A stretch of 64,000 nucleotides of DNA, from IMG/VR virus record IMGVR_UViG_3300045995_000471. One strand, written 5' to 3'. The notes under the pieces were generated by a model. That model worked only from the letters and a program-made list of their open reading frames with translations, was not told where the DNA came from and made no database searches. Origin of the DNA: an uncultured virus (IMG/VR IMGVR_UViG_3300045995_000471). Its lineage: Duplodnaviria > Heunggongvirae > Uroviricota > Caudoviricetes. Positions 1-64,000 of this stretch are shown piece by piece. The position numbers and the translations under genes were made by a program. Each line of letters begins with the position of its first letter. Positions within the stretch are counted from its first letter, which is position 1.

Positions 1-2
1 TC

Positions 3-2669
3 ATTACTTTCTTGAACAGGATCCATATCTCCGCAAGCAGTAATACCTGGACACAGAAACGCAGCTTTACTTCTAACATTTACAGAACCATAATAATTTA
101 AAGGCTGCCCAGCAAAAGTATAATCCGCCACCCTCCATATCTTATTGCCTGTTTGGGGAGAATTACATTCTACCCTACCAATTAGGGCACCTGTTGAATC
201 AATAAATACCCGCTTGTGTTTGTACATAAGGTTCTCGTGTGTATTCTCAGTCGTGGTTATCAAGAATACAGCTTTAGCAGGTTCTGCTAACGAGGTTCTA
301 GCCTCAAGTTTTGGAATATAGTTACCTCTAGAATAAGCATAAAATTGTCCTAAATCAGAACCCCAATCAAAGACCGGAGAGATCCAAGTCCCAGTAATCA
401 TAGTATTTGATAATTGTAAAGCGTGCCGAAAAACCTCGGTACCTGAGAGGGTACCCAGCTCCCAAGGATAGCGTTCAGGAAAATTATAACCACCCGAGTC
501 TAATCCAACCCACCCAGAGCTGGCATCAGGAGTTGTAGATATAAATATATTCCTGTCCACTTCATACTTTCCAGTATACTTTACCTGTATCTTAGGTAAA
601 GCAGAGCCGCCAGTAGTATTATGTATTGCTAATACTTGTGGTTCACTAAGAAAGGAAAAGTTTAGGGGAGAAATAGTTCCAGAAATACTTACCGAATTAT
701 TACCATCACTTAATAACTGAATACCACTTACTGTCTGATTCGCATTAGAATTATTTACATAAGTTACTTGAGCAGTATATATTGCGGCCGCCTCAGGAAA
801 TGTGTAACTATAATATCCTTGTGAATTCCAGGTCCCAGACATAGAAGTCCAAACCAATGAAGGAGTTTGAACAGTAATACTTGCTTCGACCAATTTAAAG
901 TCTAAAATCCCTACCCGCCCATTACTAACCTCAGAGTTAGTTACTTTAATTCTATACCACTTAAAAGTATTTCCATTATTGAAAGTAAAATAAGAGGACC
1001 ATTGTCCCATACCTGGATCCCCAATTCCTGTCCTGGAATCTAACAAAACCCAACCAGCGTCATTATTAATATCTGGGTTATTATTTACAGAACCCCATAG
1101 AGTCCAATCCTTAGGAAAATTTGCATTATTGGATGACGAAGGACCAAAAGAGCGAAGGACATACTTATTAATTGCCTTACCGCCCGCGCCTACATAGACT
1201 GCCAAAATCTTTGGATTGTTGATAGAGGGAAGGCCTGTAGTTATCCATCCTTGAATCGTATACCATCCACCTGGGTCAGTCATTGAGCCCGAATATTGAC
1301 CAAAGGCTTTCCATGCGTTGGTGGTGGAAGGAATATAAATAGCATCTGAGGACCCTATAACATAGCCCCATTCAGAATTAGCCTTAGCCAAGGTCAAAAC
1401 CGAAGGATCCACAACAAGATCCCCTTCATAAAGATAAATTTCTCCTATGAAAAGAGAAGGCGCCCAGGGTGCATCAGTAATAACCATTCTATACGCAATA
1501 TATGGTTGAGGATTTATCATAGCATATAGATCTGACCACCCAAACCCTTGAGTGGCGGAAGCTCCACTTACTGTTGAGAGAGTAGTCCACTTACTACTGC
1601 CAAGTGAATCCGAGTATACTGCGGAGCTATCATTAGTACCTTGGATGGCCCAATCTTTGGGCATAGCGTTCTGGGAGTTATCGCATATATAGAACCGGTA
1701 ATAAGTTGCTTTTTTTGCATTCCCCGCCCCAAAAGAAATCATGCATCTGCCAGGCAGAACTCCAGGAGCCCACCCATCGGAGTAAGATATGTCAGGAATT
1801 GCAGGCGGACTTTGATTGAAAGCTAGCCAGGGATATCTCCAACCATTATTCTTGAAGGAAAAATCACCAGTAACAACACAAGGAGATGGAGTTGAATCCG
1901 AAGTCATTGCAGGAGTTATTCGGGCTAGCCCTCCTGTAGTTCCATCGGTGTAACGGATGTAGTCAGCCATGGGGGGAATGCAATAGTCTATATTTATATT
2001 TGTGGATCCATCAGCAGAAATTGTACGCCCCCCAGATAAAGTGGCAAGAGTAAAATAAGCGTAGGATGAGGGGTCTCCAGTGTATATCCGTATTTCTTTA
2101 CACAGAGGCAGAGCATCAGATTGTAATTCTATTCCATAATAATCTCCTGAAGGAACTGTTACAATATCGGTGGATAAGGCTGAGGTTGGAATTAAGGAAC
2201 GATTGATTTCACACTCAGAAAAACTACACCAGTTCCCGGCGTTTTGTGCATTCCTAATCCACATTCTCCAGTATTTATGAGATCCTGCACCTACCGGAAT
2301 ATTTAGCCAACTTTGCCACGTAAGGGAAGCAGTTGGAGCAGCCAGATTCCAATTCCCCACTAATACCCAATTAATATTATTATCAGAATAATAAACATAG
2401 ACTTCTTTTGGAAAGTCAGTAGCCCAATTTGCTCTACCATGGGGCATAAATCTGACTCGCAGAAAGGGCCAGGCTACGGTTCCTGTCATATATAAATAGG
2501 GACCATTATTATTAGTAGCAACCCCCGATTGATATTCTCCTGCTGCATCATAACGCCCATCAAAAGCATTAGAAAAGGGGTGACTTGGTTCGTAAATACT
2601 GCCAGAATAAGTAAGATTTTGAAAAACAAGCAGGCCTTGGGAATATATATCAGGTGCAAAATCGTACAT
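3..2669 (-). CDS. Putative tail fibre/adhesin protein with F5/8 type C (discoidin)-like domains; 3'-truncated by the window edge (>889 aa); absent from the ORF track
   Basis: ATG at 2669 preceded by GGAG, 1 nt after the stop of the upstream gene. Hand translation begins MYDFAPDIYSQG...NAFDGRY...FPKEVYVYYSDNNINWVLV...HKYWRMWIRN (discoidin pattern). A later segment GLDSGGYNFPERYPWELG...TGTWISPV matches the two upstream paralogs. Spot checks found no in-frame stop and the frame runs off the left edge. Confidence 0.8.
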   Translation of the reverse strand, partial: MYDFAPDIYSQGLLVFQNLTYSGSIYEPSHPFSNAFDGRYDAAGEYQSGVATNNNGPYLYMTGTVAWPFLRVRFMPHGRANWATDFPKEVYVYYSDNNINWVLVGNWNLAAPTASLTWQSWLNIPVGAGSHKYWRMWIRNAQNAGNWCSFSECEINRSLIPTSALSTDIVTVPSGDYYGIELQSDALPLCKEIRIYTGDPSSYAYFTLATLSGGRTISADGSTNINIDYCIPPMADYIRYTDGTTGGLARITPAMTSDSTPSPCVVTGDFSFKNNGWRYPWLAFNQSPPAIPDISYSDGWAPGVLPGRCMISFGAGNAKKATYYRFYICDNSQNAMPKDWAIQGTNDSSAVYSDSLGSSKWTTLSTVSGASATQGFGWSDLYAMINPQPYIAYRMVITDAPWAPSLFIGEIYLYEGDLVVDPSVLTLAKANSEWGYVIGSSDAIYIPSTTNAWKAFGQYSGSMTDPGGWYTIQGWITTGLPSINNPKILAVYVGAGGKAINKYVLRSFGPSSSNNANFPKDWTLWGSVNNNPDINNDAGWVLLDSRTGIGDPGMGQWSSYFTFNNGNTFKWYRIKVTNSEVSNGRVGILDFKLVEASITVQTPSLVWTSMSGTWNSQGYYSYTFPEAAAIYTAQVTYVNNSNANQTVSGIQLLSDGNNSVSISGTISPLNFSFLSEPQVLAIHNTTGGSALPKIQVKYTGKYEVDRNIFISTTPDASSGWVGLDSGGYNFPERYPWELGTLSGTEVFRHALQLSNTMITGTWISPVFDWGSDLGQFYAYSRGNYIPKLEARTSLAEPAKAVFLITTTENTHENLMYKHKRVFIDSTGALIGRVECNSPQTGNKIWRVADYTFAGQPLNYYGSVNVRSKAAFLCPGITACGDMDPVQESN

Positions 2670-2670
2670 C

Positions 2671-5223
2671 TTATTCTCCGTGTGGCCACCATGTTAATAA
2701 TTGTGTAGTAAAGTGTCCTACGTTCTTATCATACCTCAAATGCGGGTTGATATATACATTGCGATTATCCCCAAAAGGAACATTCTCTAAGATAAGAGGT
2801 TCAGGAATTCTAATCTTTGAAACTCTAGGAGGAGCTATAGATGATGCTGTTCTACGAAATGTTAGTTTAAATTGTTTGTATCTCCCGTCTGGTAATCCCA
2901 TGGAAGCATTTACATAGTCTTCCCACTCTAAGGTCATGTCATCACTGGCCCCCCACATCGGATCATTAACTCCCGGGCTGATGTAAGTAGCAGAAAGCTT
3001 CCCGGTAAACTGTAGCCCCCCAGCATCAGATAGAGGCATCGTAGGAACAACTGAAACTAATTCCTCATACTGGTAAGCATCATCTACCCTTACTCGTTTT
3101 ATCACAGGAGAGTATGTTCCTGGATTAAATCCTACATAAATAAATGCTGATCCATCAGTAGGGTGGGGCCACACTCCCATAGCATAAGGAACATGATTAG
3201 TATAATCTATAGCCCGCTTGCTTAGATTGATTCGATATACCGTAGAAGTATCCCTATCAACTACCCATAGATTCCCATCGTTATCAACATCCCCTCCCTG
3301 AATATATTGGAACGAAGGGTCTTGCACATTAAATAGAACTGTCAATAGCCCGTTCGTTTGATCTTCTTTGTAGTAGAATATGCCATCATTACGCACTGCC
3401 CACAATTCTCCAGGAATACAAGATTCCTTAATAAAACTGTAACTCCGTTGTACTGAGTACGAATTTATGAGATACCCATCGCCCCGCCACCGCTCTATTA
3501 TATTAGTTGAATACCCAACATGTAACCAGAATCCTCCTTCATGGTCATCTGCATCTGTACAATTACAAATAGCATAACCCTCATCAGAAGGACCTAGCCC
3601 AATCCCATATATACCAATTAATTTTTTCTCAGACACCCACCAATTCCTTATATTGAATAAGTAAATACACATGTATTTTTCGGCACCTGGATCACATGGA
3701 TACATCTCAGCCCACAATACAATCCATTCGTTAGGGTGTTGTGGCTTAGGCAGAGTAGTAGATCCTATATAATCGAAAAGTACCGGATCTTGACATAGTC
3801 CTAAGCCCCCCATAAGATTATGTCCTTTAAGGGGGAGCATATTTTTAGCCTGGTCCTCGTAGCTTTTTCCACTATTCCAGTTAGAGTCATCAGTCATAGT
3901 AGCAAAAGTCATCTGTTGATGATGTGGCTGTATCCCGGTATCTATCATACAGTAGCCTATTCCGTCCCCTAGGAGGCCGAAGAAACTACCAGCATTCCAC
4001 CAGTTATTAATAGAACCAAACACCTTATACGGATATCCGGTCCAGTAATCTCGTTGAGATATTTGCCATCTATCAAGAGGACTTTGAGCTATAATTGTTC
4101 CGTCACCCTTCATATAAACTCTATCAGAGCGTCCATACATATAAGGACAAGGGGTAACCAACAGTGCACGTGCACAACCCATATTCTCCATGTCTATAAC
4201 CCAATATTCATTATCTTCTGGGTAGACATCCTGTAAAGTAGGATTCATAGGTCTACGTATATGTTCAGGCAAATCCGTAGTATAACCTGTATATGTATAT
4301 AATCTGGGCGTCCAAGAGTTAATAAGAAAATTAGGCAGGGGAGTTTCATTAGAACCCCTCGCCTGAAGGACATTGTTTATATTTAGCCAATCCTTTTCTA
4401 CACCAGCATCATGGCCCGCATCCTCGGTATATACATACATAGTAACATAATTAGGATCGGTTATATAGATAGCAGGAGAGAGCCATGTCCCGGATGTATT
4501 AGTACCAGTTAGGGTAAGATAATTACCACTAACCATAGTATTTATGAAACAACCTGCTTCCCATGGAATTTGTTCTGGTATATTTATACCACTATTAATA
4601 CTATATTTATCTGGGTCCGATTTTCCACTAGCAGTAAGAAGAAGCATTTGATCCAAAGCAAAGTTTCCACTATAGGCTGGCGTTACTCTTATATTTCTGC
4701 TAGTCCCTTGTACCGCATAATTTGATATGGCTATAGGAGAATTCCCATAACTAGAAGCGGCTACAGCAAATTTGACATAGTCATAAGTAATTGGGTAATC
4801 TACAGTTGATAACTGGGCAGACAACAAGGTGGAAGTAGACACGGACTTATTAATATACACAAACCTGATCTTATAAATAAGTTGGGCCATATCAGGAAAA
4901 GTTCTATTGAAGTCTATTGTAAATGTCCCCCCATTTTGTATAACAGGAACGTCTAGCCATGGTGCATCTGGTTGTGTCTGTATACTGCATGTAACTGAGC
5001 AAAAATAATCATAACCATTGACTGCTGTGATACTTCCATCCTTACAGTATACACTGTAGCCCAGATCTGCCTCGAATGCTAAGTATCTTAAGGAGGCAAC
5101 ACTCACTCCAGAAACAGTACCTATAAGAGATAGTAATTCATCTCGTGACGCGGTCCTCTGATATAGTCCTGTATCCGCTGATATATTTTTTATCTCTGCA
5201 AATTTTAATATATTGATTGACAT
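2671..5223 (-). CDS. Putative virion tail-associated protein (~850 aa), paralog of the C-terminal part of the 4,136-aa protein, with beta-propeller-like C-terminus
   Basis: ORF track 2671..5241; ATG at 5223 preferred (TAATG overlap with upstream stop, GAGGGA before it). Contains IPEQIPWEAG...SGTWLSP, GGDVDNDGNLWVVDR (propeller-like) and ends LLTWWPHGE, against LLVWWPRD in the paralog. Confidence 0.7.
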   Translation of the reverse strand: MSINILKFAEIKNISADTGLYQRTASRDELLSLIGTVSGVSVASLRYLAFEADLGYSVYCKDGSITAVNGYDYFCSVTCSIQTQPDAPWLDVPVIQNGGTFTIDFNRTFPDMAQLIYKIRFVYINKSVSTSTLLSAQLSTVDYPITYDYVKFAVAASSYGNSPIAISNYAVQGTSRNIRVTPAYSGNFALDQMLLLTASGKSDPDKYSINSGINIPEQIPWEAGCFINTMVSGNYLTLTGTNTSGTWLSPAIYITDPNYVTMYVYTEDAGHDAGVEKDWLNINNVLQARGSNETPLPNFLINSWTPRLYTYTGYTTDLPEHIRRPMNPTLQDVYPEDNEYWVIDMENMGCARALLVTPCPYMYGRSDRVYMKGDGTIIAQSPLDRWQISQRDYWTGYPYKVFGSINNWWNAGSFFGLLGDGIGYCMIDTGIQPHHQQMTFATMTDDSNWNSGKSYEDQAKNMLPLKGHNLMGGLGLCQDPVLFDYIGSTTLPKPQHPNEWIVLWAEMYPCDPGAEKYMCIYLFNIRNWWVSEKKLIGIYGIGLGPSDEGYAICNCTDADDHEGGFWLHVGYSTNIIERWRGDGYLINSYSVQRSYSFIKESCIPGELWAVRNDGIFYYKEDQTNGLLTVLFNVQDPSFQYIQGGDVDNDGNLWVVDRDTSTVYRINLSKRAIDYTNHVPYAMGVWPHPTDGSAFIYVGFNPGTYSPVIKRVRVDDAYQYEELVSVVPTMPLSDAGGLQFTGKLSATYISPGVNDPMWGASDDMTLEWEDYVNASMGLPDGRYKQFKLTFRRTASSIAPPRVSKIRIPEPLILENVPFGDNRNVYINPHLRYDKNVGHFTTQLLTWWPHGE

Positions 5224-8200
5224 TAGTCCCTCGGCCACCATACCAGTAAATCTAAAGTATAATCCCCAGCAGGTAGATTAACTTCATCTTGGTGTGGCAG
5301 TGTATCTATAAAAATATCCCTATAGCCTTTCCAGGGGATCTTATTTAACAGGGCAGGTACAGGTATACGGATATATTGGATCTGCGGAGATACCGATTCT
5401 ATATCTTGTCGCAGCAGGGTTACACGTAATTGTTTATAGTGACCCTTCGGTAAAGTAGGACTACCCGCACTGTACCGTTGCCATGGCAGGCCACCTGCTG
5501 TCCACAGTGGATCTTGTGGAAGAATATCAAAATGTCCTGTTGGATACGTGGATCTCCCATAAAGATTTATATTGTAGGAATCTATAATTGGGCATCCCGG
5601 CACAGCACAGACTGTTTCGGGAAGTGTATAGTCATAATCACCCACATGAACTATTTTGATACAATCACTTGTAGGAAATTGTGGATCTCGAATGATATAT
5701 ACATAGGCTGAGCCATCATAAGGATCCGGATAAACACTCACCGCCCCGGGCACTACACGAACATAATCCACAGGAGACAGACCTTGTTCCAGATTAGCAA
5801 AGTTAACACGCACAACTCTTTCAGTAGCCAGATCTACAAACCATAAATTATTGCTGCCATCTATATTAGCGAAGGTAAGTAATTTAAACCCCCGCCCCGT
5901 TTCATCTGCAGGAATAGCAAATCTTTCTACAAGACTATTACCAGTATATTCTATCCAATAGACACATTGCTCCTCTATCCCCCAAAATCCTTGCGGGGCT
6001 CCAGGAGATCCTTCTACAATATAATTAAATCTATGCCTTATATTAGAGAACGTCTTTTGTACTACATCGTCAGTCACAAGCAAGGTTTCATAGTAAGAGT
6101 CTGATTCTGTTGAGTAGGCATAATGTACCCAATAACCAAAACTATTAGATTGATTATCTAGACAGGCTCCCACACGGATATTATCAGAAAGCAAATACTC
6201 AGATTTTCCAAGAAATGAATAGATATAATCTATTTCTGTATTGCTCTCTGGTGTATTCGCTGCGCCCACAAAAGTATAAAGATTGCGAAGATGAAAAACA
6301 CTATCAGAAAAATAATTCTCCTCGAAACGCTCATAGAAAGGACTGGGCCGCATGACAACATCTACTACGTGTGCCGCAGGCTTGCTTACCCCGCCCTCTG
6401 TTCTCATAGTATAGCGTAAAGGTTTGCTAAAAATAGGAATTGCAAAAGGATTGGTTCTTGGGTATATATGTAAGTTAGCCGAGTCTGCTACATGGCTCCC
6501 TCCAACCATAGACAAATCACCGGGAAACACACTATAGTAAGTATACCAATCTTCGGCTCGCCATACTCCAGTTGGTTCACCAGTATATGTGTCATGATAG
6601 TAACCGTCTGAAGTCCAATCAGCATTATGATTTTCAAGTCCTAGCGTGGCCCCCGCATATCTTTGAGAATCCATAAATCCATAGAATTGCCATAAAGGAG
6701 CACGCGTTGTATAAGACCAGTAGCGTCTAGGAGCCAGTAAATTATAGGCATTACTGCCTTGTTTAGACAAGTCTGTACCACGAGAAAGATATGAATGTAC
6801 ACCAGGATTACGCTGCCACGAAGAGGGGGAACCATCAGAGTCGAATGCAACCATCTTCCATGGTAATTGTTTCCCATCCAGAGGATCGGTATATACTGCC
6901 GTGGCCAAAAAAGAATGCGTTTGCTTGGTAAATGAAGACCTAACTTCCACGACGTTCATGACTGACTGAAAATCTTTATTGACATAACTCTCAGTAGAAT
7001 TTACATTCTGACAATAGATGTATGCCGCATTACTAGATGGGTCTAGTATCTCTATAATAGGAGAAGTCCAGGTCCCTGACGTAGCTGTGGGAACAAGTTG
7101 AACATATCCATCAAAAGATATCTCAGTGTTTTGGAATTCTCCCAACTCAAAAGGCTTATCTTCAGGTAAATTTAGTCCTATATCTAAATGGGACCACACA
7201 TTCCCATCACCCGACAATTTTACTATACGGTCCAGGTGATAATTGTTAGAGTACCTAGGAAGGACCCTCGCATCAGCATATTCAGAGTTAGTATTATTGT
7301 TATATATCTGAATGTGATCGTAACGATTATATATAGTTGGGAGATCCAAATTACTAACACCACTACCAGTAGGGCCAAAGTCTATCTCCCCTCCGTAGTT
7401 TAATAATTGAATGCCTTCTATCCATCCTATCTTATTATAAAAATCGCTTGTTCCACTTAGTGTATTTACTATATATATTCTTACGTTGACAACACCACTA
7501 GCAGAAGGAAAAACCCAACTAAATTTTCCGCCACTCCAAACGGGGCAGTAGTAGCTCCATATTAAGGACCCTACCTGGGGCAAGCTTTGTGTTGCCACCA
7601 CAACTTGTAAACCACTAGCAGTGTTAGTATAGATGTCAAGCTCACTAGCCTTGCCACCAAACTGACCTAAGGCAGACTCTAGCCGTATAGAAGTACCCGG
7701 AAGTATGGGGACCCCTCCAGAGATAGTCGGGCTAAGAAGTCGTTCTAGGTGCGGTGTAGAAAGATTTAGTTGATTGGCTCCCGACACAGTGGTGTAAAGT
7801 TGTTGTAATAGGCCCGAGGTTGTCGGAATAAATGATGTAATATTATGTGTATCTGCATCCTCCAATAGATTAAAAGTGTTTGGAATAATATTAGTCTGAG
7901 TATGATTCATTGGGAATACTGCTAGTTCCGTTACCCGTTGTATACCACTAGCAACAGGATTAGAATTTTTTACAGACACCGGCAGTGATTCCACAGCATA
8001 CTTCGACCAAAAATATATTGAATAGTGGTCGGAGGACAGTTGGGGAGCCATTGCAATAATTTGATTTGTATCCCATTTAAAAAGGTTACCACTTCCGGAT
8101 TGTGTAGTTATCGAAGGAGCCCCTAAGTTAGGCTCAAAGTATACTCTAAGTTCTCCATAATATAACCCCAAAGATCGTGGTATATTACTTATTACATAAT

Positions 8201-11200
8201 ATTTAGTCTCCTGTTCTTTTACAATCTCTCCACCTGTCCTTACATGTTCATCAGTTAGATTATATATATAATTTCCACCTGAATCAGTTATAGGACAATC
8301 GCTAGTAGGGTAGGTAAAGGTTTCAAGATAATAAGTATCATTCGGAACTTGAGTATCTAGCCATGCAACCTCAGATATATTAGTGCCTGTGACGGATGCA
8401 GCAAAATATAATCTAGCGTACGAAACCTCGCTACGCCCATAAGTAACTTCTTTTGCCGTGTCCAATACTAGAGGTATATCTGTGTACACGTAAGGATTAG
8501 CAACTCCCGAAGGAAGAACCTGATAAGAATAACCACTGGGTAGTAATGAAGAGGAATATGCTATACCAGTACTTGTGGGCCTAGACAAATATTTTATATT
8601 ATATCCTGACAAAGTTGTTGGACCAGAGAGGTAGAACATAAAATCTAAGGTCCCAGAAACTGAGGTAATAGCCCCCGGCATATGCCAATTAGACTCTGTT
8701 ACTGCTTCCAGTTCTGGAGTAAGGAATGTCTGTCCTCCTTCTACTGAGGTTCGGAAAGTAGTAGGAGTATTACCTACCGAAAGCCATGCTCCATTTTTGA
8801 ATATCTTAAAAGTCGCGCGGCCATCAAAAGACACAGCATGGGAAATGAAACTTCCTGCAGGTTCATAAGAGAGGGCATCTATAGAGGACAGTCTAGCAAG
8901 TTGGGTAAAATTAAGATGACCACTCGTAGTTGTCATACCTACAACAGTATTAGCATTTGAAACATTCTTTATACCCGACCCCACAAGGCCAAGGCCACGG
9001 ATGTAATTTATTGTTGATGAACTATGGTCTCCAGAAACAGTTGCTGTATCTCCAACAGATATAATTTGATAGGGCGTTTCAAATACAACCTTGGTACCTA
9101 CATAATCATTAGATAGACCTATAACTTTTCTAGCACCCCCTGAGGGAGTAACAGGGTAATAGTCATTATATATTGACACACCTGATATGGATGTATCCAT
9201 AATGGTATGCATCCCATTATAATTTGGTAGTCCTTGAATCTCTACTTTATTTCCAGGATTAATATTGGGAGAAGCCATAGGTAAGAATGTTAGGTCATTA
9301 CTTCTACCAACTATTCGGCTTATAATATTACAACCACTAGGCGTGTAAGTGAATCCTACTACCCCTGTTTGAGTTGCACTATAACTATCCCCTACTAGAA
9401 AACCATTTCCCTGGCTGTTGTAGGGAACATGCCCACTGGACATATCAAATATATACATATAATAATCGCCGCCCGACACAGTCATTCGGACCCAGTCTAG
9501 GTTGATACCAGACTGAGTTACGGTAAGGCTAGGCAACTGGGTTATAGGTCCTGTGGACCAGTTACTTCGCTTAACTATATATCTATCAATGCTAGGGTAT
9601 TGGTAAAGCTTCTCGGTAGTAAAAGTATTAGTAGCCGTATCTCCTACCAATTCTGTGTTGATAAGTTCAGGCTCATTCATATCTACTTCAAAGGATGTTA
9701 AGTAATAATTCTGTAAATCTATCCCGGAGGTCATCGATTGGTATGCTCCGGCTACTGTTGGAATGAATGGTGTTGCACGGAGGGAGAGTCCTCTTAAAAG
9801 TATCCCAGAAGCCGTACAGTCCAAAATTTCTATAGCATAGGTGTCATACTCGTGTGTATTCTCAAAATTGTATAACGTGGATGTGAGGGCTTGTGTGGTA
9901 GGAATAGGTTCCCAATCCTGAAGTCCTTGCCCCGACAATTGCCAGTGTAATCCAGGAACAATATAGCCGCCGCTAATAGATGGAAGCAATTCAACTTTAT
10001 TTATTGACACAAGGTCAGCGAATCTAAGAATGATTGGGTTAGAATTACCTATGTACTGATCACGGGTAAACGGAATAATAGTTGGGCTATTAGTAGGACT
10101 TACCATTTTATATATATCATAGATTTCTGTATCCAATAATATTTTATTAAAGTGCATTACATGGCACAAAGAGAATTCTCCTTTAATTCCGTCACTTCCC
10201 TGCATGGGTAAACCAAAGTACATACAATTATTTTTTTGGTGATCATCATAATGGATATCGGATGGATCTACCATAATCTCGGGCGCAGGAGGATATACAT
10301 CAGAATATACGAAGGCAGCATCAGAATCCCAAGTACCATCAATGAACATCGCATAATCACCGCCGGGCTTAAAGGTAACAGATATATGATACCAAGTCTT
10401 ATAGTTCCATATCTTCTTGCTAGAACTAATACTAGCACCATAATTCCCGAAGACTATAGATCCTACTATGGTCTGTGGTTTATTACTTTGTTTATATGGG
10501 TAAGGACTGCCAGTAAAAACATAATGATTTTGGAAAGAAATATTCCAGCCACCAGGTATAGCACCATAGTCTATCCAGCCGCCCATGATATCATAAATAT
10601 AGGGGTAGTCAGTATATAAACTATGTGCAGGCTTGAACCAGAAGCATATTGTGTATGAGGTTAGTCTTGGTGGCAGAGTAAAAAGAATGTGACTGTCGGT
10701 TCCGTCCTCAGCCAAGATACTAGTAGCATTACCATGCCAACCAGGAACGGTATGTAAATTACCCACCCTTATTCCAATAATTTCATTACCAGATAAATCT
10801 TTATAATCCCCATCTTCATCGTCAAGCGGGTGCCACGCTAAAAGTTGCTTTCCTATAAGATCCAAATATGTGGTTGGTAATAAAGATCCACTGCAAGTGA
10901 TTTCTATAAGGGGAGAGCAGTCTGTATAAGTATTATTCTCACCTCTAAAGAAATGAGTACCAGGAGATGCTTCTGTTCGGCCATCTATTGTGATGGTGTC
11001 TAATAAGTGACTAACCGATCTACGGTCTCCCGCCGCCTCCCGCAATTCAACCTTAGCCAACCCCTTCCCAGAATCCGAAATATCCCGTATCACATTCATT
11101 GTCCCAGTTACAGTTGTTTGTGTAATTGATGGTTGATTTACTCGGGTTGATACTCCACCCAAAGAAATAAACTTGCTATCAGGATGATTATAAAAGTATG

Positions 11201-14200
11201 TATTAAGTTTGTAGTACTTATAAGATCCCAAGTTATTATCTGTATAAGTCCAAGGTAAAAAACTCCAAGTAGCCACGAAGTATATAGTAATAGTCCAGGA
11301 CTGTAAAACTCCTGTATGTGCCCAAGCATGGCTATTAAGGTTAAGTTGCCAGGTTCCGTTTGCATTTTGTCCAATAAAGGCTGATAGAGGTTGTAATGGT
11401 ATAAAAGAACCAGTGAAGGGAGAAGCACCTGCTGTGATGGACACACTAGCAAGATCATCAAAAGTAGTCTCTACAAACGAAGCCCAACTTTTAAAAACAT
11501 CAAAAAGCGTTACAGAAGTACCAGATGGCGATATTAAAGTAATGGCAGCCGGAAGCGGAGGAGGATTTGGATCTGTAGTATGCCCCTCAGATATATTGAG
11601 TGTAACAACTATTTTTGAGATTGTACCAGGCACCCCTGAGATATCCATATGGTCTGTAACTGGACCGGGCTCAGTAGCCAATCTCGGGCTACGCAATTGC
11701 ATAATTCTATCAGATGCACCACCCAAAAACTTCTCATCAATATATAAATCGGCCCATCCAAATGCTGATTGGGGGTTCTGATAAGTAGGAGAGGCTTGAA
11801 TGCTTATTGAATCTGGAAACTTGGTAGCCCATTGTGCCACGTTAGCTGGCCCCAACGAATAAGCATATATCTCCACAGGATCAGCAAATCTTAAAATTAC
11901 TGGGAATGTCTCTGAGGAAGTAATAAATCTATAAGATTGTAAATAAGTATTAGGATCATTGTCAAAAAGCTTTGAGGCATCATACTCTATACCGGAGACC
12001 GTAGAACCAGATATAGTAAACTGTGGTTGTCCATAATCATTTTCTTGGGTGTCATAACAGTATATGCTAACATTCACCGCACCCTGAGTGTTAGGAACAA
12101 TGAAGTTACAAGGACGATAGAGATAAATGGGAATACCACTAGATGTGGCCGAAAATTGTGCGGCGGCATTAAATTGTCGCCCGGATGCTCCAGGACTAAA
12201 GAGGGGCATTACTGCAGTAGGATCAATATCTGTACCTATAGTATAATACCCTGCATATCTAACACCTATACAAGGACGCTGTTGGTTATGTAGAGGAAGA
12301 TTGATATTAGTGCCAGTAAGATTACCATATTGATAAGACACAAGTCCTGATCCAGTAGCCAAGCCCATCTGTTTATTTGTGGAAGCCTGATACCAACCAA
12401 GATAATATTTTCCATCACTAGGAACTTGATATGGATCACTAAGTGTAAACCATTGAAAACCTCTGCCTGAGTGAGTAACAGTAGTTACATCAGTGATGTC
12501 AAACCATTCTGTCGCTCCTAAGGTTCTTTCTTTAAATATCTTTAGACTTATACTGCCAGAGATGTTAGCAGAAATTCCTATTTGTGACATTGCTTTTCCG
12601 CTGTCTAAAGACCAATGGCGATCAACCATAGTCCAGAAACTATTGGAGAAAGTTCCTGATACCACATTACCTGCTTCTTCCACATAGCCACCTCTCATCC
12701 CAGACACTACAGTTATATTGGCCCCGGTTAATTTAAAATTAGGGGGAATAGTAGCTAACTGGTAAGGGTAGGAACTTTGAGTATAATTTATTCTGGCTGT
12801 CGTAGTTAAATTAGAATCATTACTAACATCCATATTAGATATCTCTACTTTAGATGCCGCAGAATTACTTTGGGTGCTAGTAATTTTATACATGAAATGT
12901 CTGTATGGACCACGCGCTTCGGTATAAGGGTCTATATAATAAGGGCAAATACTTAAGGCACTATTAGTAAAGTATGAGCTGTAAGCGCCCGTTCCTGCCA
13001 CATCCCCAATAATAAGCCATACTGTGCAACCAGTTTTAGTATATGCACATAGTTTTCCTCCAGGATTCATGGTCTGTCTGTATATAGCTAAACACCACAC
13101 ATGCCCATCCAAAGGCACAGTGTATGGATTAGTAAGAACAAGACGATACCAGCCCCCACCAGGATGATTGAAGGCCTGTAAAAAAGAAAAATACCCTTGA
13201 TTTACAGTCGTTTGGTAGGCCACCTTCAAATTCATATAACTAGTTGTGTCATTATAAATATCAACGTACCCTATCACCGAACCTGATATCAAAGGGCTAC
13301 CCCAGTTTGCCCATGTTGTGTTATCCCAATTAACAACATTGGAAGTTGGAGTGGCCTTACTCCACCCTCCCGATAGAGTTGCTCCTTGAGGAAGAATAGT
13401 CCAATCACTATAATCTCCCACCAGGGGGCTAGGAATAGATGCTTCAGGAAAAATACTTACCCACCCCGACGTTGTAGTATAACTGGGAGAACTAACATTA
13501 GAGCCGTATATATCTACACTTTTCGGAAACGTATTTTTCCACCCAATAGGAAGACCAGTATTTGGGTCTAGAGTCAGAGGATCAGTAATAGATTGTATTA
13601 CAGATTGAAACCTAAATTTGGAGAGCACTCTAGGTTTATAACGATAGTCCATAACTATACTTATTCCAGATCCAACTGGATCACTGCTCACGAATTGAGT
13701 ATATGTGCTTCCATCAAACAAATATTTCTTACTACCACCCTTATTAGGAACTATACAAGTATATCCACCCAGGCTACCCACAGCGTCCGTGATATTTGCT
13801 TCCGATACGCGAAGGGCATCATACCAAGAACCATAATTAGAACCAAATTTAATTCGGTAGTTGCTATAATTACCAGGGGTAGAAAGAATAAAAGGATTAC
13901 AAAATCTACCTGGCCCAATAGGCAGAGATAAGGTACCAGTGATTAAAGTAGTCCAATTAGAATCACTGGTGAGAACAGGGTTTGAGAGATTAGATACCGC
14001 TATCTCTATATCTTTAGGAAATTCTCGCGCCCAATAAGTTTCGTTATAAGAGGCTCGAAAAGAAAACGAATTGAACTGTCTGGTAAACCCTTTGAGAGAC
14101 ATTCCTATATATACTGGACCCGCAGTAATGTGTTTTCCACTATGAAACTCTACCCCAGAGTAAGTATCAAATAACCAAGTAGCTTCGCATCCAGCCACAC

Positions 14201-17200
14201 AAGTTGATTCTGTTATAAAATATAAACCGCTAGGAACCGTATCCACATATTGGTGCTCTGTTCTTATACCAATATCATCAAATTTTATTACTGTACCAAC
14301 TTGAACATCCGAATGTTCTGTCCCTCGATCAATCTCAATGACCTGATAAGATGTCGTCTCCGGATGTATATTTTCTACCCAGTGTTTAGACATAAACTGG
14401 AATGAAGTAGAATCACACGCTACAATGTCTTTCATACCATTGTAGTAATTAGTGCCAGATACTCTAATCAGATCTCCGATCTCAAGAGTATTACCTGCAG
14501 ACGGGAAAATAACTGTATTAGACTGTCTTACATCCACTGAATCCAAAAAAGTAATACCTGAATACATTGTATATTTAGTCATATCTAAAGTTTGTAAATC
14601 AAAAGAAGATGACCCCGGCCTATAAAAATAACGAGAATCGGATGTAGCAGCCTTAGGTATGTATGCAGTATTGCCTATATCCAAAACAAAGAGAGCATTC
14701 TTATCGCTAGGAACAGTGGTATTGATCCAGTCAGAAGTTAGTTTAGTGTGAGCAGGAAGAAGATGTCCCCGGCTGCCGCTGAATGTAAGTTCCGCATAAG
14801 GGGCTGTTCCTACTGGGTTGAATACCAACCCTTTAATAGTAATCCCTTGTATTAAAGATTCTTTAACACCGGTAGAAACTAAGGCAACAGCAAGTTGTGG
14901 GTAGCCTCCAGTAAAACGACTATATGCCGATGCAGGAACTCCGGTCAGATCCTCAGCAGTCATGCGATTGTTAGCATTTGAGAACGCATGCCAAATAGCT
15001 CGACGTGCATTATTATCATCTGCATTGCGCCAATTATCATACCAATATTTCCACACGCCACCCTCTATCTTCGCAATAGTTTGCCAGCCCCCAAACTTCC
15101 AGACCTGGTAACTATTACCCATATCAAATGAAATAGCATAGTATGCGGTTGAACCTCCCCACATACGTTCTATTGGTGCTATAGTATTTATCGAATCAAA
15201 GTATAAACTAGAGGTCACTATAGTCGGAAATATACCTGGGGCAGAGCGGTGTTCACAAAAATCCATCTCGCATATATCTGTTGTCTCTATGGCTTTAGGG
15301 GCGCAGTGTGGGCCTCCTCCAACAATATTGTAGCTATCAACACTATAAACCCATATTCTATAATAGCGGTACATATCCACTATAGGATAATCTTGCCATT
15401 CAGTTCGGTCACATGAAAGAGGAATTCTCCTATCAGGAGGGTGCTGTTCAGTAGTAAACCCCTCAGCATAGTTAGAGACTTCTTGGACAGTTATCCAATT
15501 ACTATTATCATCACCTCCTATATTAGATGCTTGTATCCTCCAGCCCGTAGGATGAGAAGGAGGCACCCCTCCTATTGGGGGACATCCTAAGCCTGCCGAC
15601 ATGCCACATAACCATAGTTGTATCCAAAGCCTGTACTTAGAGAAAGCTTTAGGAACACCCATGTCTATAATAAATTTAACGGGCATAGGGCCACGATAAC
15701 TCATATCTACCCAAGGACAAGGTGCCATAGAAATAAGTGTTGACCATGGTTGGGCCATACAACGATCAAAAAATTTGTTTAGGAGAGGCCACCCGGTCCA
15801 ATCCCCCTCAACAATAGGATCTTGGGGTTCACACTTAACTGACAGGGCACCGGCCCACTTCTCAGAATTACGGGTAGAATAACCGTGGCGCGGATCTTGC
15901 CAGTAGTAGTCTATAGAAAGAAACTTATCAAATACATAATGGGCTTTATATAATTTGTCATAACTTAGATTGGGCATTCCAGTTTCATACTCTGGAGTTA
16001 TGGAAGGACCGGGCCCACTAGATAGATAGCCAGAACTATCATAAAATATATCATATATTGCAGTAACATTAGTATCTGTTTCTTGCGTGCCTAGTTCCAC
16101 ACTACCAAAAGTCTTTCCATAGCCATCGTAGCTTATAATATATGCAGAATGACCATCAGCAAAAGCAATTTGATTATAAGGCAAAACATCTCTACAATGT
16201 TGCTTCAATCCATAATCATCCACACCTGGTCCAAGGGATATAATCTTATGCATCTTTGCATTAGATGTAAATACTTCTGGATCATATATTCCCCACACAA
16301 CTATAATATTTGAGGTAGAGAAGGTCAGGACAGCATAGTGCCCATTATAAAAATGTGTTCCATATATTGCAATAAAGTCTCCAGGTTGCAAACCATGATT
16401 GGTAGCTCTAAATCCAATAACATTTGCATCATACATAATTGCCGCTTGCCCGTCATCAAAATCTACTTCTATACCCTCAAAATGTCCGTAGTGTTTGGAT
16501 TTCTCTATCGCAATATAATCAGAATTAGGATCTGGAGCTACGATGCCTTGGTAAATAGAATCCTCTAACACAATACGATCACTGCGCCATCTATCAATTA
16601 TTCCTTTCAGATTGTGAACTTCAAAACTAGAGTTAGAAACAAAATCCAGTGTTGCTTCGTTTGCAGCAGCGGGCATATATGACAAGGAATTTATTGGGGT
16701 GTCTTGTGAACCACCACTTAGTGTTACACGAATACCATCACCAAACTTAGTCATGAGAGTGTTAGGAAGTATTTGTCTAATTGTGCCGGAAGCTAACAGA
16801 ATTTCATCTTTTGGGTATGCACCAGACCATGTAGTATATTGTGCCCATGTTCCAGTAATTGGAGAACCAACGTCTAGAGGTATAGCAGCACTTTCGAAAT
16901 GACCCCTAGTAGGAGAGTCAGATACCCAATATCTTATTTGGCCCCTGGCGTCATAGTCCTGGGTATTATCACCAAAAGTATATCTTGATTCTTCTACATT
17001 GACCTTAGCAACTCCTATGGCTTCAATATGAAGAGGGTCTATTTCAGTAGGATTTACTGTGGCTTGAATGAAGTGTTGTTCGGGAGTCTCTGGAGGAACA
17101 GCAAATATTTGTCTGATAGATTTATTACTATTAGTAGTATCAGTAAATTCCTGCTCGAAGAGAGTAGTATAGGAGGCTGACTTTAATTCTAGGGCGCCGC

Positions 17201-17633
17201 CCAAATTAAAGGGCATTATATCAGATTCAAAATATCCTCTAAGATAATCTACACTATTCCAATATCTGATTTGGCCACGTAAGTCCTCTGATTGAACTTT
17301 ATCCATGGAGTTTAAACTAACAAGGTAGGAGGAAGTATTAAGTGAGGATTGTGGAAGAGTAACACCTATCTCATATCTATTACCAGTAGTAGTGGTATAG
17401 CATCTGAAAGCTCCAAGATATATAGAGCCACTAATAGAAATCTCCAGGCAGGTATACTGTCCTGGAGATAACGTAATTCCTGATGCACTAAAATTGTTGT
17501 TTGTTAGTGCTCTTACTTCATTGGTGGTTAGTTGTCGGTATGTGTACGAGTCCCAATAAGGTTTGGGTGCGTATGCGTCATCCCCCCTAATACATAAAAC
17601 AGTTCCACTTGTTGACAAGTAATTGTTGAGCAT
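5223..17633 (-). CDS. Giant multidomain tail fibre/adhesin-like protein (4,136 aa) with several F5/8C-like domains, a LamG/concanavalin-A domain, a P-domain and a propeller-like C-terminus
   Basis: Long ORF, beta-rich S/T/G/Y composition. Discoidin patterns: LFD...FP...I.AS...W...YRYYRI. LamG pattern: LLAWHPLDD...YTICFWFKP...WYHISVTF...FIDG...FNKILLDTEIYDIY. Three G-D-x-I-x-I-x-G-x-x-x-YNG repeats typical of phage tail proteins. Confidence 0.75.
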   Translation of the reverse strand: MLNNYLSTSGTVLCIRGDDAYAPKPYWDSYTYRQLTTNEVRALTNNNFSASGITLSPGQYTCLEISISGSIYLGAFRCYTTTTGNRYEIGVTLPQSSLNTSSYLVSLNSMDKVQSEDLRGQIRYWNSVDYLRGYFESDIMPFNLGGALELKSASYTTLFEQEFTDTTNSNKSIRQIFAVPPETPEQHFIQATVNPTEIDPLHIEAIGVAKVNVEESRYTFGDNTQDYDARGQIRYWVSDSPTRGHFESAAIPLDVGSPITGTWAQYTTWSGAYPKDEILLASGTIRQILPNTLMTKFGDGIRVTLSGGSQDTPINSLSYMPAAANEATLDFVSNSSFEVHNLKGIIDRWRSDRIVLEDSIYQGIVAPDPNSDYIAIEKSKHYGHFEGIEVDFDDGQAAIMYDANVIGFRATNHGLQPGDFIAIYGTHFYNGHYAVLTFSTSNIIVVWGIYDPEVFTSNAKMHKIISLGPGVDDYGLKQHCRDVLPYNQIAFADGHSAYIISYDGYGKTFGSVELGTQETDTNVTAIYDIFYDSSGYLSSGPGPSITPEYETGMPNLSYDKLYKAHYVFDKFLSIDYYWQDPRHGYSTRNSEKWAGALSVKCEPQDPIVEGDWTGWPLLNKFFDRCMAQPWSTLISMAPCPWVDMSYRGPMPVKFIIDMGVPKAFSKYRLWIQLWLCGMSAGLGCPPIGGVPPSHPTGWRIQASNIGGDDNSNWITVQEVSNYAEGFTTEQHPPDRRIPLSCDRTEWQDYPIVDMYRYYRIWVYSVDSYNIVGGGPHCAPKAIETTDICEMDFCEHRSAPGIFPTIVTSSLYFDSINTIAPIERMWGGSTAYYAISFDMGNSYQVWKFGGWQTIAKIEGGVWKYWYDNWRNADDNNARRAIWHAFSNANNRMTAEDLTGVPASAYSRFTGGYPQLAVALVSTGVKESLIQGITIKGLVFNPVGTAPYAELTFSGSRGHLLPAHTKLTSDWINTTVPSDKNALFVLDIGNTAYIPKAATSDSRYFYRPGSSSFDLQTLDMTKYTMYSGITFLDSVDVRQSNTVIFPSAGNTLEIGDLIRVSGTNYYNGMKDIVACDSTSFQFMSKHWVENIHPETTSYQVIEIDRGTEHSDVQVGTVIKFDDIGIRTEHQYVDTVPSGLYFITESTCVAGCEATWLFDTYSGVEFHSGKHITAGPVYIGMSLKGFTRQFNSFSFRASYNETYWAREFPKDIEIAVSNLSNPVLTSDSNWTTLITGTLSLPIGPGRFCNPFILSTPGNYSNYRIKFGSNYGSWYDALRVSEANITDAVGSLGGYTCIVPNKGGSKKYLFDGSTYTQFVSSDPVGSGISIVMDYRYKPRVLSKFRFQSVIQSITDPLTLDPNTGLPIGWKNTFPKSVDIYGSNVSSPSYTTTSGWVSIFPEASIPSPLVGDYSDWTILPQGATLSGGWSKATPTSNVVNWDNTTWANWGSPLISGSVIGYVDIYNDTTSYMNLKVAYQTTVNQGYFSFLQAFNHPGGGWYRLVLTNPYTVPLDGHVWCLAIYRQTMNPGGKLCAYTKTGCTVWLIIGDVAGTGAYSSYFTNSALSICPYYIDPYTEARGPYRHFMYKITSTQSNSAASKVEISNMDVSNDSNLTTTARINYTQSSYPYQLATIPPNFKLTGANITVVSGMRGGYVEEAGNVVSGTFSNSFWTMVDRHWSLDSGKAMSQIGISANISGSISLKIFKERTLGATEWFDITDVTTVTHSGRGFQWFTLSDPYQVPSDGKYYLGWYQASTNKQMGLATGSGLVSYQYGNLTGTNINLPLHNQQRPCIGVRYAGYYTIGTDIDPTAVMPLFSPGASGRQFNAAAQFSATSSGIPIYLYRPCNFIVPNTQGAVNVSIYCYDTQENDYGQPQFTISGSTVSGIEYDASKLFDNDPNTYLQSYRFITSSETFPVILRFADPVEIYAYSLGPANVAQWATKFPDSISIQASPTYQNPQSAFGWADLYIDEKFLGGASDRIMQLRSPRLATEPGPVTDHMDISGVPGTISKIVVTLNISEGHTTDPNPPPLPAAITLISPSGTSVTLFDVFKSWASFVETTFDDLASVSITAGASPFTGSFIPLQPLSAFIGQNANGTWQLNLNSHAWAHTGVLQSWTITIYFVATWSFLPWTYTDNNLGSYKYYKLNTYFYNHPDSKFISLGGVSTRVNQPSITQTTVTGTMNVIRDISDSGKGLAKVELREAAGDRRSVSHLLDTITIDGRTEASPGTHFFRGENNTYTDCSPLIEITCSGSLLPTTYLDLIGKQLLAWHPLDDEDGDYKDLSGNEIIGIRVGNLHTVPGWHGNATSILAEDGTDSHILFTLPPRLTSYTICFWFKPAHSLYTDYPYIYDIMGGWIDYGAIPGGWNISFQNHYVFTGSPYPYKQSNKPQTIVGSIVFGNYGASISSSKKIWNYKTWYHISVTFKPGGDYAMFIDGTWDSDAAFVYSDVYPPAPEIMVDPSDIHYDDHQKNNCMYFGLPMQGSDGIKGEFSLCHVMHFNKILLDTEIYDIYKMVSPTNSPTIIPFTRDQYIGNSNPIILRFADLVSINKVELLPSISGGYIVPGLHWQLSGQGLQDWEPIPTTQALTSTLYNFENTHEYDTYAIEILDCTASGILLRGLSLRATPFIPTVAGAYQSMTSGIDLQNYYLTSFEVDMNEPELINTELVGDTATNTFTTEKLYQYPSIDRYIVKRSNWSTGPITQLPSLTVTQSGINLDWVRMTVSGGDYYMYIFDMSSGHVPYNSQGNGFLVGDSYSATQTGVVGFTYTPSGCNIISRIVGRSNDLTFLPMASPNINPGNKVEIQGLPNYNGMHTIMDTSISGVSIYNDYYPVTPSGGARKVIGLSNDYVGTKVVFETPYQIISVGDTATVSGDHSSSTINYIRGLGLVGSGIKNVSNANTVVGMTTTSGHLNFTQLARLSSIDALSYEPAGSFISHAVSFDGRATFKIFKNGAWLSVGNTPTTFRTSVEGGQTFLTPELEAVTESNWHMPGAITSVSGTLDFMFYLSGPTTLSGYNIKYLSRPTSTGIAYSSSLLPSGYSYQVLPSGVANPYVYTDIPLVLDTAKEVTYGRSEVSYARLYFAASVTGTNISEVAWLDTQVPNDTYYLETFTYPTSDCPITDSGGNYIYNLTDEHVRTGGEIVKEQETKYYVISNIPRSLGLYYGELRVYFEPNLGAPSITTQSGSGNLFKWDTNQIIAMAPQLSSDHYSIYFWSKYAVESLPVSVKNSNPVASGIQRVTELAVFPMNHTQTNIIPNTFNLLEDADTHNITSFIPTTSGLLQQLYTTVSGANQLNLSTPHLERLLSPTISGGVPILPGTSIRLESALGQFGGKASELDIYTNTASGLQVVVATQSLPQVGSLIWSYYCPVWSGGKFSWVFPSASGVVNVRIYIVNTLSGTSDFYNKIGWIEGIQLLNYGGEIDFGPTGSGVSNLDLPTIYNRYDHIQIYNNNTNSEYADARVLPRYSNNYHLDRIVKLSGDGNVWSHLDIGLNLPEDKPFELGEFQNTEISFDGYVQLVPTATSGTWTSPIIEILDPSSNAAYIYCQNVNSTESYVNKDFQSVMNVVEVRSSFTKQTHSFLATAVYTDPLDGKQLPWKMVAFDSDGSPSSWQRNPGVHSYLSRGTDLSKQGSNAYNLLAPRRYWSYTTRAPLWQFYGFMDSQRYAGATLGLENHNADWTSDGYYHDTYTGEPTGVWRAEDWYTYYSVFPGDLSMVGGSHVADSANLHIYPRTNPFAIPIFSKPLRYTMRTEGGVSKPAAHVVDVVMRPSPFYERFEENYFSDSVFHLRNLYTFVGAANTPESNTEIDYIYSFLGKSEYLLSDNIRVGACLDNQSNSFGYWVHYAYSTESDSYYETLLVTDDVVQKTFSNIRHRFNYIVEGSPGAPQGFWGIEEQCVYWIEYTGNSLVERFAIPADETGRGFKLLTFANIDGSNNLWFVDLATERVVRVNFANLEQGLSPVDYVRVVPGAVSVYPDPYDGSAYVYIIRDPQFPTSDCIKIVHVGDYDYTLPETVCAVPGCPIIDSYNINLYGRSTYPTGHFDILPQDPLWTAGGLPWQRYSAGSPTLPKGHYKQLRVTLLRQDIESVSPQIQYIRIPVPALLNKIPWKGYRDIFIDTLPHQDEVNLPAGDYTLDLLVWWPRD
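10110..10850 (-). other. LamG/concanavalin A-like lectin domain inside the 4,136-aa protein
   Basis: LLAWHPLDDEDGDYKDLSGN...YTICFWFKP...KTWYHISVTF...YAMFIDG...HFNKILLDTEIYDIY. Confidence 0.75.
11280..11690 (-). other. Proprotein-convertase P-domain-like module inside the 4,136-aa protein
   Basis: DISGVPGTISKIVVTLNI...ITLISPSGTSVTLF...TTFDDLA...PFTGSFIPLQPLSAFIGQNANGTWQL...GVLQSWTITI matches the P-domain consensus. Confidence 0.8.
16870..17285 (-). repeat. Diverged internal protein duplication (~110-aa period) near the N-terminus of the 4,136-aa protein
   Basis: DLRGQIRYWNSVDYLRGYFESDIMPFNLG...IRQIF vs DARGQIRYWVSDSPTRGHFESAAIPLDVG...IRQIL. Confidence 0.75.
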
Positions 17634-17666
17634 TCATCCCTTCTTTTAGCCTTTGCCTCGTTAAAA

Positions 17667-18374
17667 TTAACTTGAGTAGTCTATTTGATTGGCTATCGAC
17701 ATTACAGCCCATTTAATAGCCTCATCAATATTTCCATGTGCGGATCTGGGCTCTTGCATCACCCCGGATGCAGAAGTAGCAAGACTAAAAGAATTCTGGT
17801 ACCCTATAGTAAAACCAAGAGCATTTGCCAGGGTTCCCCCCGTCACCTTTACACTAGATGTATTAGACCAATTAGATGAGTCATTGTATGAAGATTTAGT
17901 TGATCCAGACAAAATCAAAAACCTTCCATCTTCGTATGTAACTTGAGAATTCAAGTATCCCAATTTGTTAGCAGCACTCACTTTGACTCCGGTACCAGAT
18001 GCGACTGCCTGCAGTTGAGACTCTAGACTTTGAGCAACAGTTTGCCCAGAAAGAGTACCACCTGCCACCGCTAGACTTACAGCACCACCATCCGCCTCAT
18101 CTATGGCTACTGTTAGTGTACCCCCTCCGCCTGTGTTAATAGGAGAGTTCACATTAAAAGACTGTGCCCACCCCCGCCTTATCTCATACAAAAATATAGG
18201 GTTAACAGGCGTTCGGGCCACATTGTCTGTATAGGCACCGGTAGAAGCATAGACCCAAATAATATATTTATTATCACCATCACCGCCAACAGGTATTCTA
18301 GGCGTTACATCTACAACGACCTGCTTAGTATTATTAGGGTATGCTGCAGAATAAACAGTTTCCGTAATAGCCAT
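17667..18374 (-). CDS. Hypothetical virion structural protein (235 aa) with a segment resembling tail-sheath/DUF3383-type insertion domains
   Basis: AAGGAGG RBS; GTLTVAID...VAQSLESQL...VTYEDGRFLILSGST...SSVKVTGGTLANALGF pattern. Confidence 0.5.
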   Translation of the reverse strand: MAITETVYSAAYPNNTKQVVVDVTPRIPVGGDGDNKYIIWVYASTGAYTDNVARTPVNPIFLYEIRRGWAQSFNVNSPINTGGGGTLTVAIDEADGGAVSLAVAGGTLSGQTVAQSLESQLQAVASGTGVKVSAANKLGYLNSQVTYEDGRFLILSGSTKSSYNDSSNWSNTSSVKVTGGTLANALGFTIGYQNSFSLATSASGVMQEPRSAHGNIDEAIKWAVMSIANQIDYSS

Positions 18375-18740
18375 TTAAACCTCCTTATAACGTTCACCGA
18401 TAACTACCGTAGTAAAATAATAACAATCAGGATCATCACAAAGCCATCCTGGGGGGTTGGATTTAGGCACCATCCTCCCTTGTGTGGTTGCATGATCTGA
18501 GCAGGGATAACTATTGTATGGAGTAGCATAGTACGTTAAATCAGCAGAGTTCCCTACCACTAAGTCGCCTGTTACAGACGAGGGTACTCCATTTATAATC
18601 CCTGTAAAAACCGTTCCTATATGTCTAAACTCGTCCCGATAAGCCGTACTGTACGGGCATAGTCTATAACTATAGCCGTGCTTTGGTGACTTATCAACGG
18701 GAACTTGATCTAGACCAAAAGTTTTTCTGGTCCAGCCCAT
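18375..18740 (-). CDS. Hypothetical protein (121 aa), possible metal-binding (C...CxxH...CxxxxC)
   Basis: ORF in the operon, stop directly adjacent to the next ATG; RLCPYS, PCSDH, LCDDPDCY. Confidence 0.6.
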   Translation of the reverse strand: MGWTRKTFGLDQVPVDKSPKHGYSYRLCPYSTAYRDEFRHIGTVFTGIINGVPSSVTGDLVVGNSADLTYYATPYNSYPCSDHATTQGRMVPKSNPPGWLCDDPDCYYFTTVVIGERYKEV

Positions 18741-18746
18741 GATTAG

Positions 18747-18980
18747 TTACTCTACACTAATTTTGAGGCCAACTCCAGTTGAGTGGGTCCACGGAACTAG
18801 CATGGGGTTTATGACCGCACCAGTTACTAAGTGGACATACTCTAATTTAATACCACTTCCTGCCAATATAGGTGTGTCAGCTTTGGTGTAATAATGACCG
18901 CCACCAGAAGCAGTAGCGTCTTTATAACGTCTAGATCCACCTAGACCAGTGTTTACATGTAGATCACTTCCTTGTCCCAT
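18747..18980 (-). CDS. Hypothetical protein (77 aa)
   Basis: Strong AGGAGG RBS upstream of ATG; fills the operon without overlap. Confidence 0.65.
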   Translation of the reverse strand: MGQGSDLHVNTGLGGSRRYKDATASGGGHYYTKADTPILAGSGIKLEYVHLVTGAVINPMLVPWTHSTGVGLKISVE

Positions 18981-18999
18981 ATGTCTTTCCTCCTAATGA

Positions 19000-19410
19000 T
19001 TATATTACATCCCCTGAACTCAAGGCCCAGGCTGGATATACTAAAGTGTTGTTATGTAGATGTTCTTCATGCTTAGAACAATCTATTAAAAACCTAAAGC
19101 CATCCTCTAATTCTTTTAAAGAACCAGCCTTATTATGGGATAATATGCATGATCCCAATGTTATCTTATCTTCCGAATAGTTTACTATCTCCCAAGATAG
19201 TTTGGCTATAAAAAACCCCGTCGGAAGAAACAAGCCTGTATCGTTGTTTTGCGACGTAAAGTCCAGGCTTATATAATCGTTATCTTGTATTCGTGCTGCG
19301 TTCTGTAAGACAGGTCCTTCAAACCACGCCTCATTAAAACTAGCCAAATCACCATTATATTTCAATCCATACCAATTAAAGAATAACCTGTATGGTTCTG
19401 ATACCCTCAT
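19000..19410 (-). CDS. Hypothetical protein (136 aa)
   Basis: ORF in the operon, AAGGGG RBS-like sequence upstream. Confidence 0.6.
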   Translation of the reverse strand: MRVSEPYRLFFNWYGLKYNGDLASFNEAWFEGPVLQNAARIQDNDYISLDFTSQNNDTGLFLPTGFFIAKLSWEIVNYSEDKITLGSCILSHNKAGSLKELEDGFRFLIDCSKHEEHLHNNTLVYPAWALSSGDVI

Positions 19411-19419
19411 ATAGTCCCC

Positions 19420-20172
19420 TTAAGCAGCTAGATAAATAGGCTGTAAGTTGAGAGTTATACTTGCCTTGCCCACAACCCCGGGTGCCCAAAATGTAGAGCC
19501 CCCAATAGATTTAAATGTGCCATGACGAGTAAACATATACTCACCAATACTGGTTTGGGATGCCTGCACTGATGCACGGGCTGAGGTAACAATGCATGCG
19601 TCGTCACGGAACTGAGCACCTACTACATTCTGTAGAGCAGTTAGATCCTGAGTTTCTCCTTCAATAGTTCCTTCTGCTATACCTAATACTACATAGGTTG
19701 GTTCAGGCTCACAGTATTCATTACAGTTACCGACCTTAACAACTGAGGAAGATACGTATGCACTCCCTTGCCATTGTTCTGTGCCCATACCTACTCGGTC
19801 TTTAGAATAGGAATAACTATTTATAAAGACCTGGTGATTGAAAGTATCTACAGGAGGAGCTCCCTGAGCCGCACATATTCCAGGAACTACTGTTACTACT
19901 GCTGAGGCAGGAGAGTTAGCACAAACCGCAGTAGCACAAGTACTTAACTGTGGAGTCACACCACCATAAATACTGAAAGACACATTCACTTGTGCCTGGC
20001 GCACTGTGGCAAATTCTTTAACACCACATTGTGCAGACCCCATGCCCAAAGTGTATAGTCTGTTGGGCTGCGTACCTATATTCCATTCTACACTAACAAT
20101 GCCGTCGGTCACAGTTGTAGCATTATTAAAAGCGATGGATACTCTTGTACTATTCCCAATTATAACTGGCAC
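19420..20172 (-). CDS. Putative tail-tube-fold/baseplate protein (250 aa, GTG start)
   Basis: GGAGG RBS before GTG; IVSVEWNIGTQPNRLYTLG...VNVSFSIY resembles tail-tube beta-hairpin motifs; Cys-rich. Confidence 0.45.
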   Translation of the reverse strand: MPVIIGNSTRVSIAFNNATTVTDGIVSVEWNIGTQPNRLYTLGMGSAQCGVKEFATVRQAQVNVSFSIYGGVTPQLSTCATAVCANSPASAVVTVVPGICAAQGAPPVDTFNHQVFINSYSYSKDRVGMGTEQWQGSAYVSSSVVKVGNCNEYCEPEPTYVVLGIAEGTIEGETQDLTALQNVVGAQFRDDACIVTSARASVQASQTSIGEYMFTRHGTFKSIGGSTFWAPGVVGKASITLNLQPIYLAA

Positions 20173-20222
20173 GTAGTCTACCTCCGAAGAACACTACTTT
20201 AACCAAAAGGTTACCTAAATAA

Positions 20223-20522
20223 TTAACACTGCGTGGATAGATTGACCCCTTGCTTACACCCTATGGCTACCGCTGTTACCCGCCACTCATTCATCAAAAT
20301 GTCCGAAGCAGGAATGAGGTCTTGTCCCATAACATAACCCTTAAAATGAGTTCCTCCAGCATCTATCTCGAAACCAGGGCCCCCAGTTGTATATGGTGGT
20401 CCAGCATCCTTGGGACGAAATACTGTAAAAGAAATTGATGCAAGACCATTTCTAGCAAAACTAATAGACAGCGACGAACAATCAAAGTAATCTGTTTCTG
20501 TAACTGTTGGTGGGTTTGCCAT
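20223..20522 (-). CDS. Hypothetical beta-rich tail/baseplate protein (99 aa)
   Basis: TAATG overlap with the upstream endonuclease stop; SLSISF...ASISFTV...FKGYVMGQ pattern reminiscent of hub/tube folds. Confidence 0.55.
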   Translation of the reverse strand: MANPPTVTETDYFDCSSLSISFARNGLASISFTVFRPKDAGPPYTTGGPGFEIDAGGTHFKGYVMGQDLIPASDILMNEWRVTAVAIGCKQGVNLSTQC

Positions 20523-21352
20523 TATAGTAGACTTTCCTTTATAAATTTATCATGCTTGCGTTTCAGATAAAAATTGGCATTTTTGTATAGCCAGCGGGCA
20601 AATATTGGAACTTGGTTTCTTCCACCTAGCGACCATCCCCCATATGTTGGGCGAGTTGTAACTGAGCCCTTTACCTGGAGTAATTCTGTCAGGTTTTCTT
20701 TTACCCATATACAAAATATAGGATGACCGGATATAAAGGCCCTAGGAATTTTGCCACATATACTAATACAGCCATCACCATCAAATACACCACGAATAAA
20801 ATGATTAAATAAAGAACCCTGGATTCCTCTTGGGAAAATGCCCAGGGTACTTTTGTTTGGTACAACTCCTTGTTTCATTAGATCTTGCACCAATATCTTA
20901 GAGTTAATTTCTATACTGATAGTGTGCTTAGACTCCCTATGATAAATTGGACGGTCTTCACTCCCTAAACATTTTAATAGACCATGCATTAGTTCAATAT
21001 CTTTATTATTTATATCGTAGCGTAAACGATATGCTGTGTACGCTTTTCTGTCTATTATATCAACACACCCATCAGCATATATCAATCCAAGGAAATAAGC
21101 CTTCTCTTCCGTATCAATACAACTGAAAGCACTTTCATCAAGTGAATACTGGCGTTTTCCATGAAGTTCCTTATGCAAATGAGATACATATTCCACCGAC
21201 TTTTTCAGGCTCAATTTCCACGCACGGTACGAAATTGAATCTTCTGATCTCCCAATCAGTTTAACTAATTGTTCAGAGCTATAATCACTATAATAATTCC
21301 TTAATAAAGCGTCATCTGGTTCTGCCCATCTTTTATATTTAGTATCCATCAT
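20522..21352 (-). CDS. Free-standing two-motif LAGLIDADG homing endonuclease with N-terminal Myb/HTH-like segment
   Basis: KAYFLGLIYADGCV and HFIRGVFDGDGCI motifs; N-terminal WAEPDDALLRNYY...IGRSEDSISYRAWKLSL; C-terminal WLYKNANFYLKRKHDKF. Confidence 0.9.
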   Translation of the reverse strand: MMDTKYKRWAEPDDALLRNYYSDYSSEQLVKLIGRSEDSISYRAWKLSLKKSVEYVSHLHKELHGKRQYSLDESAFSCIDTEEKAYFLGLIYADGCVDIIDRKAYTAYRLRYDINNKDIELMHGLLKCLGSEDRPIYHRESKHTISIEINSKILVQDLMKQGVVPNKSTLGIFPRGIQGSLFNHFIRGVFDGDGCISICGKIPRAFISGHPIFCIWVKENLTELLQVKGSVTTRPTYGGWSLGGRNQVPIFARWLYKNANFYLKRKHDKFIKESLL

Positions 21353-21360
21353 TAATCCTT

Positions 21361-21711
21361 TTATATAATTAGGAAATCCGTGACGCCGGGGATATCATCC
21401 TCATTAATATACTCTGATAATTTACGCTCTTGTCCAGTAAATATCACCTCCCCGTCTTGAGTAATATACTGACTCGCATTGTAGTTAGCGGTCTCATATT
21501 CTGCAGTGGGATTCAGCCCAATAAAATCATTGGATTCTAATATGTCCGTAGTAGCCTTATAAGTTTTAGTTACTTGTACTTCACCTCCAAATGTTTGCAT
21601 AACAAATCGAGTATTAGATAGATTACATAAACAACCGCACATTAACATGGGCTGGCTTGCTCGTAACTTCCAAGATTTTCCTTCTACACAAGATTGAGGT
21701 TTATCCGCCAT
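21361..21711 (-). CDS. Hypothetical protein (116 aa), CxCxC motif
   Basis: AGGAG RBS; MCGCLCN. Confidence 0.65.
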   Translation of the reverse strand: MADKPQSCVEGKSWKLRASQPMLMCGCLCNLSNTRFVMQTFGGEVQVTKTYKATTDILESNDFIGLNPTAEYETANYNASQYITQDGEVIFTGQERKLSEYINEDDIPGVTDFLII

Positions 21712-21723
21712 AACATTCTCCTA

Positions 21724-22458
21724 TTAACGATTATTACTACACGTTGGACATACTGACAACATACTTTCAAAAGTATAACTTACCGTTGGTGGCTGCGGGG
21801 GCTGGAAAGCAAAGGTAAAATTTGTTAGAGTAGCCGATAAATTGCTCAGCCCAGGACATCCCGTCCCCATTACTACTGACAAAATATAAGCAGGATCTAA
21901 ATTATCTGTATCAAATGCCAGCGGTTTGCCAAGGTACTTTAGTCTACTATATTGAGACGAAAACTGTGGCAATACTACTGGCTGTGGCCCCGCTTGGATA
22001 TTAAATTTAGGAACTTTTAGTTCACATCCAGAAGCCTCAAAAAGAGCTGATGCACTACTTATATCTCCGGTAACAGATACTTGTTTCTTCCTCATCGGGA
22101 TACTTCTCCACTTACCTTTTCGTCTAGAAACTGTCCCGCCCATACTAAAACAATCCTCACAAAATCTACAATCATATACCCACTTCCATGGTACTGATAT
22201 ATTTACATTCACCGGGCATTCAAATCCCATCCTATAATCATCAGCACCCGCAAAGGGATATGCTGTTATTTGTACAGTGGTCTTTCCTGGACCAAACATA
22301 TATAAGTAATCTCCTGTAGGAGCACACTCTTTATTAGTATCGGTCTCCCACAATATCTCCTGACTCGAATCTACAGATATAGAGTTAATCTGCTGAGAAA
22401 CATTACTGCCATTTATAGTCACTGTGGTATCAGCAGCAAGACAACAACTACATCCCAT
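21724..22458 (-). CDS. Cys-rich putative tail/baseplate protein (~244 aa)
   Basis: ORF track 21724..22500; ATG at 22458 (MGCSCCL) preferred because it overlaps the endonuclease end by only 11 nt. Contains TTVTING...INSISVDSS, CRFCEDC and VCPTC. Confidence 0.6.
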   Translation of the reverse strand: MGCSCCLAADTTVTINGSNVSQQINSISVDSSQEILWETDTNKECAPTGDYLYMFGPGKTTVQITAYPFAGADDYRMGFECPVNVNISVPWKWVYDCRFCEDCFSMGGTVSRRKGKWRSIPMRKKQVSVTGDISSASALFEASGCELKVPKFNIQAGPQPVVLPQFSSQYSRLKYLGKPLAFDTDNLDPAYILSVVMGTGCPGLSNLSATLTNFTFAFQPPQPPTVSYTFESMLSVCPTCSNNR

Positions 22459-23266
22459 TTGTACCCCGCTGTAGTAAACCTGCTTCAATAAACTTATCAT
22501 ACTTTCTAGTTAGAAAAAAGGTTGCATCCTTGTAGAGCCATTGGGCGAATTTTGAAACTTGTTCTTGATTATTAATAGACCAAATCGAGGTACCGTCATA
22601 TTTACACACTTTTCTATTTGAAATCCGTGCTTGTTTATCCACTATTTGATTAACTTTTTCTAGGGCTTTTCCATTCCCGCGTATATTAATCCGGCAATAC
22701 CTCTGGCCAGAAACAGAACCATCTGCGTCAAATAAACCTCTTACCAGATGGGGCTGTAAATCCTCCTTAAGATCAGGCATCTCTAGAACATGTGCTTTTT
22801 GTGGTATCATATGCCACTTGGATAAATCCATAATTAATTTATAAGAAGAGATACGTAAAGAAATCATGGTTTCCCTAGTTCTTCTTATTGGAGCATCTGT
22901 TTTCAGTTGCTCTTTTATATACTCTAAAACCTCTCTATCTCGTTCGTGTATATGAATAGAAAGTCTAAAGAAATTTTTATCTACATTTCCATCTCCCAAT
23001 AGAAACCCAAGTATATAGGCTTTATCAGGAGTATCAATATCTTCAAAATAGTTCTCATCCATTGTATATTTTCTCAAAGATTCACTGTTTATTCTTCGTA
23101 GAGATTCCTTATCTTTAAAAAGGCCTAATTTATTTCCTTTCTTCCTCACAGCGATAGCAGATTTACTAAAGACTAACGAAAGTTCTGTATTACTATGAAA
23201 TGGATATAGATCTCTTAATAATTGGGTCTGTCCATCTGTCCATAATATATTTGAATCTTCATACAT
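22448..23266 (-). CDS. Free-standing two-motif LAGLIDADG homing endonuclease with N-terminal Myb/HTH-like segment
   Basis: KAYILGFLLGDGNV and HLVRGLFDADGSV; N-terminal WTDGQTQLLRDLYP...FSKSAIAVRKKGNKLGL; own AAGGA RBS; C-terminal WLYKDATFFLTRKYDKF. Confidence 0.9.
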   Translation of the reverse strand: MYEDSNILWTDGQTQLLRDLYPFHSNTELSLVFSKSAIAVRKKGNKLGLFKDKESLRRINSESLRKYTMDENYFEDIDTPDKAYILGFLLGDGNVDKNFFRLSIHIHERDREVLEYIKEQLKTDAPIRRTRETMISLRISSYKLIMDLSKWHMIPQKAHVLEMPDLKEDLQPHLVRGLFDADGSVSGQRYCRINIRGNGKALEKVNQIVDKQARISNRKVCKYDGTSIWSINNQEQVSKFAQWLYKDATFFLTRKYDKFIEAGLLQRGTNGM

Positions 23267-23296
23267 TACTTTATCCTTTTTCTCTAACTACCTGTT

Positions 23297-24397
23297 TTAT
23301 ATCTGAAAAACGTCATATGAACCCACTGCCGGACCGCCTCGTGCGATATCTCTATGATCGTGAGGTGGTATGATATTAAATTGAATAGTACAAGTAGCAC
23401 CAGACAGGGGATGTACAAAAGTAATCTTAAAGGGATAATCTCCAGTTATAGTAAACTCAAACCCTTTAGCCTCAGAATCCGAAGAGGATCCTACTATCAC
23501 AGACACAGGAAATGATTTGTCCCCAATCGTTAAACCAGTACTCCTTGTACCTGCCCCTGAATCAAATGATCTTGGGGGCGGGTCACAATGCAAACAACAT
23601 CCTTTTCCAGCTTGCCTCGCCGCCTCTTGTACATCTATGGGTTCCCCTGTATTCCTGTTTGTTACTTGTGCAAATACCTTATTGCCAGCACCCGCATATA
23701 GAGTATTAGGTGAAAAAATAATATCCGTTTCAGCCCCCGTTGTTGACGAATTACTCCCAGATGATTTTTTAGCACCCTGAGGAGACAAACGACCATAACC
23801 GCCTTGTGGATCAGGAGTTTTTATGAGAGGACTATGCTCTCCACCCATAGAACTACCAGATTGCTGAAAAGAAATTCCTCCCTTACCAGGAGGCATCCGC
23901 TTAAGTTGTGTAAGATTTCCCCCCTGTCGCCTCTTTCCACCAGTAATAACTGCAAAAGCATCATCTCCCATTCTAAATCTTCTAGTAAATTTGCTTGCAG
24001 GATTTGCCTTCATTTTTACAAATTCATCTTCTGCCGAAAACTCCAGTATTATCTTTCTTGCATCTTCAAAGTTGGGGCGTCTTCGTAAACCAGTGACATA
24101 TCCTGTAAATAAGGTTGGCAATTTACCCAAGTCGTCTCCTACTCCTGCTTTAACAACTACCCTGTCACCTAAATTATTTGCCGTAGTAGAAAAGGCACTA
24201 GAAAGATCCATCCATGCATCCACTGTAAATTGTAATGTTGCAACAGGCTGATTTCTATTCCTGGTTATAGAGAAGGACATAATGTGCCCAGACTCGTTTT
24301 CAATTCTACCAGGAGTACAAAATGTAAATGGGCCTACATATACAGCCGCACTTACCTTTTCCATCTCTAATGTGGGACAGGGTTTATTTAATGCCAT
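23297..24397 (-). CDS. Putative baseplate hub-like protein (gpD/gp27-like N-terminal fold), 366 aa
   Basis: IMSFSITRNRNQPVATLQFTV...GDRVVVKAG...TLFTGYVTG...ILEFSAED is the usual hub/late-control-D pattern; lies two genes downstream of the tape measure; AAGGAG RBS. Confidence 0.55.
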   Translation of the reverse strand: MALNKPCPTLEMEKVSAAVYVGPFTFCTPGRIENESGHIMSFSITRNRNQPVATLQFTVDAWMDLSSAFSTTANNLGDRVVVKAGVGDDLGKLPTLFTGYVTGLRRRPNFEDARKIILEFSAEDEFVKMKANPASKFTRRFRMGDDAFAVITGGKRRQGGNLTQLKRMPPGKGGISFQQSGSSMGGEHSPLIKTPDPQGGYGRLSPQGAKKSSGSNSSTTGAETDIIFSPNTLYAGAGNKVFAQVTNRNTGEPIDVQEAARQAGKGCCLHCDPPPRSFDSGAGTRSTGLTIGDKSFPVSVIVGSSSDSEAKGFEFTITGDYPFKITFVHPLSGATCTIQFNIIPPHDHRDIARGGPAVGSYDVFQI

Positions 24398-24412
24398 TTC
24401 TTTTTCTCCTTC

Positions 24413-26884
24413 TTATAACTCAAGAGGATGGTTATAAAGCTGCACATTTACCATGTCACCAACTTCCCATGGAAAATGATCCGCATTCCATGCTTGTACA
24501 ACACCTATCCCTTGAACCCTTACTTTATATAAAGCTCCGTAGACATGACTAGATATCCTTCCTTTAACTTCCTCAGTCTTAGTATGCCTTAGATAGGGTT
24601 TCCCCCCGCTAGACTGGGATATAGATACAGGACCCACATCAATAGTCATTGCATAAGAAGACTTGTCCGAATACTGAAATGTAATACTGTTAATAGTTCT
24701 AGCACCATAAGGGGTTTGAACTCTTTCACCTAGCTGGGGCACATCTGCTTGGGTCTCAGGAGGTCCACATATATAAGTCATACTCTTATTGGGAACATTC
24801 CTATAACTGTCTAAATAACCAAATATATTTTTAGCAACATCATAACATTTTTTACCCACGTCCTTATAATCGGTCCCCATATTCCCTGTGGGAGTAAATT
24901 CTGGGTAGTACATTGGCAAGGATATTTCCAACGTAGCACCAGTCATAGCTTCTTGTAGTTTCTCCGAATCACTTTTTGTACGTATATCTTCTTCTACTGT
25001 ACAGTACATACTATCGAAAATATCTGTAGCTGGGTCTACCGCTTGATTAAAACCAGTTCTTCCAGCCGCCGCCACTGGGGCAGGAAAATCTATAGTATAT
25101 ACAGGCATGGCTCTCATTACAATGGAATTTAGAAAAGTGCCCGCATCCTTTCCCTTACCTTGAACAACGATACCAGGACGGGAGACTGTAACTTTAGCCC
25201 AAAACTCATTCATAACATAAAGGCCATCATCCATACCAAATAGATATCCTCCGGGATTAAACTTAGTTTGTCTCCTTAAAGAATCAGCCTGCATGGACCA
25301 ACCAGGGGTTCCGGCAGGAAAAGAGTTGTCTACCCACTCCATCATATGATACCATAAACCATTGTGCCATTCAATATTACTTCCAAAGCAAACTTTACCC
25401 ATACTTTCTCCTTGTCCCCAACCCCATTGTCTAAGACCATATGCATCTTGCTCACAATATGTAGCCTTAGATGGAGCCTCAGATCTCAAAGCATAACTAA
25501 TATCACCAGGAGCCTTATCAGTCTCTATGGGTATTTCCATCCATGTAGAAGAGTGTGCAAGGTCAAAAGTACGCCTTTCTTTTTGAACACCCAAGTTAAC
25601 CATGGTTGGTGCTTGCACCATAGGAAAGCCCCACCAATGATCTAAAATTGATCCATTGGCCAAAAGAGTTTGGGTAGCCTCATACATATTATCCACCTGT
25701 TCACTATAGCACACATTAGCTCCGAGATCCCATTTACTTATATCATTAAAGTTTATCTTAGATCTGGCACGGCCATAACCGAAGAATCTAGGGATAGAGT
25801 AATCACTATATTCATAACTCATTTTTCCAGACTTTGCATCTTTAACGGCTTCATTTACACTAACACACGAGAGCCCCGCGCTGTCTCCGGTCGCTCCACG
25901 AAGATCTATAATTATGTTCGGAGTGTTTCCAGTATGACCCAAGTCACATGTTGCCCCAAAATACTCAGACATATCCTGGGCTCCACCTACATCTAAAAAC
26001 ACAGGCATTTCTGATGATTTAGTAAATTGTATGGAGTAGTTTCTTAGCCAGTCATCATTACTTGCTCCCGCAAAATTAAGATCAATTAGCCAGAATAATA
26101 TAGTTTGGTAAGGACCTATTTCAAATACATCATTAATACCATCTTTATAACCTTGTTTACGTTCAAAGTCAGGATATATAATACTTCCAAATTGACTAAA
26201 AACTCCTTGGTCACATGTTCTATCGGTTCCAGGCCCTGTCATCCCATTTACTTGTCCCCACGTAAATTTCATACCTTTAGATGAAAGCTTACCTTCGGTA
26301 CTTTGGTTCAAAGGGTTAGCAGTATGGGTAAAGAGAGAAGGATTCTCAGACGGAAAAACTTGTGCGAGATCCTTAAGTTGAGTAGAAGATTCTATACCAC
26401 CAGCATCAACTATAGTAAACCATGGCCCACACTGTCTGTATGGAGGGGGATCTGCGGCGCGAACTACAACCATATCCACAAGACTATGTGTTTGTATACT
26501 TGGCACACAATGTTGTATATTTTTTAAAGTTCGTATGTTCCCAGCCTCAACACTACCTGATAACAATTTAGCAAAGCGGGCTGTACCAAATTCGTCAGCA
26601 TAACACTCCCAGTATTCCCCATCTATTAACATAGCCGAAAGAGACATTTTTATGCATGCAAACGGCTCCTGATTAAGTATATCTAAAGGACAACAAGATG
26701 TCCAATTATTTGTTGGTAACCCACTATAGCTTATCCCATAGTGCTCCAATACCAAAGCCGCTAGGCTATTGCCATGCTCCTCACAGTTCTTTTTAGAACT
26801 GCCCCACGTAGGTTGATAACACGGATCTCCGTATTGTAATCTTCCTTGTTTTAGTAATTCCGATGCCTGTACCGATATTGGCAT
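24413..26884 (-). CDS. Putative tail/baseplate protein (823 aa) directly downstream of the tape measure
   Basis: AGGAGG RBS; N-terminal LVLEHYGISY...WECYADEFGTARF and C-terminal PQLGERV...TINSITFQY...MTIDVG resemble hub/tail-associated proteins; ends in an OB-like segment. Confidence 0.5.
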   Translation of the reverse strand: MPISVQASELLKQGRLQYGDPCYQPTWGSSKKNCEEHGNSLAALVLEHYGISYSGLPTNNWTSCCPLDILNQEPFACIKMSLSAMLIDGEYWECYADEFGTARFAKLLSGSVEAGNIRTLKNIQHCVPSIQTHSLVDMVVVRAADPPPYRQCGPWFTIVDAGGIESSTQLKDLAQVFPSENPSLFTHTANPLNQSTEGKLSSKGMKFTWGQVNGMTGPGTDRTCDQGVFSQFGSIIYPDFERKQGYKDGINDVFEIGPYQTILFWLIDLNFAGASNDDWLRNYSIQFTKSSEMPVFLDVGGAQDMSEYFGATCDLGHTGNTPNIIIDLRGATGDSAGLSCVSVNEAVKDAKSGKMSYEYSDYSIPRFFGYGRARSKINFNDISKWDLGANVCYSEQVDNMYEATQTLLANGSILDHWWGFPMVQAPTMVNLGVQKERRTFDLAHSSTWMEIPIETDKAPGDISYALRSEAPSKATYCEQDAYGLRQWGWGQGESMGKVCFGSNIEWHNGLWYHMMEWVDNSFPAGTPGWSMQADSLRRQTKFNPGGYLFGMDDGLYVMNEFWAKVTVSRPGIVVQGKGKDAGTFLNSIVMRAMPVYTIDFPAPVAAAGRTGFNQAVDPATDIFDSMYCTVEEDIRTKSDSEKLQEAMTGATLEISLPMYYPEFTPTGNMGTDYKDVGKKCYDVAKNIFGYLDSYRNVPNKSMTYICGPPETQADVPQLGERVQTPYGARTINSITFQYSDKSSYAMTIDVGPVSISQSSGGKPYLRHTKTEEVKGRISSHVYGALYKVRVQGIGVVQAWNADHFPWEVGDMVNVQLYNHPLEL

Positions 26885-26890
26885 TTAGTT

Positions 26891-26897
26891 CCTCCTA
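26891..26897 (-). promoter_or_regulatory. Shine-Dalgarno site (AGGAGG) for the 823-aa gene
   Basis: Minus strand reads TAA aat AGGAGG aactaa ATG; similar sites precede the genes starting at 18374, 18980, 20172 and 24397. Confidence 0.7.
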
Positions 26898-26899
26898 TT

Positions 26900-29800
26900 T
26901 TATGCAGGAATTGGTGGTGTAGTAACTATTGAATTTTGCGGCTGATTACCAGTATCTCTAGCCTTCTCCGCTGTTATATCTAATTTCCTTCCCATCTCAT
27001 CTATAGCAGCCAGTGCTCCTTGTATATTAGTATCCAGTCTTGTTACTTCTGCTACTAATTGACTTATTTTTCCACCTTCATCCTCTAGGCCCGCCTTGGT
27101 TTTTATTTCGTCTATAGCATTCTGTGCTAAATCAAGATCTGCTTTCATTTGCTTTTGTAGTTCCGGCTCAAGGTTTAAGGCTTTAAGTTCCTGATTAATA
27201 AGGGCACTTAAACCACCTCCAGCTAATTGCACTTCACCAACTACGTTAACATTAAGAAGAGCACCAGTTAGAGCATTTGAAATAGCGTCCGCTACTGCTT
27301 TTGAATTATCACCGCCTTCGCCGCCTCCCAACTTATCTGCTAGAGCGGATGCTACAGCTGCACCAATGGCAGCTGGAAGACCATCCAGAGACGCCTGTAA
27401 GGCCGCGTTGTCAGTTCTACCAGTATCAGCTCCTGGCTGGGTTTGTGGATAAGTAGGTGTTTGGCCCGTTGTATCTACTGGGGCTTGTGTAGTTTGTGGT
27501 GTCGTATCTACAGTAGGTACTGCCTGTCTTGGAGTGGTATCAACCGTCTGTGGGGCTACACCAGTATTAGTACTCGTCATGTCTTGTGTACTACGTACTC
27601 CACCAGGTTCCCTATTAAGATACTTTTTATTCTTTTGCTCTATGTCCACCATCGTGCCTACAGATTGTTTTTGTATCTCATCCTGTCTTTTCCATTCCTC
27701 ATCACTTATGCCCGGAGTGTTTTTCGCCTGTGCAGCAGCGTCGTAAGCCGCATTTGCCTTTTTCCAATTAGGATCATTTTGGGCTAATTCTTTAGCACCT
27801 TTATTTAAATCGGCTCGGTCACGATCAGATTCTTTATCTCTAACAGTCTGGTAACCTGCTGCCTTCTGTTCTTCTATATATTTATTTCGAGCATCGACAT
27901 CTTCGGGATGCTTTTCGAATGCTGCAGTTTCAATATCATATGCAGCTTGCTGTCCGTGTTTTGTTTGGTAATAATCTTCCTGGCTTGTAGCTACATAATA
28001 AGGATTATTCTTGTCATACTTATTTGGTTCAGAGGTTTCCCACGATTTGTTTGCAACCTCTCTATACCTTTCCGAATAATTACCAGCATTACCACCAGCA
28101 ACTTCTTGCCAAGTATAACCCATTCCGGTGGCTTGATTAGCTATACCAGTAGCTTCTCGGCCATATTGTCCAGCAATTCGGTTTCGCTCTCCCATAGCCT
28201 GGGCAGAACCTTCGCCATATTTATCTTCATAATATTTTATCTGGTATTGATTAGCTAGATCCTTTACATTAAATTTTTGGCCAGGTTGTAATCCTCCAGC
28301 AATATTGCCACTTTGCATTTCTTCTCTTACTTTATCTATATATTCTTTAGACATGCCAGATTTACGGAGTTGCTGTAAGACCGACCCAAGACCTGGGCCA
28401 GCCTGTGCATCTTGTTGTTTAGCATCTAAATATTGTCTAACAGAATCAGACGTAGGAGCAGGCAAAGTTCCTCGCATAAGGCCTTTCTTTAATTCTACTT
28501 CTTTTCTAGTTAATCCACCAAATAGATCCATGGCCCCAGCTGGTACGGGTTGGTATGTAAATCCCTGTTTAGGAAGAGAATCTTTCTGTTGTGCATATGT
28601 GTCTGTAAGTCCTGCCTCCATACGACCTCTCCTGGTCCAGTCCTGAACAGCCCCTCTATCTCCAGGCTCATAATCAGGATCATACTCACGAACGATGCCT
28701 CGTGATTCTGGTCTCGGACGTACGGGTGGCGGGCCACCTCGTTCGGTACGAACACCACTAGGTAGCTGTACTGTATATGGAAGTTGATTGGTTTCAGGTA
28801 GGATCTGAGATTCTGCATACATCTGTTCAGCTAATGCTCTACGTTCTCTATCTGCCTTAGCGGGCTTATCTTCTTCAACCATTTCCTGTCTAATTCTTTC
28901 ATAATTTTCCCGCTCTGCCTCTATATTATGTTTCTGCTCTTGCATCCTTGCTCTACTAAATATTCCATGGCCAAACTCTTTTTGTAATACTCTTCCCATA
29001 TGATAAGAAGGAGCATCAGCAAATCCTCTCTCAACCCCGAGTTTTCCTTGTCCAGTATCACGAAGATCAGACGCAAAATCTTGTTTCATAGTTCGTAAAG
29101 ATTCTCCCCGCCCGACAGGAGAAGTTTCTAGCCCTGGAAAGGTCTCCACTGATTGAGGTCCCGCTTCGAGGGTAAGCTCTGGGGATGGGTTAAAGGCTGC
29201 GAGTGCCACTCTATTAAGCCCTGTCAAAGTTCCTGGCATAATAGATGGGCCTGAGGTCTCAAGGGTTGGTTGAGGTCCTAGTCTACGTTGTGCGGCCGCC
29301 TCAAGACCAGTTGTATCAAAACGTTCACCCTCTTTCCATGGTCCTTTCCCTGAGGCAACTTCCCTTAATAATTTTTCCTGTATATCATCTCCTTTTTTTA
29401 GAGCATCCCTTAGTGTCTCAGATAAGTCTTTTCTGTCGATCCCCTCCTTTAGTTTTCCTTGGGCTTCTTGATAAGCCTTGTATTGTTCTTGCGACATTTG
29501 TTGTTCTGGAGCAACCGCCATCATGCCCTCTAGACGTGTTTTATCTCCTGCATACGACACTCTATTAACAGCCTCAAGTCCCCATTTTACTATACCATTT
29601 TGTATACTAGACAATACCCCAGTGGATGGCCTTGCTTGATCATACATATCTTTCTTAGCCTGTATAACCTGATCCTCGTTTAACCTAGGATTATACCCTG
29701 TCATGAGTTGCGCTGGTCCAGAGAGTAATCCCGTTGCTATCTGCTTGACTCCCTCTGTCATAACTTCAGTGAAAGTATTTGCTTGATCCCCAGTTGCCTT

Positions 29801-32800
29801 TTTATACATATAATTAAATGGTGCTTCTATAGCCCCGAAAGCAGTCTCAACAACCTTTAAACCTGCCTTTCCAACATCTGCAACAGATACTCCACCAACT
29901 AAAGGTGTATTTAGTCCTTCTCCTATCTTAGATAGCCCACCGCCCGTAGGACTTAACTGCCCCCAAAGTTTCTTAGCTTCTACATTTTCGGTTATCATGG
30001 GACCAGCCATAGCCTCTGCTGTTCCAGCAATAGCTGGGCCATGAAACATCCAAGGAGCAAATTCTGCAGTCAACGCACCAACACCCCTGAGAGCCCTCAT
30101 GCCCAAACCTCTTTTAGGAATACCAGTTACACCCGCAGCCTCTGGAACTATACCCGCATCAGACGGTCTAAATTTGTAATCATCTGTCAGAACTATTGGT
30201 CCTCCTGGCGGTCCACCAGGTGGTGTTTCTCCAGGGATAGTAATTTTAGCACCTGGTCTAGGCTGTGGTCCTGGTGTAATAATTTCTCCACCTGGCTTTA
30301 GTCCGTAATCTTCTGGTTTTATAATTCGCTCTAAGTCAATCTCTTGATTAAGGGCTTCGTAAGTCCTACTACCAACTGCTTCTCTTGCTCTTATTCCACC
30401 TTGAGAAGGAGATTCAACTGCTTCTACAACTGCTTGGGCATTACCTCGTCCTTCATATTTGGCACGGTTTGCATCTATTAATTCTTCGGTAGAAGGAAGT
30501 GTAGCAGGCTCAACACCCCGACCTTCGTATCTCGCTCGATTTGCATTCACTAGTTCTTCGGTAGAAGGAAGTGCCTCGGCCGAAAGATCAATAGGTAATC
30601 TTTCAGATGCTCCTACATTCATATCTTTTGGACGGACTGGTACATTCTTAGAACGCTCTAATAGTTCTTCAAATTGTGGTCTAATTTTTTCTGCATCTAG
30701 TTGAAGTCGTTCTTGGATTCTTTGTAAAGCCCCACCCTTTTCTCCCGCTGGTACATAATTTTGGGTATCTTTTAAGAATTGCTCTATATGGACCTCAGCA
30801 GGTGACAATTTCTTATACTCTGGTATTCGCTCCTGGGTTGCTAGTCTTGTAGGCTCATATCTTTCCTTTAACAGTCCTCTTACTGCATCCTCCATCTCTG
30901 GGTCCATCTCTGTAAACAATTTATCCAGTTTAGGATGTCCCAATTCATGTATCACTTCTGAAAAAGGATCGGGGGCTTCAGGATTTATACCTATGCTGCC
31001 TATCTGTGGGATATGAAATCCTCTAGTATTAGCCGCACTATGTCCAGTCATCTTGCTTATCTCTTCAGGTGGGAATATTCCGATTCGTCTTCTTCCTCCC
31101 ATATTTGAAACAGGCACTTCAATTGTAGGCCTTTCAGAAAACATACCCCTTATCTGTTGTCTAGTCAGTGAGGGATTCGTAAATATACCCGGCGCAGTAA
31201 TTTCTTTTCGTGCCTCGGGCCACATAATATCCTTGACCATTGTGGCTGTTTTTTCGGATAAAGGTTCACTAGCAGTTCTCGCTGCTTCTTCTGGAGTAAA
31301 ACCGAAAGTGTTCTCAAGTCCCTTTAGACCAGTCTTTTTTAATTCACCTGTCTGGTCCAGTATGTGCTGAAAAGGATCTTTAGTCATAAAATCTGTTTCT
31401 GTAAACATATCTGCATATCTACTTTTAGATTCTTCAACAACATCTCTTATTCTTTTAGCAAAATTAGGAGCTTCTTTTTCCATTCTTTGGGCCACTCTCT
31501 CCATAATTGGAACGGTTTGAGGTTTAAGAGGTGTAAGAATTCTAGCCTCATCTAGTTGGGGTCCCATTTGTTCCTTAAAACCTTCTAATAATTTAAAACC
31601 AGTTGTTATTCTATCTCTTTGGGATAATTCAGGAGAAACTGAAAAACTATGAAATGCGGGTTTTTCACCAGTTCTATATGATACTTGTCCAGCTTTAGTC
31701 TCTCCTTTATAAAGCTCATGGATATCAAAAGGACCTTTTGTTATTTTACTTTCCCAAGCAGGAGCTTCAGCAGCAGATAATTCTAATTCAGGAGAACCAG
31801 TATCAGGTCCACTTATTTCTGGTTCGGGTCTAATGCTTTGAATTTTAGATCGCAACCACAGTGCTACCTGTCTTGGATCTATTTGACTGGCTGCTTGGCG
31901 TAAGACTGTGGCTGGTTCATTTCCTATATCAATACCATTATAAAGGGCTCCTGCATCTGCAAGTGTAGATCCTGCATAATTTAGAAATGGATGGTATTTG
32001 GAATATGCATTCTTAGCCCATCGAATTACATTTTTAGAAAGACTTGCTGGTTCTTCCGCTTCCTCTTCTTCCTCACCAGAATATTTATTATGCATTTCTT
32101 TCAATGAAGATAAGTAATCTTTAGGTATACCAGAACGTGTGGGTCCTTTACTAGGTGTTATTACAGCCGGATAATCTTGTGTCGCTGGAGTCTGGGGTGT
32201 AGGTACAACACCAGTATCAAAAGGCCTAAATGTTCTATCAGGAACAACTCCCGTTTGTGCTGGTTCACGTGGAGCAACTCCTGTCTGTGTAGGCCCTATT
32301 ACTCCAGCCACCCCCCCAGTTTCAGCAGGCTTACTTCCCTGACATAAGCATTCTAAAAGAGGACCCATATACTTCGCAAACAGATCTTTTAGATTCTGGA
32401 TCTGTTCTTTAACTCCAATATTAAGAGCCCTAACCATTTCTCTACCAGCCGCGGACTGTACACCAGAAGCATCAGCCTTAGCCATGAGTTCTCGCATCTC
32501 GGTACCTTGTTCCGCACCCAGACCCCCTAGCCACTGGCGTTCTTGTTTTATATCCATGGCTGGCTGATAATTTATGGCCCGCCACATTTCTCTGCCTTGG
32601 CCTGATCTTATGCCGTGTGAGGTTGCCATTTGCATGTTACGCATAGCATTATTATATTCGAATCCCTCATATGGTGTTGTACCCTCTCCCTCTCCTTCTT
32701 TAGGCTTTGCTTCTTTCTTCAATCCTGTTAACCATTCCGCTTCTTCGGCGGGGGTAAAAGGAGTCAATTTCCCGAAGATGCCTTTTCCTAATAAAGTTGG

Positions 32801-35800
32801 AGATTCCGCTGACCCGAAGGCTTCTTTAAGAGTATCAGGAGTTAGTTTGTTCTTACCAATTAGATTCCATGGATCATTTGTGGCCCCTACATTTTTCATC
32901 CACCCAGTTACTTGTGCTTTGTATACATCGGTATCCCCTCTGGCATCAGGAGTATTTGTTTCTACTCCTTGGCCCGCAGAAATTCCAGTCCACGATAAGG
33001 CATCGCGTTTAGACAGTCGGTTTAGGGCTTCTGTTTTTGCCATGTCTAATTGTTCTTCTTGTGCCGCTGCTTGTTTCCCTGATAAAATAGAACGATAACC
33101 ACCGCCTTCGGCAGCGGCTTCTAGAGCTTTCGGTTTAATGTCTCCAATCATACCTCTGACTGCAGCCACTGCTTCAGCGTCATTACCGCCTGTTTCAATT
33201 AGTTTATCAAAATAACTTGCTTGTGCCCCAGCCCCAAATTCACCACCCTTTAATAACATACCCCATTCTTTAGTGGTTAGATTAAGAGCTGATAGATCAC
33301 CAGTTAAAGCCAGCCGTAATGCCTTCAATTCCATAACTATTGGCATATATATCTTTCCAGCATCTGTGTCCGCACCTGTATCCATGGCCCTAATCATATC
33401 TTTTATAACGTCAGACATCTTTCCCATCTGATCCATATTTTCAAAGCCACGACGGGTAAGTAAACCAGTAGCACCCTCACGTCCAGTAACATCTCCCGCG
33501 TGCTTGAGATCTTCCTCTATATTTTTTCTCACATCGTCCAGTTTTTCACCTAATCCAAAATCCTTACCACGAATCTGCATCTCAACGATGGAATCTCGCA
33601 TCTGAACAGCAATGCCCTTCTGTTTTTCCATCTTTTGGTTTTCACGGTCCTGCAAATACTTAGTTTCATCTTCCTCTACTTGCCAATCTTGTTTTTGTCT
33701 TCTAAGCTTGTATTCCTGAGGACCTATGACACCGGCCTTGCGTTGCTCTTCTAGAAGCTTTCGTTCTTGTGAATATTTAGTTCCTTCTTGTCGGTAATCT
33801 GGAAGTTCATAAGGTCTGCCAGTTAGAGGATCAGTTCCATATTCGGGACGTGTATTATAGGTTGTGGGAGTATAAAAATTGCCACCTGGTATTACAATAT
33901 TTTGGTTGCCCACCTGTTCCATTCTTGGATTTTGGCGAGACCACATATTCTTACCCATCTCAGTATCATACTCACGATAATCTAAGCCCCAATTAGTTCT
34001 ATGAAGTTTTTCCAAAGCTACTTCTAGTTCAGCAAACTTCTTTGCTAGTTCACCTAACTTCTCCATCTTAGCAATGGTTTCTTCCCATGGCCTAGCAGCT
34101 GCCGCCAGTCTCTTTAAGCCATCCTCGGCTGCTCCAGTAGCCCTTGCATAAAATTCTATTATTTTCTTATCAGCGGGAGTTCTGTTTTCAGGTTCTGTCT
34201 CATATCTGATTTGTGCTTCGTTGTAAGCAGTTCTGTACTTTACAGCAGTGCCAGTTACGGCTTCTTTTGCTGCTTGGTAATTGGCAACAGTAGCGGCAGT
34301 CCCAGGAGCATACATATTAACTATGTCATGTGGGGACAAATCAGATTCAAAAATCTTGGGCGCGGTCCATTTATATTGAGGAACACCTGCCATAAGACCA
34401 GCCTGATTCTTTATTCCTTCTACCCATCCCTGCGCCATACTGGAAGCTAAGTTATGTATACCTTGTTTTAAGGTCTGAAGTCCATCACGAAAAACCTCCA
34501 TTGCTTCATTCATCTTTAGTACTGCTTTAGCTGTATCACTTAATTTATTCTGTTCCTCTTCCCACGCTCGGTCGAGATTGCTTAAAGCCTCCATTAACAC
34601 AGAATATCTTTGAGCCATCTTATCAGCTGTCTCATTATCTCCTACTGCTCTGGCATATATCTCTTGTCCTTTAGCAGATGATGCTTCACCAAGAAGTTTT
34701 TCTCTAGCACCCTTCGTAGTTTCATTATATGTTTCCAACTGTTTACCAGTTTGATAGACGTCTGGAACATACTTAGCCATAAGTTGACCAGCAGAATAAT
34801 CCTCTACACGTATAGGTGCCTTAGGAAGTTCACCTATATATCCCGCTACCGGCTGAAAAATATCTCTCCAAGGAAAACGGAAATTAAGACTAATTCTCTG
34901 AAGGCCAGAAGCCATGTCCGTGAGCATCTTCTCTATATCCGCATCAATTTTTATCTTCCACATGCGGTCTTCGGCCGCTCTTATGGCTGCTGTGTTTTCT
35001 TGTACAGCTCCAGTTAATGCGTCTCGTTCTTTTGTTAGTGCTGCAATCTGAGCCTCTTGCATTGGAATTAGATAGGGGTTCTGCTCATACTTTCGTTTAG
35101 CTTGCACAGATGCTAGATCCTCATTCACTTTATTAAGCCGAGCAATCCTAGCATCTAAAGTCATTTGTTGGGTAGCCGCTTGTTGGTATTCCCCTGGATA
35201 GTACTTAGCATACCTTTGCTGTACTGATAACTCCATGCGTGTCTGGGGTCCTAATCTTATCTCTGTTGGCATTGCAACACCTGCGGTAAGACCCGTAACA
35301 TTCTGAGCTGCTGACGCAGTAAATTTAGCTGGGATCATATTTATAGCTGTCTGGTACTCAATATTAATTCTGTTCATAAATTTCTGTACCGCTGCGGCAG
35401 CCATTTCACCAGCGTGCTGGCCAATATAATCCCCAATCTTAGTCATTTGTTCTTTTATAGCTGCTGCTGCATTTTCACCCATTTGCCTTGTCCTGGGATC
35501 CTTAGCAACCGTATCTGCTACTACAGCAAGTTCATTGAGATCTTTAATCATTTCTTCAAGAGCCTGAGGATCACCAGCCTTAGCCTTTGCCATCCTGACA
35601 GGGATCTGTTCTATATTACGTTTGGTTCCTTCAACAAGAGTCTCAGCGGTTTTAGCAGTTGCATTTGCGGCGTCTCGTGCTTTAGCCGCCTCAGTAGCTT
35701 TGGTCTCAGCCTCTTTTACAACTCCCGGAGAAATAGAAGGAACCATTCCCGGAAGAGTCTTGTCCAGAATTGCTTTCTTTTCTTTCCACTCAGCATGCTT

Positions 35801-38800
35801 CATTTCCCAATCATCTTGCAATAGGTCTCTTTGTTCTGCTAAAGGTGCAAGAGCCTTTTCTCGTCCAGGTAATTCTTTTTTCTGCTGTTCAACAAATATG
35901 TCCATCTTCGCCGCCATAGCTTGTCCCGCTATGCCTGATATATCAAATTTTGCGGCGGGTCCTTGGAATTGGCTTAATTCTTTGCTTAGACCGCTTGCGG
36001 CTTGTCCTTGTGAAGTAATAGAATTTAGTGTAGTTGCATACTCATTGGCAACACTCTTACGCGCCTCAAGTTCTTTATTTAGGATAGTATATTCCTTTGC
36101 TACTTTACTACCACCAGGAGTCTGTGCCATCCACTCACCCACTCCCCATTCTGTAGATGACTTGGGCATTAAGCCTTCTGGCATAACATATTTACCAGCA
36201 AGAACCGGAGTATTTCCTGTATACATTTGAGCCAAAGCTCCAGGCCCAGGAAGACCAGAACCAGGCATCTGGGACATGTATGCATTCCGAGCTTCTATTA
36301 CTTTCAATTCCCCTTGTATTGTAATCAAAGATAATTTAGAGATGTCTGCCCAAGCTTGGCCTAGACTTAAGACTTCTTTATATGTGTCACGAATCCCTTT
36401 TATCTTTTCTCCAATTTTATCAAAAAGTTCGTTTTGGCTATAAACAGTAACATTACCCTTATTTATTTCCGCTTGCACAGCCTCAATATTAGCAAGTGGG
36501 GAATATATTCCTTTTTCTTGTCCTATTTTTGCTAATATATCTAATGAACCTCTAGCACTAGCAATATGCTTTTCTTTTTCTTCGGCGGTCATTTTGGAAA
36601 GATCGAATTCAGTATTAAAATAGGTACCTTTAGGCGTCTTACCTGTTGTCAGTAATTTAAGATGAGACTCTATTGTCTCTTGGACCGCTGTGAGTGTACT
36701 TACTCCAACATCATTCATTTTCAAATTGGCAGGAATCTCTTTACCCCCAATAGTAAGCCCTGCACCTGGTAGGCCCATTGTTGTAAATTCCCCTTGTCTC
36801 TTTTTTCCCCAATCGGCTAGAGATTTGGCTAGGCCGCTAAGAGTTTCTCTTGCACCAGTAGTCTTTTCAAACTCGGTACGCTGCTCTGGTGTCATCAATG
36901 ACATCTTACGATTTAAAGCAATAAAGTTTTCATACTGTGCCATTTGTTCTTTAGGAATAACAGGTCCTTTACCTTCTGCTGCCGCAGCCTTATTCGCATC
37001 AGTAAATAATTTCGTCTGATGCTCAAGAGTAGCAAAAGCCATTCCGCGGTTAACTATAGCTGCTTCGCGATCTTTTTTTATTGTGTCAGCATCTCCCTGG
37101 AGGGATTTATATTGAGTAGTTCCTTCTTGATAATGTTGGTATAATTCAGGTTGCATAATTTGCATTATATTATACGGAGCCATCTCTTTGATGCCTTTGA
37201 ATCTCTCCATCTCAGTTCCACCAACGCCAGCTCCTATACCAGCCATAGGTGCAAACGCCTTCATAGTGGTAGTTAGTGAGTCTGCAGCTGCTATAGATTT
37301 TTCTAACGCGGTCGCCATTGTTATATGGCGAGTAGTTTCTAAGTGCATAGCCAGTATGTTTTCCCGTAAAGCATTATATGAATCTTGTTTACGTTTCAAT
37401 TCCTCGGGGTCTTCAATTTGTTTAGCGATTGTTCCTGCCATGGCTTGTCGTAATGTATCTATTTGCTGCCCTGGAGTTTGGTTTGGGATATCCGATAGAA
37501 CCTGAGCAAGTGAGCCCTTCTCACCTTCTATTCCTACAATGCCTTGTTTAACTCTACTTAAGATTGTATTCTTCAGATAGTCTATAGAGAGAACTGAGGG
37601 ATGATCTTTCTGTATGTCCTTTATCTTTTCTAAAGATTCAACAATGGGTGCCATCTGCGTAGTAGACATATACCTACCAAGTTCAGTAGTTTCTAGATCT
37701 TTCTTTGTTTTAATTTGGCCGGAACCAAGCAATTCTTGTAATGATTTACTTTGTCTTACCACACGTTCCTTAAAAACTTCTTGATCAGCCCTCTCATTAA
37801 ATTGAGAAGAAATACTTAGCATGCCAGTAGCACCCAAAAGAGGCATTAAACTTTTCATTGCCGCCATAGGTAGAGTCACTTCAGATGTTGATCGTAATCT
37901 TTCTAGATCTTCACTAGCTTTTCTAAAGAGCTGATTTCTCCTGGCCGCCGGAGAGAATGCGCCTAAGGCTTGTGCTGCTTCTCCTTCCTTGGGTTTTAGG
38001 TTAATATCCCTATCCCTACTATTAACCCCTGTGATCATATCAGAAATACGTCCTCCAGTTCCACCTGGCCCCATTAAAGACTCATCAAATAATCCAGCAC
38101 CAGCACCAGAAAGACCACTAAGAATCAAAGGAAGGAGACTCCCTCCGCCAGTAAAAGGTGCTAACGCTATACCTGCGGCGGCTCCTAGACCACTAAATAT
38201 TAACATCCTCGCCAAGTTAGTACTTGCCTTAGCACCAGCCCCTACTGCTGCTGTACCCTTACCAACTTCCGGATGTGCCTCTAGGGTTGATTGCATATCT
38301 TCGTAAGCAAAATAACCTTCTAATACAGGGGCTAACCACATAGAAGCTTTTCCCACTGTTCGGAGCCCTGTGGCTGCTGATTTTTGAATACCGCCAGCCC
38401 TAACCATATTAGCGAGAAGTCCTTCTCCAGCCCCTCCTTCCACACTTTTAGCCCAAGCCAGATTCGAATCCTTTAATGCTTTAGGCAGTGTAAGTCCAAG
38501 TGCTCTAGACACACCAGATCCTGTATTGATGCCTTCCCCTTCAAACTCTTTTAAGGACATTAAATGTGGGAATAACATATTCTTACCCCAAGGACCAAAC
38601 ATTTCTTTTGTACCTTCCCAACCAGCCGCAAATCCTTTTCTAGGTCCTCCACCACCCATCATTGAACCTATTAGTGCTGTAGCAGCTATGGGTAGACCTA
38701 CAGCAGCAGCCATAGGCATGCCCATGTCATGCATTTTGCCCATCGCATATTCACCACCAACTGTAGCAGCTAAAATTCCAAAGATCCCACCTCCACCAAG

Positions 38801-41800
38801 ATGAGCTCCACCAGCCCTCATAGCTGCACCAGTATAACCACCGGCACCACTACCTAATTCTCGTAATGCAATACCAACACCTTCTATACGCTGTCCAAGA
38901 TCCCCTAATGAGCGTCCAGAAGTCGCTACCTTAGTAATCAATTCCTCGAAGGTAGTAGTAGCACGTGTGACTGCTGTCCCTAGATTTTCAAGACGCCATG
39001 CATGAGCTCGCTCCACAAATTGAACATCAGTCATTCCTTGAGGAGTACGGGCTTCTTTTAGAGTTTCAGTAAAAAAGGTTTCTAATTTTGTTAGTGTACC
39101 TCCTGTCCCTAGTCCCATTTCAGACCTTAAATTTTGTGTCAATTGGCCTAAAGGTTGATGATATGTAAATGCACCTGTACGTACTGATAGCTCTAGTTCA
39201 CGTAGCATGCCCTGATAATTTTCTGCAGCCTTAGTAGTACCAAGAGGGCTTTGTGTAATAGTTGATGATAAGTTCCTAAAGATTTCTGCTGGAACGGCCT
39301 GTCCTCTCAATAGGCTTTCTCTCAATAAATTTATTTGCCCATCCAATTTTTCCATAAGAGGAGCTAGCCACTCTAAGCCAAATCCAGTACGGGTTATATC
39401 CGCTTCACCACGAAGAACTCTTTCTAGTGTAGAAGCCTCTGTCTCGGCTGCCCCAACACGTTGATGCATAACACCTTCCGATTGCCTTGGGCCACCAAAT
39501 CTTTGAAATTCCTTTTCTACTTCTGCAGGTACATTTTTTAAATCGCGCCAACTGCGTATAGTTCCTGAAGTGTCTATCTTTAGTTGGTCTAATACCGTTC
39601 TATAGCCCTCAGTAGATTTTCTCAGACGGTCAATTTCATCGTTTATTTCTTTTACTCTAATACCAGCATTACCAACTGTTCTATAACCAAGTTGCTGCCC
39701 CGTAGCTTGGTTTATCTGCTCATTATATAAACGGCGCAACTGTAAGTCATTAGTCAAACCCGGAGAAGTCTCAATAAATTCTCCCCGCTCTCTTCTTGCA
39801 GAAATACGTTTTTCTACCGCCATCATGTTGGCTACTTGCTCACGGGCACCCGCCATCTCTGCAGTACCAGGCACTTCTCCATGGCCCATAAGTCTACGAT
39901 TAGCAGATGCAATACGATTATCTACATGTTCTAGTGTGCCTTGTAATAATGCATCTACTCTATCTATAGCAACCTTAGGTAAGTTACCTACATCCCCGCC
40001 AGCCTGTTTAAAATAATGTTCTAATAAATCTTGTCTTGTAGATACATTTGCTCTAGCGCCCGCGGGCACCAAACTCTTATCAACAGTTCCTCCCATGAAA
40101 GTTAAGGCTTCAGCCTCAGTCATCTTAGGAATTCTAGCAAACTCTCTTCGTACTCCTTGTAGTCGTTCTATATGTTCCATGTCGCGACTCATTCTCCGAG
40201 TAGCTTCTATCATAGCCTCGGAACGATTATCAACCAAAGGTCCTGTACCACCAATAATTCGGCCAAGGCCGCCGCCAGTGCCTTGAGCAGATATACCACC
40301 ACCTATTGCTACACGCTGCACTCCTAGTTGTTGTTCATCTTGTAGCCTGGTTTGTCTATATTGAATTACTCTATTATAGGTTGCTTCCGCTCTACTTCCT
40401 GGAGTTATAGGGCCGTAAGACCTTTCAACTGCACGCCTTATTTGTGGTTCGGGCATACGATAAAGTTGTTCACCAACCATCATATTTGTAACAGGCATAG
40501 TTCCACGATCAATCTGATTTTGAATATCTGCTCTTTCAATCCTACGTAGTGTTGGATTATTCCTAAAGTCTGTAGGATGCTGCTCCATCCGCTCTCCAAC
40601 CATTCTACCCACTAGGGCATTCCTAACCTGGCGGCGCATCGTCCATCCAATACCCTCACCGCGGCTTCGGGATCCGATTAAATTAGTAGCTCCCTCTATC
40701 TCACCTTGTATTCTAACAATCTCTTCCATAGGAATAGTTTGGGCAAGCGGTGAAGTAGGAGTTCTTCGTGGTTGCTGCGCAATGTCCCGAGCCCTCTGTC
40801 TAATTTGTTGTTGTTCAGTCTCCGGGAATCGAAGCATCCTTGCTCTTCCGAGAGCAAAATTATTAACATACTCATTCGCAACTGACTCCATTGATAGGTC
40901 TCTTATATTACGTCTAAAGGAGTCTACACCAGTTTCTCCTGCTCCTACTCCCATAGACTTCAGGTATTCCTGGTGTTGATAGGCAGCTCTTAAATTGCCG
41001 CCCGCAACATCGCCACCAGCTAAGACACGAGGAAAATTAATCAAACGGCTGTACCACGGAGTATTCTCAAACATTCTTATTTCTGGAGCCACACCAGATT
41101 GCATCCTGACTATATCTATTGCTTGGCGACGCAAATTAGCTTGCTGTGATCCACGCATAAGTCTACCACCTAATAATCCAGCACCCATACCTAAGGCGAC
41201 AGCAGGCAAAGCTCCCATTCCTACTAGACCTAGTGCGGCTGCACCATACCCTGCAGCACCACCTAGCGCCATTCTTCTCATTGGACTAAACCAACGGGAT
41301 GCCGCAGTAGGTTCCATGCGTCCTTCTAAGTGAGACATTACCTCTCCAACCCTCTGTTGATACAACGTATCACCTGTATAGTCTCTAGCAAATATGCCTC
41401 TTACCGCCCTAGTGCCAAGGGTAGTAGCAATTGCTGGAAGTAAGAAACCCCCACCAGTTGCGAGACTAGCTATACCAACACCTGCGCCAAGAGCCCGGCC
41501 ACCAGTACCCATTCTCCAAGGAAGTCTTTGCCCAACTACTCCATACTCAGGACCTCCAGCATGTCGCCATGACTCTACTATATAGCGCAGTTGGGGCACT
41601 TGCATTAATAGATCCCCAATTCCAGTTATTCCAGTAAGTCGTCCTGCAGCACCCACCCCAAGGCCTCCCATGATACTACGTCCTAAGGGCATACCTAGTA
41701 GGCTACCGATAACACCACCCCATAAACCAGCACGCCCACTAAGAAGTCCACCACCCGCCATCGCTCCTAATCCAGCCATCACTGGCATAGATAGAGGAGC

Positions 41801-44800
41801 AAAAGGCAACATACTAGCAACTGCACCTACAGTTCCCCATTTAGCAGCACCTCGGGCAACAGGTGCCATATTTCCACTGAAACGTCCCATGGCATGAGTT
41901 ATAGTTAGGAAGGTCTGTTCAAAGGCTGAGAGTGCTTGTAGTTGGCTCGCGGGGATAGCCATAGGCAGATGGTTAAATCCATCCAGAAGAGTACGAGTCC
42001 ATCGTGAAAAACGTGAAATAGAACTAAAGTCCGTAATAAGCATACCAGACCTAGTTGTATCGAACATACGTGTAATTTCTCGCATATATCTTGTAATATT
42101 CTGTGGCATATCAGTAAAGCGACTAGCAATATTCCAGTTTTGGAGTTGGGACCCGCCTGGGGGAGGAACATACCCCACAGCACCCATAGCCGTCTGAGTC
42201 CAAGGATGATTGACAAATCTAACTATAAAACGATCCACTCTATCAAGGGGAGCTAGGATTGTACCAATTGCACGAGACATTCCGCCCGCTCTATCTAGTC
42301 TATCTAAATGCTGCATCTGTCCAGGCACATTCAACATAGGTACCCCAAGATCCATTCCACCGGACCTATAGAGGGTAGTGGCTGAAGCGTACCTAACCGC
42401 AGGAGCTACTTCTTGCATTACAGACATAGCTCTACCAACGGGGCGTGCAATACCATCACCAATCTCTCGGTGTAAATCATGCATGAAACTATCCCATACT
42501 TGCATGTTCATATAAGTGGGGGTACGTGTAGGACTAATAGTTTGGGTTAGCCAAGATCCAGCACGGCTGGCTTGTGTAAAATCAGTCCTATGTAATAGTT
42601 GAGTTGCAATAAATAGGCCTGCACCTGCCATAGCCATAATGCCTAATGGCCCTATTCCAGAGGCCGCGTCACCCGCTAGTGCAGCACCGTGCCTTATAAA
42701 CATAGTTCGTGCAGGCATAATAGGACTGAAGGCTTGACCCTGGCCAGGACCACCCCGTCCTCCAGTCTGGGAAGTGTTATGAGCAATTTGACGCAACCAG
42801 TCTGACTGGTTTAACATAACTTCACGTTCCCACTTGGTTGTATCTAGCAGAGATTTCATTAAGTCGTTTCCTGCGTTCTGGGCCTTCGTCATATCCCCAC
42901 CAAATAGTTTTTCCCCAAACATAGACCCTAAGTAAGCACCTATCATTCCTTGAGCAACTTTAAAATATCGGCTAGGTTCAGGGGGAAGTTCTTGTCTTGC
43001 CCCATGGGCTAGTTGCCCTAATCGTCTGGACTCTTCAGCCTGTTTTCGATCTTGTCTATATTCTGGGTACTTTTCTATCCCGGCTTCTTTAAACTGTGCC
43101 CGCATATAGTCCAGCATAACAGACCCTTGAACCGGTTTGTTTCCTAGTTTCAACATCTCCGAACTAGCATAACGATCGCCAAATCTTATGGCCTGTTCAT
43201 TTGCTCTGAGAGTATCAGACTGAATAAAATTAGCTTGACGTTCTACCAAGGCAGGAGAGTAACCACCAGCAGCACCTGGCAACAAACTACGTCTCCGTTC
43301 AGCAAGATCCATAGATCTTGCATCTCCTGACGGGGTAACCCACAAGCCATTTATAGAAGATATTAATCCTTTAAGTCCTGTATCAAGATTAAACTCGGTT
43401 CCCATGCCTCCCCACTTTTTCTGGAAATCTTTTACGTTGGATCCTGTTCTTTCTTCAAAGCCAGATAATGCTTCAGACATCAATTCTGGAGACATAAATC
43501 TTTGTAGTGGTTCATTTCCCCTAGCACGTAGTGCAAAGCCTTTTTGGTTTAAGACTTCTAGCATGCCCTTAGCATCAGACTCTAGCTTAGCTGCTCCTGT
43601 AGTATCTCCCGCTTGCTTGGCTTTTTCGGCCGCCTTAAGTTTGTCTTCTACCTGAGTTTGTATTTTGGTATATTCTTTAGTTAATTCTTTTGTAGACTGA
43701 GCACTAAAGTTCTTATTCATTTCCCTGGTCTCTTGGTACATCTTCTCCATATAGACCAGTTGGGCTTTAAGTATATTATCCCTTACGGCTTCGGTAGCTC
43801 TGTCTTCAGGAGAAGTCGCTAGGTCTTTCATAAGTTTGTTCATAAACTTCTCATCCAGACCAGTTAGGGCAGGGCCGATTTGCTGCTTTAGATCCTCAAA
43901 CATCATCTGAGATTTCATATTTGTCTTGCTAAGTTGTCCTTGTCCAGAAAAATAATTATCTAATTGAGCTTCTGCAAACGAGGCTTGGCGGGCTACAGGC
44001 GCATAATTGGGATTGAACGCTGCAATACGTTCTTCAGGATTCAATTCACTAAAACTTCTCATCATAGATGGCATTTTCATAGGCAGTTCTATTAGAGCGT
44101 CGAGACCTCCTCTAGCTTGTCGGCGCATGATTTGTGAAGCTTCTTCTGCTTTGTGCATCCACAAATCAAAATTCATTTTGTCAATAGAGTTCTGCAGATT
44201 CTCAAAATCTTCTCTGACTTTAAGTAAGAAATCTAGTTGGCGTTTTTGTGTTAAGAGGTGTTCCATTTCCTGTACTTTAGTTAAGCTCTTATCCCACGCC
44301 CCAGACTTAGCTAAGTTATCCATTTGAACATCTATATCATGTATAGACCTAGCCATATTAAATAATGCATTTATAGCTTTGTCATGGCCTGCTACTTCGA
44401 ATCTGAAATCTACGCCTGTGTGAAGTTTTTCCGCACCTTGAAATGTTGCTATGTTCCATCCGGCGCCCCGGCCCATTCTTCTTTTTATCTTTTCAAACTC
44501 TGTATCAAAGTCTAAGGCTAAACCGGTCTTACTAGCTGCACCTAACAAATCTTCTTTGCTCAACTGTGCTAGGGGCATTTTAGTCATCTGTTGCTCTTGA
44601 CCTTGTTGATAGCTTAACATGGCTTGCACACGGCCCTCATGTCTTTCCATGCTTATAGGTATATATTGCTGATGGGAAGGTATATTACGTTGCGCCATAA
44701 ATTCGGGAGACAGTTGCACTCCTGCGAAATCCTTTCCTAATTCTAAGGCTTCCTTAGTAATAAGAGTCTGCCCAGTTTCCTCAATGAGCTTTTTTACTTC

Positions 44801-47800
44801 CTCTATACCTACAGTTCCAGTTGCTCCGGTAGCAGCCCAGTAGCCGGGTTGGCCCACAGCTTTCATTGCTAATGCTGCGGAAGGAGTGGTGCCGATGGCC
44901 CCAATAAGACCTCCCTCTACAGCCTCAGAAGAAAGTCCAATCTTATCCAACATAGTTCGATATCGAGTTACCTGCATAAGACGAACCATGGCTTCTTCAT
45001 TAGCAGGAGTTCTACCTAACTGTAATGCACCTTGTTGTTTTTTGATAGTGTCCGCACTATCTTTAATCCAGGTTGCTGTTGCTACTAAGCCTTCTCTTAA
45101 ATCTTTACCAACTAGCGAGGCTGCAAAGTCAGTAACTTCTTTTATTTTGGGAACTATGGTAGGACTAATATAATTTAAAGCTTCTGCTACAGATTGGGCA
45201 ATCTTAGTGTAGGCATCCTGTACTGGGGCCTGTACATTAGCACTTACCCATGCGCCCGCCGTGCCTGCTCTAGCAGGAATAACTGGTTCCGGAGCAGGAC
45301 CAGCTCCTATAAATGGGCTAATTCTGTTAATTAGTTTACTTAAGGCTTCTTCATTAAAACCACCTGGAGTGATCACAGACCTAGCCTTCATATATTCTCT
45401 TAACTTATCTATTTGGTCTGGGCCTGTTAATTCTCTTACAAGATCTTGCTGGACGGGTTCTAATGTTGCACGCCCACTAAGCTCAGCCATCTTGGCATAA
45501 TTTGCACCAGCTCCAGTAAATAAAGTCTTACCGAACACAGTCCAACGTGCTCGTAACTGACTCATTTCGGTCTGCGGCATTTCTAATACTGGTGGTAATT
45601 CTCCCTTTGGAATATTAGTACCCTTAGGAGGTTTTCCAAATGGGTATAATTCTTCTTCTGGTCTAGGAAGGGTCAATACAGAAGGTAGTTCTCCTACCCC
45701 TATACCAAGCCCTAATTTAATCTGGTCCCATAAACCAGGTTTGCCGAATGGGTATCGTTGTGCTTCTGTTACTACAGCAGGAACTACAGGGGATTTCTTA
45801 CCAGCAGCTCCAAGTGGTTCCATGACGGGGGGTAGTTGTCCGGTACCTATACCAAGAGCAATCTTAGCTTGCCCCCAAAGTCCAGGCTTTCCAAAAGGAT
45901 ATCTCTCTTTTTCTGGTGCTAATTCTTTTCCTGTGATGAGGCGATAAATATTTCCAGTTTCTGCATCCAACATCTGGTCGAATTCAGAACGACCTTCAGT
46001 ACCTCCCAGAAGACCTGTAATTGCTGCCTGAGCATTCCTAATCGGATTATTAGCCGGAGTAAATCCCCTAGGACCAAAAACCGTAGTTCCTTGTTCGGGG
46101 CGTGAGCCTAATTGGATCTCAGCCAGTCTAGTATAGTCTAATGGAGCCGTATAGATATTGCCTTGAGAAAGAACATTATTATAAGATACTCTTGCCGAAG
46201 CAAGGCCCCTACCTAAACTTTCTTTAATAGATCCGGGATCGGAGATTGCTCCAGCAATGCCATTATAAATATTTGAGGCAATTGAAGATACTGCAGTGCC
46301 TAGTCTATCAGTAGAAACATCACTTAAAGAATTTTTTATTATCGAGTTTATATCCTGGGCCGTGGTAATTGCATCGGCTGCCCCAACAATTAACGTACCA
46401 TACCATTGCATAATGGTTTTACCAGCAGCATTTACGATAGCGGACAAATCACCAGCAATGTTTGATACTGAGGGTTGATAGGTCTTTAATAGAGAAGCCA
46501 TATCACTTTCTTCAGGAATACCTAGAAGTTTAGCCAAATTATCAGCCTTACTAAAATATTGCTGACTTTTCCAAAGGTCAGCGTATTGAGCAGGTTTCTG
46601 GCCCACAGTCATGGCCTGGAATTCTTCTAGAGGAACTCCCATAGATCTAGCAGCCTGACGCATGGCTCCCATATCTCTACCACCTTTAACCTGGAAGAAT
46701 TTATCATAGTCTGGGGTAGCAATCTTTGCCATAAATTCAGCGGGGGACTCGGTACTAAAACTCTTTATTTGCTCGTCTATCTTCTTCATAGAAACATCTA
46801 ATGTTGCATTCACTTGTTCAAGTTGTGCGTGAAGTTTCTTCATACGAACATTTAACATAACCGGAACTGGACCACCCCCAGGAGCTACTTCTTGCCCAAG
46901 TCCACCTAGCGTAGAAAGTTGGCCTAGGATATGCTGCTGTTGCTCATAAGGGGATCTAGGAACTACTCGTGCTGCCCACTGTTCTCCTGCTCCAGGAACA
47001 CCTTCTAATACAGATCTAAGCATTCCCTTCAATTGGTGTGCCCATGTATCTGCGGGGAACAAGCCTTCTAAATGAATCTTGATTAGTTGGCCGCGTTCCA
47101 TGTCTCTAATAGTTGTTAGTTGTTCCTTCAGGACTGATAACATGTCCTTAGCTATTGTACCGGATTTCATAATAGCATTACCAAATGCATCATAGCCTGA
47201 GGCTAATTGAGGTATAATTCTGACGGAATCCCGGAGGGCATTATCTATGGCTTCTTGATATTTCTGTAATTTGTCATAAGGACTTGTATAAGCTGCTGTT
47301 CTGCCAGCATTTAATAACATCCTCTCAGCTTCTGCCTGTCTTCCTTCTGGAGTAGACAATTTTATCTGTTGTTTCTCTAGGCCTTTTTGAAGGGTCTGTG
47401 CTTCTGTATACTTAGTTTCTACATCTTCTATTTGAGCAATCTGAGAACGAACACTTCCGAACTGTGTTTGGGCTTTAGTTAGACTAGCAATTCTGGATTC
47501 TGTAGAACTAAAAACTTCTGAAAGTTTATCCCAATTACTATAAATAAGAGCACCAACAGATGCAATAGGCAAAAGACTTCCTGCTAAACCAGTACCAGCT
47601 CCACTTAGTGATCCTAATGAGAAGCCAATAATCTTCATGGCGATGCCTATTCCAGCAAGAGTACCTGCTAATGGTAGGAGACTCTGATCGGCCCCGCCCA
47701 ACAGAGATAGTGCAGCTGTAGCCCCACCCAACAGAATGGTGAATGTACCTATAGATCCACCCATGGACCCCACAGTAGAGTTAAATCCTCGTCCTAAACT

Positions 47801-50800
47801 AAGAACGAGATACATCATCTTGCCTAGGGTGGTCTCAGCCTGATCCATGCTTTTTATACCTACTACTGAAGAAGCCGCTTCTCTAATAGAAGATATAGGC
47901 GATGCAGCCATTTTACCAAAGGATGTCAAGGCCGGAGCAATACCCGTACTCACACCAAACCTTTGCACACCCGACATGACCGTTTCTATGGTACTAGCGT
48001 AAGCTGCAAATGCACTCAAAGCAACTATACCTTTTTTGATATTATCAGGAATAAGAGTAAATGCTGCAACAATTGAGGAACCTAAATCTACAAAACTCTT
48101 TGCAGGCTCTAGCGCAAATTTACCAAGATCTACAGATAGTTCACCTAGAGTAGCTCTAAATGTTTTAACTTTTCTTTCCAGAGTATCCATCTGGAGGGCC
48201 ATACGTATTTCGGCATCTCCATGAGCATCAGTTGACTCCTTAGCAGCTACTTGTGCTTCTTTGAAATTATCCATCAAGGTTAAGAATGCGTTGTAATGTC
48301 TAGCTCCTGCTATAGACTGTCCTAAATAGAACTGCTCGGAGTCGGCCATATCATCCCATTTATCTTTAATCTCGGTCAAAACCTGCATGCCCGGCTTCAA
48401 TGATCCAGTGGGAAGAACAGTCTCTATCTTCAAAAGGTCTCTTAGTTTATTTCTAATATTGACAGTTTCAATATTTCTAATAATGAATCGGAGAGCAGTA
48501 CCAACTTCCATACCAGTTTGTCGTGTAACAGATCCAATAGCAGTAACAATACCATTCAATTCGTGGAAATTGATGCCAGTCATTTTCGCGGCATTACCAA
48601 CCTTCAACATGGCCTGGGCTAGGTTAGCAGCAGTAATAGCATGTTTTACGTCAACTCTAATCCAGGAATCTAGGTATTGACTAGAATCTTTTATAGTGGC
48701 ACCATAATGCTTAGTAGCAGCAGTCAGATATTCTGTAACCTCTGCTGCTTTCAAATTCATAACAGCGCCCGCCATAGTTGACTCACGAGTCATATCTAAG
48801 ACTTTGGCTTGGCTAAGGCCCTGCTGACCAAAGATAACCATAGCATCTAAGACTTCTCTAATACTTGTGCCATATGTCTTGGCCATGTGAATAGCTTCGG
48901 TTTGCATTTTTCCAAAGTCAGTAGTAGCAGGCTCCATAACCTTTTTAACATTCATTAAGCCAGTCTCTACATCCGCTATTGTACCTAGCATATTTTTAAG
49001 TTCGAGTACACCACCTCCCACCAGAGCACCGGCCAACATAAAATGAGAAGTTAACTGTACGGCACCGAATAAAGTATTCTTCTCGGCCATGACCTTACCC
49101 ATGTCTGTGTATTCAACTTTTACTTGGCCTGCTGCTTCGCCTACTTTTATAAGATCAGCACGAATACTTTTTAGGACACGCCCCGCTTCATCTGTAAGAT
49201 CAAATTTGAGAGGTATTATATCGCCTACTTTAGCCTTAGTATCTACACCTAGAGATTGTTTATAATATTCTATCGTCTTTTGCATACCCAATTCTTGGTC
49301 TTCCATAGAGAGACCACGAGGAGTTACGGGTGCAGCCGCTCTGCTATCTCCTGAGAATCTGCCAGAACCACGTAACTGTCGGGTAGGACCTCTAAACTGT
49401 TCTTCCAGGGCCTTCCAGTATGTGTATTGTTGGATATCTGCATCTGGTTGTTTACCTAATTCATGGACTGAGGATCGCAAGTATGAATGGATAGATGCAA
49501 CGTCTTTGGGTAGGTTTGTAGAGGATTTCATAAGACCAGACATAGTTTCTTGGTAAACTGTACGCGGACTAACGCCTGTATCCGACAAATCTCGCATAGT
49601 AGTCACAGCCTTTTTGGCCATACCTTCTAAACCACGATTTAAAAATGTATCTACATTAACAACCTCATCAAATGATTGTGGCCTGCCTAGCGTAAGATTT
49701 TTTGAATCTTCTGACCCCATAAAACCGCCCGCACGCCCTACTTTATAAGGGTCAGAAAGTGGATGTACCCCACCACCTACAGATGTTCTGGTTACATTGA
49801 TAACATACTTAATTAAGTACTCATCAATATCTTTACTTATTTTGGCAACTAGATCTGTATTACCACCCTTAGCAGCACGGTCAAGTTCTGACTGTAACCC
49901 TTGTAAATGTGTTAGATATATCTCAGAAACCTTTCTAAGTATTCCCTTTTGCGAAGTTAGGGTCCCTCCCGAACTGGGTGTTATTTCGGATTGAAGTGCA
50001 CCAAACGTATCCAAAATCTGGCTTAGAGGCTTGCCTTTAACTCCTGATCCTACCATTCCCTTAATTTCAGGAGGAATCTTCCAAGGCATTTGCTCAGATA
50101 GCCTGTCGCTTCCCGGAGCAAAAGCAGATAATTCATCTCCTAATAAAGGACTTTGCTCTGCATAATACATAGCACGAGCTTTTTCACGTTCGCGATCTTT
50201 ACCCCAGTCTCCAGCTTTATGTCCAAGCCACAAACCTCCCATAGCTCCTAAGACACCACCTAATAATGATCGCCCACCACCGGAGCCTGTCCTCATACCC
50301 AAAAGTGCACCGCCTAGCATACCACCACGACCCATCCAGAGTTTATTAGACTCTACCTGTTCCATACGCTCTGGAGGAACATAGTCTGGTAATATCTTAT
50401 CTAAGCCAGCTTCTTCTAGTTCCTTCCTATTTTTAGCTTCCTGCCAAGCCTGATTACGTCTGTTTCCAGGAGCCTCTTGACCAAACATACCCCAGTATCC
50501 AGATTGAAATTTATCTCCAATATGTCCACCTACGATGCCGCCTCCGATACTTCCTAAGATAGCTCCTAGTATACGAACAGCCGTTGCTGCTTTAGGACCA
50601 CCACCACCCATAGATCTAAGTGCTGTGGCTGCAGGAGTAGCAACTCTTGCACCCATAGCCGCACCCAAGCCCATGGTTGTAGCAGAGATTAATTGTTCAC
50701 CTATTGAACCAGTGATAGCAAGCGTAGGGCTCGCACCCTGTGCAATTTCTTCCTTAGCCTCATGATAGCCCGCCACCATATGACCAACAGCTGGTAATAT

Positions 50801-53800
50801 TCTAACGGCACCGCCTAGAATACCTCTTCCTGCTTCCATAAGATTTCCACTACCTAATGCATGACCGACCTCGCCCATAGTCTCACCGACAGTATATAGC
50901 GGTTGAGTAATAAGTCCACGTGCTGCCAGACCAGCATTAGCCAGTAAGCCAGGTCGGTGTGCTAATCCTCCAAGACCCATTCCTCCTATACGTCCCATTG
51001 CATGACCAAGTTGTCTTTCAACGGGTTCTAAACTCTCTGGACCAAATGGCTGAAAACCAGCTCGGTAATTTGTCATATTTTTAGCAAGATCAGACTGACC
51101 AAGATTATAGATGGTGCCCATTTGATGCCTGAATTCTTCACCTAAAGTAGTGCCTGTTGCATCTCTACCTGGTAAAATTCCTCTCAATGATGACCATATG
51201 GCTGGTCCCATTTGAGTATTCTGTATTGCACCAGTAGGCGTCATATAACTACCTTTACCCAAAGCAGCCAAACCAGCCCCTAAACCACTAAATGCTTCAC
51301 TCATGAATGATGCGGCTTCAGGTATTTTATATTGTGCAGTTTCACCGATGCCCGTACCAGCAGCAGAGATACCTCTAATAAATCGTTGACTAGCGGGAGG
51401 CGTCTGTGCACCTTCCCCAATAATAGTTTCCCAAAGCAATTTCTGTCTTGCCGCAGCATTAATTCTCTGAGCAGATGGTTGTGTTACAGCACCCTGTCTT
51501 GCTGCATTAAAATCCGTCATAGAAGCGAAAGCCGATCCACCAAGTTCAGTTCCCGTAAATGGTATAGCACCTGGAAGATTATATTCTAACATACGCTTAA
51601 GGCCCTGTTTCTCTATCTCTATCAAATGCTCTATTTGTGCTGGTCCCATAGAACCCGCACCTCTAACTCTGGCAGCCTCGCTCCCAAGAGCAGGTATAGT
51701 TTTAAAGGACCCTAATTCTCCTATTCCTGCTTTAGCACCACCTATCTGCTCAGAAGCTAAATCAGATAGAATTTGCTCCATATTCTTAGCCGATACAGCC
51801 GCATCATAAGGCAGACGAGCCACTGCTAGAGGAGCTTGCACACCAAACTTTAATCCTCCCCAAGCTAATTGGCTCCCACCTTTTACATTAGCCCACAAGG
51901 CTTCAGACAAACTAGGGGCTGGCACAGCAGGCTTACGCTTTAGAGGATTTGCTATTACATCTCTCCATATCGTAGAAAAGATACCCCCACCTACGCCCAT
52001 AGGACCACTACCAGTCATGCGTCCTGCTAATAGAGCACGCAGGTTTTGTGTTAATGCCTGGGATAGCCCTCTCTCAGATGCTGGATGCATACCTACATAA
52101 TCAGTAGGACGCTCTTCTTCTTTTAATGGCCTGATCTTGAGAAGATCTTCCATTCTCGGAAGAGTCTCTTCTTGTAGTGCATATGATCCTAGTTGTAGAG
52201 GATCCGCCATTTCTAACTTGAAAGGTGCTCTTCCTAAACTCGCCTGCAGGCCTACCATGGACCCAGCCTTTGTACCCTTACGGAGTAAACCAAGTAGGTA
52301 TGGATCATAGTCTTCTAACATTCTTTGAGGTTTTCCCAAGAATCGTCTTTCACGCATACCAGGATGTACTGCAGCCTTAATTGCGTCATTTACATTTAGC
52401 CCGGTTATAGCATCCAAGATAGGGGGAATACCAAGTGATATTTCAGCACTGCGTGGATACATCGTGCTCCTTGCCTCAGTCCCCCATTCTAATTTCTGTT
52501 TTCTTAGAGAATCAACATCCTGCCAAACGGGACTACCAGCACGTGTGGGTCCTAAATCCTTATAGAAATTAGAACGAATTTGTGCTACTCTCGGATCTCG
52601 GCCTGTTTGCATCTCTGGATGACCCGCAATTAGTTCCTGCATAGCTTCCCATCTTGCGGCAGGAGACTTAGTATAATCTCCAGGTTTTTCTCCTGCTCTA
52701 CGTTGGGCATCATCAAACTGAGCCTTGTATACATCATGAGAGGTGCTTCCAATCGCTTCTTTAATAAAAGAACTTGCCAGATTTGCTGCCTCACCCTGTA
52801 CCGCCTGTTGTCTGTACTTATTCAATACATTACCTGGAGCAGCATTTATATCTAGGTGAGTTTTCTCATGCTGGTACGTTTTCATTATAGCGTCAGCATA
52901 CGATTGTTTCTGTTTACCCGATGCTTCTTGATAAGCCTTGATGGTTTCTGGTGGCATATAGATTTTTCCGCCACCACCCATACCAACTGCAAATCCTTGA
53001 TTAAGATAGCCCATGGATCTTTCAGGAACTAGGTTTCTATCTCGGAAAGGACCAGCATCTACTGTTATTGCGTTAGTCTTTAGCAATTCATCTACAGTTG
53101 TACCACGACCCATACCACGGTTCATGGCTATATTGGCAAGTCTATCGGCTTGTTTATTCTGCTCTCTGGGAACATATTGAAAGTTTATAGAATCAAACTT
53201 TGAAGAAAGGGCATCGGCTTGAGCCTTTAGTTCTTTTATTTGTTCGTTCTTAACCTTAAACTCATTCCGCATCTGCCCTACCATGACCTCAGAATCAGAC
53301 TTAACTTTTAGATTCTGTGCAGAATGCATAAGAGCATTTTGAAGACCCATAACTAAGCCCTGGTATTCAGCAGCCATGCTAGTAAGATCTCCTAAATACT
53401 TGTTAGATTCGGAGATAGTTTGTCCTTTAGGATTAAGCAATACAGATCCAGCACCGGCTGGTCCTGGGTTACCACGAGCACCTGCATCTACCATTAATGT
53501 ATAGGGTTGTTGGCCTGGGCCATAAGAGGAAAGTTGTTTACGCATAAAGGCTAGTTCTGTTTGTGGAGATGTTCCTATATTCTCCCTACCGGCTTTTTCT
53601 CCAACAAGGTCTTGTATCTTAGTTAGTTCATCTAAGATCTCTTGATCCTCGTCAGTCTTTAAGCCACCGGCGAGCTTCTCTTCTAGAGCATGCGCTGCTG
53701 CATCCTCATCGTCACCACCGTCTCCACCATAATTCTGCATAAAATAGGTACGCAGTTTCTTGGTGTCAATCCCAGTCAATTCCTGCCCCGCCATAATATC

Positions 53801-56800
53801 TTTTGCAATAGTTGGCGCCGCTTCCTCTAACATAGCATGTCCTTGTTCATGAGCCATTACATTCATAAAGGCTCGCAGCTCTGCTCTATTTGTTGGAGCA
53901 AATAGTCTTATTGCTCCCTCCTTATATCTACCTTCCCCTGCACCTAGACTATCATCTAGATCTATTTTAGACCCATAAAATTGTCTAGCCTTTGCAGGAT
54001 CTCTTTCTTCCAGTGGTCTTACCTTAGATACTAACCACTGTCCCTTCTGTAAATCCTCACCCTTCGGTTCATACTTGAGAATAGTATAAGTACCGTCAGC
54101 CAGTCCTTTTACACCTTCTAATTTTACCGTCACATATCCTTCTTTTACGCTCTCAATCGTAGCCTTACCAGTGTCAAACGTAGACATACGCCCCGCGCCA
54201 TAAAAACCTTTTGGAATCTCATAGTCACCTTTCTGATAATAATCAATAGCATGGTGTGCAGTAGGCCCTATAGCAAGCCTTCTATCTCCCTGATCCTTAG
54301 GCATAAACTCAGGAACAGCCCATGATTGGAGTTGCCCCCCGATTTCTATCCTCATATCATGGTGTGGTCCCGCTCTCAAAGCATCATGCCTATGCACAAC
54401 AAACCTACCCTCGTCCCCCTCCTTAGCCTCGCCAGGAAACATAAAACCGGTCTCCTTAGAAATAGGAATAGCCTCTGGATATTTAGGTGCTTGTCTTCTG
54501 CTATTTAATACTAGTACAGGATCATAGGGAAGATCAGGCATACCCTTTCCAAATATACTCCTACGTAATTCTTCTTGTGTAGCTACTACTGCATCCTTTG
54601 CGAAAGATGCAATGGGCTCGATACCCGGAGCAGTTACTAGGAATTTTGTTCCCTTCTTAAACTGAGAAGCTTCTTCTGCGGGACGATAGAACTTATCATC
54701 AAGGCCCTTTAGATACTCTTCCATACGGTCTCTAGTAGTTTCTACAACAGGCCAGTCTGCTGGATAAGGACTTCCTGGTGTAAATCCTCGGTCCATTACC
54801 TTTTGATGTTTACCAAGAATACTTGTTTCTGCTGCTTGTTGATCCATCCAAGGCCAACGCATTTCTTCATTAACCAAATAAGGCATAGTTTTTAACTTAG
54901 CCATATCAGGAAAATCTCCCTTCATCCTATTAAGTGATTTGGCTACTACACCCTCTTCTAGGTTTGCAAAGGGTCCTTTTTGTTTGAATATCATATCGGC
55001 AACGTTAGCATCAATAACACCACGATACAATTCTGTGGGAGTCTTTAAGCCTAGATCAGCAGCAAATTTCTTGAACTCATCCACTGGTAAGACTTTACCA
55101 CCGACCTTAGCATCAAACCAAACCAGTGGATCTTTCTGTCCACCCCATTCTCCAAATAGGTCTATTCGTTTTCTATCTTCTTTTACTTTATCTTTGAGAA
55201 GAGGAACTAGCTCCTCATTAACCTGTTCTATGAATGGCCGGTAACGTGCATTAGCCGTCTCAGGATCCAAGGGATGATTCTTTGTGCCATAACCGATTTC
55301 TGTATTGCCCCAACGTAGAGGCGCAGCACTCAATTTAATTTGATGCCCGTGGCTCTTATATTGAGCCGCAGCTTCGTCCCCCAAGAAACCTGGATAATCA
55401 AAAATAGGTTTGATACTAGGATAATCAGCAGGTATAAAGGACCTTATGTTAGCAGGAGCATTAGGACCAAAAGCTTCTCCTGGTGTAAACCTAGGACCAC
55501 CGAAGGCACCACCAGCACCAGGTAATCTACCAGGTAGCCCCTGTAGAGCACGTTCTTCTAAGGTGCCTAAAAATTCTTGTTTTGATCTTTGGAAACGCAT
55601 CGTATAAAAATCAGGAGACTCAGTATCAAGTTCCTTTAATATATTTTCCATACGTTTTTTGAAAACCATATTTATATATCTGGTATAGCCACGATTTTCT
55701 CCGTAAAGCCCCGCCTCAGTCAAAGCCTTTAGTGGATCATCGGCCTTTGCAACTATCTTTTGGGCGCGCTGGTCGAAACTAAAAACCTCAGCCCATTCTG
55801 GCTTGGATAGATCAAACGCCTTATCAAAAATATTTTCTACATCTTCACGTACTTTGTGGGTAGGCTTATTTAATATGTCAGCCAAATCAGTCCCACCAGT
55901 AGCACTAGGACGGAACGGCCACCAAGAAGATTCAGCAGTTTTAGGAATTGCTTTTCCCAGTTTGGACTCAACTTGTCCTAACCGCATGTCTTCCCAACCT
56001 TCTGGGAGGTCTTCACCAAGATGTTCAAACATCTGGCCCATACGTTCTTTTAGTATATTGTTCATATAGTGGGTAACCCCACGGCTGCCTCCATAGAGAC
56101 CTTCAGACCTAAGCCCCCCAATAACATCTCGGTAGTCACCAGCACCAGGAGGCTGTACTCCACGTAGAACAGGATGAGCCATATAGATATCTTTCCAGTC
56201 ATCGGCACTCAACGAACCTGCATGTTTAGAAACAGCTTCTTTCCAACTTTCTTTAAATAGAGGAGAAAATGATTGAGTAATCTCGGGGGACCTACCAACA
56301 ATACCACCTTGTATATCTTCGCGAATATCCCTTCCTCTAGTGGCCCTCCGTAAAGAACGAACATCCATTCCATAACCCATTTCTCCACCCAATAATGACG
56401 CAGTTGCTTCAGTTACCGCTGCTCTTCGGGTTTCAGGGTGCTTTCTAAGTTCGGCTATTATCTCAATATTACTTTTTCCAAACATATCTCCGTGGCCTAT
56501 ATCTTCAAGCCACTGCTTAACTTGTGGTCCAAATTCCTTCATATAAACAAGTCTCTCAATAAGAGAATCAACTTTGAGTCTATATTTGGATTTAGGATCT
56601 GCAACACTATCTATCTCTTCCTTTATCTTATCTATACCAGAATCTTCTCCCATTCCTAAGAGTTTATATGCTGCACCCTGCTGTATCAAACCGTGCGCTT
56701 GGTTCATGGCACTGGTTAATTGTGTTCGATATTTGTCTTTATCTTCAGGTGTTCTGGCTAGAGCAAACTCTCGTAGTGAATCTTCGAATGCTGTCTTAAC

Positions 56801-59800
56801 GCCCTGATCAATAAATATTTGACCAGTAGATTCATCATAGAAAACCTTATTACCAGCCCGCGCATGCTCACCAGCGAGACCTGCTGTTTCTTTTCCATAA
56901 GTCTTTACTTGTTCTAGAAGACCTTCTAGGCGGTATATTTCAGGAGTCATAACACTCATAACTTTGTCATAAGTCTGTTGAAACTCCTCATATATTTTCA
57001 TTGCAGGACTACTAAAGATGTGAGTTTTTTGATCTTCGGGAGACGAAAATGTACCAAACATCTTGCCAACATCAATATGTTGACCTGGTTTGTTTCGAAG
57101 TACATAGTCTAGAACCTCAGCATAAGAAAGAGCGGGTCCCCCAGGAGTATAGATATTCTCTGCATCTGATCTTTTAGCATAAGAGCCAACGGCCATACCG
57201 GCGCCACCAGAAGACTTCAGTTTATACATGGGCTGTAGACCACGATAAAGAGAAGCTGTTGACATGCCTGGTTCAATTATTTCTTCTTCAATTTGTCCAG
57301 GACGTCCACGTCTCACACGCTCAAGTCCCTCACCTGCAGCAGCAATCCTAAAAGCTCCTTCTATCTTGGATAAGTTATTACCCAGTTCCTTTCTTAGCTC
57401 GGTCAGAACCTTATCAGTAATATTCTCTTTACCAGCGTATGCCTCAAAATCACCCTCATTGAATTTAAACTTAGTTTTAAGTCCTAGTGTCTGGAGTGTC
57501 TCATCTTCAAATCCTTCACGGCCCGCCATAAATTTAGCCAGTCCTAAACTACCCTTTTTAGATAGAGTAGCATCACCAACCAAGCCAGACGAATACTGTT
57601 CTTTTATGTTGGCAACTGACAAACGTCGCATCTCGTCATATACTGATTCTAGCATCGCTCTAAAAGAAGTATTTTCTATAATAGCATTAATGATCTCTTC
57701 TCGGTCTTTTCCTTTTACATCTAGGCCATAATCTTCTGCTTCACCCTTTAGTTCTTCATCAGTTTTTGGGCGGAGAAATTTAGTTCTATAGGTGGCTAAC
57801 TGTTTTTCCTTCTCTCCAAATATACCACCATATCCAGTATCGGCTCCTTGGGATAGCTCATCCAATTTACCAGTAAAGAAAGCATTAAGAACCTTAGGAC
57901 TCATATCAGCACCAGCAGATCCATGCTTACCACCAATAACTTTCTGGATAATATCTCTTAAAAATTCCCCCAACAGCACATTATAAGTATCATGCATTTT
58001 AGGAGTAAGTCCCATTCCCTTAGGATCGGCACCACGGTAAAGGAAACCAATCCTATTAAAAGCCTCATAGCCTTGTCCCATATCAATCTTGTGCACAAAA
58101 TGCTTTAGAGAATCTTCTGCAATATCCTCTGCGGCCGTACCGTGTATATCCAATAGATCCTTCTTAGCAGTCTTCTCGACTCCCTTAAGAAAGTCCATTT
58201 CTTCCCATACAGGAGCAGCATGTCTTGCAAGTAGTGCTGGAGGAATCCCCGTTGCTCCGCCACTGAGAGGAGAAATCTCTTCACCTGGTAGGAGCTCAGC
58301 ACCCTTTTTACCTAAGGACCTCTTTTCCTCAGGAGTATAACTCAGTGTCTCATGTAGAAAACGCCTAGCAGTTCCGTAATCTTTGGTCTGCATATCATGG
58401 ATTCTTTTTAATTCTTCATTGGCTTCTTTGGTAGTAGCCGCATGTACCGACATCATGTCGCCGTCGAAGTCCAAAGTCATTGTTGCTTCATGGTACAAGG
58501 GCATTAGATCCTTGGATACCTTATCAATTCCTTCAACATCTTGTTGTAGTTTTGTAATAGACGAAGTAGCCTTTCCTCCACTATCTTCTAGTTCTCTTTC
58601 TATTTGCTCTACCTTCTGCTGTCTTACCTTTTCCAACTGATCTCGGGCCGCTTCCATCTTAGAGACCACAGGATAGTCTCCTATAGGTAAACCGGGCACT
58701 GTTACAACTCCAGACAGGTCCTTCAGCATATCATCAACAGTCAAACGCATGGCCCTGTAACTAAACTCATCTGTGGTAGGCTGTCTATTAATAAGAGCAT
58801 ATATATTATCAGCTTGTTTCTGTATCTCTGGAGTAGCTTGCCCGGCCTTCTGAAGTTCTCTTAGATCTCTTTCACCAATACGAACTTCGTCGCGTCGCAC
58901 CCACTGAGATGGATGTTTAATTTTGAATTCTTCTACATCCCTAAGCGCAGCCCTCAGTTCTTTGACCAGAGTCATTGCTTCGGAGTTCTGCCCACCAAAT
59001 TTCTCTAATTGGCCTATGGCTCTAGTAATAGCATCAGCAGGATCGTATGGTCGTTGTTGTGCGGTTAGATATAAAGCAGGTATCTTTTTCTTCATTACTA
59101 CGTCTGAGATTACACCACGTCCATATATAGAACGTGTTAATTCATCATAGTAAGCCTGAAGATTTCGTCGTATTTCGGCGTACTGTGTATCCGCCGCAGT
59201 CTTATAAGTTATCCCTGTAACCTGCCTATTCTGATCAAGTTGTGGTTCGTACTGTTTAAATTCTCTTACCAATCTCTTTAAGAGTTTATCGTCCATCAAA
59301 CTCTGAGTTTCATATCCAGCATGCCTACCCTCAGATATATCTACATTAACTTCTTTGCCTATCAGTTCCTTATTCTTAGCATAAATAACAGGGTCCGAAA
59401 GAGCATCTCTCAAGAAGCGAGCACGATAATTAAGGTTAGAAACAGAATCATCTAGGGTGCGGAAGTATTTGTCATAAGCATCCCCTATCGTGATACCCTC
59501 TTTCATTTCTCCTTCGAGCTTTCTTTGTTTATCTTCAGGGACTCTAGAATATGCAGTAGGATACCAAGCTTTCTCCGGGTTCTCAGGATCTACCAAGAGA
59601 GATCTATTACCAAAAAATTGCGGCATTTGGCGCTGTCCAATGGACCCTAGGACCTGCTCTTCCATCTTCCCCAACAGTTCTTTCTTCAAGTCAATATCTC
59701 TAACAGGATGAATCTTATTATAGAAGTTACTCAATACGACATCTAAGAAATTCTTTTGTGTTTCTGTAACTTCTGGTTTATTAGATTGAGATAATAACTG

Positions 59801-62800
59801 ATGATATTTTCTAGTGGCTTCCACAGTCTCAGACAAGTATCTAGAAATAGTACTAGGCAAGACTTCCCCGGTCTCAGACACAACCTTCTCCCTAGCCTTT
59901 ATCTCAGGTATTTCGATGAGGCTCTTGGCAGGCATAACCTGGCGGCCTTCTCTAATTCCCTCTTCGATCTCCTTATCTATTTGAGCCTGCATAGCCTCTG
60001 AGGGCTTAGGTAGCTGTAGTGCCATACGTGGACCATATTTAAATGGATCAAATATAGTACTTCCTAATTCCCCTACTGTTGCCTTGCGCTCTAGCGGGAC
60101 CACAAAGTTCTTAGAATCCTCATCAAGAAGTTCTCGTTCCCCAATAGATTTTAGGTTACCACGAGACGCAGCACGTCTAAGTTCATCTTCACCTAACTTA
60201 GCAAAAGACCTAAAGGCTGAAAGAAGAGCACCAGCTTCTCGGGCTTCTGGCACAGCTCGGGTTGTGAACTCCTTCATCAGGGCGCCACCAGGTTCAAAAA
60301 GTTTCTGTAGCCCGAGCCAGCCATGCGGATCCACCGTCATCTTAGACTCTCCAGACTCTAACTGGGAAGCACCTTTGGCTAACCAAGTCTTAGGTTCTTT
60401 CATGATCATTATATGCATCATTCCAGCAATAGCCTTTTCTACCTGGCCATCTTGTTGATACACAAATTCTTCACCATACTTCCCTCTTAGCCCTAAAGCA
60501 TCTTTATATAGAGTAGCCAGTTCTTTAGCATCACGGCCCGACGCAGTATTTTCTACTAGGATTTTAGCAAGAGGAGATCTACCTATTTGCTCAACTAGAG
60601 TTTCACCTTCTAGTGGTTTACCACGAAGGTTTCCTATGATGTTATTGGCTATTATCTCAGCCATATTTCCACCAATCATACGGCTAGCCTTACCTACGCC
60701 TGTAGCATGAATACGTAAATCGGCTGGTGCATCTTTAAGCAATTCACCACCCATGTCCTTGTAGGCCTGTCTTATCTGGTTCATATCTTGTTCTAAAAGC
60801 TTAACTTGTTCTTGTGGAGATGTTGCTTTCTTAAGTTGTTCCGGAGTAGTAAAACTAAAGCCCAATAATTTACCTATAATTTGGCGACGCTCATCTACAC
60901 CTAGCGTATCTTCACCCATAATCTTTCCAGTACCATACTCGATGGGACTCATCTTAAAACCTTTTAGATGTTCCCCAGCCATCATAATAACATTCTGGGT
61001 ACCTTTAATCATATCAAGGGCCTTTGCTACTTCTGCTGGATTGAGATCTTTACGGGCTTTAAGAAGATCAGTCAAGATTTCTTCAAAGGCTTTAGGTGCA
61101 TCTTTTATAGTGCCTACATCAGTAAACTGTATTTTGGGAAATAGGCCTTGCTTAGCTTTTGCCGCCGCAGAAGCTTCAGCTTCCGGACCACCAAGTCTGC
61201 CGAATACGGTAGCACTAACGCCTTTCATGACCTGACCAGTAGATAATTTGCGAGCTTCATGACCAAGATAAGCATTTAGTAATTCAACAATATTTTCTTC
61301 AATGGGACCTTTGGGAGACTGCGCCCAACGCTTGGCTATATTAGTAACGAAGGTTTGGTCAGCAAGTTCCTGAGATTTGATAGGAGCCCCAAAGATATCA
61401 TGACCAACATCCTGTAGATACTGAACCACACTGTTTCTGAGTTCAGTTTCAGTGCCCTTTAGATTAGGTACAACCATCTTTTTGAATTTAAAGGTAGCAA
61501 CCTCTTGTAGACGCTTACCCATTTCATAGAGATCTTCATAACCTGCCGATAAGTCTTTCAGGATTGTAGTTACATTAAGGCCTGTACCATAAGGTCCCCA
61601 CTCGCCCTTCGAGATCATTTGGTGTGCTTTTCTAGATCGTATAGCATTGAATTCTGGACCGGCTAGAGAATCCCACGCAGCACCAGTTGGGCGGGCAGGA
61701 TTTATAGAATATCCAAAAGCCTCAGTCTCGCGGGGATCATAAGAAGAAAATGGTTGTAGTCTCTTACCTTTAAAGAAGGCTTCCATAAACTGTTCACCGA
61801 AGTCTCGTTTACCAGATGCAGCCGCCTCATTCAAGCCTACAGTTGCCAACCGTTCTATGGTTGGGCCTAATTTCTTAGCCGCTGCCTCTACACCCCTTAA
61901 CAATTCTTTCTGATATAATTCCTCCATATCTAGGTTGCGTTGAATAATGAAACGTCTTAAGGCTTGGAGATCTACAGGTACACCAAAAGAACTAGGCCCT
62001 GCATCTACTCCTGGGATCTTGGGCTGTATAGTAATAACTTTACTGCGCCCGTAGACCTCATGCTTTTGCATAGCCTCGTGTTCTTCTGGAACTTTTTCTT
62101 TAATAGGATCAAATACGCGTTTAAAACTCTGAACTAACAATTCATTAAAGAAAGACTCATTACCAAGTCTACCGGCAGAAGACAGGCTATTTCTGATTCT
62201 CTCCAATTCATTAGTTTGATCTTTTGAAAAAGTAGCCGCACGGTTAAGAAGACTGTAAAAATCTATATTTCTATACTTACTAAACTCTTCTAGAACTCTC
62301 TGCCAAGCTCTCACATTATAGTCACTTTGACCAAAGATCTCTCGCTCCTTTTGTTCTAGGCGTTTAATCACATTTTCTAATTGACCAACAGGAATATCAG
62401 CAGCTCTAGTTCCAGACTTTTCAGACTCTGCCCTCATATACCCAACAACAGGAGCAGGTATTAATTCATATCTAGCACCTTTCCCCTTTAAAGCATCAAG
62501 CTGGGATCTAAATCTTGCTTCTAATTCAGGAGGAAGTTTACGACCACCGCTTATTATTTCTTCTTTTAATACACGTTCTTCAGTAGTACGTATAGCCTCT
62601 CTAAGTGCTGTCTCATAAGTAGACATAAAGTCTTGCTTCATTAGGTTAATGGCTTCAGTAGCCTTACGAGCTCGACCGCCTCTGGTTTCTTGCAAGAAGG
62701 TATTAACTTTATCAAAAGAATCTTTCATTTTCTGGATTGATTCCTCAGCAGCCGCCTCCATACCTACACCAACACCATGTTCCTCGGCAGGCCTGGATCT

Positions 62801-63940
62801 AACCCAAAAGTCTTTAACTAAACGTCGGATCTCCTTGACCTCTTTAGGCACATCTTGGGGACGATAATTCATCTTCTTGATGTAGTCAGACATTTCTCGG
62901 ATATATGTATCATCCATATAATTAATACCAGGCTTAGTTTCCAGATATTTTCCTAAAGTCAGATATTCTCCACGTTCAGGATCTCGTATTATACTTGCTC
63001 CACGTGCACTCTTCGCAACAGAAGGTAGCGGAATAACTTGCTGGGTAACGCTCTCAATCTGCTTGGCAATCATCTCGGTCTGTTTCTTAGCCGCTGCTTC
63101 TCCAAGCTTAGAAACCAATTCTTTTTCAACGATCTGAAGTATATCTTCCTGAGTTTTTTGGATATATTTTAATGACTGAGACATTAAAGTCTCTAGCTTT
63201 CGGGATATATTATTTTGCTCTAGGTATCTGTTTATCTCATCAGCTACGGATTTACTAATGTCTACCTTGAAAGCATCACGGAAACTCTTAGGATCCATGA
63301 GTTTTTGTGTCTCTTTTGCCAAGGCTTTTACATCAGACATTGCATATGTAGCAAGTCCATTTTGATCAAACTGAATGTGGGGAGCACCAACATACCTTCC
63401 ACCAATAGGAGCACCAATACCACGCCGGGCACTCATAGATGCCACGTCCCTAAATAGATCTGTAGGCGGATCGAAGAATTGTGCTTTACCAAATTGGAAT
63501 ACTATGTTTCTTTGGAATTGTGCAAAAGAGCGCCTAGTCTTATCTAGTTCTTCTCCAAGTTCCTTTCCTAAAACTTCTGAGGCTTCTGTTACAGCCTTAC
63601 GCATCTCTTGGACTTGGTTTAATAGATCTTTACTTTTTATGGCTTGCATAGCTTCCGTAGCTACTTTTGCATTATCCCCAGCCTCAGTAATGCGATCTAA
63701 TTCTCTTTTAATCTTCTCAACTTCAGTTGCCGCTGTCTTGTGCTCAGAATAACCTACTTGTGATAAGGCAGTCTGTATAGAACCATATACCTCATCCATA
63801 TAATCCTTAGCTCTCATAACGCCCTTGAGAACGTCCTCTTTGGATGCATCCACTAATTTCTCAATCTTTAATTCTAGTTCCCTAGTAAATATATCTGGAG
63901 CTGTCATCTGTTGTAGAGAACGTTCGGGACGTAATTCCAT
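26900..63940 (-). CDS. Giant tape-measure polyprotein (>=12,346 aa) with fused two-barrel RNA polymerase, RNA-ligase-like, LigD phosphoesterase, RNase HI and zincin domains
   Basis: Single uninterrupted ORF; domain motifs are listed as separate features. The frame has no stop between 63941 and 64000 (QQFIKNLKSPTTVSTFTGER), so the true start may lie outside the window, although a GGAG precedes the ATG at 63940. Confidence 0.9.
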   Translation of the reverse strand: MELRPERSLQQMTAPDIFTRELELKIEKLVDASKEDVLKGVMRAKDYMDEVYGSIQTALSQVGYSEHKTAATEVEKIKRELDRITEAGDNAKVATEAMQAIKSKDLLNQVQEMRKAVTEASEVLGKELGEELDKTRRSFAQFQRNIVFQFGKAQFFDPPTDLFRDVASMSARRGIGAPIGGRYVGAPHIQFDQNGLATYAMSDVKALAKETQKLMDPKSFRDAFKVDISKSVADEINRYLEQNNISRKLETLMSQSLKYIQKTQEDILQIVEKELVSKLGEAAAKKQTEMIAKQIESVTQQVIPLPSVAKSARGASIIRDPERGEYLTLGKYLETKPGINYMDDTYIREMSDYIKKMNYRPQDVPKEVKEIRRLVKDFWVRSRPAEEHGVGVGMEAAAEESIQKMKDSFDKVNTFLQETRGGRARKATEAINLMKQDFMSTYETALREAIRTTEERVLKEEIISGGRKLPPELEARFRSQLDALKGKGARYELIPAPVVGYMRAESEKSGTRAADIPVGQLENVIKRLEQKEREIFGQSDYNVRAWQRVLEEFSKYRNIDFYSLLNRAATFSKDQTNELERIRNSLSSAGRLGNESFFNELLVQSFKRVFDPIKEKVPEEHEAMQKHEVYGRSKVITIQPKIPGVDAGPSSFGVPVDLQALRRFIIQRNLDMEELYQKELLRGVEAAAKKLGPTIERLATVGLNEAAASGKRDFGEQFMEAFFKGKRLQPFSSYDPRETEAFGYSINPARPTGAAWDSLAGPEFNAIRSRKAHQMISKGEWGPYGTGLNVTTILKDLSAGYEDLYEMGKRLQEVATFKFKKMVVPNLKGTETELRNSVVQYLQDVGHDIFGAPIKSQELADQTFVTNIAKRWAQSPKGPIEENIVELLNAYLGHEARKLSTGQVMKGVSATVFGRLGGPEAEASAAAKAKQGLFPKIQFTDVGTIKDAPKAFEEILTDLLKARKDLNPAEVAKALDMIKGTQNVIMMAGEHLKGFKMSPIEYGTGKIMGEDTLGVDERRQIIGKLLGFSFTTPEQLKKATSPQEQVKLLEQDMNQIRQAYKDMGGELLKDAPADLRIHATGVGKASRMIGGNMAEIIANNIIGNLRGKPLEGETLVEQIGRSPLAKILVENTASGRDAKELATLYKDALGLRGKYGEEFVYQQDGQVEKAIAGMMHIMIMKEPKTWLAKGASQLESGESKMTVDPHGWLGLQKLFEPGGALMKEFTTRAVPEAREAGALLSAFRSFAKLGEDELRRAASRGNLKSIGERELLDEDSKNFVVPLERKATVGELGSTIFDPFKYGPRMALQLPKPSEAMQAQIDKEIEEGIREGRQVMPAKSLIEIPEIKAREKVVSETGEVLPSTISRYLSETVEATRKYHQLLSQSNKPEVTETQKNFLDVVLSNFYNKIHPVRDIDLKKELLGKMEEQVLGSIGQRQMPQFFGNRSLLVDPENPEKAWYPTAYSRVPEDKQRKLEGEMKEGITIGDAYDKYFRTLDDSVSNLNYRARFLRDALSDPVIYAKNKELIGKEVNVDISEGRHAGYETQSLMDDKLLKRLVREFKQYEPQLDQNRQVTGITYKTAADTQYAEIRRNLQAYYDELTRSIYGRGVISDVVMKKKIPALYLTAQQRPYDPADAITRAIGQLEKFGGQNSEAMTLVKELRAALRDVEEFKIKHPSQWVRRDEVRIGERDLRELQKAGQATPEIQKQADNIYALINRQPTTDEFSYRAMRLTVDDMLKDLSGVVTVPGLPIGDYPVVSKMEAARDQLEKVRQQKVEQIERELEDSGGKATSSITKLQQDVEGIDKVSKDLMPLYHEATMTLDFDGDMMSVHAATTKEANEELKRIHDMQTKDYGTARRFLHETLSYTPEEKRSLGKKGAELLPGEEISPLSGGATGIPPALLARHAAPVWEEMDFLKGVEKTAKKDLLDIHGTAAEDIAEDSLKHFVHKIDMGQGYEAFNRIGFLYRGADPKGMGLTPKMHDTYNVLLGEFLRDIIQKVIGGKHGSAGADMSPKVLNAFFTGKLDELSQGADTGYGGIFGEKEKQLATYRTKFLRPKTDEELKGEAEDYGLDVKGKDREEIINAIIENTSFRAMLESVYDEMRRLSVANIKEQYSSGLVGDATLSKKGSLGLAKFMAGREGFEDETLQTLGLKTKFKFNEGDFEAYAGKENITDKVLTELRKELGNNLSKIEGAFRIAAAGEGLERVRRGRPGQIEEEIIEPGMSTASLYRGLQPMYKLKSSGGAGMAVGSYAKRSDAENIYTPGGPALSYAEVLDYVLRNKPGQHIDVGKMFGTFSSPEDQKTHIFSSPAMKIYEEFQQTYDKVMSVMTPEIYRLEGLLEQVKTYGKETAGLAGEHARAGNKVFYDESTGQIFIDQGVKTAFEDSLREFALARTPEDKDKYRTQLTSAMNQAHGLIQQGAAYKLLGMGEDSGIDKIKEEIDSVADPKSKYRLKVDSLIERLVYMKEFGPQVKQWLEDIGHGDMFGKSNIEIIAELRKHPETRRAAVTEATASLLGGEMGYGMDVRSLRRATRGRDIREDIQGGIVGRSPEITQSFSPLFKESWKEAVSKHAGSLSADDWKDIYMAHPVLRGVQPPGAGDYRDVIGGLRSEGLYGGSRGVTHYMNNILKERMGQMFEHLGEDLPEGWEDMRLGQVESKLGKAIPKTAESSWWPFRPSATGGTDLADILNKPTHKVREDVENIFDKAFDLSKPEWAEVFSFDQRAQKIVAKADDPLKALTEAGLYGENRGYTRYINMVFKKRMENILKELDTESPDFYTMRFQRSKQEFLGTLEERALQGLPGRLPGAGGAFGGPRFTPGEAFGPNAPANIRSFIPADYPSIKPIFDYPGFLGDEAAAQYKSHGHQIKLSAAPLRWGNTEIGYGTKNHPLDPETANARYRPFIEQVNEELVPLLKDKVKEDRKRIDLFGEWGGQKDPLVWFDAKVGGKVLPVDEFKKFAADLGLKTPTELYRGVIDANVADMIFKQKGPFANLEEGVVAKSLNRMKGDFPDMAKLKTMPYLVNEEMRWPWMDQQAAETSILGKHQKVMDRGFTPGSPYPADWPVVETTRDRMEEYLKGLDDKFYRPAEEASQFKKGTKFLVTAPGIEPIASFAKDAVVATQEELRRSIFGKGMPDLPYDPVLVLNSRRQAPKYPEAIPISKETGFMFPGEAKEGDEGRFVVHRHDALRAGPHHDMRIEIGGQLQSWAVPEFMPKDQGDRRLAIGPTAHHAIDYYQKGDYEIPKGFYGAGRMSTFDTGKATIESVKEGYVTVKLEGVKGLADGTYTILKYEPKGEDLQKGQWLVSKVRPLEERDPAKARQFYGSKIDLDDSLGAGEGRYKEGAIRLFAPTNRAELRAFMNVMAHEQGHAMLEEAAPTIAKDIMAGQELTGIDTKKLRTYFMQNYGGDGGDDEDAAAHALEEKLAGGLKTDEDQEILDELTKIQDLVGEKAGRENIGTSPQTELAFMRKQLSSYGPGQQPYTLMVDAGARGNPGPAGAGSVLLNPKGQTISESNKYLGDLTSMAAEYQGLVMGLQNALMHSAQNLKVKSDSEVMVGQMRNEFKVKNEQIKELKAQADALSSKFDSINFQYVPREQNKQADRLANIAMNRGMGRGTTVDELLKTNAITVDAGPFRDRNLVPERSMGYLNQGFAVGMGGGGKIYMPPETIKAYQEASGKQKQSYADAIMKTYQHEKTHLDINAAPGNVLNKYRQQAVQGEAANLASSFIKEAIGSTSHDVYKAQFDDAQRRAGEKPGDYTKSPAARWEAMQELIAGHPEMQTGRDPRVAQIRSNFYKDLGPTRAGSPVWQDVDSLRKQKLEWGTEARSTMYPRSAEISLGIPPILDAITGLNVNDAIKAAVHPGMRERRFLGKPQRMLEDYDPYLLGLLRKGTKAGSMVGLQASLGRAPFKLEMADPLQLGSYALQEETLPRMEDLLKIRPLKEEERPTDYVGMHPASERGLSQALTQNLRALLAGRMTGSGPMGVGGGIFSTIWRDVIANPLKRKPAVPAPSLSEALWANVKGGSQLAWGGLKFGVQAPLAVARLPYDAAVSAKNMEQILSDLASEQIGGAKAGIGELGSFKTIPALGSEAARVRGAGSMGPAQIEHLIEIEKQGLKRMLEYNLPGAIPFTGTELGGSAFASMTDFNAARQGAVTQPSAQRINAAARQKLLWETIIGEGAQTPPASQRFIRGISAAGTGIGETAQYKIPEAASFMSEAFSGLGAGLAALGKGSYMTPTGAIQNTQMGPAIWSSLRGILPGRDATGTTLGEEFRHQMGTIYNLGQSDLAKNMTNYRAGFQPFGPESLEPVERQLGHAMGRIGGMGLGGLAHRPGLLANAGLAARGLITQPLYTVGETMGEVGHALGSGNLMEAGRGILGGAVRILPAVGHMVAGYHEAKEEIAQGASPTLAITGSIGEQLISATTMGLGAAMGARVATPAATALRSMGGGGPKAATAVRILGAILGSIGGGIVGGHIGDKFQSGYWGMFGQEAPGNRRNQAWQEAKNRKELEEAGLDKILPDYVPPERMEQVESNKLWMGRGGMLGGALLGMRTGSGGGRSLLGGVLGAMGGLWLGHKAGDWGKDREREKARAMYYAEQSPLLGDELSAFAPGSDRLSEQMPWKIPPEIKGMVGSGVKGKPLSQILDTFGALQSEITPSSGGTLTSQKGILRKVSEIYLTHLQGLQSELDRAAKGGNTDLVAKISKDIDEYLIKYVINVTRTSVGGGVHPLSDPYKVGRAGGFMGSEDSKNLTLGRPQSFDEVVNVDTFLNRGLEGMAKKAVTTMRDLSDTGVSPRTVYQETMSGLMKSSTNLPKDVASIHSYLRSSVHELGKQPDADIQQYTYWKALEEQFRGPTRQLRGSGRFSGDSRAAAPVTPRGLSMEDQELGMQKTIEYYKQSLGVDTKAKVGDIIPLKFDLTDEAGRVLKSIRADLIKVGEAAGQVKVEYTDMGKVMAEKNTLFGAVQLTSHFMLAGALVGGGVLELKNMLGTIADVETGLMNVKKVMEPATTDFGKMQTEAIHMAKTYGTSIREVLDAMVIFGQQGLSQAKVLDMTRESTMAGAVMNLKAAEVTEYLTAATKHYGATIKDSSQYLDSWIRVDVKHAITAANLAQAMLKVGNAAKMTGINFHELNGIVTAIGSVTRQTGMEVGTALRFIIRNIETVNIRNKLRDLLKIETVLPTGSLKPGMQVLTEIKDKWDDMADSEQFYLGQSIAGARHYNAFLTLMDNFKEAQVAAKESTDAHGDAEIRMALQMDTLERKVKTFRATLGELSVDLGKFALEPAKSFVDLGSSIVAAFTLIPDNIKKGIVALSAFAAYASTIETVMSGVQRFGVSTGIAPALTSFGKMAASPISSIREAASSVVGIKSMDQAETTLGKMMYLVLSLGRGFNSTVGSMGGSIGTFTILLGGATAALSLLGGADQSLLPLAGTLAGIGIAMKIIGFSLGSLSGAGTGLAGSLLPIASVGALIYSNWDKLSEVFSSTESRIASLTKAQTQFGSVRSQIAQIEDVETKYTEAQTLQKGLEKQQIKLSTPEGRQAEAERMLLNAGRTAAYTSPYDKLQKYQEAIDNALRDSVRIIPQLASGYDAFGNAIMKSGTIAKDMLSVLKEQLTTIRDMERGQLIKIHLEGLFPADTWAHQLKGMLRSVLEGVPGAGEQWAARVVPRSPYEQQQHILGQLSTLGGLGQEVAPGGGPVPVMLNVRMKKLHAQLEQVNATLDVSMKKIDEQIKSFSTESPAEFMAKIATPDYDKFFQVKGGRDMGAMRQAARSMGVPLEEFQAMTVGQKPAQYADLWKSQQYFSKADNLAKLLGIPEESDMASLLKTYQPSVSNIAGDLSAIVNAAGKTIMQWYGTLIVGAADAITTAQDINSIIKNSLSDVSTDRLGTAVSSIASNIYNGIAGAISDPGSIKESLGRGLASARVSYNNVLSQGNIYTAPLDYTRLAEIQLGSRPEQGTTVFGPRGFTPANNPIRNAQAAITGLLGGTEGRSEFDQMLDAETGNIYRLITGKELAPEKERYPFGKPGLWGQAKIALGIGTGQLPPVMEPLGAAGKKSPVVPAVVTEAQRYPFGKPGLWDQIKLGLGIGVGELPSVLTLPRPEEELYPFGKPPKGTNIPKGELPPVLEMPQTEMSQLRARWTVFGKTLFTGAGANYAKMAELSGRATLEPVQQDLVRELTGPDQIDKLREYMKARSVITPGGFNEEALSKLINRISPFIGAGPAPEPVIPARAGTAGAWVSANVQAPVQDAYTKIAQSVAEALNYISPTIVPKIKEVTDFAASLVGKDLREGLVATATWIKDSADTIKKQQGALQLGRTPANEEAMVRLMQVTRYRTMLDKIGLSSEAVEGGLIGAIGTTPSAALAMKAVGQPGYWAATGATGTVGIEEVKKLIEETGQTLITKEALELGKDFAGVQLSPEFMAQRNIPSHQQYIPISMERHEGRVQAMLSYQQGQEQQMTKMPLAQLSKEDLLGAASKTGLALDFDTEFEKIKRRMGRGAGWNIATFQGAEKLHTGVDFRFEVAGHDKAINALFNMARSIHDIDVQMDNLAKSGAWDKSLTKVQEMEHLLTQKRQLDFLLKVREDFENLQNSIDKMNFDLWMHKAEEASQIMRRQARGGLDALIELPMKMPSMMRSFSELNPEERIAAFNPNYAPVARQASFAEAQLDNYFSGQGQLSKTNMKSQMMFEDLKQQIGPALTGLDEKFMNKLMKDLATSPEDRATEAVRDNILKAQLVYMEKMYQETREMNKNFSAQSTKELTKEYTKIQTQVEDKLKAAEKAKQAGDTTGAAKLESDAKGMLEVLNQKGFALRARGNEPLQRFMSPELMSEALSGFEERTGSNVKDFQKKWGGMGTEFNLDTGLKGLISSINGLWVTPSGDARSMDLAERRRSLLPGAAGGYSPALVERQANFIQSDTLRANEQAIRFGDRYASSEMLKLGNKPVQGSVMLDYMRAQFKEAGIEKYPEYRQDRKQAEESRRLGQLAHGARQELPPEPSRYFKVAQGMIGAYLGSMFGEKLFGGDMTKAQNAGNDLMKSLLDTTKWEREVMLNQSDWLRQIAHNTSQTGGRGGPGQGQAFSPIMPARTMFIRHGAALAGDAASGIGPLGIMAMAGAGLFIATQLLHRTDFTQASRAGSWLTQTISPTRTPTYMNMQVWDSFMHDLHREIGDGIARPVGRAMSVMQEVAPAVRYASATTLYRSGGMDLGVPMLNVPGQMQHLDRLDRAGGMSRAIGTILAPLDRVDRFIVRFVNHPWTQTAMGAVGYVPPPGGSQLQNWNIASRFTDMPQNITRYMREITRMFDTTRSGMLITDFSSISRFSRWTRTLLDGFNHLPMAIPASQLQALSAFEQTFLTITHAMGRFSGNMAPVARGAAKWGTVGAVASMLPFAPLSMPVMAGLGAMAGGGLLSGRAGLWGGVIGSLLGMPLGRSIMGGLGVGAAGRLTGITGIGDLLMQVPQLRYIVESWRHAGGPEYGVVGQRLPWRMGTGGRALGAGVGIASLATGGGFLLPAIATTLGTRAVRGIFARDYTGDTLYQQRVGEVMSHLEGRMEPTAASRWFSPMRRMALGGAAGYGAAALGLVGMGALPAVALGMGAGLLGGRLMRGSQQANLRRQAIDIVRMQSGVAPEIRMFENTPWYSRLINFPRVLAGGDVAGGNLRAAYQHQEYLKSMGVGAGETGVDSFRRNIRDLSMESVANEYVNNFALGRARMLRFPETEQQQIRQRARDIAQQPRRTPTSPLAQTIPMEEIVRIQGEIEGATNLIGSRSRGEGIGWTMRRQVRNALVGRMVGERMEQHPTDFRNNPTLRRIERADIQNQIDRGTMPVTNMMVGEQLYRMPEPQIRRAVERSYGPITPGSRAEATYNRVIQYRQTRLQDEQQLGVQRVAIGGGISAQGTGGGLGRIIGGTGPLVDNRSEAMIEATRRMSRDMEHIERLQGVRREFARIPKMTEAEALTFMGGTVDKSLVPAGARANVSTRQDLLEHYFKQAGGDVGNLPKVAIDRVDALLQGTLEHVDNRIASANRRLMGHGEVPGTAEMAGAREQVANMMAVEKRISARRERGEFIETSPGLTNDLQLRRLYNEQINQATGQQLGYRTVGNAGIRVKEINDEIDRLRKSTEGYRTVLDQLKIDTSGTIRSWRDLKNVPAEVEKEFQRFGGPRQSEGVMHQRVGAAETEASTLERVLRGEADITRTGFGLEWLAPLMEKLDGQINLLRESLLRGQAVPAEIFRNLSSTITQSPLGTTKAAENYQGMLRELELSVRTGAFTYHQPLGQLTQNLRSEMGLGTGGTLTKLETFFTETLKEARTPQGMTDVQFVERAHAWRLENLGTAVTRATTTFEELITKVATSGRSLGDLGQRIEGVGIALRELGSGAGGYTGAAMRAGGAHLGGGGIFGILAATVGGEYAMGKMHDMGMPMAAAVGLPIAATALIGSMMGGGGPRKGFAAGWEGTKEMFGPWGKNMLFPHLMSLKEFEGEGINTGSGVSRALGLTLPKALKDSNLAWAKSVEGGAGEGLLANMVRAGGIQKSAATGLRTVGKASMWLAPVLEGYFAYEDMQSTLEAHPEVGKGTAAVGAGAKASTNLARMLIFSGLGAAAGIALAPFTGGGSLLPLILSGLSGAGAGLFDESLMGPGGTGGRISDMITGVNSRDRDINLKPKEGEAAQALGAFSPAARRNQLFRKASEDLERLRSTSEVTLPMAAMKSLMPLLGATGMLSISSQFNERADQEVFKERVVRQSKSLQELLGSGQIKTKKDLETTELGRYMSTTQMAPIVESLEKIKDIQKDHPSVLSIDYLKNTILSRVKQGIVGIEGEKGSLAQVLSDIPNQTPGQQIDTLRQAMAGTIAKQIEDPEELKRKQDSYNALRENILAMHLETTRHITMATALEKSIAAADSLTTTMKAFAPMAGIGAGVGGTEMERFKGIKEMAPYNIMQIMQPELYQHYQEGTTQYKSLQGDADTIKKDREAAIVNRGMAFATLEHQTKLFTDANKAAAAEGKGPVIPKEQMAQYENFIALNRKMSLMTPEQRTEFEKTTGARETLSGLAKSLADWGKKRQGEFTTMGLPGAGLTIGGKEIPANLKMNDVGVSTLTAVQETIESHLKLLTTGKTPKGTYFNTEFDLSKMTAEEKEKHIASARGSLDILAKIGQEKGIYSPLANIEAVQAEINKGNVTVYSQNELFDKIGEKIKGIRDTYKEVLSLGQAWADISKLSLITIQGELKVIEARNAYMSQMPGSGLPGPGALAQMYTGNTPVLAGKYVMPEGLMPKSSTEWGVGEWMAQTPGGSKVAKEYTILNKELEARKSVANEYATTLNSITSQGQAASGLSKELSQFQGPAAKFDISGIAGQAMAAKMDIFVEQQKKELPGREKALAPLAEQRDLLQDDWEMKHAEWKEKKAILDKTLPGMVPSISPGVVKEAETKATEAAKARDAANATAKTAETLVEGTKRNIEQIPVRMAKAKAGDPQALEEMIKDLNELAVVADTVAKDPRTRQMGENAAAAIKEQMTKIGDYIGQHAGEMAAAAVQKFMNRINIEYQTAINMIPAKFTASAAQNVTGLTAGVAMPTEIRLGPQTRMELSVQQRYAKYYPGEYQQAATQQMTLDARIARLNKVNEDLASVQAKRKYEQNPYLIPMQEAQIAALTKERDALTGAVQENTAAIRAAEDRMWKIKIDADIEKMLTDMASGLQRISLNFRFPWRDIFQPVAGYIGELPKAPIRVEDYSAGQLMAKYVPDVYQTGKQLETYNETTKGAREKLLGEASSAKGQEIYARAVGDNETADKMAQRYSVLMEALSNLDRAWEEEQNKLSDTAKAVLKMNEAMEVFRDGLQTLKQGIHNLASSMAQGWVEGIKNQAGLMAGVPQYKWTAPKIFESDLSPHDIVNMYAPGTAATVANYQAAKEAVTGTAVKYRTAYNEAQIRYETEPENRTPADKKIIEFYARATGAAEDGLKRLAAAARPWEETIAKMEKLGELAKKFAELEVALEKLHRTNWGLDYREYDTEMGKNMWSRQNPRMEQVGNQNIVIPGGNFYTPTTYNTRPEYGTDPLTGRPYELPDYRQEGTKYSQERKLLEEQRKAGVIGPQEYKLRRQKQDWQVEEDETKYLQDRENQKMEKQKGIAVQMRDSIVEMQIRGKDFGLGEKLDDVRKNIEEDLKHAGDVTGREGATGLLTRRGFENMDQMGKMSDVIKDMIRAMDTGADTDAGKIYMPIVMELKALRLALTGDLSALNLTTKEWGMLLKGGEFGAGAQASYFDKLIETGGNDAEAVAAVRGMIGDIKPKALEAAAEGGGYRSILSGKQAAAQEEQLDMAKTEALNRLSKRDALSWTGISAGQGVETNTPDARGDTDVYKAQVTGWMKNVGATNDPWNLIGKNKLTPDTLKEAFGSAESPTLLGKGIFGKLTPFTPAEEAEWLTGLKKEAKPKEGEGEGTTPYEGFEYNNAMRNMQMATSHGIRSGQGREMWRAINYQPAMDIKQERQWLGGLGAEQGTEMRELMAKADASGVQSAAGREMVRALNIGVKEQIQNLKDLFAKYMGPLLECLCQGSKPAETGGVAGVIGPTQTGVAPREPAQTGVVPDRTFRPFDTGVVPTPQTPATQDYPAVITPSKGPTRSGIPKDYLSSLKEMHNKYSGEEEEEAEEPASLSKNVIRWAKNAYSKYHPFLNYAGSTLADAGALYNGIDIGNEPATVLRQAASQIDPRQVALWLRSKIQSIRPEPEISGPDTGSPELELSAAEAPAWESKITKGPFDIHELYKGETKAGQVSYRTGEKPAFHSFSVSPELSQRDRITTGFKLLEGFKEQMGPQLDEARILTPLKPQTVPIMERVAQRMEKEAPNFAKRIRDVVEESKSRYADMFTETDFMTKDPFQHILDQTGELKKTGLKGLENTFGFTPEEAARTASEPLSEKTATMVKDIMWPEARKEITAPGIFTNPSLTRQQIRGMFSERPTIEVPVSNMGGRRRIGIFPPEEISKMTGHSAANTRGFHIPQIGSIGINPEAPDPFSEVIHELGHPKLDKLFTEMDPEMEDAVRGLLKERYEPTRLATQERIPEYKKLSPAEVHIEQFLKDTQNYVPAGEKGGALQRIQERLQLDAEKIRPQFEELLERSKNVPVRPKDMNVGASERLPIDLSAEALPSTEELVNANRARYEGRGVEPATLPSTEELIDANRAKYEGRGNAQAVVEAVESPSQGGIRAREAVGSRTYEALNQEIDLERIIKPEDYGLKPGGEIITPGPQPRPGAKITIPGETPPGGPPGGPIVLTDDYKFRPSDAGIVPEAAGVTGIPKRGLGMRALRGVGALTAEFAPWMFHGPAIAGTAEAMAGPMITENVEAKKLWGQLSPTGGGLSKIGEGLNTPLVGGVSVADVGKAGLKVVETAFGAIEAPFNYMYKKATGDQANTFTEVMTEGVKQIATGLLSGPAQLMTGYNPRLNEDQVIQAKKDMYDQARPSTGVLSSIQNGIVKWGLEAVNRVSYAGDKTRLEGMMAVAPEQQMSQEQYKAYQEAQGKLKEGIDRKDLSETLRDALKKGDDIQEKLLREVASGKGPWKEGERFDTTGLEAAAQRRLGPQPTLETSGPSIMPGTLTGLNRVALAAFNPSPELTLEAGPQSVETFPGLETSPVGRGESLRTMKQDFASDLRDTGQGKLGVERGFADAPSYHMGRVLQKEFGHGIFSRARMQEQKHNIEAERENYERIRQEMVEEDKPAKADRERRALAEQMYAESQILPETNQLPYTVQLPSGVRTERGGPPPVRPRPESRGIVREYDPDYEPGDRGAVQDWTRRGRMEAGLTDTYAQQKDSLPKQGFTYQPVPAGAMDLFGGLTRKEVELKKGLMRGTLPAPTSDSVRQYLDAKQQDAQAGPGLGSVLQQLRKSGMSKEYIDKVREEMQSGNIAGGLQPGQKFNVKDLANQYQIKYYEDKYGEGSAQAMGERNRIAGQYGREATGIANQATGMGYTWQEVAGGNAGNYSERYREVANKSWETSEPNKYDKNNPYYVATSQEDYYQTKHGQQAAYDIETAAFEKHPEDVDARNKYIEEQKAAGYQTVRDKESDRDRADLNKGAKELAQNDPNWKKANAAYDAAAQAKNTPGISDEEWKRQDEIQKQSVGTMVDIEQKNKKYLNREPGGVRSTQDMTSTNTGVAPQTVDTTPRQAVPTVDTTPQTTQAPVDTTGQTPTYPQTQPGADTGRTDNAALQASLDGLPAAIGAAVASALADKLGGGEGGDNSKAVADAISNALTGALLNVNVVGEVQLAGGGLSALINQELKALNLEPELQKQMKADLDLAQNAIDEIKTKAGLEDEGGKISQLVAEVTRLDTNIQGALAAIDEMGRKLDITAEKARDTGNQPQNSIVTTPPIPA
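27445..27560 (-). repeat. Thr/Pro-rich VDTT linker repeats near the C-terminus of the giant ORF
   Basis: QTVDTTPRQAVPTVDTTPQTTQAPVDTTGQTP. Confidence 0.7.
30440..30575 (-). repeat. 72-bp (24-aa) tandem duplication inside the giant ORF
   Basis: ttcttcggtagaaggaagtg occurs at 30482 and 30554; LPSTEELVNANRARYEGRG / LPSTEELIDANRAKYEGRG. Confidence 0.9.
30770..31090 (-). other. Zincin-like metallopeptidase motif 3 (HELGH at 30935-30949)
   Basis: TRGFHIPQIGSIGINP...SEVIHELGHP...EVHIEQF. Confidence 0.65.
45575..45905 (-). repeat. Three diverged protein repeats YPFGKP...G(E/Q)LP(P/S)V inside the giant ORF
   Basis: YPFGKPGLWGQAKIALGIGTGQLPPVM / YPFGKPGLWDQIKLGLGIGVGELPSVL / YPFGKPPKGTNIPKGELPPVL. 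Confidence 0.85.
48100..49090 (-). other. TP901-family phage tail tape-measure core domain
   Basis: VETGLMNVKKVM...AIHMAKTYGTSIREVLDAMVIFGQQG...LTAATKHYG...LDSW...ITAANLAQAMLKVGNAAKMTGINFHELNGIVTAIGSVTRQTGMEVGTALRFI...QSIAGARHYNAFLTLMDNF...GDAE...MDTLERKV, followed by hydrophobic helices (47530-48100). Confidence 0.9.
52620..53010 (-). other. Zincin-like metallopeptidase motif 2 (HEKTH at 52856-52870)
   Basis: GFAVG...GKIYM...IMKTYQHEKTHL...EAMQELIA. Confidence 0.5.
53115..53505 (-). other. RNase HI domain inside the giant ORF
   Basis: YTLMVDAGARGNPGPAGAG...TSMAAEYQGL...KVKSDSEVMVGQM...YVPREQNKQADRLANIAM; all four acidic catalytic residues (D, E, D, D) are present. Confidence 0.92.
53660..53940 (-). 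other. Zincin-like metallopeptidase motif 1 (HEQGH at 53837-53851)
   Basis: GRYKEGAIRLF...FMNVMAHEQGHAML...ALEEKLA: G-x-Y strand, HExxH helix and a downstream EE. Confidence 0.6.
54020..54410 (-). other. LigD-type 3'-phosphoesterase (PE) domain inside the giant ORF
   Basis: RFVVHRHDALRAGPHHDMRIEIGGQLQSWAVP...RRLAI...HAIDY...IPKGFYGAGRMSTFDTG...QWLVSK matches the LigD PE consensus, including H, H-x-D-x-R and H-xxx-Y catalytic residues. Confidence 0.9.
54870..55420 (-). other. ATP-dependent ligase/nucleotidyltransferase domain (Rnl2-like) inside the giant ORF
   Basis: Motif I QYKSHGHQ (KxHG, Lys codon at 55355-55357), III LFGEWGG, IIIa VWFDAKV, LGLKTPTELYRG, IV EEGVVAK, V MAKLKT, in canonical order. 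Confidence 0.75.
57900..59150 (-). other. RNA polymerase beta'-like catalytic barrel with DFDGD metal-binding motif inside the giant ORF
   Basis: YGRGVISDVVMKKKIP (cf. GKQGRFRQNLLGKRVD); YALINRQPTTDEFSYRAM (cf. VLLNRAPTLHRLGIQAF; NRQPT at 58775-58789); TLDFDGDMMSVHAATTKEANEELKRI (cf. [26 protein letters not shown]; DFDGD at 58457-58471, aa 1824-1828). Confidence 0.9.
60300..61620 (-). other. RNA polymerase beta-like catalytic barrel region inside the giant ORF
   Basis: GLNVTTILKDLSAGYEDLYEMGKRL (cf. beta GQN...GYNFEDSI; GYED at 61532-61543); RKLSTGQVMKGVS (cf. GDKMAGRHGNKGVIS, same K-x7-K spacing; 61220-61249); PADLRIHATGVGKASRMIGGN (cf. PDIILNPLGVPSRMNIGQ; SRM at 60677-60685); AIAGMMHIMIMKEP (cf. 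VTVGYMYMLKL). All are in the correct order. Confidence 0.8.
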
Positions 63941-64000
63941 TCGCTCTCCAGTAAACGTGGAAACTGTGGTTGGGGATTTTAAATTCTTAATAAACTGTTG

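Follow-up and report, generated by a model that had tools for sequence, protein, structure and literature searches.

What is encoded at positions 57900..61620 of a 64,000-nucleotide stretch of DNA from an uncultured river phage (the window), where the first-pass annotation had placed a diverged, single-chain two-barrel RNA polymerase (RNAP)? These positions correspond to aa 775–2013 of one unbroken open reading frame (ORF) of 12,346 aa (26900..63940, minus strand, as are all features given below), which runs from an ATG at 63940 to a TAA stop and makes up 58% of the window. GGAG is found 7–10 nt upstream of its ATG, and the next gene, preceded by AGGAGG, starts 15 nt past its stop. Very probably, these residues form a single-chain RNAP of the cellular kind, located in the enzymatic N-terminal portion of a giant tape measure protein (TMP), and the same chain extends for 10,300 more residues beyond them. 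The first-pass annotation had recognised neither this continuation and the TMP identity nor the RNA ligase, phosphoesterase and RNase H modules further along, and had not noted the TMP-fused virion RNAP published for a Thermus phage.

The chain is identified as a TMP by a tape measure domain at aa 4977–5317 (47990..49012; TIGR01760, E 1.1e-38), where Pfam PhageMin_Tail (aa 5014–5204, E 4.5e-21) and PHROG 4211 (aa 4964–5512, E 4.8e-57) also match. Seven Gly/Ala-rich hydrophobic segments, at aa 4452, 5396, 5420, 7093, 7565, 8406 and 8576 (38150..50587), were located with a Kyte-Doolittle scan (19-aa window, threshold >1.6). The N-terminal region (aa 1–756; 61673..63940) belongs to no recognised family, yielding no Pfam match at E≤0.1. 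Within the first 5,600 aa, the best-conserved portion is aa 600–800, with a mean identity to the relatives L001 and L002 of 74–81% over aa 601–800.

The catalytic motifs are each present at the residue annotated previously, namely GYED at 800, K898-x7-K906 (KLSTGQVMKGV), SRM at 1086, GMMHIMIMK at 1173, NRQPT at 1718 and DFDGD at 1824, such that beta-type motifs are followed in one chain by beta'-type motifs in the cellular order, with ~640 residues between the two blocks. The proposed E. coli counterparts, including K1065/K1073 for the two lysines, are indeed found in rpoB/rpoC, within stretches that include GYNFEDSILVSE, PGDK1065MAGRHGNK1073GV and NADFDGDQMAVHV. The catalytic residues are intact, the three aspartates being invariant in 18/18 and both lysines in 15/15 aligned members, and the asparagine of NADFDGD is replaced as described, DFDGD being preceded by TL. 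Judged from its own composition, the ORF would carry D[FY]DGD 0.008 times in 12,346 aa by chance, and for the ordered chain [FY]ED / K-x7-KG[VI] / RxPxT / D[FY]DGD the joint expectation is ~2.5e-8; the same ordered chain was recovered in 0 of 2000 shuffles of the giant protein.

The beta-like block spans aa 757–1220 (60281..61672) and is a candidate for the second barrel (DPBB-B) with its flanks. In alignments A5/A8, which comprise 15 sequences from two clades, G..G..G.G.N, the ED of [FY]ED, RK..T....KG, PK and GK..R....E....N are invariant. GYED (aa 800–803; 61532..61543) is the counterpart of beta GYNFEDS and reads [NT]FEDQ[IV][ILV][IV][SA]G in the distant clade, the FED motif being aligned by hhalign to NFEDSiLiSERVV (E 0.022). 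The K898-x7-K906-G-V motif (aa 898–908; 61217..61249) corresponds to the K1065/K1073 region, with fgRKiTTRygsKGV aligned to GDKMAGRHGNKGV (E 0.12), and PADLRIHATGVGKASRMIGGNMAE (aa 1072–1095; 60656..60727), which contains SRM, also has a beta counterpart (E 0.41–0.52). GMMHIMIMK (aa 1173–1181; 60398..60424), VGxKFxQIxEEP in the distant clade, resembles beta VGYMYMLKL as read, unscored, from the alignments. When hhalign compared the block with a profile built from 80 bacterial beta subunits, FED, K-x7-K and PxD...SRM...LE made up three of the four top local matches and were collinear; each beta-side match is non-significant alone (E 0.022–0.52, probability ≤2%), and cross-controls of the beta block with beta' and of the beta' block with beta return junk at similar E (0.02–0.19). 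No Pfam Rpb2 family was detected in any of 22 members, the beta profile found no RNAP in the PDB, and an Atlas search with the block produced no lead.

The beta'-like catalytic block (aa 1712–1840; 58421..58807) is the candidate DPBB-A. NRQPT (aa 1718–1722; 58775..58789) corresponds to beta' NRAPT and DFDGD (aa 1824–1828; 58457..58471) is the candidate metal-binding loop, the two being separated by a helical insert of ~70 aa between VPG and DFDGD. Alignments A6/A7 of 18 sequences show R.P.T...S, PG and LD[FY]DGD.I..H.A to be invariant or almost so, with R.P.T, the aspartates and the H identical in all 18. Pfam RNA_pol_Rpb1_2 matches the block at E 1.1e-4 (23.0 bits, under the 25.3 cut-off), which is the best value among the 14 of 22 members matched at E≤1, all under Pfam's cut-off. 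The A6 profile matches beta'/Rpb1/A' chains in the PDB (E 0.013–0.4), hhalign aligns the block to beta' (E 3.5e-4, probability 37.5%) and blastp to rpoC 449–481 (E 0.003), and an Atlas search returned weak leads only (0.76–0.77). Further along, FVHKIDMGQGYEAFNRIG ... LLGEFLRDIIQKVIGGKHGS (aa 1948–2010; 57911..58099), where K, G, E and then E..LR.....K(H) are invariant or almost so across both clades, may represent a bridge helix and trigger loop.

The closest relatives are giant ORFs with 50–64% identity from three IMG/VR contigs (545, 256 and 211 kb), comprising 14,712, 12,316 and 13,617 aa without stops; the first and last of these (G001 and G003, counted in codons) share 61–64% identity with the window, and the polymerase part is at most 64% identical. 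A second, distant clade with 17–21% identity over the whole module (A4) occurs on eight further viral loci, four of these identical, plus L010, which is the contig of L003, and on 13 metagenome loci, L022 being the contig of L015 again. The beta motifs of this clade, TFEDQ[IV]L[IV]SG and K.TTR[FY]G[SA]KGV, are more canonical and keep the same order and spacing; every strict pattern is in place in 14/19 loci, and with the strict patterns one or both beta motifs are missing from L017 and L031. PhageMin_Tail lies downstream in the same open frame in 11 of 12 distant relatives (ten above Pfam's cut-off, one partial at a locus end). Across both clades of giant phage ORFs, which are deeply diverged from each other and almost all fused to a TMP, the motifs are invariant, and the fusion recurs in many uncultured phages. 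The suggestion of an uncharacterised lineage is borne out, as no relative is named, the source names retrieved all being 'hypothetical protein'. The lack of sigma and alpha genes in the window means little, because one ORF fills so much of it; in the records of the three close relatives (86–100% complete), Sigma70_r2 is absent, a second, non-virion RNAP paralogue was not found, and alpha, omega or sigma partners are not evident.

Beyond the polymerase-like part, the chain carries domains for an RNA ligase, a 3'-phosphoesterase of the LigD type and an RNase H, together with two HExxH motifs, a TMP domain of the TP901 type and the hydrophobic segments. The RNA ligase domain (PF09414, aa 2858–3016; 54893..55369) scores above cut-off (E 1.2e-7 and 6e-8) and keeps KSHG, EGVVAK and KLKT, which we take to be ligase motifs I, IV and V, in 3/3 sequences. 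The phosphoesterase domain (aa 3183–3286; 54083..54394) matches Pfam LigD_N (E 2.6e-16), TIGR02777 (E 7.4e-21) and PDB 3p43_A (E 2.9e-18), and the RNase H domain (aa 3480–3604; 53129..53503) matches RVT_3 (E 3.3e-24), RNase_H (E 6.1e-7) and PDB 3hst_B (E 1.3e-25). Rnl2-type ligases, LigD-type phosphoesterases and RNases H have RNA ends or RNA:DNA hybrids as their substrates, and in bacterial LigD the polymerase adds ribonucleotides, the phosphoesterase trims and the ligase seals. By analogy, a genuine two-barrel polymerase might have a main task other than transcription, working with these enzymes at RNA:DNA junctions in the incoming phage DNA, in ribonucleotide-primed nick sealing or genome-end joining. 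All three domains follow the polymerase directly in the same chain with 56–76% identity in relatives, one of which additionally carries a PolyA_pol-type nucleotidyltransferase, yet we consider this role unlikely. In the distant clade, the RNAP-TMP fusion occurs without the ligase, LigD_N and RNase H domains (PhageMin_Tail alone being listed), and the polymerase is therefore independent of them; moreover, the sole characterised TMP-fused RNAP transcribes pre-early genes (PMC10770324). The three RNA-end enzymes probably reach the cell in the same way as the polymerase.

Alternatively, the region may not be a polymerase, the motifs lying within a structural or other enzymatic part of the TMP with a likeness to RNAP that is only motif-deep. 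Indeed, profile matches reach significance only over ~22 columns at DFDGD, Foldseek returned nothing at E≤0.001 from the PDB and BFVD, and neither barrel is modelled in the single AlphaFold prediction (10-sequence alignment, mean pLDDT 58, pTM 0.40), where pLDDT is <50 at K898–K906, DFDGD and the candidate bridge helix and trigger loop (model residues 1075–1200). However, P23-45 gp96 shows that an RNAP with so little recognisable sequence can still be active (PMC10770324), and five motifs in the cellular order, unexpected by chance and with catalytic residues invariant across clades of 17–21% identity, render this explanation quite improbable. A clamp-like fold is also predicted exactly where beta' has its clamp: the region between the motif blocks (aa ~1215–1617; 59090..60298) is the best-predicted part of the model, with blocks at model residues 590–820 reaching pLDDT 79–93. 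VIA-align relates it to 3qqc_A (Z 7.8, rmsd 2.9, 131 aa) and to chains of Rpb1, plastid beta' and Pol I (Z 7.0–7.3). In the wide search, 4 of 50 rows are RNAP clamps (Z 7.0–7.8, rmsd 2.9–4.7), although Z values <8 are common by the tool's own guidance and helical bundles rank higher. In a second structural look, beta'-type chains, including the AR9 and phiKZ phage RNAPs, occupy 14 of 50 rows (Z 5.4–7.7), all 14 falling on beta' residues ~7–350 or on to ~500.

The HExxH motifs, HEQGH at aa 3364 and HEKTH at aa 3691 (52856..53851), are candidate metallopeptidase sites kept in the window protein, L001 and L002, and domain-family searches of the giant ORF recognised no peptidase family there. The usual assumed target of TMP peptidase domains is the host wall. 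That the frame is a polyprotein from which these sites or a head protease free the front enzymes, packaged or not, so that the polymerase is physically uncoupled from the tape measure during infection, is highly improbable given the unrecognised family and the wall-directed role usually assumed, despite the metallopeptidase domain of gp96 (PMC10770324) and the conservation in 3/3 close relatives of both motifs, which lie between the enzymes and the TMP domain, and cleavage would in any case leave the polymerase reading unchanged.

We thus favour the view that aa ~760–2010 of the TMP are a single-chain two-barrel RNAP that most likely transcribes the first-entering genes, which we regard as likely overall. 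The module would consist, in order, of the beta-like block (FED loop, two lysines), a clamp of the beta' type and the beta' catalytic block (RxPxT, DFDGD), the two blocks presumably folding into catalytically active barrels. The earlier idea of a virion enzyme is strengthened because the module belongs to the TMP, its presence in the virion itself being the probable consequence. As part of the TMP, the polymerase would be assembled inside the tail tube and would be released from the virion before the DNA or together with it, and the phage therefore most likely injects its own transcription enzyme. To our knowledge, injection of an RNAP as part of a TMP has so far been shown only in unrelated Thermus phages. 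By analogy with P23-45 gp96, the polymerase would then most likely transcribe the first genes entering the cell, with no need for the host RNAP.

The module resembles E. coli rpoB/rpoC in the order and wording of the FED loop, K-x7-KGV, PxD...SRM...LE, RxPT and DFDGDxMxVH, and beta' in the clamp-like domain at the place of the N-terminal clamp. It differs in being one chain rather than two subunits, in its motif-level similarity, with Pfam Rpb2/Rpb1 families never above cut-off, in TLDFDGD versus NADFDGD, and in the helical insert between VPG and DFDGD. The phi14:2 virion RNAP (crAss-like, 2,180 aa, PDB 6VR4) and QDE-1-type enzymes are likewise single-chain two-barrel polymerases, and the former is also part of a phage structural protein of very large size; however, hhalign and blastp found no similarity (best E 0.32–0.68, at unrelated places), the phi14:2 loop is DFDID, and its RNAP is not a TMP. 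Crass-like phages have short tails.

A virion RNAP fused to a TMP has been described before, in Thermus phage P23-45, where the first ~1,100 residues of the 5,002-aa TMP gp96 are an active virion two-barrel RNAP whose sequence shows nothing but DFDGD, with homologues in P74-26, G20c and TSP4 (Chaban et al. 2024, PMC10770324; PDB 8H2M, 8H2N). In both proteins, the polymerase precedes the tape-measure part within a single chain, with a DFDGD metal loop, almost no sequence similarity to known RNAPs, and hydrophobic segments and a metallopeptidase-type motif further along; a virion enzyme for the first genes is demonstrated for gp96 and proposed here for the window protein. Homology between the modules was not detectable, hhalign aligning 15 columns at DFDGD (E 0.017–0.045) and blastp nothing relevant. 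The window module begins ~760 residues in, with DFDGD at 1824 versus 779 in gp96, and the three relatives' records yielded no second non-virion paralogue, unlike the gp96 system. Compared with gp96, which is clamp-less and flat, the window protein shares only DFDGD, seems to have kept a clamp between its blocks, is 2.5 times as long with an RNA ligase, 3'-phosphoesterase and RNase H added, and has its closest relatives on phage contigs of 211–545 kb.

The region 57900..61620, which the first-pass annotation had read as a single-chain β/β′ two-barrel RNA polymerase (RNAP), lies within a giant open reading frame (ORF) of 12,346 unbroken codons on the minus strand (26900..63940), where it corresponds to residues 775–2013. 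The minus strand carries all long ORFs of the window; the ATG of the giant ORF is preceded by GGAG, and the following gene begins 15 nt past its stop. Each motif named in that annotation was located in the translation at the residue assigned to it, namely GYED at aa 800, the lysine motif K898-x7-K906, SRM at aa 1086, GMMHIMIMK at aa 1173, NRQPT at aa 1718 (with RQPT at 1719–1722) and DFDGD at aa 1824. The counterparts proposed for them in E. coli rpoB and rpoC were borne out, K1073 following eight residues after K1065 in DKMAGRHGNKGV. Given the composition of the ORF itself, the motifs in this order would be expected ~2.5e-8 times, and the chain is absent from all 2000 shuffles.

Contigs from several riverine metagenome runs carry the stretch at an identity of at least 99%, and across 44001–64000 the contigs of three other riverine runs cover 18–23 of 30 bins with no differences; because these contigs are short (200–1,200 bases), they do not prove the continuity of the ORF. 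No RNA run is listed as containing the stretch. Scans found no tRNAs or Rfam families, no internal repeats in the giant protein and no tandem repeats in the DNA, and a promoter and terminator scan at the 3′ junction gave signal only at shuffle level. In one Logan contig of a riverine run (X3), 57954 is joined back to 55822 across 10 foreign letters, which may represent an assembly-graph artefact or a variant.

Family scans place the polymerase-like module in the same polypeptide as a TP901-type tape measure protein (TMP) domain, which spans aa 4977–5317 (TIGR01760, E 1.1e-38; PhageMin_Tail, E 4.5e-21; PHROG 4211, E 4.8e-57). Between the two lie an RNA ligase domain (PF09414, aa 2858–3016), a LigD-type 3′-phosphoesterase (aa 3183–3286) and an RNase H domain (aa 3480–3604), so that three enzymes acting on RNA ends or RNA:DNA share one chain with the tape measure and the polymerase-like module. 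Seven hydrophobic Gly/Ala-rich segments are found between aa 4452 and 8597, and over the final 6,800 residues neither a family match nor a PDB relative was found, nor any internal repeat. Provided that the ~8,600 residues following the enzymes set length as they do in other phages, a tail of well over one micrometre would result. All genes are co-oriented, and an ORF downstream of the giant ORF matches a PHROG tail protein (E 7.4e-8); the genes immediately upstream lie outside the window.

Two HExxH motifs flank the RNase H domain, at aa 3364 (53837..53851) and aa 3691 (52856..52870), and are kept in the window and in two relatives (L001 and L002), with no peptidase family recognised for either. 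Directly after the polymerase module there is a weak SAP-domain match (57674..57763, aa 2060–2089; E 0.015, 15.3 bits, below cut-off), which may reflect a DNA-binding helix pair. A partial protein from a close relative, P0008, which is binned as candidate division GN15, carries an extra PolyA_pol-type nucleotidyltransferase head domain at aa 2098–2238 (E 2.5e-21), which follows the polymerase module and precedes the RNA ligase. In the protein of the window, Pfam detects no such domain, and the enzyme cassette therefore differs among relatives.

Elsewhere in the window, the small genes downstream of the TMP include two LAGLIDADG-type homing endonuclease genes that are paralogues of each other (20522..21352 and 22448..23266, minus strand; PHROG 4645, E 1.4e-42 and 1.4e-41; Pfam LAGLIDADG_3). 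In the 545-kb relative, a pair of genes of this type lies immediately upstream of the giant ORF (L001 3921..5063 and 5127..6032). A second giant ORF (5223..17633, minus strand, 4,136 aa) has as its sole match a proprotein-convertase P-domain at aa 2030–2117 (E 2e-8), with no PHROG match and no PDB relative, and may encode a fibre or host-recognition protein.

A HMMER pass over 1.84 billion representative proteins returned only six matches, five of them fragments at 56–62% identity and one at 25%, and word-indexed searches added a few further relatives; all source names seen were 'hypothetical protein'. Searches by tblastn gave no match for the module of the window or for a distant-clade member among 50,697 phage records, nor any match among 72,556 plasmids. 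Close kin are present on three IMG/VR contigs of 545, 256 and 211 kb (CheckV 100, 97 and 86%), where the open frames run to 14,712, 12,316 and 13,617 codons, respectively, with no stops. These share 40–80% identity with the window over the first 3,700 residues, with a peak at aa 600–900.

A profile of the β′ block recovered a distant second clade, comprising 9 further viral loci and 13 metagenome loci, with some redundancy (L010 is on the contig of L003, L022 is on the contig of L015, and four viral loci are identical in the compared part). The module of this clade is only 17–21% identical to that of the window, and nearly all of its loci lie within frames that are open over the whole 12-kb locus. 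The β motifs are more canonical here, following the order [NT]FEDQ[IV][ILV][IV][SA]G, ~115 residues, K.[TV]TR[FY]G[SA]KGV, 890–1,080 residues and LD[FY]DGD. Of 19 loci, 14 carry each strict pattern in place; the exceptions are a locus with KGL (L026), two without FED (L028 and L031), one without both β motifs (L017) and the L015/L022 contig, where both β motifs precede an in-frame TAG. On this 55-kb contig the RNAP-TMP frame is broken by two in-frame TAG stops (4276–4278 and 5293–5295), with the β-type motifs before them and DFDGD after, which suggests TAG recoding or read-through in this phage.

PhageMin_Tail is found farther along the same frame in 11 of the 12 distant relatives tested, with 10 matches above the Pfam cut-off and one truncated by the locus end, while the frame of the twelfth runs off its own contig before the corresponding position. 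Fusion of the polymerase-like module to the tape measure thus holds across the group. The RNA ligase, the phosphoesterase and RNase H are confined to the clade of the window.

The β′ side of the module is detectable by comparison with known polymerases. Across both clades, R.P.T...S, LD.DGD and the next H are invariant (18/18), and at the motif level the window thus has the RxP(T) followed by a metal-binding DxDxD loop that marks two-barrel RNAPs. The spacing from RxP to DFDGD is 102 residues in the window and falls just outside the 20–100 of the motif filter in Supplementary Data 4 of PMC10770324. The Pfam family RNA_pol_Rpb1_2 matches 14 of 22 members at E ≤ 1, with a best value of 1.1e-4 and always below cut-off. 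A profile of the β′ block (A6) retrieves dozens of β′, Rpb1 and A′ chains from the PDB (E 0.013–0.4), hhalign of this block with 77 bacterial β′ sequences gives E 3.5e-4 (probability 37.5%, 22 columns) and blastp aligns it to rpoC 449–481 with E 0.003. The ESM Atlas provided weak leads for the β′ block and none for the β block. Farther downstream, K..G...E and E..R...K(H) are invariant or nearly so within a conserved stretch at aa 1948–2010, where the model has a pLDDT below 50; by inference only, we regard these as candidate bridge helix and trigger loop.

On the β side, all 15 sequences aligned across both clades keep the ED pair, R-K...T....K-G, PK and GK..R....E....N without variation, and likewise K898 and K906 (R-K-x7-K-G-V), the two-lysine signature of two-barrel RNAPs. 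The K898/K906 motif is paired by hhalign with DK1065MAGRHGNK1073GV at E 0.12–0.13, which is non-significant by itself. When the β block is compared by hhalign with a profile of 80 bacterial β subunits, the four best local matches include the FED loop (E 0.022), the lysine motif (E 0.12) and PxD..G..SRM..LE (E 0.52), which occur in collinear order; every β-side match is non-significant alone, and mismatched controls score equally (E 0.02–0.19). No Rpb2 family was detected by Pfam in 22 members, the β-block profile (A5) retrieved no RNAP from the PDB, and phmmer with the module and a search with the family profile A1 found nothing relevant there.

The AlphaFold model of aa 780–1979 is poor overall (mean pLDDT 58, pTM 0.40). 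Both catalytic motif regions have a pLDDT below 50 and no barrel is seen; in a model of this quality at both motif regions, neither Foldseek nor VIA-align gave a barrel match, and Foldseek against the PDB and BFVD returned nothing at E ≤ 0.001. Confidence is confined to the segment between the motif blocks (model 590–820, pLDDT 79–93). Here, model residues 436–838 resemble the N-terminal clamp of β′/Rpb1/A′ at middling Z, the matches including the archaeal clamp 3qqc_A (Z 7.8, rmsd 2.9 Å, 131 residues) and 6byu_D (Z 7.5, rmsd 3.7, 120 aa). RNAP clamps make up 4 of 50 rows in an all-against-all search, with Pol II Rpb1, plastid β′ and Pol I at Z 7.0–7.3. In a second look, 14 of 50 rows were β′-type chains, including the non-virion RNAPs of phages AR9 and phiKZ (Z 5.4–7.7), aligned to β′ residues ~7–350 and in some cases as far as ~493, beyond NADFDGD. 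The clamp Z-scores are all below 8, a range that the tool describes as common, and are outranked by helical bundles on an insert (model 847–1043). A β′ clamp would thereby sit exactly between the β-like and β′-like blocks, as a β–β′ fusion predicts, and this predicted clamp-like domain from the barrel connector is support, not proof.

We consider it highly probable that the module of the window is a two-barrel RNAP, because ordered catalytic motifs are invariant across very distant clades and are accompanied by a predicted clamp and by the precedent of gp96, the virion RNAP of Thermus phage P23-45. The first-pass annotation was thus right in kind, but incomplete, as the chain is a TMP with further enzymes. 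We suggest that the polymerase would accompany the first DNA to the cytoplasmic side, where it would transcribe the leading genes independently of the host RNAP, and that the ligase, phosphoesterase and RNase H would arrive together with it. In the three close-kin records, the β-like and β′-like blocks occur once each, both inside the giant ORF. These virus records have no Rpb2_6, Sigma70_r2 or sheath (PF04984) match, which is weak evidence, and a cryptic second polymerase like gp64, the non-virion paralogue in P23-45, would escape such searches.

The presence of the three enzymes allows for wider roles, although we regard these as improbable. The TMP may conceivably deliver a complete first-minute nucleic-acid toolkit, in which a clamp-bearing polymerase of cellular type, the Rnl2-type ligase, the LigD-type 3′-phosphoesterase and RNase H would act together on RNA:DNA junctions where the end of the genome enters; if true, this would extend beyond transcription alone to ribonucleotide-primed sealing or end-joining of a 200–500 kb genome, or to repair of RNAs cut by host defences. 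Also improbable is a reading in which the polymerase itself would work with the three downstream enzymes in RNA-primed sealing or joining of the genome; it is attractive because LigD follows exactly such logic, but the distant clade has the RNAP-TMP fusion without ligase, phosphoesterase or RNase H. Identity with the virion RNAPs of crAss-like phages was rejected, given the TMP domain and the lack of similarity to that of phi14:2 (hhalign E 0.54–0.68 at unrelated places; best blastp E 0.32).

The preferred reading, a polymerase delivered by the tape measure, finds its closest parallel in P23-45. As summarised by Chaban et al. 2024 (PMC10770324), TMPs of long-tailed phages reside in the tail tube, are expelled into the cell envelope at infection and form a DNA conduit. 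The same study showed that residues 1 to ~1,100 of gp96, a TMP of 5,002 aa, are an active virion two-barrel RNAP, flat and clamp-less; DFDGD alone led to its discovery, and no other similarity to known RNAPs is detectable. The enzyme is proposed there to act at the TMP pore during DNA entry, transcribing pre-early genes before gp64 takes over. In our literature search, no further TMP-fused RNAP came to light, nor any report of a giant enzyme-bearing TMP, and the available portions of PMC12619734 and PMC7824862 do not mention TMP-fused RNAPs.

As in gp96, a polymerase module, here a predicted one, and a tape measure are joined in one polypeptide in the window, yet there is no detectable homology to gp96 or gp64, the hhalign alignment being restricted to 15 columns at DFDGD (E 0.017–0.045); indeed, hhalign and blastp comparisons with gp64, gp96 and the phi14:2 virion RNAP gave nothing beyond DFDGD. 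The motifs of the window lineage are nearer to those of cellular β/β′, with only DFDGD in common with gp96. On motif and model evidence, the lineage appears to be an independent, clamp-bearing and enzyme-loaded TMP-fused virion RNAP, with huge phages as close relatives, and is not categorically new. While gp96 had looked like an oddity of a few Thermus phages, the window lineage would be the same solution, sharing nothing but DFDGD; it is found on dozens of uncultured phage contigs (10–545 kb) that represent two deep clades and include huge phages with no other recognisable RNAP. If this reading is true, TMP-coupled transcription would be a general strategy of long-tailed phages, and it raises the question of what role an RNA ligase, a 3′-phosphoesterase and RNase H play at the moment of DNA entry. 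In contrast to the flat, clamp-less gp96, the module of the window has a predicted clamp-like domain, albeit in a model that is poor overall, and would thereby provide a clamp-bearing counterpart for considering how a polymerase travels through the tail tube.
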